A stretch of DNA of 64,000 nucleotides from Clostridia bacterium (GCA_045591115.1 JAZNSH010000006.1:27874-91873), one strand, 5' to 3'; numbered from the stretch's first letter, positions 1-64,000 are shown. Notes: generated by a model from the letters alone, not told the origin. Made by a program: numbers and translations.

Positions 1-1
1 C

Positions 2-826
2 GGAATAGATGACCTTTCTTTTGCAACAGATCCTATTTCAGGAGGAGATAAGTTGCACGAAGAAGAGGAACTTGCTTATCACGAGTTTTCGAAATCTAAA
101 AACTGTGATACTTGGATTAAACAGGGATATGGTCTTACAGAAAGTATGGCCGGTGTAATATACTCTATAAAACCTGCACTCAAGAAAGGTAGTATAGGCA
201 TACCTTTGAAGTATGCTGAAATAGGTGTATTTGATTATATGCCCTACGACGAATTTGATCCTGAAAAGTTAGAAGAAAAGAAGTATGGAGAAATTGGGGA
301 ACTCTGCATCTCCGGTCCTACTGTGATGAAGGGGTATATCAAGAACCCTAACGAAACGAAGAAAATGCTTCGCGTACATAAAGATGGTAAGGTATGGCTG
401 CATACAGACGATTTATGTTATATGGATGAAGATGGCCGAGTTTATCATTGCGGTCGAGCGAAACGAATGCTTACACGAAGTGGTGGCAAAGTTTGGCTTG
501 GAACTATTGAAGACACTATAAAATCTCATTCTTTAATTAACGATTGTTGTTGTGTCAAATACGATGACCCAGAAGAAAGAGAAGTGCCTGTTGCCCATAT
601 TGTATTTGAAAATGACAAATATTCTGATGCTATTATAAACGAATTAGATTCATTAATAAGAAGCAAATGTCCCGAAATATATATTCCGAAGTATTATGTT
701 ATAAGAAAAGACATTCCTGTTACAGAAGTTAATAAAAAAGTGGATTTTAAAACTCTGGAAAATGAGAATATATTTGACACATCTAATCATAAAATATTAG
801 ATAGGATGATTATGGTCAAAGAGTAA
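2..826 (+). CDS. AMP-dependent synthetase/ligase (acyl-CoA synthetase family), C-terminal part, 5'-truncated by window edge
   Basis: Frame open from base 2; motifs QGYGLTE, GELCISGPTVMKGY, WLHTDD, GRAKRML. Confidence 0.85.
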   Translation, partial: GIDDLSFATDPISGGDKLHEEEELAYHEFSKSKNCDTWIKQGYGLTESMAGVIYSIKPALKKGSIGIPLKYAEIGVFDYMPYDEFDPEKLEEKKYGEIGELCISGPTVMKGYIKNPNETKKMLRVHKDGKVWLHTDDLCYMDEDGRVYHCGRAKRMLTRSGGKVWLGTIEDTIKSHSLINDCCCVKYDDPEEREVPVAHIVFENDKYSDAIINELDSLIRSKCPEIYIPKYYVIRKDIPVTEVNKKVDFKTLENENIFDTSNHKILDRMIMVKE

Positions 827-946
827 TTTTTCTACATTAAATAATCCTCCTTTACACCACTATTATCTCTAACGAAGCAAACGAAAACAACATAATGCCA
901 TCGACAACGGTGTAACACAAGATAATACTTTAATCTTAAAAATCCA

Positions 947-988
947 CTAAGCGGTAGGTCGGGTGTTCGAATCACCTCGGGAACGCCA
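947..988 (+). mobile_element. 3' half of a tRNA (probably Arg, CCT or TCT anticodon); putative att direct repeat of an integrated element
   Basis: CTAA-GCGGT-AGGTC-GGGTG-TTCGAAT-CACCT-CGGGAAC-G-CCA gives anticodon-loop end, variable loop, T-arm, acceptor 3' strand and CCA; no D-arm or 5' acceptor strand upstream. Confidence 0.8.
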
Positions 989-1014
989 AAGGCACTGAAA
1001 AATCAGTGCCTTTT
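988..1014. terminator. Bidirectional intrinsic terminator
   Basis: AAAGGCACTGA-AAAA-TCAGTGCCTTTT hairpin with A/T flanks. Confidence 0.85.
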
Positions 1015-1771
1015 ATTTTTTATAGGTATTTGCTTTCAAATATGTTTCAAACTCAGCTTTTGTTCCGCAAAAAACATTCATATCGATATACTCTTCGCGT
1101 CCGCTATAGCCTTTTAGCTTTTCACGGTTGGTATATTGCCAAAAAGTCCAGGATCTGCCGTCAGAAAGATTAGGTTTTGTTATGACATTGCGTATCCATA
1201 TATCATAATCTTTATAATCATCGGAAAGATAGTATTCATAGGATTTCTCCGTAGCATAAATAATAGGTTTTTGGTTATAATGCTCCTCTAATTTTTTAAT
1301 TAAAGCTTTTAACTTTATTTCAACATCATTTCTGTCAGGAGGATTTTGTTCTTTATCGCCATAAAACTCAACATCGATAACGGGAGGTAACATTCCATCA
1401 AATGGCTCAACGTTTTTGATAAAATTTTCTGCCTGTGTTTCTCCACTACTGTCAAAACTAAAAAAATGATATGCGCCGACGCAAAGTGAAGTTTTTCTTG
1501 CTTCACTAAAATTATACTTAAAATTTTTGTCTGCAAAATTACTGCCTTCCGTTGCTTTAATAAAGGCAAAAGAAATGTTCTCTTTTGAAAGCTCTTGCCA
1601 ATTTATTTCTCCCTGATAGGAAGAAACGTCTATGCCCTTTACAGGATATTTTTTTGCTGAAAAGCCATTTAATATTATATGCCCGTTCCACACTAAATAA
1701 AAAAACAAAGCACAAAGTATTACGGCGACCAAAAGAATCGTTAATATTATCTTTACCTTTTTATTTTCCAT
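1013..1771 (-). CDS. GH25 lysozyme/muramidase with N-terminal membrane anchor
   Basis: GIDVSSYQG, FAFIKATEG, GAYHFF, DVE, WTFWQY, DMNVF motifs. Confidence 0.9.
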   Translation of the reverse strand: MENKKVKIILTILLVAVILCALFFYLVWNGHIILNGFSAKKYPVKGIDVSSYQGEINWQELSKENISFAFIKATEGSNFADKNFKYNFSEARKTSLCVGAYHFFSFDSSGETQAENFIKNVEPFDGMLPPVIDVEFYGDKEQNPPDRNDVEIKLKALIKKLEEHYNQKPIIYATEKSYEYYLSDDYKDYDIWIRNVITKPNLSDGRSWTFWQYTNREKLKGYSGREEYIDMNVFCGTKAEFETYLKANTYKK

Positions 1772-1895
1772 AGCATTCTCCTTTCAAAAGAATTATAACA
1801 TAAAAAAATTTTTTATGCAATCAGGCAAAAAATTTACACTTTATTATTGTTTTAAAAATTAAATTGTGCTATAATTTTTTTATTAAGTTCAAGGA

Positions 1896-2807
1896 GTGTT
1901 AAAAATGTTTAAGGACAGAGATATCATTTGTTTTTTAGGTGATAGTATTACATCAAACGGAATGTGGATTGCCGAAATCTATCAGTTATTAAGAAAAAAG
2001 TATCAGATTAAATGTTATAACTGCGGTGTTTCCGGCGGAATGACCATTAGAGCGCAGAAATTCATTTACGCTAACTGTCTTTGCTATAATCCTGATTACG
2101 TCGTAACTATGTTTGGCATAAACGATATAGCAAGATGGTGGTATTCAAAAAATGCCGAAAATGTTCAAAACAGACAAGAACTTCTCGACAAAGCTTTATA
2201 TGATCACAAGATTGCTTACGAAAATATTATAAATAAAATTTTCGCATCCGGTGCAAAGCCTATTATCTGCACCCCACCTCCCTACGACGAGATTAGTGAT
2301 TCAGCAGAAGAAAACTTAAAATGCCAATTCAGAATGGATGAAGCAGTTTCGTTCCAGAAAGAGCTTGCAAAAAAATATAATATTCCCGTTGTTGATTTTT
2401 CAGAATTTATGAAACCTATGCTCAAGACTCATACTTTAATCAATCCCGACAGAGTTCATCCTAATGAATTTGGACACCACGTTATGGCTCAGGTCTTTTT
2501 AAAGGATATTGGTGAAAAAGACGATTTTGATCTTGAAACTCCCTTCGTTATGGAAGAGTGGAATCAAAAACGCAAAGCTGCAGAAGCTTATTATAAGCCA
2601 ATGGATTACGTTGAATTCTGTGATATATTTGATTTAGGTTGGGCTCAAAACAAAACAAACAACGAAAAACGTGAAATTGTAAAAGAACGTTATGATAAAT
2701 GGGAAAATAAAAACGATTATATTCCCACAGCTTATAAATTCTATATGGACAATATAGATTTTAGACAAAAACTCATTGGCGATGTTGTGGAACTTACGAT
2801 TTTTTAA
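1896..2807 (+). CDS. SGNH/GDSL hydrolase family esterase
   Basis: FLGDSIT, NCGVSG, FGIND, DRVHP blocks. Confidence 0.85.
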   Translation: MLKMFKDRDIICFLGDSITSNGMWIAEIYQLLRKKYQIKCYNCGVSGGMTIRAQKFIYANCLCYNPDYVVTMFGINDIARWWYSKNAENVQNRQELLDKALYDHKIAYENIINKIFASGAKPIICTPPPYDEISDSAEENLKCQFRMDEAVSFQKELAKKYNIPVVDFSEFMKPMLKTHTLINPDRVHPNEFGHHVMAQVFLKDIGEKDDFDLETPFVMEEWNQKRKAAEAYYKPMDYVEFCDIFDLGWAQNKTNNEKREIVKERYDKWENKNDYIPTAYKFYMDNIDFRQKLIGDVVELTIF

Positions 2808-2898
2808 CAGCCTTATTTATTTGAACAAGACACATTGCAAAAACGCCGGCAACTCCGCCAACCATAATACCTAATATAAATAAAAAAATACCAAGCAT
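2794..2898 (-). CDS. 34-aa single-TM peptide (DUF3789-like), absent from ORF track
   Basis: AAAGGAG RBS 7 nt before ATG; MLGIFLFILGIMVGGVAGVFAMCLVQINKAVKKS. Confidence 0.6.
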   Translation of the reverse strand: MLGIFLFILGIMVGGVAGVFAMCLVQINKAVKKS

Positions 2899-2921
2899 AG
2901 GAATTCTCCTTTCTTGGTATT
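2881..2921 (-). terminator. Intrinsic terminator after the alpha/beta hydrolase, overlapping the small-ORF RBS and start
   Basis: Minus strand ATACCAAG...CTTGGTAT stem followed by a T-run. Confidence 0.6.
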
Positions 2922-2943
2922 ATTTTTTGTCTTTTTGAAAATT

Positions 2944-3888
2944 TTATTCAAAATAGTTTAAATCGTCATTCAAAACTGCCTTTTTAAAATCATTAACCGT
3001 TTTTTCATAACCTTCAGCATCAAGAATAAAGCTGAGTCCGTGACCTGCAGCCTTTACACTGAAAAGCTTTTTGGGACTTGTGCAGGCATCATAGATCGGC
3101 TTACTCATTGAAAACGGAACAAAGCGGTCATCCTCTCCGTGGATGATAAGAATCGGCACCTTTGCATTTTTTACTGCTTTCTCAGGACTTGTTTCCGTCC
3201 AATTAAATCTTGCAAAAAGTCTTGCGCTTAAAGCAATAAAGGGAGCTGAAAGTTTTTTGGGAAAACCCATTTTTTTGCTTTCAAGCAAGATAATTTCCTT
3301 AGGCGAAGAATATCCGCAATCGGCAATAATACCCTTCACATTTTTAGGCAGATCAAGATCGCTTGCCATAAGCACCGTTGCCGCGCCCATTGAAATACCC
3401 GAAATAATAATTTTCGGATCATTAAGCTTTTGTGATATAAATTTTATCCACTGAAGACAATCGTATCTTTCCTTAACACCAAAGGTGATTGAGTTGCCTC
3501 CGCTTTTTCCGTGGGCACGGTGATCAGGCAAAAGAACGTTATGTCCCAAATCACGCGAAAGCACAAAACCGCCTCCACAGTCGTTTTCAGCATTGGAGCG
3601 ATAGCCGTGGAAAATTATATCAACGGGTGCTCCATCCTTAAAATGATAGTATTTGCCTTTCAAAACAGTACCATCAAAGGAGACTGTTTCAACGCTCTCA
3701 TACTTTGCATTTTTAACCTCTATGCAGTACGCTTCAAGCTTATCACTTAAAAGGCGGTGTTGTTCGCCCAAATCAACCTTTCTGCTTCTTTTACGTGGCG
3801 GATTATAGAAAGCCGTATCAAAAATGTACACCAAGAAAACTAAAAAAACTAAAATCAGAATTGAGACCGTTATAATAACATAGATCAT
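2944..3888 (-). CDS. Membrane-anchored alpha/beta hydrolase (YqkD-like)
   Basis: HGY, DHRAHGKS, GISMG nucleophile elbow, IHGEDD, AGHG. Confidence 0.85.
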   Translation of the reverse strand: MIYVIITVSILILVFLVFLVYIFDTAFYNPPRKRSRKVDLGEQHRLLSDKLEAYCIEVKNAKYESVETVSFDGTVLKGKYYHFKDGAPVDIIFHGYRSNAENDCGGGFVLSRDLGHNVLLPDHRAHGKSGGNSITFGVKERYDCLQWIKFISQKLNDPKIIISGISMGAATVLMASDLDLPKNVKGIIADCGYSSPKEIILLESKKMGFPKKLSAPFIALSARLFARFNWTETSPEKAVKNAKVPILIIHGEDDRFVPFSMSKPIYDACTSPKKLFSVKAAGHGLSFILDAEGYEKTVNDFKKAVLNDDLNYFE

Positions 3889-3900
3889 ATTTTCACCGAT

Positions 3901-3930
3901 AAAAACAGGATGCCGACTTTGCCGACATCC
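3901..3930 (-). terminator. Putative intrinsic terminator after yebC
   Basis: GGATGTCGGC-AAA-GTCGGCATCC-TGTTTTT on minus strand. Confidence 0.55.
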
Positions 3931-3936
3931 GAAATA

Positions 3937-4683
3937 TTATTCTTCTTCCTCTTCTTCAGGAAGTTCAGCATTGTGGTAAACGTTCTGAACATCATCGTGA
4001 TCATCAAACTGATCGAGCATCCAATAGATCTTCTTAAGAACATCATCACCTGAAACAGCAACGGTGTTCTGGGGAACCATATCATTTGTTGCTTCGAGGA
4101 AAGCATAACCTTCATCCTCAAGTGCCTGACGAACTGCTGAGAAATCATCAGGTGAGGTATAAATTTCAAAGGTATCTTCTACGGGCGTAAAATCTTCGGC
4201 ACCGGCATCAAGAGCACTCATCATAAGTGCTTCTTCATCGATCTTGCCGTCATTTTCAATGATAATAACGCCTTTTTTATCAAACATCCAGGAAACGCAA
4301 CCTGTTGCGCCCATACTTCCGCCTGCTTTATCAAAAATGTGTCTGATCTCGCCTGCGGTACGGTTACGGTTATCAGTGAGAATTTCTACGATAACTGCAA
4401 CACCTGCAGGACCGTAGCCTTCATAAACAAGCTCCTCATAGTTTGCACCGTCGCCTTCGCCTGCAGCCTTTTTAATTGAACGTGTGATGGTATCGTTAGG
4501 CATATTGTTAGCTTTTGCTTTAGCGATAACATCAGCTAATTTTGAGTTTACTGCAGGATCAGGTCCGCCTGATTTAACTGCAACTGCCAACTCTCTGCCG
4601 ATTTTGGTAAAAATCTTACCCTTTGCGGCATCTGTTTTTGCTTTTTTATTTTTAATGTTTGCCCATTTGGAATGTCCTGACAT
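3937..4683 (-). CDS. yebC: YebC/PmpR family protein
   Basis: [11 protein letters not shown] start, [15 protein letters not shown]. Confidence 0.97.
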
Positions 4684-4695
4684 AATATATCCTCC

Positions 4696-5463
4696 TTATT
4701 TCAAGAAAGTAAAACCGTATATCAATATGCCTGCGGCAATGGCGGCATTTAAGGATTCTGCCCCACCGCGCATAGGAAGCGTAATTATCTTATCCGAAAA
4801 ATCAAGAATTTCATCACAGATTCCATTTCCCTCATTACCGATAATTATACAACTTTTTTCACTGTTGATATCTTTTACAGAATTAAATTTTTCACCGTTA
4901 AGAGCCGCTGAATAAATGGTATAACCGTTATCCTTAAGCATTTTAAGCGTATCAATGCTCTCTTCTGAAAGCATAATCGGCACATTAAAAATAGAGCTCA
5001 TCGTCGCACGAACTGTTTTAGGATTAAAAAGCTCAACACAGTCCTTTGAAAGCACAACCGCACCTGCTCCTAAAGCATCTGCAGTACGGATTATGGTGCC
5101 AACATTTCCTGCATCCTGAAGTCTATCAAGAAAAACAACCAAGCCCTTTATCTTGTTTATATCAAAGCTAAGCTCAGGAATATAGGCTTCAGCAATTATT
5201 CCTTCAGGACTTGACGTATCCGAAAGTGCCTCTATGACTCTTCGTGAAACCTCTATGACTTCGCAATCACAGTTAACGGAAAAATCGGAGTTTTCTTCAA
5301 TAAGAATACTTTTGAATTTCACGTTATGCTCAACAGCATCTAAAACAGCACGTTTACCTTCAATAAGATATAAGCCGTTTTCCGCTCTGCCCTTTTTGCT
5401 CTTAAGGGTTTTTAAAAATTTAATTCTGTCGTTTGACGTACTTGTTATTTTAATCATAATCAT
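4696..5463 (-). CDS. TrmH/SpoU family RNA 2'-O-methyltransferase
   Basis: LQDAGNVGTIIRTA, IGNEGNG, AESLNAA SPOUT motifs; usual position after rplT. Confidence 0.9.
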   Translation of the reverse strand: MIMIKITSTSNDRIKFLKTLKSKKGRAENGLYLIEGKRAVLDAVEHNVKFKSILIEENSDFSVNCDCEVIEVSRRVIEALSDTSSPEGIIAEAYIPELSFDINKIKGLVVFLDRLQDAGNVGTIIRTADALGAGAVVLSKDCVELFNPKTVRATMSSIFNVPIMLSEESIDTLKMLKDNGYTIYSAALNGEKFNSVKDINSEKSCIIIGNEGNGICDEILDFSDKIITLPMRGGAESLNAAIAAGILIYGFTFLK

Positions 5464-5466
5464 TAT

Positions 5467-5508
5467 AAAAAAGTGTGCAATGAAATATTACATTGCACAC
5501 AACTTTTT
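5467..5508 (-). terminator. Intrinsic terminator after rplT
   Basis: GTGTGCAATG...CATTGCACAC stem with T-run. Confidence 0.75.
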
Positions 5509-5509
5509 A

Positions 5510-5860
5510 TTAAAGGTTCTTCTTAGCAATTTCTGCAAGCTGTGCAAATGCTTCTGCATTATATACTGCAAGCTCGGCAAGCATCTTACGGTTGATTTCG
5601 ATCTCTGCCTTCTTAAGACCGCAGATAAGCTTGCTGTAGTTAAGACCGTTAAGTCTTGCAGCAGCATTGATACGTGTGATCCAAAGTGCACGGAAATCTC
5701 TCTTTCTAAGCTTACGGCCAACGTATGCATAAGCTTGTGACTTCATAACAGCCTGGTTAGCGATACGGAACTGTCTTGACTTAGCGCCAAAGTAGCCCTT
5801 AGCAAGCTTTAAGACCTTTTTATGATTCTTCTTTGTATTAACTGCTCTTTTAATTCTCAT
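5510..5860 (-). CDS. rplT: 50S ribosomal protein L20
   Basis: [26 protein letters not shown]. Confidence 0.99.
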
Positions 5861-5879
5861 TTTTTTATCCTCCTAAAGC

Positions 5880-6077
5880 TTACTTATAAGGTATAAGAGT
5901 ACGAATATTTGCTGCTTCGCACTGGGCAATATAGCCACCCTTACGTAAATTTCTCTTTCTCTTGGTTGACTTCTTTGTTAAGATATGACTTCTGTAAGCC
6001 TTACCTCTCTTAACTTTTCCGGTTGCGGTAAGTGAAAATCTTTTAGCCGCACCTCTGTGGGTCTTCATTTTTGGCAT
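5880..6077 (-). CDS. rpmI: 50S ribosomal protein L35
   Basis: [14 protein letters not shown]. Confidence 0.99.
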
Positions 6078-6101
6078 AGTAATTTACCTCCTAATAAAAG
6101 T

Positions 6102-6605
6102 TTAAATTTGTGACATTATCATTATGAGATTTCTACCTTCAAGAAGAGGTTTCTTCTCAACCTTGGCAACATCATTCAACATTTCAGCAAAAAGCTGCAT
6201 AATCTGATGACCAATTTCAGGATGAGTTATCTGACGTGCACGGAAACGGATTGATACCTTTACCTTATCTCCTGCTGCGATAAACTCTTTTGCTTTTTTG
6301 GCTTTAACTTCCATATCGTGTTTTTCGATAGTTGCGGAAAGCTGAATTTCATGAAGCGCAATAACCTTTTGATTCTTGCGTGCTTCCTTTTCTCTTTTCT
6401 GTGCTTCAAAACGGTATTTGCCGTAATCCATAATTTTGCATACGGGTGGAACTGCTTTAGGTGAGATAAGACAAAGATCCATATCCTCTTCCGCAGCCAT
6501 TCGCATTGCCTGATCAATGGGCATTATGCCGTGCTGAGTACCATCTGAGCCTATAAGCCTGACTTCTTTTTCCCTGATTTCATCATTGATAGCTAACTCT
6601 GTAAT
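6102..6605 (-). CDS. infC: Translation initiation factor IF-3, probable ATT start
   Basis: INDEIR, PPVCKIMDYGKY; GGAGGTG RBS precedes in-frame ATT at 6605, the classic infC start. Confidence 0.97.
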   Translation of the reverse strand: MTELAINDEIREKEVRLIGSDGTQHGIMPIDQAMRMAAEEDMDLCLISPKAVPPVCKIMDYGKYRFEAQKREKEARKNQKVIALHEIQLSATIEKHDMEVKAKKAKEFIAAGDKVKVSIRFRARQITHPEIGHQIMQLFAEMLNDVAKVEKKPLLEGRNLIMIMSQI

Positions 6606-6619
6606 GTTGAACACCTCCA

Positions 6620-6741
6620 AATAAAATAATGCGGATAGCACAAAACTACCCGCACAAAATAAGCCTTACATATAATAGCCAATTTTAACCGTGTGCAGCT
6701 TAATTACTGACAGGTGAGAAGCGGGCAGCTCCTACTTTGCT
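6620..6741 (-). ncRNA. Ribosomal protein L20 leader (attenuator)
   Basis: AGTAGGAGCTGCCCGCTTCTCACCTG motif plus GTGCGGGTAG/CTATCCGCAT hairpin and T-run upstream of infC. Confidence 0.85.
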
Positions 6742-6746
6742 TGGTT

Positions 6747-6775
6747 ATGATACTACTGTTTTTAATTTTTGTCAA
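6747..6775 (-). promoter_or_regulatory. sigma-A promoter of infC operon
   Basis: TTGACA-17-TATCAT. Confidence 0.75.
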
Positions 6776-7646
6776 CTGTTTTTTCAAGTTTATTCTGAGA
6801 TTTTTTTCTTGCAATAAAAACCGAAACCGTTATAAGTGCAAGTGTCGCAATTATAAAGGCTATACCTGTTATAAGCGCGGTATATTCAAACATAAGATCA
6901 TTTACTCCGCCAATGAGCTTCAACAATACCGGTGCATCAAGCACGAGCTTTGACGGAATATCATATATCGTTATCATAAGTAACGGTATAAACACTATTG
7001 CAAGCACACAGAATATTGTTCCCAAAAGACCGTAGAAGGTATCGAAATATTTCTTTTTCTCACTGAGAACAACATTTATCGCAACAAGCACGATAAACAG
7101 TAGATATAAGAATATTTCTATATTGCCAAGAAAGCTCAGCGAACTAAAAATTCTTCCTGCAGTCGGAATAACATTAAGAACCAATCCGGGAATATACTGC
7201 AACGAGTTTACAACGCTTTTATGAACTACATCATAGATCTCCTGCAGATTTTCTTCGGAAATATCAGGCTCGAATCCGCGAATATAGTTGAAAATATAGT
7301 CCTTTAAATTGCCATCATCAAATTTGGGAGGAGCAAACTCTTTTCCGCTGTGCACTGCTTCAAAAAACGTAACCGTATAGTTTTTAGCATACTGTTTAAC
7401 ATTTTCCTTCCCTACTGCTTCTAAGACCTCTGTTCCCTGAATATCAATAACTCCACCAAAAGCATTCATCGCTGTAACAATATCATTTTCTAAAACTTCA
7501 TAAAACTCATCATCACATACTGTTTCGGCTGAAGTTTTAGCATCCGATATTCCGCTTGTGAAGCTTGTTGTGAGCAACGCAAATACCAATATACTTGCAG
7601 CAAAAACATCAATAATTCCTCGGAGAATTTTTTTGAACGTACTCAT
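6762..7646 (-). CDS. Hypothetical membrane protein (N-terminal TM, extracellular helical domain, about 3 C-terminal TMs)
   Basis: Hydrophobicity pattern; tightly coupled to the sortase gene. Confidence 0.7.
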   Translation of the reverse strand: MSTFKKILRGIIDVFAASILVFALLTTSFTSGISDAKTSAETVCDDEFYEVLENDIVTAMNAFGGVIDIQGTEVLEAVGKENVKQYAKNYTVTFFEAVHSGKEFAPPKFDDGNLKDYIFNYIRGFEPDISEENLQEIYDVVHKSVVNSLQYIPGLVLNVIPTAGRIFSSLSFLGNIEIFLYLLFIVLVAINVVLSEKKKYFDTFYGLLGTIFCVLAIVFIPLLMITIYDIPSKLVLDAPVLLKLIGGVNDLMFEYTALITGIAFIIATLALITVSVFIARKKSQNKLEKTVDKN

Positions 7647-7649
7647 ATT

Positions 7650-8369
7650 TTACCTCCACGTAGGATCGCTGAGATCCTCTACAAGAACTGCGGTTATGGC
7701 AATTCTCTGTTTTCTGTAAGGTCCCTTATTGGGATAGCAGGTATACAAGGTAAGCATATCGCCTTCATCACGGAGGACATATTGACTGTCATCAGCCTCA
7801 AAAATATCTTTTGCGGTTATCTCATAAACATATTTACCGTAAGAAGTGTTCATAACGATCTGTTCACCAAGAGGAATATCCTGAAGATAATAAAGCTGTT
7901 TCTGACGGTTTACGTGGAAAGAAAGCACGCAGTTTCCGCCCTGACCGGGTTTATCTGAAGGGAAATAGTGACCTATGCCATAATTAAGCACGGTTAAGGT
8001 GTCCCCCTCATATACGGGAATATTTTTTGCGCCAAGATAATCTATTGACATTGTTGCCCATTTTTTGCCCCATTTTATCTTTGGAAAATCATTTATATTA
8101 TAGTACACCTTTTCTTCTTCGTTTTCAGTAACCTCAACAATCACCGGAGGAGGAGTAACAAATTCAATTTCGTGCTCTATCTCTCCGTCTTCTTCATTGT
8201 CAATAACGATTTCCTCCTGAGGCTCTCTTTCGATGATAGCATTCCACAAGGGCATCGTTTCAATATAGCTTGAGAAGAAGAACATTGTTATAAGAAAAAT
8301 TACCAAACAAAACAAAAGAAAAGGCGCACAAAGTAATAGAAAATACTTTAGTACGCCATTTAACTTCAT
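7650..8369 (-). CDS. Sortase (class D-like)
   Basis: N-terminal TM; GIGHY...LSFH catalytic His region, LTLYTCYP and downstream Arg. Confidence 0.9.
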   Translation of the reverse strand: MKLNGVLKYFLLLCAPFLLFCLVIFLITMFFFSSYIETMPLWNAIIEREPQEEIVIDNEEDGEIEHEIEFVTPPPVIVEVTENEEEKVYYNINDFPKIKWGKKWATMSIDYLGAKNIPVYEGDTLTVLNYGIGHYFPSDKPGQGGNCVLSFHVNRQKQLYYLQDIPLGEQIVMNTSYGKYVYEITAKDIFEADDSQYVLRDEGDMLTLYTCYPNKGPYRKQRIAITAVLVEDLSDPTWR

Positions 8370-8384
8370 AGATTTAAACCTTAA

Positions 8385-8945
8385 TTAGCCATTAACTCTT
8401 TTACGCATTACGATAACTGCAGCGATCAAAGCGATTACAACAGCGCCACCAGCAAGGTACAAATACTCATAACCGGTTGTTGTATCTTCAACACCTGTTG
8501 CTTTAACTATACCGTCGGTATACTCAAGAGCAACGCTCTTATCGGGAGCATAAACCTTAATACCGAAGTCTGAACCGCCGGTTGAAGTCTTATAATCAGT
8601 TACTTTGTAGCTGTACTTGGTAATTGCGCAAGCCTTGTCAAGTGCTTCAAAAACCTTGTCAACCTCTGCCTTAGTATAATTTCTTGCAGCAGGACCCTTG
8701 TTTGTGGGAACAGCAGTCTTAAGATCCTCAAGGATAGGAATGAGTTTGTCAATCTGATCTGAAGTGAAGTTAGCTTCCTTGATCATTTTAACAGCGCCAT
8801 CGTGGAACTCTTTGTTGTTTGCAGCGGGGATTGCTTCCAATGCCTTAATAAGGTCATCAGTTGTTGCAGCAGAAGCTGAAACCATACTGAATGCAAAAAC
8901 TGCAATCAAAGTAAGAAGAACTACAAATTTTTTCATATAAATCAA
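8385..8945 (-). CDS. Cell-wall-anchored surface protein with VKATG sorting signal
   Basis: Signal peptide ending ASA; C-terminal VKATG, hydrophobic TM and MRKR basic tail; adjacent to sortase. Confidence 0.75.
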   Translation of the reverse strand: MIYMKKFVVLLTLIAVFAFSMVSASAATTDDLIKALEAIPAANNKEFHDGAVKMIKEANFTSDQIDKLIPILEDLKTAVPTNKGPAARNYTKAEVDKVFEALDKACAITKYSYKVTDYKTSTGGSDFGIKVYAPDKSVALEYTDGIVKATGVEDTTTGYEYLYLAGGAVVIALIAAVIVMRKRVNG

Positions 8946-8980
8946 GCCCTTTCAAAATATACTTATTTATTTTCTATTAG

Positions 8981-9009
8981 ATACTAACACAAATTTATCA
9001 GTTTGTCAA
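8981..9009 (-). promoter_or_regulatory. sigma-A promoter of surface protein-sortase operon
   Basis: TTGACA-17-TAGTAT with extended TG. Confidence 0.65.
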
Positions 9010-9017
9010 TACTTTTT

Positions 9018-10928
9018 TTACTGTTTATTGTATTTTTCAGCTTGCGCAGAGAACATTTTCTCATATTCGCCTTTTTTCTGCATTAATTGACGGTGATCCC
9101 CCTCTTCAAGCACCTTTCCATCCTTAATAACCACAATTCTGTCAGCATCAACCGCACTGGAAAGTCTGTGTGAAACAAAAAGTGTTGTTTTGCCTTCACG
9201 AAGCTTATCAAACTGCTTGAAGATCTCCTGCTCGGCAAGGGCATCGAGAGCGGCAGTAGGCTCATCAAGAATGAGAATATCCGCATCTGAATAGAAGGCT
9301 CTTGCAACGGCAATCTTCTGCCACTGGCCAACCGAAAGCTCTGTTCCCTCTTCCTCAAAAATACGCATTAAAGGAGTATCAAATTTTTGAGGCAAGCTAT
9401 CAATATAATCAAAGGCATTGCTCTGTTTCGCCGCATCAATGATATCATCCTCGGCAGCCTCTCTTTTTAGATTACCAAAGGTTATGTTTTCTTTTACAGT
9501 TACTGCGTATCTGCCAAAATCCTGGAATACCACGCCAAAGAGCTCATACAGTGCTTTAACATTGTATTCACGCATATCCTTGCCATCAAGAAGAATAACG
9601 CCATCGGTAGGATCATAAAGTCGGGTAAGTAATTTTATTATGGTTGTTTTACCTGCACCGTTAAGTCCAACAAGAGCAACCGTTTCCCCGGGCTTTAACG
9701 TAAAGTTAAAGTTTTCAAGCACTAATTTTTCCGTTCCGGGATATTTAAAGCTTACGTTTTTAAACTCTATTGTGTGTGTTATACCTTTTTGCGGATCTAT
9801 CGCATTTTCATCAGGCACAATACTGCTTTCGTGCTTCATAAAGGAAATAAGATTATCGATAAACAGTGTTCCCTCATAAACAGTCGCCGTGCCTGAAATA
9901 AAGCTTGTAATGCCCGCACCTATTGAGCTTATTGCACCTGTATAAAATGAATAATCGCCTATAAGGATCTCTTTATCCATAACGAGAGTAGCGATAAAAT
10001 AAAGGAGCAGACAATTAGAAACTATTCTCAGAAGACCAAAGGCTATATTCCACATTCCCTCTTCAAAAATAAGCTTTTTAAGACCTTTAAAATAATCCTT
10101 AAAGGTTGCATCATAGCGTTCTTCAAAGTCCTCTGCAATCCCCAATAAGCGCATTTCCTTGACCATATCCTTATTTACTACTGCTGAGGAGTAATAGTTC
10201 ATCTGTCTTCTTGCTTTTGAGCGACGGTACATATATTTAACGGTTTTTCTGCGATAAACGTAACTTACTATTGCATAAGGCAAAGCCAGAACGCCTACGA
10301 TCAGCGGTGCAATAATGCTTATCTGCAACAACACAACTATGTAGATTGCAATGCTGATAATCGTGCTTACGATATTGAGCGCAGAATTAAGAATCTGCAC
10401 GGGGCGCATACCTGCTTCACGGTTGGCATTTTCAAGCTTTTCGTAAAAATCGGGAAGGTCAAAGCAAGCCACATCAACTTCCTTGGCCTTACGCATTATT
10501 TTACGCCTGATATGATTTGTTACAAGCTCGCCCGATAGCCTCATAACTATTTGGTTGACTTCCGTTGTAATTCTGTTTAAAAACTGATGTACAAACTGCA
10601 AAACGAAAAGCACTCCGATTGATAAGGCTACATCTGCTACTCGATCGGGAAGCAATGCGTTAATTATCTCCGCTGTAATATATGTGCCTGCAACCGGTAA
10701 TAGACCATTTAACAGAGCAACAAAAATCATTATAATAAGTATCCACGGATTTGTTTCCCACACAAGACCGAAAATATAAAATAATCTTGCAAAGAAAGAA
10801 ACCGTTATATTTTTTAAATAACGGGGAACTTCCTTTATGTTTTTTGGCTTTGGCTCTCTGTTTTTATCTTCAGCGTGATTAGGTGGCGGCCCCATATGTC
10901 CGCCCGGGCCCGGACCAATTCCTGCCAT
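9018..10928 (-). CDS. ABC exporter, fused permease/ATPase
   Basis: TMD then GLNGAGKT, LSVGQWQKIA, ILDEPT, SHR. Confidence 0.92.
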   Translation of the reverse strand: MAGIGPGPGGHMGPPPNHAEDKNREPKPKNIKEVPRYLKNITVSFFARLFYIFGLVWETNPWILIIMIFVALLNGLLPVAGTYITAEIINALLPDRVADVALSIGVLFVLQFVHQFLNRITTEVNQIVMRLSGELVTNHIRRKIMRKAKEVDVACFDLPDFYEKLENANREAGMRPVQILNSALNIVSTIISIAIYIVVLLQISIIAPLIVGVLALPYAIVSYVYRRKTVKYMYRRSKARRQMNYYSSAVVNKDMVKEMRLLGIAEDFEERYDATFKDYFKGLKKLIFEEGMWNIAFGLLRIVSNCLLLYFIATLVMDKEILIGDYSFYTGAISSIGAGITSFISGTATVYEGTLFIDNLISFMKHESSIVPDENAIDPQKGITHTIEFKNVSFKYPGTEKLVLENFNFTLKPGETVALVGLNGAGKTTIIKLLTRLYDPTDGVILLDGKDMREYNVKALYELFGVVFQDFGRYAVTVKENITFGNLKREAAEDDIIDAAKQSNAFDYIDSLPQKFDTPLMRIFEEEGTELSVGQWQKIAVARAFYSDADILILDEPTAALDALAEQEIFKQFDKLREGKTTLFVSHRLSSAVDADRIVVIKDGKVLEEGDHRQLMQKKGEYEKMFSAQAEKYNKQ

Positions 10929-10943
10929 TAAAGCTTTCTCCTA

Positions 10944-11489
10944 TCAATTATATTTTGCTCTTTCTCCGCCTATGTACTTAGGTCTTGTTTTGGCGCACAA
11001 AAGAATTGCCTCACCCAATTTTTTCATTGATAATTTTATGGGAACGGCAACAGCCTTTAAATGCATACCTATAAGCGTTCCGCCAATATCAAGACCTGCC
11101 TTAGCTTTGATATTTTCAACTGCAACAGGTTCGATAAAAGCACCATAAGCACAGGTTGCAAATGATCCGCCCGCCTTTGGCTGAGGAACAACTGCAACTA
11201 TCTCATAACCGAATTTTTCTGCTGCTTCTCTTTCAATTATAAGTGCTCTGTTAAGATGCTCACAACACTGTGCTGCAAGAAAAATTCCTTTTTCTTTAAG
11301 GTAAGGATAGATGCCGTTAAAAACAAATTGCGCGGCTTCAAGGCTTGAATTTTTGCCAATATTTCCGCCTACGATCTCACTTGATGAGCAACCGATAACC
11401 ATTAAATCACCTTTTTTAAGATCTGCCGCTTCAACAAATTCTTTTATCAATATTTCTGCTTGTTTTGTTAAATTTTCCATAAAAATCAC
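10944..11489 (-). CDS. TIGR01440/UPF0340 (YwlG-like) protein
   Basis: GCSSSEI, AQCCEHLNRAL, PKAGGS, RPKYIGGERA. Confidence 0.92.
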   Translation of the reverse strand: MIFMENLTKQAEILIKEFVEAADLKKGDLMVIGCSSSEIVGGNIGKNSSLEAAQFVFNGIYPYLKEKGIFLAAQCCEHLNRALIIEREAAEKFGYEIVAVVPQPKAGGSFATCAYGAFIEPVAVENIKAKAGLDIGGTLIGMHLKAVAVPIKLSMKKLGEAILLCAKTRPKYIGGERAKYN

Positions 11490-12088
11490 CTATTTATTTT
11501 TTCAAGATATTCCTTGAATTTTTCTACATTACCATCAAAAAGATATCCCGTGATGCCTACATTTTCAGCACCCTGAATATTATCCTGCCTATCATCCACG
11601 AACAAGGTTTCCGAAGCCTTAAAGCCATACTTTTCAAGCGTATAATTAAAAATATCCGAATTGGGCTTTGCCATTCCGCAAGCAGAAGAAAATACCATTT
11701 TATCAAAGTGCTTTAATATGGGGATTTCCTTGTGATGGGCAACAAAAAGTTTTGAAATATTTGAAATAATACAAATATTTTTTCCGCTTTCCTTAAGCTC
11801 CGAAACAATTTCGGACATACCTTCAATTTCAGGGATATTGTAGATCCAGTTATAGTACACTTTTTCTGTGCTTTGCCATAATCTTTCGGGCAAACGCTTT
11901 TTTGCGGCCTCAATGACCTCTTCATCACTTATCGTGCCTGCATCAAGCTTATCCCAATATAAGCGGTCAAAAATAACTTCTTCTACTATTTTTATGTCGT
12001 TTTCATCGCTTATATAGGCTTTTGTCATATACTCGGGAATAAACTTGACAAGAACCTGACCAAAATCAAATATAACGTTTTTTATCAT
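11486..12088 (-). CDS. HAD-family phosphatase
   Basis: Start re-assigned to MIKNVIFDFGQVL (ATGA overlap); ISN, KP, FVDDR motifs. Confidence 0.88.
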   Translation of the reverse strand: MIKNVIFDFGQVLVKFIPEYMTKAYISDENDIKIVEEVIFDRLYWDKLDAGTISDEEVIEAAKKRLPERLWQSTEKVYYNWIYNIPEIEGMSEIVSELKESGKNICIISNISKLFVAHHKEIPILKHFDKMVFSSACGMAKPNSDIFNYTLEKYGFKASETLFVDDRQDNIQGAENVGITGYLFDGNVEKFKEYLEKINR

Positions 12089-13116
12089 AATTGAAGCCTC
12101 ATATGTCCCGGCTTTATCCAGCCTAATTTTCTCATAGATTCTGAAATTGCAAGTGATAACAACAAAGGAAGAACAAAGCACATAATTATTATTTTCGCAA
12201 GCACAAACCAATCAAATCCGTTTGCCATCATTTGTTCCCACACACCTACAGGACCTATAACACCGCAAGTACCCATACCTGCATATACTCCTGCACCGTT
12301 TTCAATTACCAATAAGGTCGTGGCAATGGGACCTAAAATCGCAGAGGCAATAGTAGGTGGTAATAATATAAGTGGGTGTCTCATTACATTAGGCACCTGA
12401 AGCATTGATGTGCCAAGTCCCTGAGCGAGGAAGCCCGAAAAACCGTTTTCACGCCAGGACGAAATCGCAAAGCCCAGCATTTGACAACAACAGCCAACCG
12501 TAGCGGCACCTGCAGCAAGAGCAACACCCTCGTTACTTATAGAGCGTTCTGTAAATACAACTGCGGCTATTGCGGCACTTGAAATAGGTGCAGTTAAAGC
12601 TAATCCCATAACAACTGCAACAATAACTCCCATCAGCACCGGCTGAAGCGTTGTTGCATTACCTATCTGGATAGCAATCCAACCGCAGAATTTATCAATA
12701 TAAGGTCCTGTAAGAACGCCAATCGCGCCGCCTGAAAGAATACTTACGCTTGGCACAAGAAGAATATCAAAGCGTGTTTTGCCTGCAACGAGATTTGCCA
12801 ACTCGCTTCCTATAACTGAAGCAATATATGCGCCTAAAGGCCCTCCGCCCTCTTTATATGCAACTGCACCGCAAACTGCCGCAGAAATCATAACAAGCGG
12901 TTTTACCTTCAAGCCGTTTGCAACCGCAACGCCAATGGCCGCACCTACAACCATTCCATCCTTTGCATAGTTTGAAAGAGTTAAAAGAAACTCCCAATTT
13001 GTCCACTTTGCGATCTGCCCTATTATTGAGCCGATGAGCAACGTAGCAAATACGCCCATTGCCATAGCACTGAAGGCATCAAGAAACCATCTTTTCAATA
13101 AACCGTTTTTAGCCAT
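12085..13116 (-). CDS. PTS EIIC_2 family (PfoR/regulatory-type) membrane protein
   Basis: MAMGVFATLLIG, PISSAAI, QGLGTSMLQVPN, GMGTCG. Confidence 0.85.
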   Translation of the reverse strand: MAKNGLLKRWFLDAFSAMAMGVFATLLIGSIIGQIAKWTNWEFLLTLSNYAKDGMVVGAAIGVAVANGLKVKPLVMISAAVCGAVAYKEGGGPLGAYIASVIGSELANLVAGKTRFDILLVPSVSILSGGAIGVLTGPYIDKFCGWIAIQIGNATTLQPVLMGVIVAVVMGLALTAPISSAAIAAVVFTERSISNEGVALAAGAATVGCCCQMLGFAISSWRENGFSGFLAQGLGTSMLQVPNVMRHPLILLPPTIASAILGPIATTLLVIENGAGVYAGMGTCGVIGPVGVWEQMMANGFDWFVLAKIIIMCFVLPLLLSLAISESMRKLGWIKPGHMRLQL

Positions 13117-13131
13117 TTTTTATCTCACTAT

Positions 13132-15225
13132 TTATTCATACTTTAATTGATTAAAAATATAATTAACGCAGGCGAATTTCATATCACCTTCATCAGCGCT
13201 TACTAAAACTGCGGCTTTTTTTCCGCCTTCAATAACTAAGCCTGCATACCATCCTACGATACCCGTTTCTGTAGTACCGGTCTGTGCAGTACCCGTTTTG
13301 GCAGCAATGCGCATTGTATCGGTAAGTCCCTTTACACCGCTTTTACCGGTGCCCTCCGTTGCGGTCTTTTCAAGAATTGAGCGGACCTTAGTAACGGAGC
13401 TTTTTTCAAATGGAGTTTTGAATACCTTTGCTTCATAGGTTTTAACTGCTTCAAGCTCACCCATTTCATTGGTGGTGCATATCTCAGATACTATATAAGG
13501 ACACATAATCGTGCCGTTATTGCCAAACATCGAGAAAGTGCAACAAAGCTGAAGAGGCGTAAACAACACCTGAGCCTGACCAAATCCCGTATCAGCCAGC
13601 AATTTTTGGTTATCGAGAGTTGAAAACTCCGTTGCAAGCTGAGATTTTCTCACATTGAGATCAAAGGGCAACGTTTCTCCTAAGCCTAATTTTTCAGCAT
13701 AGCTTATCATTTTATCCTTGCCGACCTTCATTGAAAGCCAACCAAAATAGATGTTATCAGACCATATGAGACCTCTGTTCATATCAAGTCTGCCTTTATT
13801 TGAAACGTTACGGAAGGCTTCTCTTACGACGTAATGGGACCAGTTGCTTCCCTTTGGACGCCAACGATCCTTTTCATAGGAATAATACTCAATATCGTCT
13901 TCATAAGGAAATACTGTGTTAGTATTAACACTACCTGAATCAATACCTATGGTAGCCATAATTGACTTGAAAATAGAGCCGGGCGGATAGGTGCCTTGTA
14001 TGTTTCGGTTAAGAAGAGGCGTGTATTTATTCTCAAAGAGATCTCCGTAATTTGTGGCTTTATCATAAGCATATATATTAGCATCGTATGACGGATAGCT
14101 TACCATAGAAACCACTGCACCGGTAGTTGGTTCAACAATAGTTGCCGTGCCTGAGGTAATTCCCTTAAAGTTTTCATTCATATAATCGGTGATATTCTTC
14201 TGAAGCATAATATCGACGGTAAGCTTAAGATTAAAGCCATCCTGAGCAGGCTCTTCATAAAGAACTGTTTTACGCTTACTGTCATCTGAAAGAAGATATA
14301 TCTGCAGCCCCTGCTTTGGCTGAAGATATTCATCATATGCCGCCTCAAGACCGCTTCTGCCTACACGTGTTCCCTCAGGAAAATCTTTATAAAATTCATT
14401 TTCCCTATCCTCTGAGGTAATGGGCGTTGAATAGCCTAATGTCTGTGCAAGAGCATCACCATAGGGATAATATCTGATAGGTGTAATGGAATCACGGTTG
14501 ATCTTCACATTTTCAATTTCCGTGAGCCTATTTTCCTGTTCAATGGAAAGTTCTCCTTTGAACATCGTTGCAAAAATGCCCGTTTCACCACTTGACTTCT
14601 TAAAACTTTCAAGAACCTTTGCACTGTCAAGATTAAGAATTTCAGCTACTTTTAATGCAGTTTCAGCCTCTTTACCTTCCAATTTTGATTTTTCTCCGTA
14701 TACGGTTATGGCATAATCGTTTTGAACCACCACCCGCCCTTGGCTATCAAATATTTCACCGCGTTTGCCATTAAGGGTTGAAGCATATATTCTGTCATAG
14801 CGCTCCATCTGGGGAACTACGTTGGACGGCGACCAGGCAACAAGATAAAACTTTGTTTTTTTGTAAACTTCAAAGTGCATATCATACTTAAATTCGCCAT
14901 ATTCTGATGATTTAAAGGTAGCGGTATAGTTATATGATTTTGAATCACCGTTATCTACAGTTTCACCCATTTCAACAGAAACAGTTTGAATTTTCAAAAC
15001 ATCATAAACCTTTTTGTGATATTCAACAAATTCATCATAGCTATAGGTACTTTGAGAACCGGGCGTAAGAAGCTCATACATCGTTTTGTAATCAAATTCT
15101 CTGAAAGCGTTGAGGTATGCATTTGCAACGCCGTCATAGGATTGACCCGCGCAGGAGGTGCAAAGCCCCGATAACGTTATAACACCAAAGGCAATAAGCA
15201 CTAATTTCAAAAAAAGCCTTTTCAT
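13132..15225 (-). CDS. Class B penicillin-binding protein with MecA-type N-terminal domain (lipoprotein)
   Basis: Lipobox-like Cys; RGEIFD, GRSGLE, PGSIFK (SxxK), SDNIYF (SxN), KTG. Confidence 0.9.
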   Translation of the reverse strand: MKRLFLKLVLIAFGVITLSGLCTSCAGQSYDGVANAYLNAFREFDYKTMYELLTPGSQSTYSYDEFVEYHKKVYDVLKIQTVSVEMGETVDNGDSKSYNYTATFKSSEYGEFKYDMHFEVYKKTKFYLVAWSPSNVVPQMERYDRIYASTLNGKRGEIFDSQGRVVVQNDYAITVYGEKSKLEGKEAETALKVAEILNLDSAKVLESFKKSSGETGIFATMFKGELSIEQENRLTEIENVKINRDSITPIRYYPYGDALAQTLGYSTPITSEDRENEFYKDFPEGTRVGRSGLEAAYDEYLQPKQGLQIYLLSDDSKRKTVLYEEPAQDGFNLKLTVDIMLQKNITDYMNENFKGITSGTATIVEPTTGAVVSMVSYPSYDANIYAYDKATNYGDLFENKYTPLLNRNIQGTYPPGSIFKSIMATIGIDSGSVNTNTVFPYEDDIEYYSYEKDRWRPKGSNWSHYVVREAFRNVSNKGRLDMNRGLIWSDNIYFGWLSMKVGKDKMISYAEKLGLGETLPFDLNVRKSQLATEFSTLDNQKLLADTGFGQAQVLFTPLQLCCTFSMFGNNGTIMCPYIVSEICTTNEMGELEAVKTYEAKVFKTPFEKSSVTKVRSILEKTATEGTGKSGVKGLTDTMRIAAKTGTAQTGTTETGIVGWYAGLVIEGGKKAAVLVSADEGDMKFACVNYIFNQLKYE

Positions 15226-15872
15226 TTTTCGCTACCACCGTTTAATAAATTCATTACATCATTAACTGAATACGTTCCCCTGATATCAGTGAAATCCCCA
15301 TCGGAGTTTTCCTTTATTGCACCGTATTTTCCATTGAGCACGATACCATCGCTGTTGAGAAATAACAAATAAGTTGCATCCTCATCATACTGCGCTGCAT
15401 CATCATATGTAACATTATATTTCTTTTTTCTTCCGCTGAGATTCAAAAGAGCATTTCCTCCTAATTCGTGCACCACAAACGGAGATTCCTGGGCTCCCTT
15501 TAAAACCTGCTTTACTTCCAGCTTTACTTCTTTTGCTATTATGGATTCGCCGTTACTGTTTGTTCGTGATTCAGCATTGGTATCTTTATCAGTAACCTCT
15601 GCAATAACTATCAAATCAGCGCGATCAACCAAATCCTCAATTCCTACACGACCGTATCTTGTCTCCACGTGCATTTTTTCACCAGGTATGGGTAAATACA
15701 TTGACAGCTGAGGATAGAAAAGATATCCTATCAAAAATACCATTAAAAATATAAGAATGGAAAACACCGAGCCGGGTCTGTTATCCACCCTGCGGATAGT
15801 GCTTTCCTCAGTTTCTTCCAAATTATCAATATCATCCTTAGTTATGATTTTTTCTTCTACTTTTTCTTTCAA
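15222..15872 (-). CDS. Hypothetical single-TM protein
   Basis: TTG start, one TM, extracellular domain with EDLVDRADLIVIAEV; ATGA-coupled to the PBP. Confidence 0.7.
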   Translation of the reverse strand: MKEKVEEKIITKDDIDNLEETEESTIRRVDNRPGSVFSILIFLMVFLIGYLFYPQLSMYLPIPGEKMHVETRYGRVGIEDLVDRADLIVIAEVTDKDTNAESRTNSNGESIIAKEVKLEVKQVLKGAQESPFVVHELGGNALLNLSGRKKKYNVTYDDAAQYDEDATYLLFLNSDGIVLNGKYGAIKENSDGDFTDIRGTYSVNDVMNLLNGGSEK

Positions 15873-15937
15873 AAGAACACTTCCCCAATATTTATATTTA
15901 TATAATTATATCACTATTATCCCCCATATGTCAAAAG

Positions 15938-15963
15938 AAAAAAAGGCTGAAAATCAGCCTTTT
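15938..15963. terminator. Intrinsic terminator
   Basis: AAAAAGGCTGA-AAA-TCAGCCTTTT. Confidence 0.8.
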
Positions 15964-16498
15964 AGATTTTTGCCTGTTTTTTTAACATTAATAAGCTTTT
16001 CCTGAGAGGTATGATCAATAATCCGCCTGCAAGATTTCCTACGGCATGGAGTATATCAAAGGTTAGTCCAGCCGCAATCCAAGCAAGCATACCATCAAAA
16101 TCAATTCCCATTATAATTGCATGTGCAGGAGCATACAATATTCCGAAGAAAAGTCCGTGGAGCATAGAAACAAAGGGATAAACTATCCATTGAAGCCATA
16201 ATGGCGTTTTTTTGGGCAATAGCATCACTATCCCCCAAAGCACCGTCCAGATATAAAGATACGGCAATGACCACATTCCAAATCCATTTGTAAGTAACGT
16301 TATAAGCACATAAACGTATATAGGGATCAGCGCTTTTTTTCTGAAAACCAGCGTGTAAACAACGGTAAGTACGCCTACAAAATGGATATTGGGAAGTGCT
16401 TCCATTAAAATATCCCCAAGATACATAAGCGTGCCCAAGAGAGCAAATACCGTTATTTCTTTTACTGATATTTTAGCCCTTGGTGTAGACAAGTTCAT
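15962..16498 (-). CDS. ECF transporter S component, probably cobalamin-specific (CbrT-like); start uncertain
   Basis: About 6 TMs, EALPNIH, WIAAGLTFDILHAVGN; downstream of a B12 riboswitch. Confidence 0.75.
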   Translation of the reverse strand: MNLSTPRAKISVKEITVFALLGTLMYLGDILMEALPNIHFVGVLTVVYTLVFRKKALIPIYVYVLITLLTNGFGMWSLPYLYIWTVLWGIVMLLPKKTPLWLQWIVYPFVSMLHGLFFGILYAPAHAIIMGIDFDGMLAWIAAGLTFDILHAVGNLAGGLLIIPLRKSLLMLKKQAKI

Positions 16499-16958
16499 AC
16501 TGTTCGCCATCTGTAAAGCTTGTGCTATCAACACCTGACATCATATATTCACCGTTTTTATTAAAGGACCAATATGCTTTATCTGTATCATAATCAGCCT
16601 TAATGCCGTTTACAACCTTTACATAAAGACCGTATTCACTTTCATCCCCTGCAATAAGTGAATGTTCTAAAAGTGCAGCACCGACAGTTTCTTTATCTGT
16701 TTTAATTGTAAAGATAACGCTTTGGTCATTGGCTTCTACTTTTACTTTAAGCGTTTTTGCACCTTCTCCAAAGGAAGTATCCTTTACATAAGTAGCGGTT
16801 GCCCAAAGTCCTTCTTTTTTAATACCGTCATCAACATCCTGAACGTTGGTATTATTAGTCTGCGGTTTTTCCTCTTCAGGCGTATTATTGCAAGCAACAA
16901 GTGCGAGCAACATAATTACAACAAGCAACAGGGTAACAATTTTTCTGAGATTTTTCAT
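16473..16958 (-). CDS. DUF4430 (transcobalamin-like domain) lipoprotein
   Basis: LVAC lipobox; YGLYVKVVNG, YWSFNKNGEY..GVD; GGAGG RBS before MKNLRK. Confidence 0.85.
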   Translation of the reverse strand: MKNLRKIVTLLLVVIMLLALVACNNTPEEEKPQTNNTNVQDVDDGIKKEGLWATATYVKDTSFGEGAKTLKVKVEANDQSVIFTIKTDKETVGAALLEHSLIAGDESEYGLYVKVVNGIKADYDTDKAYWSFNKNGEYMMSGVDSTSFTDGEQYELVYTKG

Positions 16959-17000
16959 AATAAAATTCCTCCAATTCATATTTCACGAAAAGAAGAAAGC

Positions 17001-17028
17001 AAAAAGCGCACCTTCACCGAAGGCGCGC
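17001..17028 (-). terminator. Riboswitch expression-platform terminator
   Basis: GCGCGCCTTC-GGT-GAAGGTGCGC-TTTTT in the leader. Confidence 0.75.
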
Positions 17029-17098
17029 GAAACTAAGGCATCCTGCAATACCTTTTCGCTTTAACCTTCATTTGCCCAAGGTTGTTTTTTGCGAAAAT

Positions 17099-17220
17099 CA
17101 CAAGCCGATAAGCATTCCGACTTTAACGGTAATGGCTGTTGCCGCGGAGTTCCACCGCTGTTCCCTTAACATCTTGCAGATAAAAAAATCTGTTCAATAG
17201 CAAAAAAGCTGACTTGCGTT
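17099..17220 (-). ncRNA. Cobalamin riboswitch (compact form)
   Basis: AAGGGAACAGCGGTGGAACTCCGCGGCAACAGCCATTACCGTTAAAGTCGGAATGC core; P1 CAAGTC/GGCTTG; upstream of DUF4430 and ECF genes. Confidence 0.85.
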
Positions 17221-17240
17221 TATTCTTTTTGTGTAAATAA

Positions 17241-17269
17241 ATTCTATTACAAAGAAAAAAATATGTCAA
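17241..17269 (-). promoter_or_regulatory. sigma-A promoter for the B12 uptake genes
   Basis: TTGACA-17-TAGAAT. Confidence 0.7.
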
Positions 17270-17289
17270 TGAAATTTTTAGAAAACTGC

Positions 17290-17318
17290 TTTACAAAATG
17301 ATGATTTATATATATAAT
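17290..17318 (+). promoter_or_regulatory. sigma-A promoter for ileS
   Basis: TTTACA-17-TATAAT. Confidence 0.7.
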
Positions 17319-17334
17319 AAGTATGTTAATAAAA

Positions 17335-17556
17335 TAACCCGTTAAAAAGGACACGTTTTTAAGTTTTTGGTTTTCAGAGAGTGTATGGTTGGTGTGAATA
17401 CATATTCCTTTCTTAAAAATATCACCTATCAGGGGCAGAGGCGAATTTTCAGTAGCTTCTGATGTGGATCGCACATTACGCGATAACGTATGATTGTACG
17501 GTATTTGGTGTTTTTTTGCCTTGTGCTATTCCAAATGCGCAAGGCTTTAATTTTTA
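17335..17556 (+). ncRNA. T-box leader with Ile (ATC) specifier; antiterminator degenerate
   Basis: AGAGA (17376), GGTGTGA loop (17391), specifier ATC (17421), terminator GCCTTGTGC/GCGCAAGGC-TTT (17518-17555). Confidence 0.75.
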
Positions 17557-17571
17557 TTTGGAGGTTTTTTA

Positions 17572-20500
17572 ATGTACAAAAAGGTTGATACCGGTCTTAA
17601 TTTTGTAGACAGGGAAAAAGAAATTCTTTCTTACTGGAAAGAAAACGAAATTTTTGAGCGCAGTACAAAAAAGAACGAGGGTAATTCTGAATTCACTTTC
17701 TATGACGGTCCCCCTACCGCTAACGGTAAGCCCCACATAGGTCATATTCTTACCCGCGTTATAAAGGATATTATTCCACGTTACCGCACTATGAAGGGCT
17801 ATCACGTTCTTCGTAAGGCAGGTTGGGATACACACGGTCTTCCCGTTGAATTAGAGGTTGAAAAACAGCTTGGTATTTCAGGCAAGCCTCAAATCGAGGA
17901 TTACGGCATTGAACCCTTTATTGAAAAATGCAAGGAAAGCGTTTGGAAATATCAGGGTGAATGGGAAAAGATGAGCGATCGTGTTGGTTATTGGGTTGAT
18001 ATGGAGCATCCTTACGTTACCTATCACGATGATTATATTGAAAGTGAATGGTGGGCACTTAAGACCATTTCCGAAAAAGATCTTTTATATAAGGGGCACA
18101 AAGTTGTTCCCTATTGCCCCCGTTGCGGTACTGCACTTTCTTCACACGAAGTTGCTCAGGGTTATAAAGACGTTAAGGAAACCAGCGTTTTCGTTGCTTT
18201 CAAGGTAAAGGGAGAAGATAACACTTATCTTCTCGCCTGGACAACTACCCCCTGGACACTTCCTTCAAACGTTGCACTTTGCGTAAACGCAAAAGAAGAT
18301 TACGTATACGTTGATTTTGACGGCAAAACCTATATCTGTGCAAAGGCACTTATTGAAAGCGCTTTAGGCGAAGGCGCAGTAATTAAAAAAGAGCTTAAGG
18401 GTGTAGACCTCTGCGGTATGGACTATGAGCCTTTATTTGATTTTGCCAAAACAAACAAACGTGCTTGGTACGTTGTTGCTGATGACTACGTTACTCTTGA
18501 TGCAGGTTCAGGTATCGTTCATATTGCTCCCGCTTTTGGTGAAGATGATGCTCGTGTAGGCAGAGAAAATGATCTCCCCTTCGTTCAGCTTATAAATGCA
18601 CAGGGTTGCTTTGTTGAAGAAGCAACACCTTATGCAGGTATGTTTATAAAAGATGCCGATAAAGTTATTATTAAGGATCTTGAAGAAGCAGGAAAGCTTG
18701 TTCGCGCAGTTGAGTTTACGCACAGTTATCCCTTCTGCTGGAGATGTGATACTCCCCTTATTTACTATGCAAGAAGCACTTGGTTTATTAAAATGACTGC
18801 CGTTAAAGAGCAGCTTATTAAGAATAACCGTTCAGTTAACTGGATTCCCGAAAGTATTAAGGACGGTCGAATGGGCAACTTCCTTGAAAACGTTATTGAC
18901 TGGGGTCTTTCTCGTGAGCGTTATTGGGGTACTCCCCTCCCCGTTTGGGAATGTGAATGTGGTCATTTCCATACTGTAGGCTCAAGAAAAGAGCTCGCAG
19001 AGCTTACAGGTTGTGATGAAAACATTGAGCTTCATAAGCCGTTCCTTGATCCCCTCACTATTAAGTGTCCTAAGTGCGGCAAGGATATGCATCGCGCACC
19101 TGAGGTTATTGACTGCTGGTTTGATTCAGGCTCAATGCCCTTTGCACAGCTCCACTACCCCTTTGAAAACAAGGAGCTCTTTGAAAAGTTATTCCCTGCT
19201 GATTTCATCAGTGAAGCTATTGACCAGACAAGAGGTTGGTTCTACACACTTCTTGCTATTTCAACACTTCTTTTTGATAAAGCGCCTTTTAAAAACTGCA
19301 TCGTTCTCGGTCACGTAAACGATAAAGACGGTATTAAGATGAGTAAGCACAAGGGCAACGTTGTTGATCCCTGGAGCATTCTTGATAAGCAGGGTTCTGA
19401 CGCAGTTCGTTGGTATTTCTATACCGGCTCATCTCCCTGGTTACCTTCACGCTTCTATGGTGAAGCAGTTTCCGAGGCTCAGAGAAAATATATGGGTACT
19501 TTGTGGAACACTTATGCTTTCTACGTAATGTACGCTAACATTGATAAATTCAATCCTACAGAATATAAGCTTGAATATGATAAGCTTTCAGTAATGGATA
19601 AGTGGATCCTTTCTAAGCTGCAGAGCCTTATCAAGTACGTTGACGAGGGTCTTGAAAACTATCGCATTACCGAAACCGCTCGCGCAATGAACGATTTTGT
19701 TGATGAGCTTTCAAACTGGTATATCCGCCGTGGCAGAGAGCGTTATTGGGGCAAGGATATGACTCAGGATAAGATCAATGCTTATATGACTCTCTACACC
19801 GTTCTTGAAACTCTTACAAAGCTCACCGCTCCCTATACTCCATTCGTTGCAGAAGAAATTTATCGCAACATCGTTTGCTCTGTTGATGCTTCCGCATCTG
19901 AAAGCGTTCACCTTTGTGATTTCCCCGTTGCAAACGAAGCTTGGATCGATTCTGAGCTTGAAGAAAATATGGCTTGGCTCTTAAAGGCAGTTGCTTTAGG
20001 CCGTGCTTGCAGAAACGATGCTAACATCAAGAACCGTCAGCCCTTACAGACGCTTTTCATCAGTGGTTCTAAGGTTCTTCCCGAAATGTTCTGCAAGGAA
20101 ATCGAAGATGAGCTTAACGTTAAGGAAGTTAAGTTTACCGATGACTCTTCTGACTTCATTACTTATACCTTCAAGCCTCAGTTAAGAACAGTTGGTCCTA
20201 AGTACGGCAAGCTTGTTGGTCTTATCGGCAAAGAGCTTGCAAATGCAAACGGCTCCGAGCTTTATAAGGAACTTAATGCAAACGGTTCAATTAAGTTTGA
20301 TATAAACGGCAACGAAGTTATTCTTACTGCTGATGATCTGTTAATTACGCCTGCAAATAAATCAGGCTTTACTGCTCAGAGTGATTCCGAGATCACCGTT
20401 GTTCTTGACAACAATCTTACCGATGAGCTTATCCGTGAAGGCTATATGCGTGAGCTTGTTTCAAAAATTCAGACAATGCGTAAGGAAACCGGTTTTGAGG

Positions 20501-20685
20501 TTATTGATCATATTAAGCTTGTTATCACTTGTGACGGTGTGATTGCTGATGTTGTTAATGCTTACGCTTCCGATATTTCAAGCGATTGCCTTGCTGATTC
20601 AGTTGAAGTTGGTGAACCTTTAGAAAACAATAAGGAATGGGATATCAACGATAAAAAGTGCATTATCTCAATGGAAAAAATCTAA
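17572..20685 (+). CDS. ileS: Isoleucine--tRNA ligase, type 2
   Basis: YDGPP, HIGH, GWDTHGLPVE, WTTTPWT, DQTRGWF, KMSKH; long type-2 C-terminus. Confidence 0.98.
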   Translation: MYKKVDTGLNFVDREKEILSYWKENEIFERSTKKNEGNSEFTFYDGPPTANGKPHIGHILTRVIKDIIPRYRTMKGYHVLRKAGWDTHGLPVELEVEKQLGISGKPQIEDYGIEPFIEKCKESVWKYQGEWEKMSDRVGYWVDMEHPYVTYHDDYIESEWWALKTISEKDLLYKGHKVVPYCPRCGTALSSHEVAQGYKDVKETSVFVAFKVKGEDNTYLLAWTTTPWTLPSNVALCVNAKEDYVYVDFDGKTYICAKALIESALGEGAVIKKELKGVDLCGMDYEPLFDFAKTNKRAWYVVADDYVTLDAGSGIVHIAPAFGEDDARVGRENDLPFVQLINAQGCFVEEATPYAGMFIKDADKVIIKDLEEAGKLVRAVEFTHSYPFCWRCDTPLIYYARSTWFIKMTAVKEQLIKNNRSVNWIPESIKDGRMGNFLENVIDWGLSRERYWGTPLPVWECECGHFHTVGSRKELAELTGCDENIELHKPFLDPLTIKCPKCGKDMHRAPEVIDCWFDSGSMPFAQLHYPFENKELFEKLFPADFISEAIDQTRGWFYTLLAISTLLFDKAPFKNCIVLGHVNDKDGIKMSKHKGNVVDPWSILDKQGSDAVRWYFYTGSSPWLPSRFYGEAVSEAQRKYMGTLWNTYAFYVMYANIDKFNPTEYKLEYDKLSVMDKWILSKLQSLIKYVDEGLENYRITETARAMNDFVDELSNWYIRRGRERYWGKDMTQDKINAYMTLYTVLETLTKLTAPYTPFVAEEIYRNIVCSVDASASESVHLCDFPVANEAWIDSELEENMAWLLKAVALGRACRNDANIKNRQPLQTLFISGSKVLPEMFCKEIEDELNVKEVKFTDDSSDFITYTFKPQLRTVGPKYGKLVGLIGKELANANGSELYKELNANGSIKFDINGNEVILTADDLLITPANKSGFTAQSDSEITVVLDNNLTDELIREGYMRELVSKIQTMRKETGFEVIDHIKLVITCDGVIADVVNAYASDISSDCLADSVEVGEPLENNKEWDINDKKCIISMEKI

Positions 20686-21545
20686 TGTTTGTTACAGATA
20701 GCTGGAAAGATTATGAGCTTATAGACACCGGTGACGGTATGAAATTGGAGCGATGGAAGGATATTATCCTTCTTCGCCCCGATCCTCAAGTTATTTGGCC
20801 ATATTCAAAAGAGCCCAACAAGAAGAACATTCACGCTATTTATAAACGCTCCTCTTCAGGCGGCGGAAATTGGGAATTTTTAAAGAAGGTTCCCGAAAAA
20901 TGGAATATAAAATGGCGCGATCTTACCTTTACGGTAAGACCTATGGGCTTTAAGCACACAGGACTCTTCCCTGAGCAGGCCGTTAACTGGGACTGGATGC
21001 GTGAGCTTATAAAAAAAGAGGACAGACAAATTAACGTGCTGAATCTTTTTGGTTATACGGGCGGTGCAACCGTTGCCTGCGCTTCAGCTGGTGCGAAAGT
21101 ATGTCACGTTGATGCCGCTAAAAATATGGTTCAGATAGGAAAAGAAAATCTTCAGGCAAGCGGACTTGAAAATGCACCCGTAAGATGGATCGTTGACGAT
21201 TGCCTTAAATTTGTTCAGCGTGAGATCCGCCGAGGTAATAAGTATGACGGAATAATTCTTGATCCGCCAAGCTACGGCAGAGGCCCCGGAGGAGAGCTTT
21301 GGCACCTTGAAGAGATGCTCTATCCTTTTATGGAAAATCTTGTAGAAATTCTTTCGGACGAGCCATTATTCCTTTTATTAAACAGTTATACAACGGGTTT
21401 GCAGCCTTTGGTACTGAAAAACGTTATCCAAAAGACAGTATGCAAAAAATTTGGAGGAACAGTTACGGCTGAAGAAGTTGGCTTAAAAGCAACTTCTGAT
21501 AATATTATTCTTCCTTGTGGTGCATCAGGCAGATGGGAAAGGTAA
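20685..21545 (+). CDS. Class I SAM-dependent methyltransferase (RlmI/RlmK-like)
   Basis: HTGLFPEQ, VLNLFGYTGG, ILDPPSYG; TAATG overlap with ileS. Confidence 0.88.
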   Translation: MFVTDSWKDYELIDTGDGMKLERWKDIILLRPDPQVIWPYSKEPNKKNIHAIYKRSSSGGGNWEFLKKVPEKWNIKWRDLTFTVRPMGFKHTGLFPEQAVNWDWMRELIKKEDRQINVLNLFGYTGGATVACASAGAKVCHVDAAKNMVQIGKENLQASGLENAPVRWIVDDCLKFVQREIRRGNKYDGIILDPPSYGRGPGGELWHLEEMLYPFMENLVEILSDEPLFLLLNSYTTGLQPLVLKNVIQKTVCKKFGGTVTAEEVGLKATSDNIILPCGASGRWER

Positions 21546-22246
21546 AAAAACTAATGTTTGAGATTTTATATGAAGATAATCACATAATTGTTGCTGAAAA
21601 GCCGCAAAACACCATTATTGCAGGCGATAGTACCGGAGATAAATCAATGCTTGATTCCTTAAAGGAATACGTTAAAGAAAAGTATAATAAGCCCGGCGAA
21701 GCCTATTTGGGTCTTGTTCACAGACTTGATCGCCCTGCAGGAGGATTGGCTGTTTTTGCGAGAACCTCAAAGGCTGCTTCAAGGCTTGCCGATCAATTAA
21801 AGGAAAATGAGCTTAAACGCACCTATTACTGCGTTGTTCGCGGTGAGCCCAGAGTTTCAGCCAACAGACTTATTGACTATTTAAAGAAAAACGAAGCCAC
21901 AAATACTGTTGAGGTCGTTCCCCAATCAGTTGAAGGTGCAAAGAAAGCTATTCTTAATTACAAGCTTTTGCAAAAGATCGAAACTAAAGAAGGTATTTTA
22001 TCACTTCTTCAGGTTCAGCTTGAAACGGGACGATCTCATCAAATCCGTGTTCAGATGGCTAATATGGGCTGCCCCTTGTGGGGAGACCAACGTTACGGCT
22101 TTAAAGTGAATAAAAAAGGACAGCAATTAGCACTTTATTCCGTTAAGCTTCGCCTTATCCATCCCACAAAGAAGGATTCAATGCAGTTTATCTGTTATCC
22201 TCCAAATATTGCCCCCTGGACCGCTTTTAAACTCAATATTGAATAG
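21533..22246 (+). CDS. RluA family pseudouridine synthase
   Basis: HRLDRP, TGRSHQIR, GDQRYG. Confidence 0.92.
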   Translation: MGKVKKLMFEILYEDNHIIVAEKPQNTIIAGDSTGDKSMLDSLKEYVKEKYNKPGEAYLGLVHRLDRPAGGLAVFARTSKAASRLADQLKENELKRTYYCVVRGEPRVSANRLIDYLKKNEATNTVEVVPQSVEGAKKAILNYKLLQKIETKEGILSLLQVQLETGRSHQIRVQMANMGCPLWGDQRYGFKVNKKGQQLALYSVKLRLIHPTKKDSMQFICYPPNIAPWTAFKLNIE

Positions 22247-22478
22247 CAGAATGGAAACATTCTGCTCAGTCTGCTGACAAAGTCAGCAGACTGCCTGAGT
22301 TCGAGAAACCCTTGCAAGCCAAGGCGCGATGTTCTAAACGCGAGGGCGCTTACACAGACGTAAGCAACTGAGTGTTTATGGTTATCGCAACAATGGAAAT
22401 AGCACCCTGCAAAAATTTTGTAGGGTGCTATTTTGTAAGGGTTTGTCAGTGCTCTGAGCAGAATGAAAACATTCTGCT
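22245..22478. mobile_element. 190-bp MITE-like element (22267-22456) flanked by 22-bp palindromic direct repeats
   Basis: AGCAGAATG(G/A)AAACATTCTGCT at 22245-22266 and 22457-22478; imperfect TIRs CAGTCTGCTGACAAA / TTTGTCAGTGCTCTG; several internal hairpins; no ORF. Confidence 0.75.
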
Positions 22479-22484
22479 TTTATG

Positions 22485-22514
22485 TTGACATTTCTGTATG
22501 TAATAGGTTATAAT
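22485..22514 (+). promoter_or_regulatory. sigma-A promoter of PqqD-rmlA-kinase operon
   Basis: TTGACA-18-TATAAT. Confidence 0.65.
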
Positions 22515-22545
22515 AAATATATATTATAACTTAAAGGAGAAAAAC

Positions 22546-22806
22546 GTGAAGATAAAAGATAGCTTTGTATTGCGAAATATCGCAGGTATTAACACCGTTA
22601 TCTCTGCTGATCCCGCTTCAGGGTTTGATGGAATGATCACTCTTAATGAAACCGGCGTTTTTATGTGGAATATTTTAAAAAACGGTGCTACTGTTGATGA
22701 GCTTATTGATGCGGTTGTTTCTGAATATGAAATTGATAAGGAAACCGCAACGACTGACAGCAACGAATTTATAAGCAAATTACAATCAATTAACGTATTT
22801 GAATAG
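22546..22806 (+). CDS. PqqD family / RiPP recognition element protein
   Basis: [31 protein letters not shown]...D..EFISKL; AAGGAG RBS with GTG start. Confidence 0.9.
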
Positions 22807-22820
22807 TTTTGGAGGATACA

Positions 22821-23711
22821 ATGAGCAAAAAAACAAAAGGTATAATTTTAGCGGGCGGAAAAGGCACTCGTCTTTATCCTATGACAAAGGTAATTTCTAA
22901 ACAGCTTTTGCCTATCTACGATAAGCCCCTTATTTACTATCCCCTTTCGATCCTTTTACTTGCAGGTATCAATGAGGTGCTTATTATCTCAACACCTGAT
23001 GATACGCCCCTTTACAAACGCCTTTTAGGCGATGGATCTCGTTTGGGCATTTCTATATCATATGCCGTTCAAGATCAGCCAAGAGGCCTTGCTGATGCCT
23101 TTATAATCGGTGAAGAATTTATCGGTGAGGATAACGTTTGCCTTATCTTAGGCGATAATGTATTCTACGGTCAAAATTTCTCGCAACTTCTTTTCCGCGC
23201 AAAGGATCTTCAGAGCGGTGCTACAATTTTTGGCTACCCCGTTTCTGACCCCAGGGCCTTCGGTGTTGTTGAATTTGATGAGAATAACAAGGTTCTCTCC
23301 ATTGAGGAAAAACCGGAAAATCCCAAGAGCAACTATGCAGTTCCGGGTTTATATTTTTATGATAACAACGTTGTTGAAATTGCAAAAAACGTTAAACCCT
23401 CAGCGCGTGGTGAAATTGAGATTACTTCAGTAAACAATGCATACCGCGAAAAGGGTGAGCTTAACGTTATTCTTATGGGTCGCGGTATGGCTTGGCTTGA
23501 CACCGGTACACCTGAAGGAATGCTTACCGCTTCAAATTATGTGCACGCTATACAGTCACTGCAAGGATTCTATATTTCCTGTATTGAAGAAATCGCTTGG
23601 CGCAGAGGCTTTATTACCACTGAACAGCTTTATGAGTTAGGCAAAGAAACACAAACAACAGATTACGGTAAATATATTATGGATCTTGCAGAGAGGAATT
23701 CAAAATTCTAA
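22821..23711 (+). CDS. rfbA: Glucose-1-phosphate thymidylyltransferase
   Basis: [41 protein letters not shown]. Confidence 0.97.
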
Positions 23712-24410
23712 ATGAATACATATTCTATTGCCGATCTTACAGTTAATATGGAGGCAAAGGGAAAGACGGTTGCTCAAGCAGAAAAATATCTGATACCACC
23801 TCTTGATAATACGGATATTACGCTTACTTATAATCCTGAAGGATGCGCCCGTGTTTTGGCACAGCATCCTGAAATTCCCGAAGAAAGCTATATTTATATG
23901 CTTTTAGGTAAAAGATTTGCTGAGTCACTGCTTGATTTTGACGGTTTTATTCTTCACTCATCTGCAGTCGCTTATAAAAACAAGGCTTATCTCTTTTCTG
24001 CTGATTCAGGGGTTGGTAAATCAACACACACCAATTTATGGAAGCAATGCTTTAGCGGTGCAGAAGTTATAAATGATGACAAGCCTGCTTTAAGATTGAT
24101 CGATGACGTTTTTTATGCTTACGGCACGCCATTTAGCGGATCAACTCCAATTAACCTTAATGTTAGAGTTCCCTTAAAAGCTATTTGCTTTATTGAGCGT
24201 GCTGAAAAAAATTATATTGAACGTATCACTAACAATGCGGAAATAATAAAACTCATCTTTCCGCAAACACTCCGTCAGGTAGGAAGTGAAAAGGCAGAAA
24301 AATTGCTTACCATTATAGGCAAGCTCGTTGAAAAAATTCCTTTTTATAAGCTTCATTGCCTACCAAATGAGGATGCGGCAAAATTAGCATATGAAGTGAT
24401 GTCAAAATAG
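23712..24410 (+). CDS. HPr-kinase-related P-loop kinase (ScmC/lasso-kinase-like)
   Basis: LHSSAV, SADSGVGKSTH, INDDKP, YGTPFSG. Confidence 0.82.
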   Translation: MNTYSIADLTVNMEAKGKTVAQAEKYLIPPLDNTDITLTYNPEGCARVLAQHPEIPEESYIYMLLGKRFAESLLDFDGFILHSSAVAYKNKAYLFSADSGVGKSTHTNLWKQCFSGAEVINDDKPALRLIDDVFYAYGTPFSGSTPINLNVRVPLKAICFIERAEKNYIERITNNAEIIKLIFPQTLRQVGSEKAEKLLTIIGKLVEKIPFYKLHCLPNEDAAKLAYEVMSK

Positions 24411-24435
24411 ATACCCTATTGGGTATCTTTTTTTT
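24409..24435 (+). terminator. Intrinsic terminator
   Basis: AGATACCC-TATT-GGGTATCT-TTTTTTT. Confidence 0.8.
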
Positions 24436-24500
24436 AACCAAAATTAGGTATTTTGAATAAAATATATAAAAGGTGTTAAAAATCCATCTGAGGTGATATT

Positions 24501-24659
24501 ATGAAATGCTGTATTTGCGGTGAAGAAAAAAAGGAAAATCTTAAAATTTTAGGCAAAGCCATATGCGAAGATTGCGAATGGAAAATACTTACTCAACGAC
24601 CACATACTTCGGGATATAACAAATGTATTTCTAAATTAAAAAACATCCTATCAACGTAA
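24501..24659 (+). CDS. csfB: Sigma-G inhibitor Gin/CsfB-like zinc-binding protein (52 aa), absent from ORF track
   Basis: GAGGTG RBS; MKCCICGEEKKENLKILGKAICEDCEWKIL...YNKCISKLKNI with two CxxC pairs. Confidence 0.78.
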   Translation: MKCCICGEEKKENLKILGKAICEDCEWKILTQRPHTSGYNKCISKLKNILST

Positions 24660-24686
24660 AAAAGCCGGGCAAATTGCCCGGCTTAA
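24658..24686. terminator. Bidirectional terminator between convergent genes
   Basis: AAGCCGGGCAA-A-TTGCCCGGCTT inverted repeat. Confidence 0.8.
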
Positions 24687-24700
24687 ATTATATTAGCCTA

Positions 24701-25738
24701 TTAGCCAACCATACCTGAACGTTCAATACTCTGTACGAAAAATCTCTGACAGAAGCAATAGATAACGATGATAGGTGCTATATGCATTATTGTACAAGCT
24801 GCCTGATACAAGGAGTTCAGAACAGCATCACCGCTGGTCTTGAATGCAAGCTCAACGTAACGTGCGCCTTCACCAATTATGTCGGTGGACATAACCTCCG
24901 CACTGGGATTGAGATATGATATATAATTTATATCATTATATTGCCATACGAATGCGAACAGGAAAACTGTTACAAGCATCGGCAAAGCACTGGGAAGCAT
25001 AACCTGAACGAAGGTTCTGAAGGGACCTGCGCCGTCAATATATGCGGCTTCTTCAAGCTCCTTGGGCTGGTTAACAAAGTACTGACGAAGAAGGAATATA
25101 AACAATCCGTTTCGGTACATTGTTGCCGTTGCCGAAAGAAGTCCGATAGCCGTCCAACCGCGGGTAAGGTCAATGTTGGGAATAGTCTTAAGCTGATCAC
25201 CAAATGAGAACATATACAAGGGGTTAAAGGCCTTATATCTGAACAACATAGCTTCGGTAAGCATCTGAACAGGAACCATAAGTGTAAAGATGCAAAGAAG
25301 GAAGATAATATTGTTGCCCTTAAATTTGAATCTTGCAAGACCGTATGCAACCAACATACATGAACACATCTGCAAAATAGCAAAAGCAAATGATGTGGTA
25401 AATGAGCTTAAATACAGCTTGGGAATTTCAGCATGTTCCCACATAGCAATATATGTATCCACGTTAATTGACGTAGGAATCATAATAACGGTAGGATCAT
25501 AAACGTCAGCTTTGGACATAAATGATGTGATAAGCGTCATAAGAATGGGATAAACAACGAGGTAACAAATACCAACAAGAAGAACCGTTCTTATAAGTGC
25601 CCAAACAAAGTTAAATGTACGTTTACCAAAGATAACTCGCTTAAACTTCTGCCAAGGTGTAAGTGTAGGGATGACGAAATTATCAACTTCTTCCGCGCCT
25701 ACTTCATTAGTAAGTTTGATTTTATCAAGTTTTTCCAT
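24701..25738 (-). CDS. Carbohydrate ABC permease (MalG-like)
   Basis: ELEEAAYIDGA EAA motif, AYGLARF, QRFFVQSI. Confidence 0.92.
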   Translation of the reverse strand: MEKLDKIKLTNEVGAEEVDNFVIPTLTPWQKFKRVIFGKRTFNFVWALIRTVLLVGICYLVVYPILMTLITSFMSKADVYDPTVIMIPTSINVDTYIAMWEHAEIPKLYLSSFTTSFAFAILQMCSCMLVAYGLARFKFKGNNIIFLLCIFTLMVPVQMLTEAMLFRYKAFNPLYMFSFGDQLKTIPNIDLTRGWTAIGLLSATATMYRNGLFIFLLRQYFVNQPKELEEAAYIDGAGPFRTFVQVMLPSALPMLVTVFLFAFVWQYNDINYISYLNPSAEVMSTDIIGEGARYVELAFKTSGDAVLNSLYQAACTIMHIAPIIVIYCFCQRFFVQSIERSGMVG

Positions 25739-25750
25739 CTCTACACCTCC

Positions 25751-26641
25751 TTAGTTTTCATAATAAACTAACCTTGAAATAATTCCTGCAACTGCAGCAA
25801 TAATTATGGTTGTCATTAAGAAGTACATCCAGCCCATAGCCATAAAGTCATATCGCTTAACAACAGCATCTGATGCAATATAGCTTAATACGGCGCTTGA
25901 ATTGGTGCAAAGATTTTCAATCATAATGTAAACAGTATTAACAAGGATCATAGGGCTTATCATCGGGAAGGTTATCTTCCAGAAGTTTTCCCAACCAGTT
26001 GCGCCTTCTACCTTTGAAGATTCAAAGATCGAGGGTGATATGGTTTGAAGACCTGCAAGGAATATCAATGTGGGAACACCGGCGCCATTGATAATTGAAC
26101 TAAGTTTATCAAAGGCAGTTCCTATAAATTCACCAAAGGATCCTCCGATAGAATCCTGAATGTTTCCTGCAATATTCATTGCCTGAGATCCAACGGCATC
26201 CATCTGTGTTGTATCAACACCGGTACCACCGGCAAGCATTGATGCTGCAACACCAGCCGAAGTAATAACCGGCATAAAAAGTATTGCACGGGCAAAAGTT
26301 CTTCCACGGAAATTCTGGTTAAGAATATTTGCCATAAGGAAACTGAAGATAAGAACGCAAGGAACTGTAATGATCATATTTGCACCTGTATCAAGAAGTG
26401 CGCTTATGTAGTCACCTTGTGTTTTATAGGCATCAATATATGCCTGGAATCCATAAGGTTCGATGTTGATAACGTTTGTTACCGGGTTAAATACCTGCTC
26501 GTTAAATGACAAAACAAGTGCGGTATAAAGAGGTGAAATAACGAAGAATACAAATCCCAAAATAAAGGGAAGAACGAAGAGCCATCCTGACAAGGAACGC
26601 TTTGTCATCAAGCCTAATTTATAGCTTCTCGGTTTTTTCAT
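25751..26641 (-). CDS. Carbohydrate ABC permease (MalF-like)
   Basis: FLAGLQTISPSIFESSKVEGATGWENFWKITFP. Confidence 0.92.
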   Translation of the reverse strand: MKKPRSYKLGLMTKRSLSGWLFVLPFILGFVFFVISPLYTALVLSFNEQVFNPVTNVINIEPYGFQAYIDAYKTQGDYISALLDTGANMIITVPCVLIFSFLMANILNQNFRGRTFARAILFMPVITSAGVAASMLAGGTGVDTTQMDAVGSQAMNIAGNIQDSIGGSFGEFIGTAFDKLSSIINGAGVPTLIFLAGLQTISPSIFESSKVEGATGWENFWKITFPMISPMILVNTVYIMIENLCTNSSAVLSYIASDAVVKRYDFMAMGWMYFLMTTIIIAAVAGIISRLVYYEN

Positions 26642-29600
26642 TATTCATTTACCTCCTTTGCGCAAAATGATTCTGCTTTAACAACTGTACCATCTTCGGT
26701 AGTATAATCTGTTGAACCATAGTTAACGTAAACTTCCACGCCATTATCGTAAGTTACTTTATTTACACGACCTTCTCCATCAAGATTTTCGTGTTCTGTC
26801 ATAACTGCACCTGCTGTTGACTTAAGCACATCATTGTACTCCTTGTACATTTCAATTGCTTCATCAAACCAGGAGCCGTAATGCAATGAATACATACCTT
26901 CAAACCAGAGATCCTGAACATCCTCGTTAGGTGCATAACACCAACGATAGTACATTCCTGAGCCTGCTTCAACTGCCTGAAGGAAGGACTGACGTGTATC
27001 ACCATAAAGGTTGATGGGATCGCCTGAATACTCAACATATCCGTGAATAACCATCTGATAGAAAGGTACTGACTGATCAGCTAAGTTAAACTTACTGCTT
27101 GTATTGCTGATTTCAAAGATTGTATCAACGTAAGGAAGCATATATGAGTTTGTACCCTTTGCCATAACCTTAACGTCTTTCTTATATTCTTCAGCAACCT
27201 TTGCATAAGTATCGGCAACCTCTCCTCTATCTCTCAGATCCTTAACCTTATAGTTTCCGGGAAGATTATATCCAAGGCTACCAAGGCTTACGCCGTTGAT
27301 ATTAAGCTCTTTGATATCATTAAGTGTTTCCATTGCAAAGCTTTCTGAATTATCATCACTATAGATATCATAGATAAGCGCAGGTGTAACAATAGATGCC
27401 TGGTTAGCTGCTGCTGCCGTATTCCAATCATCAAAATACTGATAATGGTATGCAACCTGGCGTGTTACAAGACGGGATGCATCTGAGAACTCACTATAAC
27501 CATCAAAGGTTTTCGATGCATATACAAGAGCGAGCTCTGTTTCAAAATAAAGGTTCATACCTAATGAATTTGCTTTATCAAGTAAATTCTTAAGGGCATC
27601 TTCCCCACCAAGCTCACTTAACACGTCAGCTTCATTAAATACTGTATTTCTTATACCATTATTAGCCCAACCCTTATAGTTAACAGAAACGTTTTTGATA
27701 CCGTTCTGGTTAAGCTTATCTAAAAGCTCAGCACACTGATCAAAGGTTGTGATTGCTTTAGTTTCCGTATAAGGAATACCGAGGAATGCTGTTTCGTGAT
27801 CATATGCACCAACAAGCTCAATATTAAAAGGAATTTCAGTATAAGCTTTTTTGGTTAAAACATTATTATCAATAAGATAATTTCTGTAAGCTTCAGCCAT
27901 ACCGCTGTAGTTTGCTTTTTCATCAAGGAGCATTGAATATGTAACGGAGATATTATCAGTGTTTATTTCGTTCTGATATATCTTTGCTGTTTTACCTGCA
28001 CTCTTGAACTGAACTTCTTCATATTCAGCCATCTTGAATCTTGAGAAGCAAGTGTTGCGGTCTACAGCGTTCTTATTCTTGCCTGAAATATCTGCAATGA
28101 TGGTTGCATTTGTATCACCTGACTCGATAATAGCAAACATAGCACTTTCCGCACGCTTGATACCGAATACAGGGAGATATGAACCTTCATTTAAGAAAGG
28201 CTTTTGTAAGGTCGCACGGCCGTCATCAAGGCCATAAAGCTGAACTCGAACGTCTGTATTGATGTTTGTTTTGCCGTTATTAAAGTTAATAATTGCACCT
28301 GAACCGTCAGGAACAAACATATAACCTTCTTCTTTCTCTGATGCAGAACCAAAGTATTTAAGAAGATCGATTGAAGAAATTATAAGATTTTCCTTATCAT
28401 ACTGAATTTCTTCAACGGGAATCGTAACATTTAAACCATTCTTTGTAAGAGTATAATCAACGGGGATCCAGAATGTTTTTGCAGATTCACGTTCAAAACC
28501 AAAGTTAGCATTGATCTCATCACGCATTTCTAAGGTCATTCCGGTCTGAATAAATGCATCCTGCAAAATATTGATAAGACGTGCGTTATTCCATTTTGTC
28601 TGGTCAAGGATGATATATACATCCTTACCGGCATTTATAAATTCTTCAATATTGGGAGCAACTGCAAGATAATCTTTCTTAACGTCAGGTGCAAAGCCTG
28701 CCCAGTCTGAAGGTTTAAGTCTCGTATAGAGAGTACTGTTTGTGATAAAGCCTGCTGCCTGGAATAAGTTTGCATCCTTGAACTTCTGAATATATTCCTG
28801 AGCCATTTCACCATCCATACAGGTGGGAACAACGTATTCAGGCTTAACGAGACCTAAAATGTAAATTACACGAAGATTGCCGTTGTGATTTACAACAAAA
28901 TACTGCTCTTTACCATTTTTAGGATCAGAGTTAAGGAAGCAGTCAGTGTAGCTTTCAAGTGTCTTCTGACTACCGTCAGCCTTGTTAAGATAGAATATTG
29001 AAAGCTGGCTTGACATTTCGCCGGGGATACCTGCCGCTCTCGCTGCAGGTGCAGGGTTTGAATACCAAACCTGTTCTTCTCCGCTTGCACTGAGTTTTTT
29101 GCTCTTTAAAGCGAACTCAAGAGTTTCTTCGCAGAAATAGAACTCATAGTTTTCGTTTTCATCAACAAGCTTGAAAACTGTTTCTTTAAGCTCTTGATCA
29201 ACAACTTCTTCAGTTTCGGTTTTTTCATCTGTTTCTGCTTCTTCTGAAGGTGTTGTTGTATCCTCCGTTGTTGTTCCATCAGCAGGAGTTGTTGTTTCCT
29301 CTGTTGTTATTCCATCAGCAGGAGTTGTTGTTTCCTCTGTTGTTGTTCCATCAGCAGGAGTTGTTGTTTCTTCTGTTGTTGTTCCATCAGCAGGAGTTGT
29401 TGTTTCTTCTGTTACTGCTCCTTGAAGCTCAGAAGCCACAGAAACCTCGTTCTCTTCCCCACTTGCCTCCGGTGTTGTTACTTCTTCAGTTACTTCACCT
29501 TCAGCTTCGGGAGTTGTTGCATCTTCTGTTGTTTCATCTTTTACTTCTGAAGCAAAAGTATCTCTTTTTGTGGTTGGTTCATCTTGACGAACCAAAGTTT

Positions 29601-29742
29601 TATCACTTGTAAATTCGTAACGCGGTTCCTCATTTTCAGGAGTTGCGAAACGTTCAGTTTCTTTATCTGCACATCCGGTAAACGCTATGCTCGTAATGAT
29701 CATCATTACAACGAGTAAGGCAGAAATTATTTTGTTCTTCAT
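26641..29742 (-). CDS. DUF5696-like lipoprotein with acidic Thr/Glu-rich repeat linker
   Basis: AFTGC lipobox; WYSNP, GYMFVPDGSGAII, LPVFGIK, YKGWANNG, VPFYQMVIHG. Confidence 0.75.
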   Translation of the reverse strand: MKNKIISALLVVMMIITSIAFTGCADKETERFATPENEEPRYEFTSDKTLVRQDEPTTKRDTFASEVKDETTEDATTPEAEGEVTEEVTTPEASGEENEVSVASELQGAVTEETTTPADGTTTEETTTPADGTTTEETTTPADGITTEETTTPADGTTTEDTTTPSEEAETDEKTETEEVVDQELKETVFKLVDENENYEFYFCEETLEFALKSKKLSASGEEQVWYSNPAPAARAAGIPGEMSSQLSIFYLNKADGSQKTLESYTDCFLNSDPKNGKEQYFVVNHNGNLRVIYILGLVKPEYVVPTCMDGEMAQEYIQKFKDANLFQAAGFITNSTLYTRLKPSDWAGFAPDVKKDYLAVAPNIEEFINAGKDVYIILDQTKWNNARLINILQDAFIQTGMTLEMRDEINANFGFERESAKTFWIPVDYTLTKNGLNVTIPVEEIQYDKENLIISSIDLLKYFGSASEKEEGYMFVPDGSGAIINFNNGKTNINTDVRVQLYGLDDGRATLQKPFLNEGSYLPVFGIKRAESAMFAIIESGDTNATIIADISGKNKNAVDRNTCFSRFKMAEYEEVQFKSAGKTAKIYQNEINTDNISVTYSMLLDEKANYSGMAEAYRNYLIDNNVLTKKAYTEIPFNIELVGAYDHETAFLGIPYTETKAITTFDQCAELLDKLNQNGIKNVSVNYKGWANNGIRNTVFNEADVLSELGGEDALKNLLDKANSLGMNLYFETELALVYASKTFDGYSEFSDASRLVTRQVAYHYQYFDDWNTAAAANQASIVTPALIYDIYSDDNSESFAMETLNDIKELNINGVSLGSLGYNLPGNYKVKDLRDRGEVADTYAKVAEEYKKDVKVMAKGTNSYMLPYVDTIFEISNTSSKFNLADQSVPFYQMVIHGYVEYSGDPINLYGDTRQSFLQAVEAGSGMYYRWCYAPNEDVQDLWFEGMYSLHYGSWFDEAIEMYKEYNDVLKSTAGAVMTEHENLDGEGRVNKVTYDNGVEVYVNYGSTDYTTEDGTVVKAESFCAKEVNE
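29249..29413 (-). repeat. 36-bp in-frame tandem repeat (TEETTTPADGTT), 4 full copies plus a partial
   Basis: CCATCAGCAGGA recurs at 29276, 29312, 29348 and 29384. Confidence 0.95.
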
Positions 29743-29756
29743 ATTCTCCACCTCCA

Positions 29757-30398
29757 TTAACTTCTCAGCTCAAGTTCCATATATATTGTGTAGATAAAGT
29801 TCCAGATTTCCTGAACAAGGAAGAAGAACAATATGCCTAAGAACACAATTATTACCATACCCAAAAGGATAGCAAGTAATATAAGGAACGTTTTGCCGCC
29901 GCTATATTGATGAGTTGTCATTGTTCCGGTATATAACAGAATTGCCGTCCAGCCATATCCTAATACTGTAACAAGCGAAACAATCGTTGCTTCATTTATT
30001 GTCAAAATATTTGTAAGCGGAATAAGCAAAATCTGTGAAAGAACTAAGGGTAACATTGAGTATCCGGTGTAAATAAATACGTCCTTCATACTTCCTTCAC
30101 CATCGAACAAGGTGGTGAGACCCCAGTTTGCGGCAACCCAAATAACAACTACAAGTGCCGTTGTAACAAAGCTGCCTACCATATTAATTCTTTCAGGAAA
30201 AACCTTATATGTGTTGAACGTATAGTTATTAAACTGCATATCGAAGATATTAGTTAACACATATAATATAAGGAATAGTACTGCGATATAACTTCTACCG
30301 CGCTTTTCATGCTTTAAATCCCAGAAACCGTCAAGAGGATGAGTGATAACGTGGAAAGCATATTTAAGATCTTTACCAAGGTTTTTAAGGCGTCCCAT
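29757..30398 (-). CDS. Yip1 family membrane protein
   Basis: HPLDGFWDLKHEKRG, NWGLTTLFDGEG, multiple TMs. Confidence 0.8.
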   Translation of the reverse strand: MGRLKNLGKDLKYAFHVITHPLDGFWDLKHEKRGRSYIAVLFLILYVLTNIFDMQFNNYTFNTYKVFPERINMVGSFVTTALVVVIWVAANWGLTTLFDGEGSMKDVFIYTGYSMLPLVLSQILLIPLTNILTINEATIVSLVTVLGYGWTAILLYTGTMTTHQYSGGKTFLILLAILLGMVIIVFLGILFFFLVQEIWNFIYTIYMELELRS

Positions 30399-32155
30399 TA
30401 TAATTTTCTTCCTCCTGTTTCTACGAATTTCTTAAACTTTCTGTACCAGCCGGTAACAAGTGTTACAACTGTAATAATGATTATTGCCCACATAATATAA
30501 GGCATTGCTTTTTCAAGAACAAGATCTCTGTACTTAAAGAAAGCTTTTCCGTACTCTTCCTGAGAGTAACCTTTCATAAAGTAGTCAGCAGCCTTAAGAT
30601 ACATCTCTCTCTGTTCTGTTGTATCACCGTTAACTACTTCAGTATCAGCGGCCTTAAGGTAATAAATTCTTCCAAGGCCTTTATATGCAAGAGCTGAGTT
30701 TGATGACATACCAAGAATCTGGTTCCATTTTTTTTCAGCTTCATCATAATCACGTTCTTCATGGCTGTTAACTGCATCACGAAGGATCATACCGTATTCT
30801 GTAGGCTTATAAACGCTGATCTGTGCACCCATAGCATCAAGAATAACAATGGTTGAATCGTCATTAAGCAACTCAATGGCAACGGGTTCAAGGTTTGTGC
30901 CTTCGGTAAAGCCAACCTGCTCCTGACGGCCTGATGTTTTATTTTCATCACCTACAGAAACAGCTTTTTGTCCAAGTGCACCGAAAACATACAAAAGATC
31001 ACCTGTATTTGTGTAAGTAAATACACGACCTTTTTGTGAATCAAGCACGCTGGTAAGACCATTCTTTGAAACTGTAACATCACAAAGATATGAATAGCTT
31101 GATCTGTTAATGCCATCACCCCAGTCACCTGAAGGAGGTGTGATACCCGTTCTTAAAAGAACGTCAGCACCTGCGGCATTAAGTTTTCTGAGCGCTGCGC
31201 CAACTTCAGTTGCTGCTGCACCCGCATCAAAGTGTGCTGAAATCTCTTCAAGTTTAAGCTGTGAAATAGTACCGTAAATAAAGCCTTTTTCATCAATGGT
31301 TATATTACTGTATTCGGTTGAGATGTTTTGCTGCATCTTATCCTTAGCTTCAGCAGTAAATAAACGATTCAAAAGTGATGAAAGTGACTGCTTTGTTTTG
31401 GTTGCACCAAAGAATTTTGTAAATCCGCCATCACTGTTAAGCTCAACAATGCCGTGATAGCAATCTCTTGATACAACGAACATACGCATTGCATTATCAA
31501 CAACAACCTTTAATGGTTTATAGGTAATGCTTGTTTTTGAAGAAACTGAAGAATCTGAGCTACTGTTGTCAACGATTTCTTCGCCTTCAACATCAGTATC
31601 CTCGATAACCTCTTCCTCGGTAGTCGCATCAGTCTGCTCCTCAAAGTACTTTGAAAGATCGGGATCATCATAAGTACGAGCGAAAACAAACTTATCTTCT
31701 TCCTCACTATACTTAAAGCTTACAATGCGCTTATTCTCAGTATCACAAATGAAGAGAAGCTCTGTTTCTTCGTGAACAAAAAGACCGTTAGGTGAGTTAA
31801 ATGTTTCAATCTTTCCATCTTTTTCAAATGAAGAGATGATTTGTTTAACTGTGCGCATATCAGAATCAAGAACTATAATACGGTTATTGCCTGTATCTGA
31901 TACAAGGACATATCCTTTTTTATCAAACTGCGTAAGATCCTGGGGATTCTTTAATGGCTTGCCCTCAAGGTTCTCCTCTATTCCGATATCAACACTGTTT
32001 ATTACATCTTCTGTGGTATATGCCTGAGGATCAGGATATACACCACTTTCGGTAATCGTATAGTTTTGGTACGGTGCTGCAAAAGCAGTAACCGTGAACA
32101 TCAGCGAAAGAACAACGGCAAGTACCAGACATGCTGACTTTTTAAATTTCATCAT
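30398..32155 (-). CDS. NHL-repeat beta-propeller and TPR-like protein with signal peptide and C-terminal TM
   Basis: VSDTGNNRIIV and ICDTENKRIV NHL repeats; helical AYKGLGRIYY region; C-terminal TM. Confidence 0.8.
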   Translation of the reverse strand: MMKFKKSACLVLAVVLSLMFTVTAFAAPYQNYTITESGVYPDPQAYTTEDVINSVDIGIEENLEGKPLKNPQDLTQFDKKGYVLVSDTGNNRIIVLDSDMRTVKQIISSFEKDGKIETFNSPNGLFVHEETELLFICDTENKRIVSFKYSEEEDKFVFARTYDDPDLSKYFEEQTDATTEEEVIEDTDVEGEEIVDNSSSDSSVSSKTSITYKPLKVVVDNAMRMFVVSRDCYHGIVELNSDGGFTKFFGATKTKQSLSSLLNRLFTAEAKDKMQQNISTEYSNITIDEKGFIYGTISQLKLEEISAHFDAGAAATEVGAALRKLNAAGADVLLRTGITPPSGDWGDGINRSSYSYLCDVTVSKNGLTSVLDSQKGRVFTYTNTGDLLYVFGALGQKAVSVGDENKTSGRQEQVGFTEGTNLEPVAIELLNDDSTIVILDAMGAQISVYKPTEYGMILRDAVNSHEERDYDEAEKKWNQILGMSSNSALAYKGLGRIYYLKAADTEVVNGDTTEQREMYLKAADYFMKGYSQEEYGKAFFKYRDLVLEKAMPYIMWAIIIITVVTLVTGWYRKFKKFVETGGRKL

Positions 32156-32168
32156 TTTGGTTACCTCC

Positions 32169-33014
32169 TTAATCCTTCATACCTGATGTTGCCATCGTTT
32201 CAATAATGTTACTCTGTGAAATAATGAATGTTGTAATGGGAACTGCCATCATAATAACCGTAACTGCGTTGGCAACACCCTGACGTGCGATACCCGTTGA
32301 TACGATCTGTTGAAGTGCATAAGGCAAGGTTTTCAAAGATTCACTCTGAATAAATACCGATGCACCTAAGTTCCAAAGGTTCTGTACTGAGAATATCATA
32401 AGTGTTAGCCAAGCGGATTTAACCTGAGGCATAACAATCGACCAGAATATTTTGAAACTTCCCGCACCGTCAATTCGTGCGGCTTCAACAAGGGATTTAG
32501 GTATCTGTGACATAAACTGACGCATAAGGTACATACCCATAGGAGCACCGAATGTGGGAATGATAATTGCCCAATAGGTGTCGATCATACCAAGTTCAGC
32601 CTTGATTATGAAGAGGGGCAGCCAAAGAACTGTTCCGTTGAACATAAGGGCAGTTTTGATCATATTGGTCAAGAACTTGCTTCCGGGGAATGTGTACATA
32701 GCAAGAGGATATGCGCACAATGAGCAGAAAACGATCTGACCAAAGGTACCTGCTGCGGTAATGAATATAGTATTAAAGAAGTATCTTGAGAAGGGAACCC
32801 AAGAATTTCCCATCAAAACAAACAAATCGGTATAGTTTGTTGTAACCCATCTGTTGGGTAACAATGTTGGCGGGAATTTGAATAATTCATCCATAGGTTT
32901 AAATGAGTTACCAACGGCATAAACCATAGGAAGAACCATTAAGCAAGCAACTGCGCAAAGGAAGAAGATTCCCAAAAAATTACCTGCGCCTGAACGGTTA
33001 ACTTTCTTTGCCAT
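32169..33014 (-). CDS. Carbohydrate ABC permease (MalG-like)
   Basis: SLVEAARIDGA EAA motif. Confidence 0.93.
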   Translation of the reverse strand: MAKKVNRSGAGNFLGIFFLCAVACLMVLPMVYAVGNSFKPMDELFKFPPTLLPNRWVTTNYTDLFVLMGNSWVPFSRYFFNTIFITAAGTFGQIVFCSLCAYPLAMYTFPGSKFLTNMIKTALMFNGTVLWLPLFIIKAELGMIDTYWAIIIPTFGAPMGMYLMRQFMSQIPKSLVEAARIDGAGSFKIFWSIVMPQVKSAWLTLMIFSVQNLWNLGASVFIQSESLKTLPYALQQIVSTGIARQGVANAVTVIMMAVPITTFIISQSNIIETMATSGMKD

Positions 33015-33017
33015 AAA

Positions 33018-33959
33018 TTACTCACCCACCTTTGACAACAATTTAGCAATCAGCTTGTTAGCCAGAATCTGCAACAAGAACAGAAGAACTGCTATTGCGC
33101 AGGCATAACCAAGTTCCATTCGTTGGTTAGCATAGTCTTCAAGGTGATGTATTAGCGTATGAGCAACGTAGTCCTGCGAGGGATAACCAACAAGTGAGGT
33201 TATTGCCGCACCTACTGAGAAAGCACCGGAAATACTCATAACTGCACCGAACATAAGCTGTGGCTTCATATAAGGTAACGTAATATACCAAAGTTCCTGC
33301 CATCTGTTTTTAACACCGTCAATAGCACCTGCTTCATAAAGCGTACGGTCAACGTTTTGAAGACCTGCAACGAAGGTAAGGAAGCTGGTACCCAGTGACG
33401 ACCATAGGATAACTATCAAACAACACGGGACGATATAATCTACGTTTTCAAGCCACTTGATGTTGGTCATCGTAATACCTGTGTTCATAAGGAAACCGTT
33501 AAGGAGACCATATTGGTCAGATGAGAAGATGATCTTCCAAACGGGATAAACACTGGCAAGTGAAGGTGCATAGTAGAAAAGAGTCATAACTGCCCTTGTC
33601 TTTCTGCCCAGCTCATTGATGAGCCAGGCGAAGAACAATGACATTATGTAACCGCCGGGACCGATAATCACTGCGAAGAACAAGGTGTTCTTAAAAGCAG
33701 TCATAAACAAGTCATCAGCAGTAAAAAGACGTATATAGTTATCAAATCCCGTCCACTGTGGGGGTTCAAGTACGTTAAAGTACGTGAATGAGAAGTACAT
33801 TGCAACGATAACGGGAAGAATCGTAAAGACTGCAAATACTAAAAGATAAGGAAGCATGAATAAATATAAGCTACCGTTTTTACGCATTTCTTTAAACTGG
33901 TATTTGAGCCAATCTTTAAAGAATGCTTTGTTTTTGGCTTTAATTTCGCTCTTAGCCAT
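33018..33959 (-). CDS. Carbohydrate ABC permease (MalF-like)
   Basis: AGLQNVDRTLYEAGAIDG. Confidence 0.93.
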   Translation of the reverse strand: MAKSEIKAKNKAFFKDWLKYQFKEMRKNGSLYLFMLPYLLVFAVFTILPVIVAMYFSFTYFNVLEPPQWTGFDNYIRLFTADDLFMTAFKNTLFFAVIIGPGGYIMSLFFAWLINELGRKTRAVMTLFYYAPSLASVYPVWKIIFSSDQYGLLNGFLMNTGITMTNIKWLENVDYIVPCCLIVILWSSLGTSFLTFVAGLQNVDRTLYEAGAIDGVKNRWQELWYITLPYMKPQLMFGAVMSISGAFSVGAAITSLVGYPSQDYVAHTLIHHLEDYANQRMELGYACAIAVLLFLLQILANKLIAKLLSKVGE

Positions 33960-33978
33960 TACTCTATTCTACCACCTT

Positions 33979-36900
33979 TCAACTCATCATTTGCTCGATC
34001 TTTTGCTTGAATTCTTCACGCTTACGATCGATTTCTCTGTCAATCTTGCTTACATATTCTGTAAACGTTGTGTTGGGGTCAACACCGGGGTTATTGATAA
34101 CTTCCTTCCAAGCGAACTCAACGTTACGTGCAGTATAGTAACCACCGGGAACCTGAGGAATAGCTTTACACCAGTTCCACTGCTCCTGGATCATAGTCAT
34201 TGACTGCTTATCCCAAGGAAGTTCGGCCATTGCCTGAAGGTTAGCAGTCTGATAACGTGCTGCTGCACCTAACAAGCTTTCGATTTCAGTACCGAAACGG
34301 GACTGAGCTTCTTCACCTGTCCACCATGTCATAAACTGCCAAGCACGAGAAATTCTTTCTCTCTCTTCCTCTGTATCTGATTTCATTGAAAGCATTACAC
34401 AACCTGAGGTCGTGCTTGCGCAAGAATGGTCAACATAGGTTTCACCGTTTTCATCGGTTCTTACTGTTCCTGGAACAAGCGAGAACTCCCAAAGGCCCTG
34501 AATTTCAGGTGCAAATACTGCAAGCTGTGAATACTGGCTATAGCTTGCGATACCAATGGGAACTTCACCGGTACGGAAACGGTTAGCAAAGTCGTATGTA
34601 TTTGGTAAGTTATATAATGTATAGAACTCTGTCCATTCCTTAAATGCATCAAGCGCTGCATCTGTGGTAAGCATCGTTGAATCTCTTTCATCAGTATAAT
34701 ACTGACCGCCCTTCTGATAAAGAAGTGTTGCGAAGGTATTGTTACCTGATCCAACTGCGCCAACAACGGGAACGGGCATTGCAAATGTCATTTGCTTATT
34801 CTGAAGATGACCTATTATATTATATACCTCATCCCAAGTCTCAGGAGGTGTAAGATTTAACTCCTCAAGGATATCGGTACGATAGAAGGTCATAAAGAAG
34901 TCTTGTGTTTCGGGAATTGCATAGATACCGTTACCGAATGTAAAGGGATCAACCGCGCTGTGCTTATAACGCTCTTCATTAGCAAGCACTTCTCTCCAGT
35001 TGGGGAAAAGTTCATCGTTTGCAAGGTTCATAACCGCGCCACGGAATGCATAGTTAATTGCATCAACCGCGCCACGGGACAGACAGACTTCCGGCCCTAT
35101 GCCCGATAGGACGGACGGTAGCAACGAGCCTCCGGCAACAAGACGTGTACTTACGGTAACACCGGTCTTTGCAGTAAACATATCATCGATCAACTGCTTA
35201 AGGATGGTGGCGTTATCACGGGAGCCGGTAAGACCTGCACCGGTTTCAAGCCAAACAACAACGGGTTCCTGACCGTCCTGAGCAACGGTACCGCCGATGT
35301 TATCATAGTCCTCTGTAAATGAAGCTATAAATGAACGGATCTCATGAAGCAACTTTGCGAAGAAGCCTGCGTCGGCTTCAGGTAAGCTTTCGCTATTGGC
35401 TGACTCTTCTGAAGTAATTACAAAATAGTCAAGCTCCAAGGGGTTCTGGCTCATATCATTGATCCAAGTACCCATAGCGGCAATGGCATCCTTAAGGTTT
35501 GTAAACAATGTAGGGATAACTGTGTGATCCATCTTAAGAGTTGCAAATGTTCTGGTCCAATCAGCCTCGGTGATCTCACCTGCATTAAGCTTATTATTAA
35601 GGAACACGATCATATCTGCAAGTTCGCCATCACTTGATGGATCAGAAGATGCACCAAACTTTGTTTCAAGTGCCTCTTCAAAAGCTGAGATGCTTGAGCT
35701 GTTTACCATTCTTTCAAGCAAAAGAATCATACTTTCAAGGCTGGTAAGCTGAGCACTGATCTCATCGCCGTACTGATTCATCATCTCGTTTCTAAGAATT
35801 ACAAGATTATAATATTCAGTCTTAAGAATTTCAAGTGCATCGGGAACGAGAGCATCAAGCATATAGCTCTTGTTAGTATCAGGAGAAGCACTTGTGATCA
35901 TAAGGATTCGTCTGTATGCATAGTTAAGACTGGTAAGGCTGTTTTCACCTTCTGCAAGGAAATCACCCATTTTACCAAGGGTTGATTCAAGGCGGATTCT
36001 GTTCTCCCCTGCTTTTAAGTGGAAGAGGATCGTATCGCCTTCAGCAGTCTCAGGTGTGTACATTGAAAAGCTGTTATCATAATTGAAAATAAGATTTTCA
36101 ACTTCAGCACAGGGTACTTCACCGTTTATCGTAAGCTTACGTGTTGTGGTAAGACCGCTTAATGTGTTCTGACGAGCCTTGAAGGAAATAACATAGAGTC
36201 CTTCCTTCTCAACGTTAACGCGCCACTCGATCCAATCGTTAGGTGCCTGCCATTTATCTGCACCGATGGTATTATAACGGATCTTTGCATGGTGGTAAGG
36301 AACGGTTGAGGGAGATGATCTGTCGGTAATAGCATACAGCGTAGGTGATGATTTAAGTACACTGTAAGTTGCCTCGGGAATCTTTCCTTCTATTTCCTGA
36401 TTAAGGTTCAAACCATATCTTTCAGCATCGGCAAAAATAGCAGCCTGATCTTCGGTATATGCTTCAGGTGCGTGCATACCTTCTGCCTGGATGAAATAAA
36501 GAGCATCTGTTACTTGAGATAAGCCTTTGTTTGCATACTCTTTCTTAACATCAGCATAAGGCTTTGCATCAGCAATCTGATGGATGGTGATCTTTTCAAC
36601 AAGCATACCTTCCTTGATTGCTTCGAAAGCTAAAACGTGTGAGCCTTCCTCAAGATAGAACTTAAAGGGGTCAACCTCATAACCCATATAGTCGCGAACA
36701 GAAACTGTCTGCCACTGATTGGTGCCTACCTGATAAGGACGCTTTTCGTTCTGCGTATCGCTGTGAAGCTTAAGAATGCTTTCATCTTTCCAAACACGCT
36801 CAAGATTTACCTGACGTGCTTCATAGAAAGGAACCTTATAGTCAATATAAACTCTGCGCTGTACAGCGGAGCTTTGGCAATCCAGCTTTACGATATCGCC

Positions 36901-37434
36901 GTTAGCATCTTTATATTCCAAAGATTCATATGGCATATATGAAAATGTGATGTTATACCAACCTGACTGGGGAACATCGATCTCCCAACCGTAGATACCC
37001 TCTTCAGGGAACAAAGCGCCATCATACTTTTCATTTTCATAATTTTCTGACGTTACGCCTTCCACTACGATAGCGGGACCTATTTTCTCACCTGTGGTTC
37101 TGTCAAACTGAACGGCATCCTTAGCGGTATACTCGCCCCAGTTTTCAACAACAGGCATAGCAGTGTCCTTAATGGAGTTGCGATATGCCTTATAGTCAAA
37201 CTCATTGTTGATTGACTGATCAAAGGCCTGAGGTGTAACCCCCTCAGAAGACTCGCTTTCTTCACTGCCCTCATTTTCTGTTATGCTTGTTTCATCCTGA
37301 ACATCTGTGGTGTTTTCCTGCTCAAGGTTAACATCGGTTTCTTCCGGTTCAGCATAAGCCACACACGAGAAGATCGAAAGCACCATCGATGCAACAAGAA
37401 CGAAGATAAGCATCTTGTTACGCAAAGACTTCAT
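33979..37434 (-). CDS. Giant extracellular solute-binding protein with N-terminal CBM-like modules
   Basis: Sec signal (AYA); two beta-sandwich-like motifs (WEIDVPQSGWYNI, WRVNVEKEGLYVI); C-terminal sugar-SBP motifs (YAIP, FYRTDIL, PETWDE). Confidence 0.82.
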   Translation of the reverse strand: MKSLRNKMLIFVLVASMVLSIFSCVAYAEPEETDVNLEQENTTDVQDETSITENEGSEESESSEGVTPQAFDQSINNEFDYKAYRNSIKDTAMPVVENWGEYTAKDAVQFDRTTGEKIGPAIVVEGVTSENYENEKYDGALFPEEGIYGWEIDVPQSGWYNITFSYMPYESLEYKDANGDIVKLDCQSSAVQRRVYIDYKVPFYEARQVNLERVWKDESILKLHSDTQNEKRPYQVGTNQWQTVSVRDYMGYEVDPFKFYLEEGSHVLAFEAIKEGMLVEKITIHQIADAKPYADVKKEYANKGLSQVTDALYFIQAEGMHAPEAYTEDQAAIFADAERYGLNLNQEIEGKIPEATYSVLKSSPTLYAITDRSSPSTVPYHHAKIRYNTIGADKWQAPNDWIEWRVNVEKEGLYVISFKARQNTLSGLTTTRKLTINGEVPCAEVENLIFNYDNSFSMYTPETAEGDTILFHLKAGENRIRLESTLGKMGDFLAEGENSLTSLNYAYRRILMITSASPDTNKSYMLDALVPDALEILKTEYYNLVILRNEMMNQYGDEISAQLTSLESMILLLERMVNSSSISAFEEALETKFGASSDPSSDGELADMIVFLNNKLNAGEITEADWTRTFATLKMDHTVIPTLFTNLKDAIAAMGTWINDMSQNPLELDYFVITSEESANSESLPEADAGFFAKLLHEIRSFIASFTEDYDNIGGTVAQDGQEPVVVWLETGAGLTGSRDNATILKQLIDDMFTAKTGVTVSTRLVAGGSLLPSVLSGIGPEVCLSRGAVDAINYAFRGAVMNLANDELFPNWREVLANEERYKHSAVDPFTFGNGIYAIPETQDFFMTFYRTDILEELNLTPPETWDEVYNIIGHLQNKQMTFAMPVPVVGAVGSGNNTFATLLYQKGGQYYTDERDSTMLTTDAALDAFKEWTEFYTLYNLPNTYDFANRFRTGEVPIGIASYSQYSQLAVFAPEIQGLWEFSLVPGTVRTDENGETYVDHSCASTTSGCVMLSMKSDTEEERERISRAWQFMTWWTGEEAQSRFGTEIESLLGAAARYQTANLQAMAELPWDKQSMTMIQEQWNWCKAIPQVPGGYYTARNVEFAWKEVINNPGVDPNTTFTEYVSKIDREIDRKREEFKQKIEQMMS

Positions 37435-37529
37435 TTTATTCCTCCTGAATGCTAAATTGAATCCGCAAAACTTGCCTTATATATAATAATGAGTGCCATT
37501 TCTGCAGATTGATACATATTATCTACCCT

Positions 37530-37558
37530 ATCATACCACTAACTGAGCTTAAAGTCAA
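37530..37558 (-). promoter_or_regulatory. sigma-A promoter of the 8-gene carbohydrate operon
   Basis: TTGACT-17-TATGAT with extended TG. Confidence 0.7.
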
Positions 37559-37747
37559 TAAGCAACAAAAAATTTTTTTATTTTTTTATTATTTTTTTTA
37601 TATCCGAAAATGCCCTATTTATGGGGGATTTTATATTTATTTAGCAGTTGTTTAAAATTTTTTTACATTTTTTCACCACATTTTTCTTTCTTTTTTTCCT
37701 TAGAATTATCAATTTAAAAATTTTTTTGATTTTTTTCATTTTGGGTA

Positions 37748-37776
37748 TTGACTTCTTACTCTCTTTAAGGTATATT
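37748..37776 (+). promoter_or_regulatory. sigma-A promoter of the ABC exporter pair
   Basis: TTGACT-17-TATATT. Confidence 0.6.
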
Positions 37777-37827
37777 TATAGCGAATGAAACAAACATTCA
37801 AATTTTTTCCGCATGTGAGGTGTTCTT

Positions 37828-39627
37828 ATGAAGACACTAAAGCGACTTTTTTCATACTATTCTCCTTACCTGGGTATCATGATTCTTTACCTGATTATGG
37901 GTGCTTTGTTGGTTTCCTTGGCTATGCTGTTGCCTCAGATCACAAAGCATATAATCGGTTCTGTTATCGGTGATGACCCTTTTTCGTTTTTTGGTTGGGA
38001 GCTTAACTTAAATAAACAGCAGCTCTTTATTGTGCTGGCTTCCCTTTGGCTTCTTATTGTAGTAGTAAGGCAGGCAATCGGATTTTTGCGTGGATATCTT
38101 ATGGCGAAGGCCTCTCTTAAAGCCGTTTGTAAGATGCGCGAGGATATTTTTGACAGACTTTTGTGGCAATCGGTTTCCTTCATTCAAAAGGAAAATACGG
38201 GAAATATTCTCACTATCCTAAACGGTGATACGGAAATGATCAAAAATTTCTTCACCGGAACTCTTCCTGGCATTATTGAATCTGTTTTCGGCTTCATTTT
38301 TGCAAGTATAATGATTTGGCAAATGAGCCCTTTAATGGTAATCACCGCCTATGTTTTCACTATTCCGTTGTTCATTATTTCAAAGAGAATGAGCAAGGTA
38401 TTTTACAAATGGTATCATTTCGTTCGTGAATCAAGTGCTGACCTGAGTATGGTTACCCAGGAGAATCTTAACGGTATAAGAATAGTTAAGGCTTACGCTC
38501 AGGAGGAGCAGGAAAAGAAGAAGTTTGCCGAGAAGAATGAAGGCTACAGATATCACGCGATTAACTATATGGTCGTTTACTGCAAGGAGTATATTCCCTT
38601 TGCCATTATAAGCCATATTCCAAATATTGTTCTTACGGTTATTGCAGCGTTGCTTGTTGTTAACGGTAATATCAACGGTGTAGATAATAACCCTTGGGCA
38701 ATGACTGTTGCTGAATTTATTGCAGTTGGCGGATATGTTGGATATATTCTCGTTCCCTTCCAGCAAGCTAACAACTGGATAAATGCAGCACAGCAAGCCG
38801 CAACCAGCGCTGAAAAGGTTTTTAAATTCCTTAATATCGGCTCTACCATTGCATCAAAACCCAATGCGGAAAAGCCTGATGTTACAACTGTTGATTTAAA
38901 ATTAAATGAGGTTTCTTTCTCACACGAAGGCAAGAAAATACTTAATAACATAAACATCGATCTTCCCCAAGGAAAGACCCTTGGTATTATCGGAACTACC
39001 GGCAGCGGCAAGACGATGCTCACAAACATTATGGCGCGTTTCTTTGATCCTACAAGCGGCGAGGTTACCATAAACGGGGTTAACGTTAAGGATATGGATC
39101 TTACCACTTTAAGATCGTGCTTCTCACCTGTTTTGCAGGACGTTTTCCTGTTCTCGGATACCATTGCAAAAAACATTGCATTTGGTCGCCCGGATGCAAC
39201 ATATGACGATGTGCGCAGATGTGCAGAAGTAGCTCAAGCACACGGATTTATTTCAAAAATGCCTGATGAATACGATACTATCGTCGGCGAGCGCGGAATG
39301 GGACTTTCAGGCGGACAAAAGCAGAGAATTTCTATTGCCAGAGCACTTTTATACAACTCCCCCATCCTTATCTTTGACGATGCTACAAGTGCTCTTGATA
39401 TGGAAACCGAGCAGGAGCTTTATAAGCGCTTGAAGGAAGAATATTCAAAGCAGAGCCGAATCATAATTGCCCACAGAATTTCATCTGTAAAGGACTGTGA
39501 CGAGATCATCGTTCTTGAAAAAGGAACTATCGTTGAGCGTGGAAACCACCAGGAGCTTGTGGACAAAAAAGGACGTTACTATGAAATTTACAAAGAGCAG
39601 TATTCAACTGTTCTTGAGGCAATGTAA
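37828..39627 (+). CDS. Heterodimeric ABC exporter subunit A
   Basis: TMD plus GTTGSGKT, LSGGQKQR, degenerate IFDD Walker B. Confidence 0.93.
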   Translation: MKTLKRLFSYYSPYLGIMILYLIMGALLVSLAMLLPQITKHIIGSVIGDDPFSFFGWELNLNKQQLFIVLASLWLLIVVVRQAIGFLRGYLMAKASLKAVCKMREDIFDRLLWQSVSFIQKENTGNILTILNGDTEMIKNFFTGTLPGIIESVFGFIFASIMIWQMSPLMVITAYVFTIPLFIISKRMSKVFYKWYHFVRESSADLSMVTQENLNGIRIVKAYAQEEQEKKKFAEKNEGYRYHAINYMVVYCKEYIPFAIISHIPNIVLTVIAALLVVNGNINGVDNNPWAMTVAEFIAVGGYVGYILVPFQQANNWINAAQQAATSAEKVFKFLNIGSTIASKPNAEKPDVTTVDLKLNEVSFSHEGKKILNNINIDLPQGKTLGIIGTTGSGKTMLTNIMARFFDPTSGEVTINGVNVKDMDLTTLRSCFSPVLQDVFLFSDTIAKNIAFGRPDATYDDVRRCAEVAQAHGFISKMPDEYDTIVGERGMGLSGGQKQRISIARALLYNSPILIFDDATSALDMETEQELYKRLKEEYSKQSRIIIAHRISSVKDCDEIIVLEKGTIVERGNHQELVDKKGRYYEIYKEQYSTVLEAM

Positions 39628-39642
39628 AGGAGGTGGCGATAT

Positions 39643-41448
39643 ATGGCACGCAACAGATATATGGATGATGAAAAAGAGGCCTCCAAGCTGAACGCAGGTT
39701 TGTTAAAACGCTTATTGAAATACACCTTTCCCTATAAGAAAAAATTCATTTTAGGTCTCATTCTTCTAATTATAAACGTTCTTATTTCACTGATCTGGCC
39801 GATGCTTTTGCAATGGATGATCGATAATGTTCTTACCGATGGCGGAACACACTATAACGCCGTTACAACTATGCTGATCGCCGTAAGCACCGTCACCCTT
39901 ATTCTTTTTACCGACGTATTTATTGCTTCAAAGCGACTCGTAAAAATTACCGAGCTTGGACATAACACAATTCACGATATCCGAAAAGAGCTTTTCGAGC
40001 ACGTTCAAGGTCTTGCATTCAAGTATTTTGACGACCGTCCCGCAGGAAAAATATTGGTTCGAATTACATCATACGTTGACGGCCTTGCTAACCTTTTATC
40101 AACTTCATTGATTCAGCTTATCGTTGATGTTTTCACTCTTATTTGCATCGTAATAATTCTGCTTTCAATGAACGTAACACTGACGTTAGTCAGCTTTATG
40201 ATACTCATTCCACTTTGCATTTTTATCGTACTTATGAAGCGTGTTATTGCAAAGTGGTCACGAAGGGTAAGAACCAAAGCAAGTAACCGTACCGCTTATC
40301 TTCACGAAAATATTATGGGTGTGAACGTTACCCAATCATTTAACCGTGAGAATAAGAACAGCGAGGAGCTTGTAAGACTTGATAACGACGTAAATCATCA
40401 ATTTATACGTTTTCATATTTCAAGTGCTACTATGCTTCCTGCAGTTGATATTCTTTCAACTCTCGGAACAATTCTCGTATATTACTTCGCCATTCAGTTT
40501 ATTTCCGACGGTAATATGACTTTAGGCGCGCTTACTGCTTTTACCTCATATATGACTCGTTTCTGGCAGCCTATTTCGTCGTTTACAAACATTTTTACAC
40601 AATTCAGCGAAGCAGCCGGTAATATTGAAAGAATTTTTGAAACGATTGATACTCCTTCAGACATTCAGGACTCACCCGATGCATACGAGCTTCCTGATAT
40701 AACGGGCAGTGTTGAGTATAAAAACGTTACATTCTCTTATGACAACGAACACAACATTCTCGAAAATGTTTCCTTTACTGTAAAACCCGGTGAAATGATC
40801 GCATTCGTAGGTCCTACCGGTGCAGGAAAGACTACCGTTGTTAACTTACTTTCACGATTTTATGATGTAACGGGCGGAAGTGTTGAAATTGACGGTCACG
40901 ACGTAAGAAACGTTACCCTCTCTTCCCTTCGCACTCAGGTTGGCGTTATGATGCAGGATTCCTTCGTTTTCTCAGGAACGGTTATTGATAACATTCGTTA
41001 CGGCAGACCTGATGCCACCGATGAAGAGTGCATTGCTGCCGCTGAAAAGGTTTATGCCTCAGACTTCATTGAAGCACTGCCCAAGGGTTATTACACCAAG
41101 CTTGAGGAACGCGGTGCAGGACTTTCTACTGGCGAAAGACAGTTATTATCCTTTGCCCGTGCAGTTCTTGCCGATCCGAAAATTCTTATTCTTGATGAGG
41201 CAACCTCATCTATTGATACGCAGACAGAGATGCTTATTCAGCGCGCATTACAGAAGCTTCTTGAAAACAGAACAAGCTTTGTTATTGCACACAGACTTTC
41301 TACCATAAAACGCGCTGATCAGATTATGTGCATCGCCAATAAGGGCATTGCGGAAAGAGGCACTCATCAAGAGCTTATGGATATGAAAGGCATTTACTAT
41401 GAATTAAATATGAGCCAATACAGGGCTCTTGTAAACAAGGAGAACTAA
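39643..41448 (+). CDS. Heterodimeric ABC exporter subunit B
   Basis: TMD plus GPTGAGKT, degenerate LSTGERQ, ILDE. Confidence 0.93.
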   Translation: MARNRYMDDEKEASKLNAGLLKRLLKYTFPYKKKFILGLILLIINVLISLIWPMLLQWMIDNVLTDGGTHYNAVTTMLIAVSTVTLILFTDVFIASKRLVKITELGHNTIHDIRKELFEHVQGLAFKYFDDRPAGKILVRITSYVDGLANLLSTSLIQLIVDVFTLICIVIILLSMNVTLTLVSFMILIPLCIFIVLMKRVIAKWSRRVRTKASNRTAYLHENIMGVNVTQSFNRENKNSEELVRLDNDVNHQFIRFHISSATMLPAVDILSTLGTILVYYFAIQFISDGNMTLGALTAFTSYMTRFWQPISSFTNIFTQFSEAAGNIERIFETIDTPSDIQDSPDAYELPDITGSVEYKNVTFSYDNEHNILENVSFTVKPGEMIAFVGPTGAGKTTVVNLLSRFYDVTGGSVEIDGHDVRNVTLSSLRTQVGVMMQDSFVFSGTVIDNIRYGRPDATDEECIAAAEKVYASDFIEALPKGYYTKLEERGAGLSTGERQLLSFARAVLADPKILILDEATSSIDTQTEMLIQRALQKLLENRTSFVIAHRLSTIKRADQIMCIANKGIAERGTHQELMDMKGIYYELNMSQYRALVNKEN

Positions 41449-42710
41449 TGGAATATATTATCATCGCTTTACTTTCAATCTTACTTTTGATCTCAACCGT
41501 TCTTTTGGTTTTGATACTGAAAAAAATAAGCTCAAAGGATTCTGACGAAGCCATCAAAAGAGAAAATGAAAACTTAAAAAATATGATACTCCATCAGAAC
41601 AGCGAGCTTAGAAAAGAGTTAAATTCTACCTTGGCAAGCTATAATACCGCCGTGAACAATACGGTAAACCAGCAGATCACTCTTTTACAAAATCAGATGA
41701 AGGAATTTTCCCAGGCTCAGCGTGATGCTTCAGAGGCGGAGCGCCGTCAGCTTGATGAAATGCGCAGAACGATGGAAAATAATCTTCGTTCCATTCAAAC
41801 CGACAATGCAGAAAAGCTTGAAAAAATGCGCGAAACCGTTGATGAAAAGCTTTCTTCAACACTCGAAAAACGCTTAACAGAAAGCTTTTCAACTGTTGGA
41901 AAGCAGCTTGAAAACGTATATAAGGGTCTTGGTGAAATGCAACACCTTGCTTCAAGCGTCGGTGATCTGAAAACTGCGCTGACCAACGTAAAGGTTCGTG
42001 GTACTTGGGGTGAAGTTTCCTTGGACAGCCTTCTTTCACAGCTCCTATCCCCCGAGCAATATAAGCGCAACGTTAAACCGAATCCACGAAAAAACAATAT
42101 TGTTGAGTTCTGTATTTGCTTGCCTAATAACGAAAATAACGATATCGTTTATCTGCCCATTGACTGTAAGTTCCCCATCGAAGATTATTTGCGTTTGTGT
42201 GAGGCTTCAGAAAATGGAGATGCCGCAGGAATCGAGCTTGCAGGAAAGAGTCTTGAGCAATCTATCAAGCTTTCCGCAAGGACTATAAGAGATAAATATA
42301 TTGATCCTCCCTATACTACCGATTTTGCTATTATGTATCTTCCCATTGAAGGCTTATATGCAGAGGTTGCAAAAAAAGTTGGATTATGCGAGCTTTTACA
42401 GCGTGAATATCGCGTTACTGTTGCAGGGCCAACTACAATCGGTGCTTTCCTTAACAGTCTTCAGCTTGGGTTCAAGACCCTTGCCATACAAAAGCGTACA
42501 AGCCAGATAACAAAGCTGCTTGTGGATATAAAGAAAAACTTCGGTGTTTTTGCTGAGCTTCTTGATAAGACTCGCAAAAAGCTGGATGAAGCAAGCGGAA
42601 AGATAGCTGATGCAACTTCAAGATACCAGAAAATTGATAATCTTTTGGGCAAGGCTGACGTTTACGTTATTGAAGAAACGTCTTCCGCAGCTGAAGAAAA
42701 CGAAAATTAA
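41448..42710 (+). CDS. rmuC: DNA recombination protein RmuC
   Basis: N-terminal TM, coiled coil, RGTWGE, LPIDCKFP, FAIMYLPIEGLY. Confidence 0.93.
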   Translation: MEYIIIALLSILLLISTVLLVLILKKISSKDSDEAIKRENENLKNMILHQNSELRKELNSTLASYNTAVNNTVNQQITLLQNQMKEFSQAQRDASEAERRQLDEMRRTMENNLRSIQTDNAEKLEKMRETVDEKLSSTLEKRLTESFSTVGKQLENVYKGLGEMQHLASSVGDLKTALTNVKVRGTWGEVSLDSLLSQLLSPEQYKRNVKPNPRKNNIVEFCICLPNNENNDIVYLPIDCKFPIEDYLRLCEASENGDAAGIELAGKSLEQSIKLSARTIRDKYIDPPYTTDFAIMYLPIEGLYAEVAKKVGLCELLQREYRVTVAGPTTIGAFLNSLQLGFKTLAIQKRTSQITKLLVDIKKNFGVFAELLDKTRKKLDEASGKIADATSRYQKIDNLLGKADVYVIEETSSAAEENEN

Positions 42711-42760
42711 ACTTTTTTATCAAATTTTCATATACATAAATCAAATAATATAGTATAATT

Positions 42761-42797
42761 ATATTCGGTGTATAATATTTGCACCGAATATTTTTTT
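42761..42797 (+). terminator. Intrinsic terminator after rmuC
   Basis: ATATTCGGTG...CACCGAATAT-TTTTTT. Confidence 0.65.
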
Positions 42798-42808
42798 GAG
42801 TGTGGAAT

Positions 42809-43486
42809 ATGAAAATAGAGAAAACTAAAAATCAAAAGCGCATATATGCATTATTTTTAGGCATTGTGCTCATTATAGCACTGTCTTTTGTATTTAACTT
42901 TTTTTGGCAAAACCATAATTACGTTACACGAGATAGGCTTATAATACATTGTTACCAAACTAATATCGGTGGATCCGACGGTGAAAAGTGGGCTGAGCAT
43001 TTAAAGAAACAGTTTCCTGACATACCTGATTTCGAGGTAAGCGTTTATGATACAAAATCAGCAGGAAATGATTCAATTACCATAACTACCGAAAATGGAT
43101 GGTCACAAATAAGCACCCGTTTATATAACGGCGAGGGCGATATTCTTTTAGTGGATAATTCGACCTTTTATAACGTTCTTATGGCTCAAGATCTTGTTTT
43201 ACCGCTTAACGGTGATTTTGACGCCCCTGTTACCGATAAAAACGGCGTTGTGTTCGGTGTTGACGTGACGGGAAAAACTACCGAGGGGCTTCTTAATTAC
43301 GGAACAAGTAAATATGTTGCGCAGGGACAAAAGCTCCCAATAATGCCACTTGAACATAGTGAATTCTCTCTCAACGGCTTTAATTATTCGCCAAGAGTCA
43401 TTGCGGTTATCTTTAAAGGCTCGGAAAAGGCAGAGCAATCACAAGAATTACTCAGCACTCTCTTTGGGGAGGTAGACAATGAATAA
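42809..43486 (+). CDS. Hypothetical membrane-anchored protein (truncated solute-binding-like)
   Basis: N-terminal TM; GEGDILLVD...LVLPL pattern. Confidence 0.6.
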   Translation: MKIEKTKNQKRIYALFLGIVLIIALSFVFNFFWQNHNYVTRDRLIIHCYQTNIGGSDGEKWAEHLKKQFPDIPDFEVSVYDTKSAGNDSITITTENGWSQISTRLYNGEGDILLVDNSTFYNVLMAQDLVLPLNGDFDAPVTDKNGVVFGVDVTGKTTEGLLNYGTSKYVAQGQKLPIMPLEHSEFSLNGFNYSPRVIAVIFKGSEKAEQSQELLSTLFGEVDNE

Positions 43487-44063
43487 ACTCAAGTATGCAA
43501 TTTATCATGGTAAGTTAGTTATTCTTTTACTGATAATTTTGTTATATTTCATCACTTCATTCATTTTTAACGCAATATCACAGTTTAAATCAGCTGATGA
43601 CGGCATTGAAATGCTCTTTGTTGATGTTTGGGTATCATCTGACGGTAACAGCGGTTTAGTTGATAATGTTAAAGAAAAAACCAACGTTGAATATGTAGGT
43701 TATGCAACGATTTCGGAAAAAGAGATAACCGATTACGTTAAGACTATTTCAAATTACACCGTTTCCGATCATCTTAATATCACCGCACAATCCAAGGACG
43801 TTGAAATAATCTTCGTTCCCGAAAGATTGCTTAATGATGTTTATAAGATGCAATGCATCCTTCCCCTTGATTTAGCCGGTGATTTTGATGAAAAATGCTA
43901 TTATGACGGTGTTTTATACGCTTTTCCGCTAAAAAATGCAATTGTTACCGATAAAAATGCAAAGGTTCTCGCATTAGAAAACACATATGCGGTTCTTCTA
44001 AACGGAGACCACGTTGAAGATATGAGATCATTCTTAAAAGTTTTACCTATGGAGGAAGAATAA
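43479..44063 (+). CDS. Hypothetical membrane-anchored protein, similar architecture to upstream gene
   Basis: GGAGG RBS; N-terminal TM; DVEIIFV...ILPLD...YDGVLYAFP. Confidence 0.6.
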   Translation: MNKLKYAIYHGKLVILLLIILLYFITSFIFNAISQFKSADDGIEMLFVDVWVSSDGNSGLVDNVKEKTNVEYVGYATISEKEITDYVKTISNYTVSDHLNITAQSKDVEIIFVPERLLNDVYKMQCILPLDLAGDFDEKCYYDGVLYAFPLKNAIVTDKNAKVLALENTYAVLLNGDHVEDMRSFLKVLPMEEE

Positions 44064-45892
44064 TGTATCAGCAAGTTTGTTCACCTAAAAAGGCATCACC
44101 ATTAAAAACAATAATTACAATAGTAATTCTATTGATTTTCGTTATTGCTTTATATGTTGGTTTCAGTTTTATCAAAACTTCCGTTCACCCTACTTCAGTA
44201 GCAGGAGCGGCTTTGCTTATTTCGTTGCTTATCGCTTATTTTGTTACCAAGCCTTCTCAGAGCAATTACGTTTATGAAGTAGACAGCGATACCTTAACAA
44301 TAAAGCAGGTTGCCGCAAAACGAGTTGTTAAAGAAATTAAGCTCAACAAAGCTGAAATTTCCGATCTTGCAAAAGGAAAAGGTGGTTTAAGATTATATAC
44401 TTCAGGAAGTGTTCCCTATACTTTTTCTGCAAAAGATAAAAAATACACCATTGCGCCTGATAAGACTCTGCTTAGTTACCTCGAAAATCCTTCATTTACC
44501 GATGCATATATTGATAACAGTTTTGAAGAATTATTGGATAATCTTAAGAAGCTTATGACTATTCCCTCTGTTAAAGAAAATCCGCTTGAGGGTATGCCCT
44601 TTGGTAAGCCTTGTGCCGATGCTTTGGAATACACCTTATCTCTCTGTGAAGAATTCGGAATGAGAACAAAAAATCTTGATAACTACTGCGGTTGGGCAGA
44701 AATCGGTGAGGGCGAAAAGCTCATCGCAATTCTTTGCCATTTGGACGTTGTTCCCGCCGGTGACGGATGGAATACCGATCCTTTCACTGCAGTTATTGAT
44801 GGTGAAGAGTTACTTGGCAGGGGTGCTATTGATGATAAAGGTCCCGCTCTTGCCGCAATTTACAGCGTTAAGGCAGTTAAAGAAAAATTTGATAATATCC
44901 CTGCAAGAATACGTATTATTTTCGGTTGTGATGAGGAAAGCGGTTGGGGTTGTATGGAAAGATACGCTGAGACTGAGGAAACTCCTCATATGGCTTTCAC
45001 ACCTGATGCAGAATACCCCGTTATTATTACCGAAAAGGGTATCGTACACTATAATATTCAGACGAGCCTGGAAGAAGGCGAATATCAGCTTTATCTTAAA
45101 GGCGGTCTCCGCGCAAATATGGTTCCCGATAAAGCGCAGGCAACTGTTATAGGAAATATTGATAAGCTTTTCAATGTGCTTAACGAGTATGACGTACACT
45201 CAAAAGGCCTCAGCTTTTCAACAAAGGGCAACGTGCTTACCATTGATTCTGTTGGCGTTGGCGCACACGGTTCCACACCTCAGAAAGGCACCAATGCTTT
45301 CTTTGAGCTTTTCAAATTCCTTAAGGTCCTTGATTTAAAGGGTAGTCAAGGTCAGTTTGTTGACAATATGGTAAATATATTCACCGACAAAACTGACGGA
45401 AGCGGTGCTAATTTAAAGCTTTCCGATGAAATTTCAGGCGAGCTTACCCTTAACTTGGGTATGTGCTTTATCGGCAAAAATGACGTTTTCCCCGAGATGA
45501 ACGATGATTCCTGCAAAATAGTTATTGATATACGCTACCCCGTTACCTCTAATATTGAGGACATTTCCTTTAAGCTTCAGAGTGCTTTACCCAATTCGTG
45601 GGAATGTGAAATTGAGCACCAGCAGGATCCTCACCACGTTGACAAGGATTCCCCTCTTGTCCAAACGCTTCTTGAGGTTTATAAAAATTATACCGGCAGA
45701 GATGAAGCTCCCCTTGCTATCGGTGGCGGAACCTATGCAAGAACTTTACCGGGAAAAGCTGTTGCTTTCGGTGTTCAATTCCTCGAAAGACCTGATCGCG
45801 CACATCAACCCAACGAGGGAATTAACCTTGAAGATTTGAAGTTAAGCACAAAGATGTTTGCAAGCGTATTGGAAAAGCTTTCTTTTAACTAA
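44063..45892 (+). CDS. pepV: PepV/Sapep M20 dipeptidase fused to an N-terminal 2-TM domain
   Basis: HLDVVP, GRGAIDDKG, GCDEESG, PDAEYP, GGGTYAR, AHQPNE; about 145-aa membrane extension. Confidence 0.85.
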   Translation: MYQQVCSPKKASPLKTIITIVILLIFVIALYVGFSFIKTSVHPTSVAGAALLISLLIAYFVTKPSQSNYVYEVDSDTLTIKQVAAKRVVKEIKLNKAEISDLAKGKGGLRLYTSGSVPYTFSAKDKKYTIAPDKTLLSYLENPSFTDAYIDNSFEELLDNLKKLMTIPSVKENPLEGMPFGKPCADALEYTLSLCEEFGMRTKNLDNYCGWAEIGEGEKLIAILCHLDVVPAGDGWNTDPFTAVIDGEELLGRGAIDDKGPALAAIYSVKAVKEKFDNIPARIRIIFGCDEESGWGCMERYAETEETPHMAFTPDAEYPVIITEKGIVHYNIQTSLEEGEYQLYLKGGLRANMVPDKAQATVIGNIDKLFNVLNEYDVHSKGLSFSTKGNVLTIDSVGVGAHGSTPQKGTNAFFELFKFLKVLDLKGSQGQFVDNMVNIFTDKTDGSGANLKLSDEISGELTLNLGMCFIGKNDVFPEMNDDSCKIVIDIRYPVTSNIEDISFKLQSALPNSWECEIEHQQDPHHVDKDSPLVQTLLEVYKNYTGRDEAPLAIGGGTYARTLPGKAVAFGVQFLERPDRAHQPNEGINLEDLKLSTKMFASVLEKLSFN

Positions 45893-45899
45893 AAAATTG

Positions 45900-45928
45900 T
45901 TGAAAAAAATCGCATTTTTTGTTATAAT
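45900..45928 (+). promoter_or_regulatory. sigma-A promoter
   Basis: TTGAAA-17-TATAAT with extended TG. Confidence 0.65.
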
Positions 45929-45969
45929 AAATCAATATAGTAATATATGGTGTTTTTTCGGAGCGCAAA

Positions 45970-46155
45970 ATGTTTGATATTGCTTTAGGAGATACGGTGA
46001 TAACAAAGAAAAATCATCCTTGCGGCAGTAACAGTTGGGAATGTGTAAGGTGCGGTGCTGACATAAAGCTTAAGTGCCTCACTTGCGGAAGAATAATTAT
46101 GCTTGACCGTGAAGAATGTGAAAAACGCACAAAAAAAATTATTAAGGCGGAATGA
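45970..46155 (+). CDS. DUF951 family protein
   Basis: KKNHPCGS..W...R.GADIKLKC..CGR. Confidence 0.92.
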   Translation: MFDIALGDTVITKKNHPCGSNSWECVRCGADIKLKCLTCGRIIMLDREECEKRTKKIIKAE

Positions 46156-47225
46156 AAATGGCAAAAAAGCAAAAAGAAAACGAAGTTTTTTTTAATTTAT
46201 TTAATGCTGAAGATGACTCGGTTGAAAATGAAAATTCTGAGGAAACTCAGCAGAACGGTTCTGAAGAATTTATTTCCATTGCTCACATAGAAAACGAATC
46301 TGTTGCTGATGCAGTTGAGAATACGGATACAGACGAACCTGTTCAAACGACCATATTTGATCTCATTGATGAAACAGTTGAATTAAAAGAATATACATTA
46401 GACGGTGAAGAATCCTCAAACAATCTTGTTGTTGAACCCGTTAAAAGGGAAGATGACTTCAATGAATCCGAGATGGTTTCAATGCTTGAAACAAATCCCC
46501 TTGTTGACGAGCAAGAGCCCCCTGAGGTTTTTGTTGATGATATTGCGGATCAAACTGATATTTTCAACAATTTACCTTCCTACAAGGAAATAAAAAAATC
46601 TGCAACCGATCAGTTTGAAACCCCCTATCTTTATAATGGCAAAAACTCCGATCACGTTCGTTATAGACTTTCATTGCCATCAAAAAGAAATGCAAAATTT
46701 AACAGGATCAAAAAAATTATGTTTGGTTGGTTGATAACTATTGTTGCCGCAGTTCTGGTTGCCGTTATTTTGCGTGCATTCGTTTTCGTCATTGCTACTG
46801 TTGACGGTCCCAGTATGATGCCTACACTGGATCATAACGAAAAATTGCTCGTTACAAAATTCACTTATACCTTTTCCGATATTGAGCGCGGAGATGTTGT
46901 TATCTGCCGTTACGATAAGAACGGATATAATGATGTTTACGTTAAGCGCGTTATCGGCTTAGGCGGTGAACACGTTCGCCTTACAAACGGCACTGTATTT
47001 ATTGATGACGTACCTCTTTCCGAGGATTATATCCTTGAGCCGATGATATGCGAGGATGCCGATTTCTACGTTCCCGAGGGCTCTGTTTTCGTTATGGGCG
47101 ATAACAGGAATAATTCTGCTGACAGCAGAAAGATCGGGCCAATAAAAGAAGAGCAGATAATCGGCAAAGTACAGTTACGCATTTCCCCCTTAAATAAGTT
47201 CGGTTCCCTGGAGGACAAAAAGTGA
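46152..47225 (+). CDS. lepB: Signal peptidase I with long acidic N-terminal extension
   Basis: GPSMMPTL, VKRVIG, GDNRNNSADSR after a TM at about aa 190. Confidence 0.9.
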   Translation: MKMAKKQKENEVFFNLFNAEDDSVENENSEETQQNGSEEFISIAHIENESVADAVENTDTDEPVQTTIFDLIDETVELKEYTLDGEESSNNLVVEPVKREDDFNESEMVSMLETNPLVDEQEPPEVFVDDIADQTDIFNNLPSYKEIKKSATDQFETPYLYNGKNSDHVRYRLSLPSKRNAKFNRIKKIMFGWLITIVAAVLVAVILRAFVFVIATVDGPSMMPTLDHNEKLLVTKFTYTFSDIERGDVVICRYDKNGYNDVYVKRVIGLGGEHVRLTNGTVFIDDVPLSEDYILEPMICEDADFYVPEGSVFVMGDNRNNSADSRKIGPIKEEQIIGKVQLRISPLNKFGSLEDKK

Positions 47226-48070
47226 GATACCTTGTTCTTTCTGATATCCACGGCAATAACGTGGCGTTAGATACCGTTCTTTGTAAGGTTTCAAAAAGCC
47301 GATATGATAAGATTCTTGTTCTTGGTGATAACGTTGGTGACGGCCCTTGCCCTGATAAGGTTCTGAAGACACTTACCGAGCTTAATGCAATTATGATTGC
47401 AGGCAATCGTGAAGAGCTTGCAAATGACCATTTTAACGGTTTTTTTGAAACACAAAAAGCTTTGCAATGGAAGTTTATGCGTGATTCATTGGGTTTTCTT
47501 GATGAATCGCAACGGCAGTTTATCGCTAAATTAAATAATCAGAAAACCGTTACCGATGGCGATATTTCAATAAAAATGGTGCACGGATCACCTGATTCGG
47601 TAAGAGAATTACTTTACGCTACAAATCCGGCACGGCTTAACGAATGCCTTGATTCCATAGATGAAAAAATTCTTTTATGCGGTCATAACCATTTCCAGTT
47701 TGCTTACGTTAGTTCTTCGGATAAGCTTGTAATGAATCCTGGCTCTGTTGGGCTCAGCCAAAAGGGTGAAGCATTCAGAGCAGATTATGCAATACTCAAC
47801 ATTCAACGAAATCAGTATTCCTTTGAGCTTAATCACGTTTATTATGACGGTGAAAAAATCAAGCAGGAATACATTGATCGCGGTTTGTGGGACAGCACTA
47901 TCTGGGGACAGTTAGCCCACAAGGAAATGAGCGAAGGAAAAACTTACATAGTCAGCTTTGCAAAATTCGTATATAACCTTGCAAAATCAAAAAATGCCTC
48001 TACTCACCCACTTGATGATTCAATTTGGCTTGAGGCATCCAATAAATGGGATTGGAGTTGTGTAAAATAA
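47222..48070 (+). CDS. Calcineurin-like metallophosphoesterase
   Basis: SDIHGN, LGDNVG, GNRE, HGSP, GHNH, NPGSVG. Confidence 0.9.
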   Translation: MRYLVLSDIHGNNVALDTVLCKVSKSRYDKILVLGDNVGDGPCPDKVLKTLTELNAIMIAGNREELANDHFNGFFETQKALQWKFMRDSLGFLDESQRQFIAKLNNQKTVTDGDISIKMVHGSPDSVRELLYATNPARLNECLDSIDEKILLCGHNHFQFAYVSSSDKLVMNPGSVGLSQKGEAFRADYAILNIQRNQYSFELNHVYYDGEKIKQEYIDRGLWDSTIWGQLAHKEMSEGKTYIVSFAKFVYNLAKSKNASTHPLDDSIWLEASNKWDWSCVK

Positions 48071-48072
48071 CA

Positions 48073-48100
48073 GGTTCAGCAAAAGCTGAACCGTTTTTTT
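48073..48100 (+). terminator. Intrinsic terminator
   Basis: GGTTCAGC-AAAA-GCTGAACC-GTTTTTTT. Confidence 0.75.
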
Positions 48101-48104
48101 AGAT

Positions 48105-49058
48105 ATGTTTATAGGAAATATCCAATTAAAAAACAAGTTAATACTTGCGCCTATGGCAGGCGTTACCGACAGCATTTACCGAAAGCTTTGCTATAGATTC
48201 GGTGCGGCTTTAACCGTTACTGAAATGGTTAGCGCCAAAGGACTCTTTTATTTAAGCGAAGCAACGGGAGATCTCCTTGAGCCATCAGGTATTCACCCCG
48301 AGGCTGCCCAGATCTTCGGCAATGATCCTGAAATTATGGCTAAAGAGTTATCTCATCCCTATTTCGAGCCCTATGATATTATTGATATAAATATGGGTTG
48401 CCCTGCAAGAAAAATCGTATCAAATCTTGAGGGTAGTGCTTTAATGAAGGACATTCCCTTAGCCAAGGAGATCGTTGCGGCTTGCGTTAGTGCAACAAAC
48501 AAGCCCATTACGGTAAAATTCCGCGCAGGTTGGGATAGCTTTTGTGCAGATAAAATGGCAATAGCCTGTGAGGAAGCCGGTGCAAAGGCCATCACCGTTC
48601 ACGGACGCACAACTATGCAAGCTTACAGCGGAAAAGCCGATCTTGATGCAATAAAGCGCGTAAAGGAATGCGTTAAGATTCCCGTCATCGGAAACGGTGA
48701 CGTTACCGGCCCTATTTCAGCAAAAAAGATGCTTGAATATACCGGTTGTGATGCCATTATGATAGGCAGAGCCGCCCAAGGAAGACCTTGGATTTTCGGC
48801 GAAATAAATTCTTATTTTGAGGATAAAGAATTTAGCCTTTCACATATTGAAAAATTAGATATTGCTCTTGAGCACGGTTTAGAGCTTATTAAGCTTAAAG
48901 GCGAGCATACCGCAATGCTTCAAATGCGCAAGCATATGGCTTGGTATACCCACGGAATGCGCAACGCGGCAAAAATCAGAAGCAGTATCACAAATCTGAA
49001 AACCGACAAAGACCTCATAGAACTCATTGAAGAGCTTAAGGCTATGGATGCTCAATAA
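48105..49058 (+). CDS. dusB: tRNA-dihydrouridine synthase B
   Basis: LAPMAGVTD, DINMGCP, VHGRT, GNGDV, IGRA. Confidence 0.95.
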   Translation: MFIGNIQLKNKLILAPMAGVTDSIYRKLCYRFGAALTVTEMVSAKGLFYLSEATGDLLEPSGIHPEAAQIFGNDPEIMAKELSHPYFEPYDIIDINMGCPARKIVSNLEGSALMKDIPLAKEIVAACVSATNKPITVKFRAGWDSFCADKMAIACEEAGAKAITVHGRTTMQAYSGKADLDAIKRVKECVKIPVIGNGDVTGPISAKKMLEYTGCDAIMIGRAAQGRPWIFGEINSYFEDKEFSLSHIEKLDIALEHGLELIKLKGEHTAMLQMRKHMAWYTHGMRNAAKIRSSITNLKTDKDLIELIEELKAMDAQ

Positions 49059-49875
49059 ACGTTTTCAGCGTGATGCCGTTGTTTTTTAAAATACCGTCAT
49101 AAAGCTGTTTTTCCGTAAAAATGCCTAACGTATTTTCATTATCATCAACTGCTAAAACGCAGTAAAAATTATTTCCGCTGAAATTATTAAGTATATCAAT
49201 AACTTTTTCTTTTTCGTAAGCTTTTATTATCTTAACATTTTCATTTTTCCAATATTTTTCCCTGAAGATATATCTTCGGGGGTTTTTTATTGCTTTTAAT
49301 GAAGCAATTAGCATAAAAGTTGCCATAACGATGCCTTCATTGCCATCGAAAAATATAATTCCGTATAGACATTTAACAAAATAGATGCTTGCAACGGAAA
49401 TACCAAAGATAACAGTAATTTTTCTGCCCTTATTTTCTCCCCATATACTTTTAAGCGCACAGGAAAGAATTCTTCCTCCATCAAGGGGATATATGGGCAA
49501 AAGATTTATAAGGGCTATATTATATGAAAAATCAACAAAGCTGTTCCAATCAGGCAGAATATTTACCATACTTGCTTTTTCCCACAAAAAGGCGCTAAAA
49601 AGGCTTATAAAGGGTCCTGCCGAGGCAACTACCGCCTCAAATACATACTTATCCTCTATTCCCCTTATTTGGGCTTCACCGCCAAATGGGAAAAGCTCAA
49701 CCGATTCAGTATGAAATCCAAACATATGCGCAACGAAAATGTGAAAAAACTCGTGCAATAAAACAGCAAAGGTCATCGTTACAAACGTTATTATCTGTCC
49801 CGCATAGATCCATAGTACACACAATAACAAAAAAGACAGATTGAACTTTATTTTTACACTATTTATTCTGATCAA
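49042..49875 (-). CDS. spoIVFB: Stage IV sporulation protein FB (M50 peptidase)
   Basis: HEFFH, FPFGG, AGP, NLLPIYPLDGG, CBS-like tail; position after minD/rodA. Confidence 0.85.
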   Translation of the reverse strand: MIRINSVKIKFNLSFLLLCVLWIYAGQIITFVTMTFAVLLHEFFHIFVAHMFGFHTESVELFPFGGEAQIRGIEDKYVFEAVVASAGPFISLFSAFLWEKASMVNILPDWNSFVDFSYNIALINLLPIYPLDGGRILSCALKSIWGENKGRKITVIFGISVASIYFVKCLYGIIFFDGNEGIVMATFMLIASLKAIKNPRRYIFREKYWKNENVKIIKAYEKEKVIDILNNFSGNNFYCVLAVDDNENTLGIFTEKQLYDGILKNNGITLKTFIEHP

Positions 49876-50383
49876 GGCTCATATACCCCAGAGGATCTAT
49901 ACTAACGCAGTTTTTAAAGAGCTTAAAAATCAATTCGCCCTTTGAATAACCTACGGTATCACCTTTCTTAACGCTTTCACCTTTTTTTACTAATGCCGTT
50001 GCACCGTAATAACTGCTTAAAGTGCCATCATAATGACGAATAGTTATTTTACTGTTTTCCGCATTTTCAATTACGCCGTCTGCCGTTGCATAAACGCCCT
50101 CGAACATATCTGACGATATTACAATACACTTTTCTCCAAGAATTTCTTTTTGTGTAAGCTCTCCGCTACAAGGAAGGATCATTGACGTTACCGAGATCTC
50201 GCCTGAAACTGCAGTGGATTCAGGCTGTTTTTCCAGAAAAAACACCTGCCCTAAGGATTCTTTTATTTTAAAATCCTCCTGAAGACTTATTTCTATTCCT
50301 TCCTTTAAGTTTTTTCCGTTCTTTATAATTACCGTAAGTATTACAAGCAATATCAATGCTATGACAATATATCTTTTTTTCAA
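49859..50383 (-). CDS. spoIVFA: SpoIVFA-like degenerate M23 family protein
   Basis: TTG start after GGGGGA; TM; VYATADGVI, ITIRH, VKKGESVKKGD, IDPL; paired with spoIVFB. Confidence 0.7.
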   Translation of the reverse strand: MKKRYIVIALILLVILTVIIKNGKNLKEGIEISLQEDFKIKESLGQVFFLEKQPESTAVSGEISVTSMILPCSGELTQKEILGEKCIVISSDMFEGVYATADGVIENAENSKITIRHYDGTLSSYYGATALVKKGESVKKGDTVGYSKGELIFKLFKNCVSIDPLGYMSLDQNK

Positions 50384-50401
50384 AAAAATCCCCCCAAGCA
50401 A

Positions 50402-50432
50402 AATATATGCCTGAGGGGTTTTATAAATTACT
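50402..50432 (-). promoter_or_regulatory. Possible sigma-E promoter for spoIVF overlapping a hairpin
   Basis: CATATATT -10-like element just before spoIVFA; -35 match weak. Confidence 0.4.
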
Positions 50433-51577
50433 TAATTGGATGTAAATGGCTGAATAGGTCGATTTATGCAAACGCTTTCAACTAAACCTATAGCTATCAT
50501 ATTAGCCAGCATACTTGAGCCACCATACGAAATAAACGGTAGCGGTATTCCCGTTATGGGCATAATGCCTATTACCATACCGATATTTTCAAAGATATGG
50601 AACATAAACATTGCCATAACACCTGCAACGATCATCTGACCGTAACGGTCACAAGCCTTATGCTGAAGAATATACCACATACGAACTTCCAGCGCAACAT
50701 AGAGCCCTATCAAAACAAAGGCGCCCAAAAAGCCCATTGATTCACCGATTGCGGCAAAGATAAAGTCAGTATGAATTGCAAAAATTCCGCCCGATTGGCT
50801 TATGGAATCAGCACCTAAAATGCCCTTTCCCCAGAACTGACCTGAGCTGATGGCGATCTTTGCATACTTTAGCTGTTCAACATCATCGCCGCTTATGAAA
50901 TTGATAATTCGGCTCTGTTGCTTTTCGCCCAGCAAAAACCAAACTGCAACGCAGGCAACGATACCCACACCGAAAATCATAAGAATGTGCTTCCAATGCA
51001 TACCGGCAATAAATAGCATAATGAAGAAGATGAAAACGTATACCAACGTGGTTCCAACGTCCATCTGGGACATAAGTGCCGCCAGGAAAATGGCCATTAT
51101 GCCGAAGGTTGGTAGTAGATCTTTAAATTTTTTAAGGCTTTCCTTTTTAGAAATCGTTTTTGCAAGAATTAGAATAAGACCAAGCTTACCTATTTCGGTC
51201 GGCTGAAAATAAAAGCCCTCACTTATTCTGATCCATCCGCGAGTACCGCCTTGCTCGTCACCAAAGAAGCCGGTGAATATGATAAGACCTGCACATATGC
51301 CAAGAACAACGTACCATATTTTTGCGTAAATATGATAATCAAGAATCGCAACACAGACAAGTGCCGCAAAGCCCACGCCTATCCACATTGCGTGCTTTTT
51401 CACCGTGTCAAAATTCAACCGTGAAAGGGTTTCTAATAAATCTGCTTCCTCACTGCCCGTTGCCGCATCAGCCAGTGCCGTTAAGATTGCAACAAGACCA
51501 AAGGCACATATTATGCCTACGATGATAAGAAGAATGTACTCTATATTATGCAGTTTTCGTTTGTCAAAAAGCCACAT
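50432..51577 (-). CDS. rodA: SEDS family rod shape-determining protein
   Basis: FQPTEIGK, HTDFIFAAIGE, PITGIPLPFISYGGSS; follows minE. Confidence 0.92.
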   Translation of the reverse strand: MWLFDKRKLHNIEYILLIIVGIICAFGLVAILTALADAATGSEEADLLETLSRLNFDTVKKHAMWIGVGFAALVCVAILDYHIYAKIWYVVLGICAGLIIFTGFFGDEQGGTRGWIRISEGFYFQPTEIGKLGLILILAKTISKKESLKKFKDLLPTFGIMAIFLAALMSQMDVGTTLVYVFIFFIMLFIAGMHWKHILMIFGVGIVACVAVWFLLGEKQQSRIINFISGDDVEQLKYAKIAISSGQFWGKGILGADSISQSGGIFAIHTDFIFAAIGESMGFLGAFVLIGLYVALEVRMWYILQHKACDRYGQMIVAGVMAMFMFHIFENIGMVIGIMPITGIPLPFISYGGSSMLANMIAIGLVESVCINRPIQPFTSN

Positions 51578-51639
51578 ATAAACTCCAAATAATTTTTTAT
51601 TTAGATTATTATATCACAACTAAAAAATTTTTTCAACAA

Positions 51640-51885
51640 TTATATGGCACGAAATGCATTTACGGGCATTTTTGCGCAAAGGCACGTTCCGTTATCTATT
51701 CTTTCAATTTTTATTGATATGTTTTCATAATCAGGCTCTATGTACTTTACTGCTGCGGAAATAATATCCGCAGTCATCTTCAATATAAACTCAGCAGACA
51801 CATTAGCCCTATCCCTTGATATTACCGCTTGAAGGCGTCTTTTCGCTTCTTTTTTACTATTGCTTTTCTTGAAAAAACCAAACAT
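51640..51885 (-). CDS. minE: Cell division topological specificity factor MinE
   Basis: SKKEAKRRLQAVISRDR; follows minD. Confidence 0.9.
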   Translation of the reverse strand: MFGFFKKSNSKKEAKRRLQAVISRDRANVSAEFILKMTADIISAAVKYIEPDYENISIKIERIDNGTCLCAKMPVNAFRAI

Positions 51886-51898
51886 ACCTCTCTCCCCC

Positions 51899-52693
51899 TT
51901 ACACCGCAGTTTTTTTAGAAAATATCTTATTTATGAGGGATTCCAACGGTTTCTTTGCGTTTACGGGTATTTTTTCACCGATTATGCGCTTTGCAATATT
52001 ATCATATTCCTTTCCTGCTTTACTTGTTGGGATATTTACAACCGCTTCACCTAAATTTGCACTTTTTACGATGGTTGAATCATCTCTTACCGCACCTATA
52101 GCTTTTTGGCCTAAAATATCTTCAACATCCTCTACGGATAGCATATCACCGCTTCTGACAAGCTCAGGTCTAATTCTGTTTACAATCAGATTGACCTTAC
52201 TGATTTCATTTGCCGCCATAAGCCCGATTACCCTATCGGCATCACGGACGGAAGAAACCTCAGGCGTGCAAACAACAAGCGCCTCATCTGCTCCTGCTAT
52301 AGCGTTTTTAAAGCCTTGTTCAATACCTGCGGGGCAATCAAGCAATATAAAATCATATTGATTTTTTAATTCCGATAAGAGCCACTTCATCTGTTCCTCG
52401 GTGATTGCTTCCTTTGACCGTGCCTGACTTGCAGGAAGAAGTGAAAGATGCTCATTACGCTTATCGCGAATTATTGCTTGCTTTATTCTGCATTTATTCT
52501 CTATTACGTCAACAATATCAAATACTATTCTGTTTTCAAGCCCCAATATGGTATCTAAATTTCTTAAGCCAAGATCCATATCAATAAGAAGCACTTCCTT
52601 TGAGCATTTGGCAAGAGCACAGCCTATATTGGCACACGCCGTTGTTTTGCCAACTCCCCCTTTTCCTGATGTTATTACCATTATCCTTCCCAT
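51899..52693 (-). CDS. minD: Septum site-determining ATPase MinD
   Basis: TSGKGGVGKTT, DLGLRNLD, DCPAGIEQGF, RDADR; start re-assigned to MGRI. Confidence 0.97.
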   Translation of the reverse strand: MGRIMVITSGKGGVGKTTACANIGCALAKCSKEVLLIDMDLGLRNLDTILGLENRIVFDIVDVIENKCRIKQAIIRDKRNEHLSLLPASQARSKEAITEEQMKWLLSELKNQYDFILLDCPAGIEQGFKNAIAGADEALVVCTPEVSSVRDADRVIGLMAANEISKVNLIVNRIRPELVRSGDMLSVEDVEDILGQKAIGAVRDDSTIVKSANLGEAVVNIPTSKAGKEYDNIAKRIIGEKIPVNAKKPLESLINKIFSKKTAV

Positions 52694-52822
52694 AAAACCC
52701 ACCTCTAAATTTATTTTCACCTTCTATAATACATATTTTGGAAAAATAATAAAGAAATGTTTTTGTCGAAATGGCAATAATGACAATTTTAGTAAAAAGA
52801 ACACAAAAAACGCATTGTAAAA

Positions 52823-52851
52823 TTGACAAAAATAACGAATGAATGTATAAT
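52823..52851 (+). promoter_or_regulatory. sigma-A promoter
   Basis: TTGACA-17-TATAAT, perfect consensus. Confidence 0.85.
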
Positions 52852-52879
52852 TAAAATATATTAAATAAGGAGATTTTTT

Positions 52880-53098
52880 ATGAAACAAGCAACAAAACAA
52901 AACACCATCGGTGAAATTTTGGAAATGAATAATGAGGTTGCCGCACTTTTTTTAGGTCACGGTATGTTTTGTGTTTCTTGCCCCAGCGCACAAAACGAAT
53001 CCTTGGAAGAAGCCTGCATGGTTCACAATATTGATTGTGATGCGCTTCTTGATCTTATTAACAAATTTCTTGCCGCTGATGAGGAGGAAGACAAATGA
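52880..53098 (+). CDS. DUF1858 domain protein
   Basis: GMFCVSCPSAQNESLEEACMVH. Confidence 0.88.
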   Translation: MKQATKQNTIGEILEMNNEVAALFLGHGMFCVSCPSAQNESLEEACMVHNIDCDALLDLINKFLAADEEEDK

Positions 53099-53532
53099 TA
53101 GCTATCGGTTGTGATCACGGCGGATATGAATTAAAGCTCGCCGTTATTGAACATCTTAAATCAAAGGGTCTTGAAGTGAAGGATTTCGGATGCTATTCTT
53201 CTGATAGCGTTGATTATCCCGATTATGCTTACCCCGTTGCAAAAGCAGTTGCAAATGGAGAAGCAGAAAAAGGTATTCTTATCTGCGGTACGGGCATCGG
53301 TATGAGCATTGCCGCCAACAAGGTGAAAGGTATTCGTTGTGCGCTTTGCTCTGATACATTCTCTGCACACGCAACAAGAGAGCATAACGATTCAAACATC
53401 CTTGCTCTCGGTGCACGAGTTGTTGGCTTAAATCTTGCACTTGATATTGTTGATACCTGGCTCGGTGCTGAATTTACAGGTGGCAGACACTCAAACCGTA
53501 TTGAAAAAATCACAAAAATAGAGAATGAATAA
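53095..53532 (+). CDS. rpiB: Ribose-5-phosphate isomerase B
   Basis: GCDHGG, CGTGIGM, ANKVKG, HND, GGRH. Confidence 0.97.
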   Translation: MIAIGCDHGGYELKLAVIEHLKSKGLEVKDFGCYSSDSVDYPDYAYPVAKAVANGEAEKGILICGTGIGMSIAANKVKGIRCALCSDTFSAHATREHNDSNILALGARVVGLNLALDIVDTWLGAEFTGGRHSNRIEKITKIENE

Positions 53533-53535
53533 AAA

Positions 53536-53994
53536 ATGATTTTTGATAATATAAAAAACTGTAAAACGTATTACGGGCTAAATCCTAAATTTGAAATAGC
53601 TTTTGATTTCATTAAGAAGGCATTAAAAGAAAACCTTGACATTGGAAAATACGAGATTGATGGCAAAGATAATTACGCATCTATTGAAGGCTATAATTCA
53701 AAATTAAAGGAAAACAGCGTTTTTGAAGGACACGAAAAATACATAGATATTCATTTTATTATGGAAGGCTGTGAAATGATAGGCTCTATGGAAATCGCAA
53801 ATGCCATTATCAAAAATGAATATGACGCCGAAAAAGATATTGCATTTTATGAAAAAAGTGATATTGCCTCTTATTGTGTGGCAAGGCAAGGTGACTTTTG
53901 TATTTTTCATCCTCACGATATACATAGTCCCGGTGTGGCTTTTAATAACATTCCCTTAATGGTTAAGAAAATAGTCGTTAAAATACACATATAA
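53536..53994 (+). CDS. YhcH/YjgK/YiaL family protein
   Basis: FEGHEKYIDIH, IFHPHDIH.P, KKIVVKI. Confidence 0.9.
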   Translation: MIFDNIKNCKTYYGLNPKFEIAFDFIKKALKENLDIGKYEIDGKDNYASIEGYNSKLKENSVFEGHEKYIDIHFIMEGCEMIGSMEIANAIIKNEYDAEKDIAFYEKSDIASYCVARQGDFCIFHPHDIHSPGVAFNNIPLMVKKIVVKIHI

Positions 53995-54032
53995 AAAAGG
54001 CTTGAAAACTTCAAAAAGTTTTCAAGCCTTTT
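53994..54032. terminator. Bidirectional terminator
   Basis: AAAAGGCTTGAAAACTT...AAGTTTTCAAGCCTTTT. Confidence 0.85.
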
Positions 54033-54033
54033 C

Positions 54034-55770
54034 TTAATTTATATCAAATTGACTGTGATAAAGTTCTGAATAAAAGCCTTTTTGCTTAAGAAGCTCTTTA
54101 TGGCTTCCCTTTTCGATAACGTTGCCATCCTTCATTACCAATATAACGTCAGCATTCTGAATAGTTGAAAGGCGGTGGGCAACAATAAAGCTGGTTCTGC
54201 CTTCCATTAAATGAGAGAAAGCATCCTGAATTTTCTTTTCGGTTCGTGTGTCTATTGATGAGGTTGCTTCATCAAGAATAAGCATTGGCGGTATTTTCAA
54301 CATTATTCTTGCTATGCACAAAAGCTGTTTCTGCCCTTGTGAAAGACTTCCGCCCTCTTCCCCGATAACAGTATCATAACCTTTAGGCATACGTTTTATA
54401 AAGCTATGAGCGTGTGCCGCCTTTGCCGCCGCAATGATCTCTTCATCGGTGGCATCTTCTTTTCCAAAAGCAATATTTTCACGAATCGTGCCCGCTTTTA
54501 GCCAGGATTCCTGCAATACCATACCATAATTGGCTCTTAAAGATCTGCGTGTTATATTTCTGATATCTGATTCATCTACGGAAATTGATCCTTCATCAAC
54601 ATCATAAAAACGCATAAGCAGATTTATAAGCGTTGTTTTGCCGCAGCCGGTCGGTCCTACTATAGCAACACGTTTTCCGCTTTCAACGTTCAAGGAAAGC
54701 TCTTTGATAAGTGGGCGTTCCTTAACATATGAGAACGAAACGTTTTTTAAGCTTACGTTGCCTGAAACGTTTTCAAGGATATTATCTTTATCGGGCGACT
54801 GCGGTTCTTCCTCGATAAGCTCAAACACGCGAGTTGCGCAGGCAAGGGCATTCTGCATTTCGGCAATAACACCTGATATCTCGTTAAAGGGCTTTGTGTA
54901 CTGATTTGCATAGCTTAAGAAAATTGTTAATCCACCTACAGTAAGACCTGCAGGGGCAACCATAATTCCTCCAAGCAAGGCAACTGCCGCATAAACAACA
55001 CTATTCACAAAGCGTGTTGTAGGGTTAGTTAATGACGAGAAGAATATGGCTTTTAAAGAATGCTTTTCAAGATTATCATTGATCTCCTTAAACCTTGAAA
55101 GGCTTTCATCTTTTTGTGAAAAAGCTTTTACCACCTTAGCACCTGAGATCATTTCATCAATATATGCAGTTTGTTCGCCCCTCGTTTCCGACTGCTTTTT
55201 GAACATCGAAAAGGTACGTTTTGCGATAAAGTTTGCAATTACAAGTGAAAGAGGCGTTAAAACCACGACTGCCAACGCTATCTTCCAGTTAAGCTGAATC
55301 ATAAATACAAGTGTAACAATAATGGTAACTACGCCTGAGAAAAACTGAGTGAATCCCATCAAAAGACCATCAGCAAACTGATCTGTATCTGAAATAATTC
55401 TGCTTACTGTTTCGCCGGTTGGATGCGTATCAATATATTTTAACGGCAATTTTTGAATTTTACTGAATGCGGCTTCACGAACATCCTTCACAACACCGTA
55501 TGTTACGCGATTATTTATCATACCGGTGAGCCACTGAATCAGAGCAGTAATCATAACGATTATGATAATTTTGATTATAAGCTCAATAACAGCAGGCATA
55601 TTTACCTGACCAACACCGATAATATTATCTATTGCTTCGCCTGCAATAATGGGCACGTAAAGAGTGAGTACAACACTTACTACCGATAATAGAATTGAAA
55701 GTATAAGGAGGTGCTTAAAATTACCCAGATATCTCAGCACCTTACCGAAAACCTTACTCATTGCTCTCAT
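54034..55770 (-). CDS. Heterodimeric ABC exporter subunit B
   Basis: GPTGCGKT, LSQGQKQ, ILDEATS. Confidence 0.93.
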   Translation of the reverse strand: MRAMSKVFGKVLRYLGNFKHLLILSILLSVVSVVLTLYVPIIAGEAIDNIIGVGQVNMPAVIELIIKIIIIVMITALIQWLTGMINNRVTYGVVKDVREAAFSKIQKLPLKYIDTHPTGETVSRIISDTDQFADGLLMGFTQFFSGVVTIIVTLVFMIQLNWKIALAVVVLTPLSLVIANFIAKRTFSMFKKQSETRGEQTAYIDEMISGAKVVKAFSQKDESLSRFKEINDNLEKHSLKAIFFSSLTNPTTRFVNSVVYAAVALLGGIMVAPAGLTVGGLTIFLSYANQYTKPFNEISGVIAEMQNALACATRVFELIEEEPQSPDKDNILENVSGNVSLKNVSFSYVKERPLIKELSLNVESGKRVAIVGPTGCGKTTLINLLMRFYDVDEGSISVDESDIRNITRRSLRANYGMVLQESWLKAGTIRENIAFGKEDATDEEIIAAAKAAHAHSFIKRMPKGYDTVIGEEGGSLSQGQKQLLCIARIMLKIPPMLILDEATSSIDTRTEKKIQDAFSHLMEGRTSFIVAHRLSTIQNADVILVMKDGNVIEKGSHKELLKQKGFYSELYHSQFDIN

Positions 55771-57481
55771 CCTCCTTTACCTGAGAATAATGAATTTCAC
55801 GGTAAACCTGAGATTTTTTCAAAAGCTCATCGTGAGTGCCCGTATCTACAATTTTTCCATCCTCAAGGACGATTATCAGATCTGAATGAGATATTGAGGA
55901 GGTTCTTTGAGATACTATAAACACCGTTATATCGCTCATCTGTTTTATTTCGCTTCTTAATTTTGCATCAGTCGCATAATCAAGTGCCGATGCGCTGTCA
56001 TCAAAAATAAGTATTCGCGGATTTTTAACAAGCGCACGGGCTATAGTGAGCCGTTGCTTTTGCCCTCCTGAAAAATTTCTGCCATACTGTTCAACAACTG
56101 CATCAAGGCCTTCTTCTTTACTTTTTACAACATCAAGAGCTTGTGCTTTTTTCAGAGCATCAAACAGTTCTTCATCTGTTGCATCCTTATTCCCCCATTT
56201 AATGTTATCGCGGATAGTGCCCTTAAAAAGCTCCGCTTTTTGAGGTACTATACCTATTTGCGCTCTTAATGAATCCATATCCCATTCTTTAACGTCACAT
56301 CCAAAGACCTTAACTGTTCCTGAGGAAGCATCATAAAAGCGCGGGATCATATTTATAACGCTGGTTTTTCCTGAGCCCGTACCGCCAATAATTCCGATAG
56401 TCTGCCCTTTTTCAGCAACAAATGATATACTCTCAATGGAAGGCTCTCTGTCATCCCCGTAAACGAGAGAAACATCTGAAAATTCAACTGCAGGTGCCTT
56501 TTCATTGATTTTTGTGTTTTCACCGTTTTTCTGTGAAGGTTCAATCTCAAGAACTGCCTGAATTCTGTTTCCGCAGGCAAATGAACGGGTAATATTTATA
56601 ATGAGATTGGCAAGCTTTATAAGCTCAACAAGGATCTGTGACATATAGTTATAAAGTGCAATCAGTGCACCCTGGCTTATAAGACCGGCTTCAACTCTGA
56701 TGGCGCCTGAATATATGAGAAATACGATGGCAAGATTGATTATAACGTATGTTAATGGGTTCATAAGTGCAGATATTCTGCCAACAAGAACCTGCATTGA
56801 AACAAGGCGGTCGTTTTTCTCCTTAAAAGCTTCCTCCTCGTTATCTTCTCTGCAGAAAGCACGGATAACACGAGCACCTGAAAGAGTTTCGCGCGTTGAA
56901 AGCAAAACGGAATCAAGGCGCTTCTGCACCTTTTTATAAAGCGGAATTGAAATAAGCATTATTGAAAAAACTACTATGGCAAGCACAGGGATAACAACGG
57001 TAAATATCAATGCAAGGCGTGCATCTACACTAAACGCCATTATCATTGAACCGAATACGACAAACGGCGAACGAAGAAGCAAGCGCAGGGATAAGTTTAT
57101 ACCGTTCTGCACCTGATTAACATCGCTTGTAAGGCGCGTTATCATAGTGGATTTACCAAGCTTATCAATTTCCGGATAGCCTAATTTCTGTATATGCTCA
57201 AAAAGCTTAAAGCGCACGTGTTTAACCACACCGGTTGCGGCTTTTGCGGCAAAATATTGTGCGGTAACTGAAAATATAAGCCCCACAACTCCAAAGGCAA
57301 CCAGAATAAGACTCATTTTTATAATGAAACCGCTTCCTCTGCCCCCATTGATTCCCTGATCAATCAATGCAGAAATAACAAGCGGCACAAAAAGCTCAAA
57401 AAGTGCCTCAAGCATCTTTAGAAGCGGACCTAAAACCGTTTCTTTTTTGTATTTGCCTAAAAACCTCAGTAATTTTAACAT
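55754..57481 (-). CDS. Heterodimeric ABC exporter subunit A
   Basis: GGTGSGKT, FSGGQKQR, IFDDS. Confidence 0.93.
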   Translation of the reverse strand: MLKLLRFLGKYKKETVLGPLLKMLEALFELFVPLVISALIDQGINGGRGSGFIIKMSLILVAFGVVGLIFSVTAQYFAAKAATGVVKHVRFKLFEHIQKLGYPEIDKLGKSTMITRLTSDVNQVQNGINLSLRLLLRSPFVVFGSMIMAFSVDARLALIFTVVIPVLAIVVFSIMLISIPLYKKVQKRLDSVLLSTRETLSGARVIRAFCREDNEEEAFKEKNDRLVSMQVLVGRISALMNPLTYVIINLAIVFLIYSGAIRVEAGLISQGALIALYNYMSQILVELIKLANLIINITRSFACGNRIQAVLEIEPSQKNGENTKINEKAPAVEFSDVSLVYGDDREPSIESISFVAEKGQTIGIIGGTGSGKTSVINMIPRFYDASSGTVKVFGCDVKEWDMDSLRAQIGIVPQKAELFKGTIRDNIKWGNKDATDEELFDALKKAQALDVVKSKEEGLDAVVEQYGRNFSGGQKQRLTIARALVKNPRILIFDDSASALDYATDAKLRSEIKQMSDITVFIVSQRTSSISHSDLIIVLEDGKIVDTGTHDELLKKSQVYREIHYSQVKEDESNE

Positions 57482-57651
57482 ATCATATTTTCCTTAGAAA
57501 TTTTTTTATATTTTACCACAACTATCCCGTACTGTAAAATATCTTTTTTAAAAAAAGTGCTTTAACATATTCGTATTATCTGTTATAATAAATATTGAGC
57601 GTTTAAAAAATTATCGTTTATAATATATTTGTTTCAAAAGGAGTTAAAAAA

Positions 57652-57954
57652 ATGGTTAAACACGTTATTCTTTGGCAATTAAAGGATGAAATTCAAGGCG
57701 AAGAAAAAGCTGAAGTTTTAAAAAATGCAAAAACTCAGCTTGAAGGACTTCAGGGAAAAATCGATGGTCTTATTGAAATAAAGCTTAACATCGTTTCTCT
57801 CAGTTCATCAAACGCCGATATGATGCTTGACAGTTCATTTGTTTCCGAGGAGGCATTAAAAGGATATCAGGTGCATCCCGATCACGTTTATGCTGCCGAT
57901 AACTTTATCCGTCCCTACACTAAGGCAAGACTTTGCCTTGATTTTGAAGAATAA
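57652..57954 (+). CDS. Dabb stress-responsive alpha/beta barrel protein
   Basis: MVKHVILWQLK, YQVHPDH, CLDFE. Confidence 0.9.
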   Translation: MVKHVILWQLKDEIQGEEKAEVLKNAKTQLEGLQGKIDGLIEIKLNIVSLSSSNADMMLDSSFVSEEALKGYQVHPDHVYAADNFIRPYTKARLCLDFEE

Positions 57955-58784
57955 TGAAGCGCATACTTACTTTGCAGGATATTTCCTGCGTGGGAAAATG
58001 CTCACTTACGGTAGCACTTCCCATAATTTCAACTATGGGTATTGAAGCTTGTCCCGTACCCACTGCAATGCTTTCAAATCACACTGCTTTTGATTCCTTT
58101 TCATTTTTTGATCTTTCCGAGGAAATGAAAAACGTTAAGGAACAGTTTAAAAAGCAGGATTTTAAGTTTGACGGCATATATTCTGCATATTTGGGTTCAA
58201 AAGAACAGGTCGATATTGTTTCAGGGTTTATTGATGATTTCAATAGCCTTACTCTCGTTGACCCCGTTATGGGTGATCACGGCAAGCTATATTCGGGATT
58301 CGATAAGGATTTTCCCAAAACTATGAAAAGACTCTGCAAAAAAGCAGATATAATCGTACCTAACACCACCGAAGCAGGCTTTCTGTTGGGGTATGATACC
58401 ATAATTCCCTATTCAACCGAAAATGAGTTGAAGGAACATATGAAGCACTTATGCGATCTTGGCCCGGAAACGGTTGTTATAACCGGTGTTGAAATGCACA
58501 ATAAATTGGGTGCGGCAATTTACAACAAAAGTGTGGATGAGTTCGATATTTATTTAAAAGACAAGATTTCAAGAACCTTCCACGGAACCGGTGATATATT
58601 TGCATCCGTTTTGTTTTCATCCCTTATAAAGGATATGCCCATCAAAAAGGCACTTACCAATGCCGTAGATTTTACGTACCATTGTATGGAGGCTACCGTA
58701 AATAACCCTGATGCTTCCTGGTACGGAGTTGATTTTGAAAGCGTTCTTCCCCGTCTTTTTGAGTTGTCAAATGATTTTACTTGA
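57954..58784 (+). CDS. pdxK: Pyridoxal/pyridoxamine kinase
   Basis: QDISCVGKCSL, LSNHT, DPVMGD, PNTTE, HGTGDIF. Confidence 0.88.
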   Translation: MKRILTLQDISCVGKCSLTVALPIISTMGIEACPVPTAMLSNHTAFDSFSFFDLSEEMKNVKEQFKKQDFKFDGIYSAYLGSKEQVDIVSGFIDDFNSLTLVDPVMGDHGKLYSGFDKDFPKTMKRLCKKADIIVPNTTEAGFLLGYDTIIPYSTENELKEHMKHLCDLGPETVVITGVEMHNKLGAAIYNKSVDEFDIYLKDKISRTFHGTGDIFASVLFSSLIKDMPIKKALTNAVDFTYHCMEATVNNPDASWYGVDFESVLPRLFELSNDFT

Positions 58785-58809
58785 AATATATGGCATTTTG
58801 TGTTATACT
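58781..58809 (+). promoter_or_regulatory. sigma-A promoter of DUF512-der-plsY operon
   Basis: TTGAAA-17-TATACT with extended TG. Confidence 0.65.
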
Positions 58810-58843
58810 ATATGTTGAGTATATTTTCTGAAGGAGGGTCTAT

Positions 58844-60157
58844 ATGCACCATAAGATCATAAGTGTTGATGAAAATTCAGTTTGCGCCGAGCTTAATATC
58901 AAGCCCGGTGATACTCTTGTTGCCATTAATGACCTTCCGGTAAGAGATCTTTTGGATTATCAGTATTACGACGCAATGAACGAGCTTACTGTCACTATCA
59001 TTGAGCAGGATACGGGTGAAGCAGTTTTATTCGATATTGAAAAATATGATGACGAGCATTTGGGTCTTCATTTTGAAAACGATCTGTTATGTATGCGCAA
59101 CTGTTCAAACAAGTGTATTTTCTGCTTCGTTGATCAGTTACCGCCCAATATGCGCAAAACACTTTACGTTAAAGATGATGACTGGCGTATGTCCGTTCTT
59201 TTTGGAAATTATGTTACTTTGACAAACGTTTCCGAGCGTGAAATACAGAGAATTATCGATCAGCACATTTCACCGTTATATATTTCAGTTCACGCAACTG
59301 ACGTTGAGCTTAGGCGTTATATGCTTGGCAATCCCAAGGCTCAGGATATTATGTCGATATTGAAGCGTTTTGCCGATGCAGAGATATATTTCCATACTCA
59401 GATCGTTCTTTGTCCTGAAATAAACGATGGTTTCCAATTGAGAAAAAGCTTTGAGGATCTCTTTACCCTTTATCCCTACTGCCAATCACTTGCGGTTGTT
59501 CCCGTAGGCTTAACCTATCACAGAAAAAAGCTTGCTAAATTAAAGAAGTTCACAGAGCTTGATGCCAAGCACGTTATTGAAGAGATTACCAAGTGGCAGG
59601 AAAGCTGTCTTGAATTTAAGGGCTCACGCTTTATATTCCCCTCTGATGAATTTTACGTTCAGGCAGGCTTGCCCGTTCCCAACGCCAGTGAATATGAGGA
59701 CTTTGTTCAGATCGAAAACGGCGTTGGTCTGATTGCAAAGTTCAAGCAGGAGCTTCTTGATTATATTCCCAATCTTCCTCCTTGGATCCCCGACAGAAAG
59801 GTTTCCATTGCAACGGGAGTTTCTGCTCAAAAATTCATTGAGGAAATGGTGAAAATATTAAATGAATATTTCCCCAATCTTACCGTTAACGTCTACCCTA
59901 TAACAAACTTTTTCTTCGGTGAATCCGTTACTGTTACGGGACTTTTGACGGGCAAGGATATTTCCGTTCAGCTTGAAGGCAAGGATTTAGGAAGCGAAGT
60001 GTTCATTTCCGACGTTATGTTAAGAGGCGAAAACGGAAAATTCTTGGATGATCTTTCCGTTTCCGACGTTGAAAACTGGATAAATAAAAAAGTTACACCC
60101 ATAGAAAACACAGGTGCCGCTTTTGCTCAGGCACTTATCGGTATTAAGGAGAATTGA
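58844..60157 (+). CDS. DUF512 radical-SAM-like protein with N-terminal PDZ domain
   Basis: CSNKCIFC, KDDDWR, VPVGLT, QIENGVG; conserved position before der. Confidence 0.9.
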   Translation: MHHKIISVDENSVCAELNIKPGDTLVAINDLPVRDLLDYQYYDAMNELTVTIIEQDTGEAVLFDIEKYDDEHLGLHFENDLLCMRNCSNKCIFCFVDQLPPNMRKTLYVKDDDWRMSVLFGNYVTLTNVSEREIQRIIDQHISPLYISVHATDVELRRYMLGNPKAQDIMSILKRFADAEIYFHTQIVLCPEINDGFQLRKSFEDLFTLYPYCQSLAVVPVGLTYHRKKLAKLKKFTELDAKHVIEEITKWQESCLEFKGSRFIFPSDEFYVQAGLPVPNASEYEDFVQIENGVGLIAKFKQELLDYIPNLPPWIPDRKVSIATGVSAQKFIEEMVKILNEYFPNLTVNVYPITNFFFGESVTVTGLLTGKDISVQLEGKDLGSEVFISDVMLRGENGKFLDDLSVSDVENWINKKVTPIENTGAAFAQALIGIKEN

Positions 60158-60160
60158 TAA

Positions 60161-61483
60161 ATGAAACCGCTTGTTGCCATCGTAGGCAGACCCAACGTAG
60201 GTAAATCTACTTTTTTCAATAAACTTTCAGGTAAACGTCTTTCTATCGTTGAGGATACCCCCGGTGTTACCCGTGACAGAATTTATACTGACGTTACATG
60301 GCTTGATTATTCTTTTACTCTTATTGATACGGGAGGAATAGAATTAAAAAGCGACGATATATTTTATAATGAAATGCTTAAGCAGGCTGAGGTTGCAGTT
60401 GAAACTGCCGATGTTATTCTTTTCTTTACCGATGGCCGCCAGGGTATGCTTTCTGCCGATGAGGATGTTGCAGAATATTTAAGAAAAAAGCATAATAATA
60501 TTATTCTTGTAGTCAACAAGGTTGACGGCCCCACCCAAGAGGACAGCGTTTACGATTTCTATTCCCTCGGCTTAGGTGAGCCAAGTGCCATTTCTGCACT
60601 TAATATGACCGGTATCGGTGATCTTTTGGACAGAATCGTTGAAAACTTCCCCCATAACCTTTCCCAAGAGGAAGAAGACGATACAATAAAGATCGCAGTT
60701 GTGGGAAAGCCCAATGCAGGCAAATCTTCTCTTGTTAACAAAATATTAGGTCACGAACGTTCAATCGTAAGTAATATTGCAGGTACTACCCGTGATGCCA
60801 TTGATACTCCTTTTGAAGAGGACGGGCAGAAATACGTGCTTATTGATACGGCAGGTATTCGCAGAAAGAAATCCATTGATGACGGCACTATTGAGCGTTA
60901 CAGTGTTATCCGCTCCCTTGATGCAATCAGGCGTTGTGATGTTGCTTTGATCGTTCTTGATGCTGAAGCAGGTATGACGGAACAGGACGTTAAAATATCA
61001 GGCTTTGTAAAAGAACAAGGAAAAGCATCTCTCATTGTGGTAAACAAATGGGATCTTATTGAAAAGGATACCAACACCAGCGAAAAGTTCAAGAAAAAGA
61101 TGCGTGCCGATCTTGCTTTTATGGATTATGTTGATTATATTTTCATTTCCGCAAAAACAGGTCAAAGAACACACAAGCTTTTGTCTATGGTAAAGGAAAT
61201 AAACGAATCCGCATCAAAGCGTATAACCACAGGTGTGTTGAACGATACTCTTTCAGATGCTATGCAGTTAAACGAGCCCCCAACAAAGAACGGCAAGCGC
61301 TTAAAAATCAAGTATGCCGCTCAGGTTGCAGTCAAACCGCCAACGTTTATTCTTTTTGTTAATGATCAGAAGCTTATGCATTTTTCATATAAGCGTTATC
61401 TTGAAAACAGTTTCCGTGAGGCTTTCGGCTTCAGAGGAACACCTATAAACCTCATTCTCAGAGAAAAGGAGAAAGAAGAATGA
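60161..61483 (+). CDS. der: Ribosome biogenesis GTPase Der
   Basis: Two G-domains (GRPNVGKS, GKPNAGKS) and KH-like tail. Confidence 0.98.
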   Translation: MKPLVAIVGRPNVGKSTFFNKLSGKRLSIVEDTPGVTRDRIYTDVTWLDYSFTLIDTGGIELKSDDIFYNEMLKQAEVAVETADVILFFTDGRQGMLSADEDVAEYLRKKHNNIILVVNKVDGPTQEDSVYDFYSLGLGEPSAISALNMTGIGDLLDRIVENFPHNLSQEEEDDTIKIAVVGKPNAGKSSLVNKILGHERSIVSNIAGTTRDAIDTPFEEDGQKYVLIDTAGIRRKKSIDDGTIERYSVIRSLDAIRRCDVALIVLDAEAGMTEQDVKISGFVKEQGKASLIVVNKWDLIEKDTNTSEKFKKKMRADLAFMDYVDYIFISAKTGQRTHKLLSMVKEINESASKRITTGVLNDTLSDAMQLNEPPTKNGKRLKIKYAAQVAVKPPTFILFVNDQKLMHFSYKRYLENSFREAFGFRGTPINLILREKEKEE

Positions 61484-62118
61484 TTTTAAGGTATATTATT
61501 GCCGCTGTTTTGGGATATTTATTGGGTAATATCTCTTGCGCAAATATCATGTCAAGGATGATAGCAAAAAAGGATATCCGCACTTTAGGAAGCGGAAATG
61601 CAGGTGCTACCAACATTTTAAGAAACTTTGGTCTTAAGTATGCCGTTCCGGTGTTTTTCGGTGATGCTATCAAGGCAGCAGGCGCTGCACTTTTAGGTTG
61701 CCTTATTATCGGTGAGGGCTTTGAAGGCTTTACTCTTTTAGATGGTTTTTGTCAGCCTCAAATATTTGTTGGCGGACTTGCTGCTATAATCGGTCATAAC
61801 TTCCCCGTTTTTATGAAATTTAAAGGCGGAAAGGGCGTTGCCTGTTCTTTGGGCTTGCTCATTGTTATGAACCCTATTTTAGGTGTTATTTCCGTTATTG
61901 TTGCCGCAACTGCAAACTCACTTATAAGACTTTATTCTCTTGTTTCAATGTCAACAATGCTTCTTGCAGTTATTCTTTACAGTATATTTGATACAAATGG
62001 CGGAATAATACAGACGATCGCTTTAGTGTTTATGCTTCTTTTAATGGTCTTTATGCACAGAGAAAATATTAAGCGTCTTATTAAGGGCGAAGAAAAAAAG
62101 GTAGATATATTCAAATAA
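61480..62118 (+). CDS. plsY: Glycerol-3-phosphate acyltransferase PlsY
   Basis: GSGNAGATN, GHNFP, KGGKGVA, HRENI. Confidence 0.96.
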   Translation: MILRYIIAAVLGYLLGNISCANIMSRMIAKKDIRTLGSGNAGATNILRNFGLKYAVPVFFGDAIKAAGAALLGCLIIGEGFEGFTLLDGFCQPQIFVGGLAAIIGHNFPVFMKFKGGKGVACSLGLLIVMNPILGVISVIVAATANSLIRLYSLVSMSTMLLAVILYSIFDTNGGIIQTIALVFMLLLMVFMHRENIKRLIKGEEKKVDIFK

Positions 62119-62133
62119 TTCGGAGGTCATCTG

Positions 62134-64000
62134 ATGGGATATAATGCAAAAGATATAAAAATATTAGAGGGTCTTGATGCAGTAAGAATGCGCCCCGGTA
62201 TGTACATCGGAACAACCGGGCCTGACGGTATGCATCACCTTTTATGGGAAATCGTGGATAACGCTATTGACGAGGCTGCTAACGGCTTTGCTGATGAAGT
62301 TACCGTTACTCTTTCAGACGATAACGTTGTTTCTGTTGAAGATAACGGACGCGGTATGCCCGTTGATATTCATCCCCAGAAGGGTATTTCCGGTGTTGAA
62401 GTTATATTTACACAGCTTCACGCAGGTGGCAAATTCGATAATAATCAATATGAATATTCAGGCGGACTTCACGGTGTAGGTGCTTCAGTTGTAAACGCTC
62501 TTTCAGAATGGACAACGGTTGAAGTTTATAAGGATTATAAGACCTATCGCACTGAATTTGAAAGACAATATTCCGATGACAAAAAAAGTGTTATCTCAGG
62601 CGCAACGAAGATGCCTTTAACCAAGATCGGCACTTCCGCAAAGCACGGGTCACTTGTTACTTTTAAACCTGATAAGCTTGTTTTCGGCACAGCAACCTTT
62701 AATTTTGATACAATTAAGCATCGTCTTAAGGAGCTTGCATTCCTCAATGCGGGACTTAAAATCAATTTAATTGATACACGCCAAGGTAAGGAACAAGAAA
62801 AGCATTACTGCTATCAAGGCGGATTATGTGATTTTGTTAAATACTCAAATGAAGGCAAAACTCCCGTTTTTGATGAGCCTATGTTTTTTAAAGGCGAATC
62901 AAACGGAATCCGTTGTGAAGCGGCTATTCAATATACCGATTCATATAACGAAAATACCGTTTCATTTGTTAATAACATTCCCACAAAGGAAGGCGGAACA
63001 CACGAAACCGGCTTCCGTACCGCACTTACAAAGGTGCTTAACGATTATGCACGGCGCACAGAGGTTTTAAAGGAAAAAGATCCTAACTTTAACGGTGAAG
63101 ATTTCCGTGAGGGAATGACTGCTATCATTGCAATAAAGATGCAAAACATTCAATTTGAAGGACAGACTAAAGCAAAGTTAGGCTCAGTTGAAGCACGTCC
63201 TGCAGTTGAAGCAATTATTTCCGAGCAACTCGAAAAGTTTTTGGATGATCCAAAAAATCAGCAGATCGGTTCATTGATCCTTGCAAAGGCTGTTGCCGCC
63301 GCAAAGGTTAGAGAAGCCGCAAAAAAAGCAAAGGATATTGCAAGAAAGAAAAACAGTCTTGATGTTACTGCTCTTGTAGGAAAGCTTGCATCCTGCACCG
63401 GCAGAAAGCCCGAACAAAATGAGCTTATTATAGTTGAGGGTGATTCAGCAGGCGGCAGTGCAAAGCAAGGCAGAGACAGACGTTTCCAGGCAATTCTTCC
63501 ACTCCGCGGTAAGCCCGCAAACTCAGAAAAGAGAAGAATTGAGCAGATTTTAGGCAATGAAGAATACTGTTCTCTTATAACTGCCCTTGGCACGGGTATT
63601 GATGATGATTTTGATATTACACAGTTAAAATATCACAAGATCATCATTCTTGCCGATGCTGACCAGGATGGCGGACATATTCGCTCACTTTTGCTCACCT
63701 TCTTCTACCGCTATATGAAGCCGCTTATTACAGAAGGTCACGTTTATATCGGCACTCCCCCATTATATAGACTTGAAAAAAATTCAACCAAGGAATTGGT
63801 GTACTGTTATTCTGACGAAGAACGCATTGCCGCCGCTGAAAAGATGGGCAGGGGCTACGTTATTCAGCGTTATAAGGGGTTAGGTGAAATGGACCCTGAA
63901 CAGCTTTGGGATACTACTATGAATCCTGAACACCGCACGTTGGTGCGCGTAACTATCGAGGATGCTACAGAAGCTGAGCGTCTTGTTACCGTGCTTATGG
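62134..64000 (+). CDS. parE: Type IIA topoisomerase subunit B (ParE-like second GyrB paralogue), 3'-truncated by window edge
   Basis: LEGLDAVRMRPGMYIG, DNGRG, EGDSAGG, PLRGK, DADQDG, RYKGLGEM. Family is certain; ParE versus GyrB is inferred from context (not in a dnaA-recF locus). Confidence 0.75.
   Translation, partial: MGYNAKDIKILEGLDAVRMRPGMYIGTTGPDGMHHLLWEIVDNAIDEAANGFADEVTVTLSDDNVVSVEDNGRGMPVDIHPQKGISGVEVIFTQLHAGGKFDNNQYEYSGGLHGVGASVVNALSEWTTVEVYKDYKTYRTEFERQYSDDKKSVISGATKMPLTKIGTSAKHGSLVTFKPDKLVFGTATFNFDTIKHRLKELAFLNAGLKINLIDTRQGKEQEKHYCYQGGLCDFVKYSNEGKTPVFDEPMFFKGESNGIRCEAAIQYTDSYNENTVSFVNNIPTKEGGTHETGFRTALTKVLNDYARRTEVLKEKDPNFNGEDFREGMTAIIAIKMQNIQFEGQTKAKLGSVEARPAVEAIISEQLEKFLDDPKNQQIGSLILAKAVAAAKVREAAKKAKDIARKKNSLDVTALVGKLASCTGRKPEQNELIIVEGDSAGGSAKQGRDRRFQAILPLRGKPANSEKRRIEQILGNEEYCSLITALGTGIDDDFDITQLKYHKIIILADADQDGGHIRSLLLTFFYRYMKPLITEGHVYIGTPPLYRLEKNSTKELVYCYSDEERIAAAEKMGRGYVIQRYKGLGEMDPEQLWDTTMNPEHRTLVRVTIEDATEAERLVTVLM

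Follow-up and report, generated by a model that had tools for sequence, protein, structure and literature searches.

What joins two sugar permease pairs, one very large binding protein and three further surface or membrane proteins in a single bacterial operon? The question is raised by eight co-directional genes on the minus strand (24701-37434) of a 64,000-nucleotide stretch of DNA from a Clostridia bacterium (hereafter the window), flanked by a promoter-like site at one end and a strong terminator at the other. How Gram-positive bacteria of gut and soil take hold of large glycans at their surface is understood far less well than the Sus systems of Bacteroidota, and this module could bear on that problem. 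We consider it somewhat more probable than an even chance that the operon is a PUL-like glycan-uptake module, built on CUT1 ABC importers to which new accessory subunits have been added. The initial annotation knew of no mechanistic description of such a system, and our literature search likewise found none: no paper naming DUF5696 or PF18952, and no description of a module joining Yip1 and a propeller to sugar import. From genome comparison, this appears to be a recurrent Firmicutes module, often multi-copy beside polysaccharide-degrading genes, for which we found no published description.

Results

All eight open reading frames claimed for 24701-37558 were recovered at their coordinates on the minus strand, with families given by Pfam. 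Intergenic gaps, in gene order, are 19, 3, 13, -1, -1, -1 and 12 bases; tight coupling had been argued from TAATG overlaps at 30398 and 26641, both of which are present, but the list was one short, as a third lies at 29757. The promoter-like site (TTGACT-17-TATGAT with TG before the -10 element; 37530-37558, minus strand) agrees with consensus at 10 of 12 positions and has the first start codon ~95 bases downstream, while the intrinsic-terminator-like hairpin (24662-24684, minus strand; 10-bp stem, seven G-C pairs, T run) begins 17 bases past the last stop codon. Because shuffled sequences give as many such sites, with no excess across the scanned region, both calls rest on position, and the promoter is a consensus match only. 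Pfam identified no ATPase, regulator or recognised hydrolase in the locus; this agrees with the initial annotation, except that one of the eight proteins, DUF5696, has a glycoside-hydrolase fold (see below). Composition gave no island signal, with locus GC (0.38-0.44) similar to that of the surroundings. The 21 sequencing runs listed for the locus are all DNA-type animal gut or faeces metagenomes, none RNA; at least half of the sampled locus words were present in only one of these 21 runs, and next to none in one.

The first gene (33979-37434, minus strand) encodes a 1151-aa substrate-binding protein, of which Pfam SBP_bac_8 covers only residues 751-1051 (65 bits). The protein comprises a signal peptide, a disordered linker (residues 23-67), two beta-sandwiches (98-285 and 359-485), a helical bundle (487-661) and an oligosaccharide-type binding domain (~667-1151). 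The best Foldseek and VIA matches of its AF2 model (mean pLDDT 83.7) are oligosaccharide binding proteins, with 5ysb reaching Z 34.7 over model residues 723-1145 (VIA), and matches to the binding domain fill both lists. For the ~650 N-terminal residues, a Pfam scan that admitted hits at E≤1 gave sub-threshold hints of GH115_C (E 0.0018) and CBM_35 (E 0.063), and the protein atlas gave unnamed clusters plus a 0.87 lead to GH115_C; by shape alone, the beta-sandwiches might be called CBM-like. A conserved lipobox is absent from the giant binding proteins, only 7 of 28 fitting even a loose pattern. Two permeases follow on the minus strand: 1F (MalF/UgpA-like, 313 aa; 33018-33959; BPD_transp_1 55 bits) and 1G (MalG/UgpE-like, 281 aa; 32169-33014; BPD_transp_1 51.7 bits), whose closest NCBIfam likenesses, both below cut-off, are UgpA and UgpE, respectively.

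The fourth gene (30398-32155, minus strand) encodes a 585-aa NHL beta-propeller protein with Pfam NHL repeats. Its N-terminus and hydropathy indicate a signal peptide and a C-terminal membrane helix (546-564) preceded by a TPR-like stretch; residues 62-150 match NHL propellers among PDB sequences, and residues 465-504 give a faint CTPR match, in keeping with its earlier description as a membrane-anchored propeller/TPR protein. PknD, in which an NHL propeller acts as a sensor domain, is among its PDB matches. The next gene (29757-30398, minus strand) encodes a 213-aa Yip1-family membrane protein (PF04893, 76.1 bits against a cut-off of 28.6) with five hydrophobic segments by hydropathy. In 31 of 40 distant loci, the propeller and Yip1 form a single fused ORF, in which Pfam finds NHL, TPR and Yip1 together; the fusion supports the idea, already present in the annotation as a joint NHL-Yip1 element, that the two act as one unit.

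The operon ends with a second permease pair. Permease 2F (296 aa; 25751-26641, minus strand) is divergent, with BPD_transp_1 at 23.9 bits (cut-off 26.4), rising to 28 bits when scanned with its neighbors in frame, and its family consensus contains an EAA-type loop; permease 2G (345 aa; 24701-25738, minus strand; BPD_transp_1 56 bits) has an EEAAxIDGA loop in its family consensus. Complex prediction for Yip1 with 2F and 2G gave a median score of 0.57, against 0.01 for the best of three controls, with runs sharing at least 80% of contacts and a partner pLDDT of at least 71. Of the 80 solved complexes used in calibration, 58 reached the mark, as did 2 of 110 mismatches; at scores ≤0.60, those reaching it were 7 of the 80 solved complexes and both mismatches. 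The prediction lends weak support to a complex of Yip1 with these permeases, since scores in this band are more often wrong unless the pairing is already likely.

All eight genes occur in order in 8 of 10 related Clostridia loci, the other two being on contigs too short to hold them (2.2 and 4.9 kb), although related genomes are non-independent samples. In 40 loci belonging to other families within the phylum, DUF5696 is immediately preceded by propeller-Yip1, as one gene or two, in all 40 and immediately followed by permeases 2F and 2G in 39, whereas the giant binding protein and first permease pair are found in only 20. The synteny survey revealed co-conservation far beyond chance, as the annotation had anticipated; the conserved core is propeller-Yip1, DUF5696 and permease pair 2 rather than all eight genes. 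At E≤1e-20 for DUF5696 and E≤1e-10 for the Yip1 subfamily of the module, both were found in 32 of the 401 sampled genomes, the same ones for each, and neither in the other 369, where the silence of Yip1 is the sole informative part of the comparison, because its profile was built from these loci. Within the phylum, 19 of 278 genera have DUF5696, cultivable Paenibacillus being among the carriers of the module, and the DUF5696 profile retrieves 7,501 clusters (50% identity) at E≤0.001 and 4,214 at E≤1e-30. The record names of the top representatives are only "hypothetical protein", plus one Cellulosilyticaceae record.

These distributions bear on a plainer account, in which a pair of ordinary CUT1 importers, independent of each other, and three surface or membrane proteins, each acting separately, are merely co-transcribed and share no complex. 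The giant binding protein with 1F and 1G is indeed a canonical three-gene importer unit that can be separated from the rest, as its absence from 20 of 40 distant loci attests, and the Yip1-2F/2G prediction is weak. Yet independent parts would sit poorly with genes that stay strictly side by side in 39-40 of 40 loci from many families, with stop and start codons overlapping at three junctions, with the frequent propeller-Yip1 fusion, or with the joint presence and absence of Yip1 and DUF5696 across the sampled genomes, and we regard this account as rather improbable.

The surroundings of the module differ between the window and distant loci. In the window, the operon's neighbors are housekeeping genes and ABC exporters, and it adjoins a UTP-glucose-1-phosphate uridylyltransferase-type gene. 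Distant modules are flanked by GH26, GH10, GH42, GH31, GH38, GH5, GH43, GH28, GH130 and pectate lyase genes and by LacI/AraC regulators, and in one locus by MsmK; five genomes have at least seven Yip1-subfamily matches each, and the loci fetched from them carry differing enzyme sets. A distant variant locus, L077, has an HlyD-like gene. The housekeeping setting, with neither a regulator nor a degradative enzyme nearby, together with the uridylyltransferase-type neighbor and the use of NHL propellers as sensor domains in proteins such as PknD, could be taken to mean that propeller-Yip1 and DUF5696 serve in sensing or in turning over glycans of the cell's own envelope, with the permease pair recycling the products. 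We think this very unlikely, given that distant loci lie amid genes for degrading plant or host glycans with their LacI/AraC regulators, and that Pfam and NCBIfam detected no signalling output domain in any of the eight proteins.

The DUF5696 gene (26641-29757, minus strand) encodes a 1038-aa protein with an FTGC lipobox, corresponding to the roughly 1030-aa lipoprotein of the initial annotation. It matches PF18952 at 587.9 bits (cut-off 25.6) over profile positions 7-612 of 612, and consists of a disordered linker (~67-187) followed by a GH129-like architecture (196-1037). The Foldseek comparison with glycoside hydrolase TIM barrels that the annotation had recommended returned GH129 for the AF2 model (mean pLDDT 82.3), with E 1e-30 against 5opq. 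In VIA, the model aligned to NagBb (5wzr) with Z 29.8 and rmsd 4.2 over 581 of 630 residues; two GH129 structures lead the list (Z 29.8 and 29.1; 581-587 residues aligned), and the next tier falls at ~19-20. The DUF5696 family profile also reaches GH129 among PDB sequences (E 9e-15 and 4e-10), while the single sequence retrieved nothing meaningful from them (best E 0.51). As modelled, DUF5696 is a full-length GH129-like fold with an N-terminal beta-sandwich, a (beta/alpha)8 barrel and a C-terminal beta-sandwich.

The catalytic Asp position of GH129 corresponds to Asp435 in NagBb and Asp486 in ZgGH129, and the second catalytic residue of NagBb is Glu478. The published account identifies Asp435 as the catalytic Asp of NagBb, and states that of the two catalytic residues of this enzyme ZgGH129 shares just one (PMC5698469). 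In the operon's DUF5696 protein, Ser827 aligns to the catalytic Asp and Lys867 to the second acid, and both substitutions recur in each of 10 close relatives, making 11 of 11 for the clade, though this mapping comes from distant alignments with low HMMER posterior values in the block and deserves modest confidence. Because Ser and Lys replace both catalytic acids, canonical hydrolysis by the DUF5696 of the window clade is unlikely. Three cytoplasmic DUF5696 paralogues retain Asp and Glu at both positions. Among 40 distant members, the catalytic Asp is present in 18 and an Asp or Glu at the second position in 20, and nine have both canonical acids, 20 have one and 11 have neither; enzymatic activity is possible for some members, as is the use of other residues by the family.

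Alternatively, the clade's DUF5696 protein may still be an extracellular glycosidase that uses non-canonical residues, coupling surface trimming to immediate import of the products. Its full-length GH129 architecture would suit such a role, as would acidic residues that are nearly invariant elsewhere in the barrel (Asp511, Asp894 and Glu930) and the canonical acids kept by part of the family; the published comparison of NagBb with ZgGH129 further implies that catalytic residues can move within the fold (PMC5698469). We nevertheless judge this unlikely. Ser and Lys occupy the canonical positions throughout the clade, at one or both of these positions 31 of 40 distant members have non-acidic residues (Tyr, Gln, Thr, Gly, His or Asn, among others), which looks like relaxed constraint on catalysis, and a family encoded beside mannan, xylan, pectin and galactan enzymes fits a general role better than specificity for one bond. 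Lacking the canonical catalytic residues, the clade's protein is therefore read here as a binding or hand-over protein rather than an enzyme. Literature on GH129-type pseudoenzymes yielded only general pseudoenzyme papers, none of use.

The host genome (94% complete) encodes no CUT1-type permeases beyond these four. A search for the shared MsmK-type ATPase postulated earlier found a single OB_MalK (MsmK-type) gene, an orphan elsewhere in the genome (C17:52216-53349), which would most likely power both permease pairs. The annotation had also remarked that pair 2 comes without a binding protein of its own; this is true within the locus, but an ordinary ~450-aa binding protein adjoins the module in 25 of 40 distant loci, so the lack is particular to this clade. 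Elsewhere in the genome, on contigs C20 and C82, are two orphan binding-protein genes. The C82 protein has no similarity to module-adjacent binding proteins, and the C20 protein has weak similarity to them (best E 4e-10, from a small set and thus a lead only).

Discussion

In the PUL-like uptake module that we favor, the core would have three parts: a membrane anchor in which an NHL propeller outside the cell, a TPR stretch and a membrane helix go together with the five-helix Yip1 protein; a lipid-anchored DUF5696 protein descended from GH129-type glycosidases; and the dedicated permease pair 2F/2G. To this core, the window clade would have added a second importer, the 1151-aa binding protein with its own pair 1F/1G, in which the helical bundle may act as a spacer between the beta-sandwiches and the oligosaccharide-binding domain. 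Glycan chains or large oligosaccharides would be held at the membrane by the two long-tethered surface proteins, and the propeller-Yip1 protein would hold these surface parts against the permeases. Imported oligosaccharides would then be cut by cytoplasmic enzymes, potentially including the three intact DUF5696 paralogues.

A bolder proposal is that the core is the Firmicute counterpart of SusC/D, a defining marker of Gram-positive PULs that would assemble into a surface utilisome around a type I ABC importer; the glycosidase-derived DUF5696 pseudoenzyme and the giant binding protein would then catch long glycans and pass them on to the translocon, with Yip1 as a new integral accessory subunit of the importer. 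We hold this to be possible but on balance doubtful. If the parts do assemble, the module would be the first type I ABC sugar importer with an accessory-subunit architecture, would show a glycosidase fold taken over for a non-catalytic part in transport, and would offer a practical marker for glycan utilisation loci in Firmicute genomes.

Gram-positive CUT1 oligosaccharide importers share one MsmK/MsmX-type ATPase. The operon resembles them in its MalF/MalG-type permeases, with EAA loops in the module pair, in its oligosaccharide-type extracellular binding domain, and in having its probable ATPase encoded elsewhere as a single orphan gene. It departs from ordinary CUT1 systems in having two permease pairs but one binding protein in the locus, in the size of that protein (1151 aa, with ~650 extra N-terminal residues, and no ordinary binding protein in the locus), and in the extra conserved genes for the propeller, Yip1 and DUF5696.

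The DUF5696 protein shares its whole-chain fold (Z 29.8 and 29.1) with the GH129 enzymes NagBb of Bifidobacterium bifidum (5wzn), an alpha-N-acetylgalactosaminidase, and ZgGH129 (5opq), a 3,6-anhydro-D-galactosidase. Unlike these enzymes, the clade's protein has Ser and Lys at the catalytic positions and is a lipoprotein with a ~120-residue linker and an N-terminal extension, and DUF5696 is always encoded between the propeller-Yip1 gene and an ABC permease pair.

A precedent for Yip1 is YknW of the Bacillus YknWXYZ system, a Yip1-family membrane protein reported to modulate assembly of the ABC transporter (PMC4887032). Both are bacterial Yip1-family proteins encoded with an ABC transporter and proposed as accessory subunits, but YknYZ is an exporter of the MacB type that has a membrane-fusion protein, whereas the operon's Yip1 would partner the permeases of a type I importer and is linked to a propeller outside the cell. 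The FtsX and HlyD domains expected of a YknWXYZ-type exporter were not detected by Pfam or NCBIfam in the eight proteins.

Sus-like systems and utilisomes belong to the polysaccharide utilisation loci of Bacteroidota. Like them, the module has a conserved core of transporter and surface proteins, the latter lipid-anchored, and it recurs as multiple paralogous loci within a genome, with a regulator and a different set of glycan-degrading enzymes next to each. In contrast to Sus, import would be ATP-driven, through ABC permeases across the cytoplasmic membrane, and Pfam found neither a SusC TonB-dependent barrel nor a SusD homologue among the eight proteins. The Sus/utilisome analogue proposed in the initial annotation thus holds as a functional analogy and goes no further, the lone complex prediction (Yip1 with 2F/2G) being weak; the resemblance lies in organisation, not ancestry.

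Operon architecture

We rate the operon as an ABC sugar importer carrying an accessory module that is widely conserved and, in the literature searched, undescribed. Its eight co-directional minus-strand genes (37434 to 24701), proposed in the initial annotation, recur in the ORF listing at exactly the same coordinates: a giant binding protein, the permease pair 1F and 1G, an NHL propeller protein, a Yip1 protein, a DUF5696 protein, and a second permease pair, 2F and 2G. Successive genes are separated by 19, 3, 13, -1, -1, -1 and 12 bases. The two TAATG overlaps already reported, at 30398 and 26641, are present, but that count was too low, with a third at 29757. The proposed domain content was borne out by Pfam and NCBIfam: SBP_bac_8 is confined to residues 751-1051 of the 1151-aa binding protein, BPD_transp_1 occurs in all four permeases (whose best NCBIfam resemblances, UgpA, UgpE and MalG, all fall far under equivalog cut-offs), and NHL repeats, Yip1 and DUF5696 (588 bits) are matched in Pfam. 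N-termini and hydropathy indicate signal peptides on the giant binding protein and the NHL protein, the latter with a C-terminal helix at 546-564; hydropathy gives five helices in the Yip1 protein, and the N-terminus of the DUF5696 protein carries a lipobox (FTGC).

A consensus scan placed a promoter-like site with an extended -10 at 37558-37530 (minus) and a terminator with a 10-bp stem at 24684-24662 (minus); since, taken as a whole, the scan gave no more such sites than shuffled sequence does, the weight of these two is positional. The operon's neighbors encode isoleucyl-tRNA synthetase, RNA-modification enzymes, a nucleotidyltransferase, two ABC exporter genes and RmuC, and among them we found no importer-type ATPase, regulator or recognized hydrolase. 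No island signal was seen in base composition. The exporter genes, divergent from the operon, are half-size (ABC_membrane plus ABC_tran; 599 and 601 aa) and followed by RmuC within 37828-42710 (+); the first exporter is also the operon's upstream neighbor in most close relatives.

Conservation of the module core

The synteny survey called for in the initial annotation supports co-conservation at two depths. Scanning species-representative genomes with the DUF5696 protein gave ten loci from Clostridia metagenome-assembled genomes (59-80% identity), eight of which preserve the full gene set and its order; the other two lie on contigs of just 2.2 and 4.9 kb. Across genomes drawn evenly from the phylum, 32 of 401 (19 of 278 genera) contain DUF5696 at E<=1e-20, and 40 distant loci fetched from 28 of these 32 were mapped with the window proteins and Pfam. 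Propeller-Yip1 coding lies immediately upstream of DUF5696 in all 40 (in L077 via Pfam alone, and in L090 with a small extra ORF call between), either as a single 635-835-aa ORF (31/40; NHL, TPR and Yip1 by Pfam in those scanned) or, as in the window, as separate genes (9/40). Permeases best matching 2F and 2G immediately follow DUF5696 in 39 of 40. The exception, L077 (G350:C60), is a variant with the weakest Yip1 match (E 4e-16); here three ORFs, two of them unassigned and one a HlyD-like membrane-fusion gene, separate the propeller-Yip1 fusion and DUF5696 from the permeases that follow.

The remaining parts are more variable. The giant binding protein and the 1F/1G pair occur in 20 of the 40 distant loci, and five further loci have a giant-type binding protein right after 2G without a second pair, though the fetched stretch ends within two of these. 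An ordinary binding protein, mostly of 430-660 aa, was found among the two flanking ORFs on each side in 25/40 (17/21 and 8/19 in two batches). The core is a propeller-TPR-helix-Yip1 unit, a GH129-derived lipoprotein and a dedicated permease pair; in the window a second importer, which includes the giant binding protein, is joined to it.

Tested in the opposite direction, a profile of the Yip1 portion of the module matched, at E<=1e-10, exactly the same 32 of the 401 genomes; because these loci supplied the profile, the information lies only in the absence of matches from the remaining 369. At least seven Yip1-subfamily matches were counted in each of five genomes (G044, G054, G088, G172 and G236), which are 2.2-3.0 Mb in size. 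Run against 1.84 billion representatives of clusters at 50% identity, the DUF5696 profile matched 7,501 at E<=0.001 and 4,214 at E<=1e-30; named sources include Paenibacillus, Lachnoclostridium, Halanaerobiales and Cellulosilyticaceae.

Two further features emerged from these loci. Propeller proteins in more than 40 loci carry a P-Y-x-x-Y-T-Y-D-x-W-type motif right after the signal peptide, kept across families. In one distant locus, an IS110-family transposase gene (L080:6607-7935) breaks permease 1G into pieces of 189 and 215 aa, and this locus's first importer was probably inactivated by the insertion.

A GH129 fold with apparently relaxed catalytic positions

The AF2 model of DUF5696 (43-sequence alignment, mean pLDDT 82.3) has a disordered, linker-like stretch at about residues 67-187. 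A Foldseek comparison with glycoside hydrolase barrels had been suggested, and its best PDB matches were GH129 enzymes, the 3,6-anhydro-D-galactosidase ZgGH129 at E 1e-30 and NagBb at E 1e-24; behind them ranked GH101, GH36 and GH31. VIA gave Z 29.8 against NagBb (581 aligned residues at rmsd 4.2, with 196-1037 of the model on chain 1-632) and Z 29.1 against ZgGH129, with GH13, GH101, GH36 and the Flavonifractor galactosaminidase in a next tier at Z about 19-20. The family profile also finds GH129 from sequence alone (E 9e-15 and 4e-10). We read the DUF5696 family as descended from GH129-type enzymes.

Published GH129 work names NagBb Asp435 as one of two catalytic residues, conserved as Asp486 in ZGAL_3152, and describes mutants of conserved acids as inactive (PMC5698469). 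Asp435 aligns to the second Ser of an SLGSLG motif by HMMER, and its column is Ser827 of the window protein in MAFFT alignments, with modest alignment confidence in this block. The position of the second acid, which we take to be Glu478, falls on Lys867. All 11 sequences from the window and its close relatives have Ser and Lys at these positions, and all three cytoplasmic 570-aa paralogues of the host genome have Asp and Glu. Among the 40 distant module members, the first position is Asp in 18 and the second Asp or Glu in 20: nine keep both acids (loci L057-L060 have Asp at each position), nine the first only, 11 the second only and 11 neither. Both are kept in 8/20 single-pair versus 1/20 double-pair loci, a difference for which kinship may account. 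Three other acids, Asp511, Asp894 and Glu930, are nearly invariant. Judged from these alignments, the canonical catalytic pair is under relaxed constraint among module members, and DUF5696 of the window clade is most likely non-catalytic.

The three 570-aa paralogues (L011:143-1849 on host contig C41; L012:824-2542 and L012:3416-5140 on C88) lack a signal peptide, also match DUF6259 and GH101 weakly, and adjoin GH2, SASA-type esterase and GH140-like genes; all three are probably catalytically active glycosidases of the cytoplasm, in an unassigned family. A fourth paralogue is a 262-aa fragment (L013:7828-8616, C14).

Binding protein and proposed Yip1 subunit

In the AF2 model of the giant binding protein (26 sequences, mean pLDDT 83.7), a disordered linker (23-67) is followed by one beta-sandwich at 98-285 and another at 359-485. 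A helical bundle (487-661) comes next, and then the binding domain, which resembles oligosaccharide binding proteins, among them 5ysb (specific for beta-1,2-glucooligosaccharide; Z 34.7), CbpB, MalE and UgpB. For the domains ahead of the binding domain, Pfam gave no assignment above threshold. We did not find a conserved lipobox among giant binding proteins (7/28 by a loose pattern).

Complex prediction with Yip1 as partner of 2F and 2G (47-row alignment per chain, same locus order) gave a median score of 0.57 (runs 0.57, 0.55 and 0.60) against 0.01 for the best of three controls, with at least 80% contact agreement between runs and a partner pLDDT of at least 71. In calibration the predictor's mark was reached by 58/80 solved complexes and 2/110 mismatches; at scores <=0.60 these comprise seven of the solved complexes and both mismatches, so that a pass in this range is oftener wrong than right unless the pairing is already likely. 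Conserved adjacency and the precedent of YknW, a Yip1 protein with a modulating role in how the ABC transporter YknXYZ assembles (PMC4887032), make the prior favorable. The model weakly supports contact of Yip1 with 2F/2G.

Proposed energization and glycan-catabolic context

The host assembly (2.69 Mb, 103 contigs, 94% complete) holds no further copies of the eight operon proteins by tblastn, with cross-matches only between the two G-type permeases. BPD_transp_1 gave 12 permease matches in total, and by tblastn the only CUT1-like permeases are the operon's four. The initial annotation said that a shared MsmK-type ATPase should be sought, and a single OB_MalK match lies outside the operon, on which the operon's permeases would draw: a 377-aa protein (ABC_tran, OB_MalK and TOBE_2; C17:52216-53349, L010:7217-8350) encoded by an orphan gene without an adjoining permease. 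Its neighbors are a tandem pair of apiosidase-like (GH140-type) genes, an AraC regulator and a gene for a 680-aa protein without a Pfam family. In one distant locus, the sole such case, an MsmK-type ATPase gene (L073:14039-15157) adjoins the module, tying the two by gene neighborhood.

SBP_bac_1/8 has four matches in the host genome: the giant binding protein, a PotD-like protein whose gene belongs to a Pot-type operon, and two lipoproteins, one of 516 aa from an orphan gene (C20:33350-34900, L093:351-1901) and one of 442 aa on C82. Weak similarity (best E 4e-10, small set) relates the C20 lipoprotein to the ordinary binding proteins that other genomes encode after 2G, and makes it, as a lead, a candidate binding protein for pair 2. 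The C82 gene directly precedes one for a 547-aa protein that begins with a membrane segment and ends in a GerE/LuxR DNA-binding domain (L094:17-3001 for both). This gene pair may encode a sugar sensor that depends on the binding protein, and its GerE/LuxR-type protein is a candidate trans regulator for the regulator-less operon.

Elsewhere the module core is embedded in glycan-catabolic loci. Distant-locus flanks include LacI or AraC regulators, GH26, GH10, GH42, GH35, GH31, GH38, GH5, GH43, GH28, GH2, GH3 and GH130 enzymes, alpha-galactosidase, fucosidase, arabinofuranosidase, and pectate and other lyases. Such enzymes point to mannan as the glycan at GH26 loci and xylan at GH10 loci. Different loci of one genome adjoin different enzyme sets; in G054 these are rhamnosidase-like plus pectate lyase, apiosidase plus GH31, and alpha-galactosidase.

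Proposed mechanism and comparison with known systems

Co-conservation, the glycoside hydrolase barrel fold and the single MsmK-type ATPase uphold the interpretation in the initial annotation in part; the Yip1-permease prediction is weak. On balance we lean slightly towards the accessory parts and importers forming one apparatus. The Yip1 membrane anchor would dock onto the permeases, holding the propeller/TPR part outside the cell, where the long-linker DUF5696 lipoprotein and the giant binding protein would grip glycan chains or long oligosaccharides and hand them over to the translocon(s). MsmK would power both permease pairs, and the imported oligosaccharides would be cut in the cytoplasm by enzymes that include the intact paralogues of DUF5696. 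Pair 2 may be fed by the giant protein, which in those five distant loci comes right after 2G, or by the orphan C20 lipoprotein.

DUF5696 and PF18952 were not named in the openly accessible papers searched, supplementary tables aside, and searching around Yip1 returned nothing relevant. By its permeases and binding domain the operon is a member of the CUT1 ABC importers. DUF5696 shares fold and ancestry with GH129, but the window protein differs at both tested catalytic positions and for that reason is not filed there. Lacking SusC/D, the operon is not a Sus system, though its organization is alike. It is also of another type than YknWXYZ, with which it has in common the notion of a Yip1 accessory subunit.
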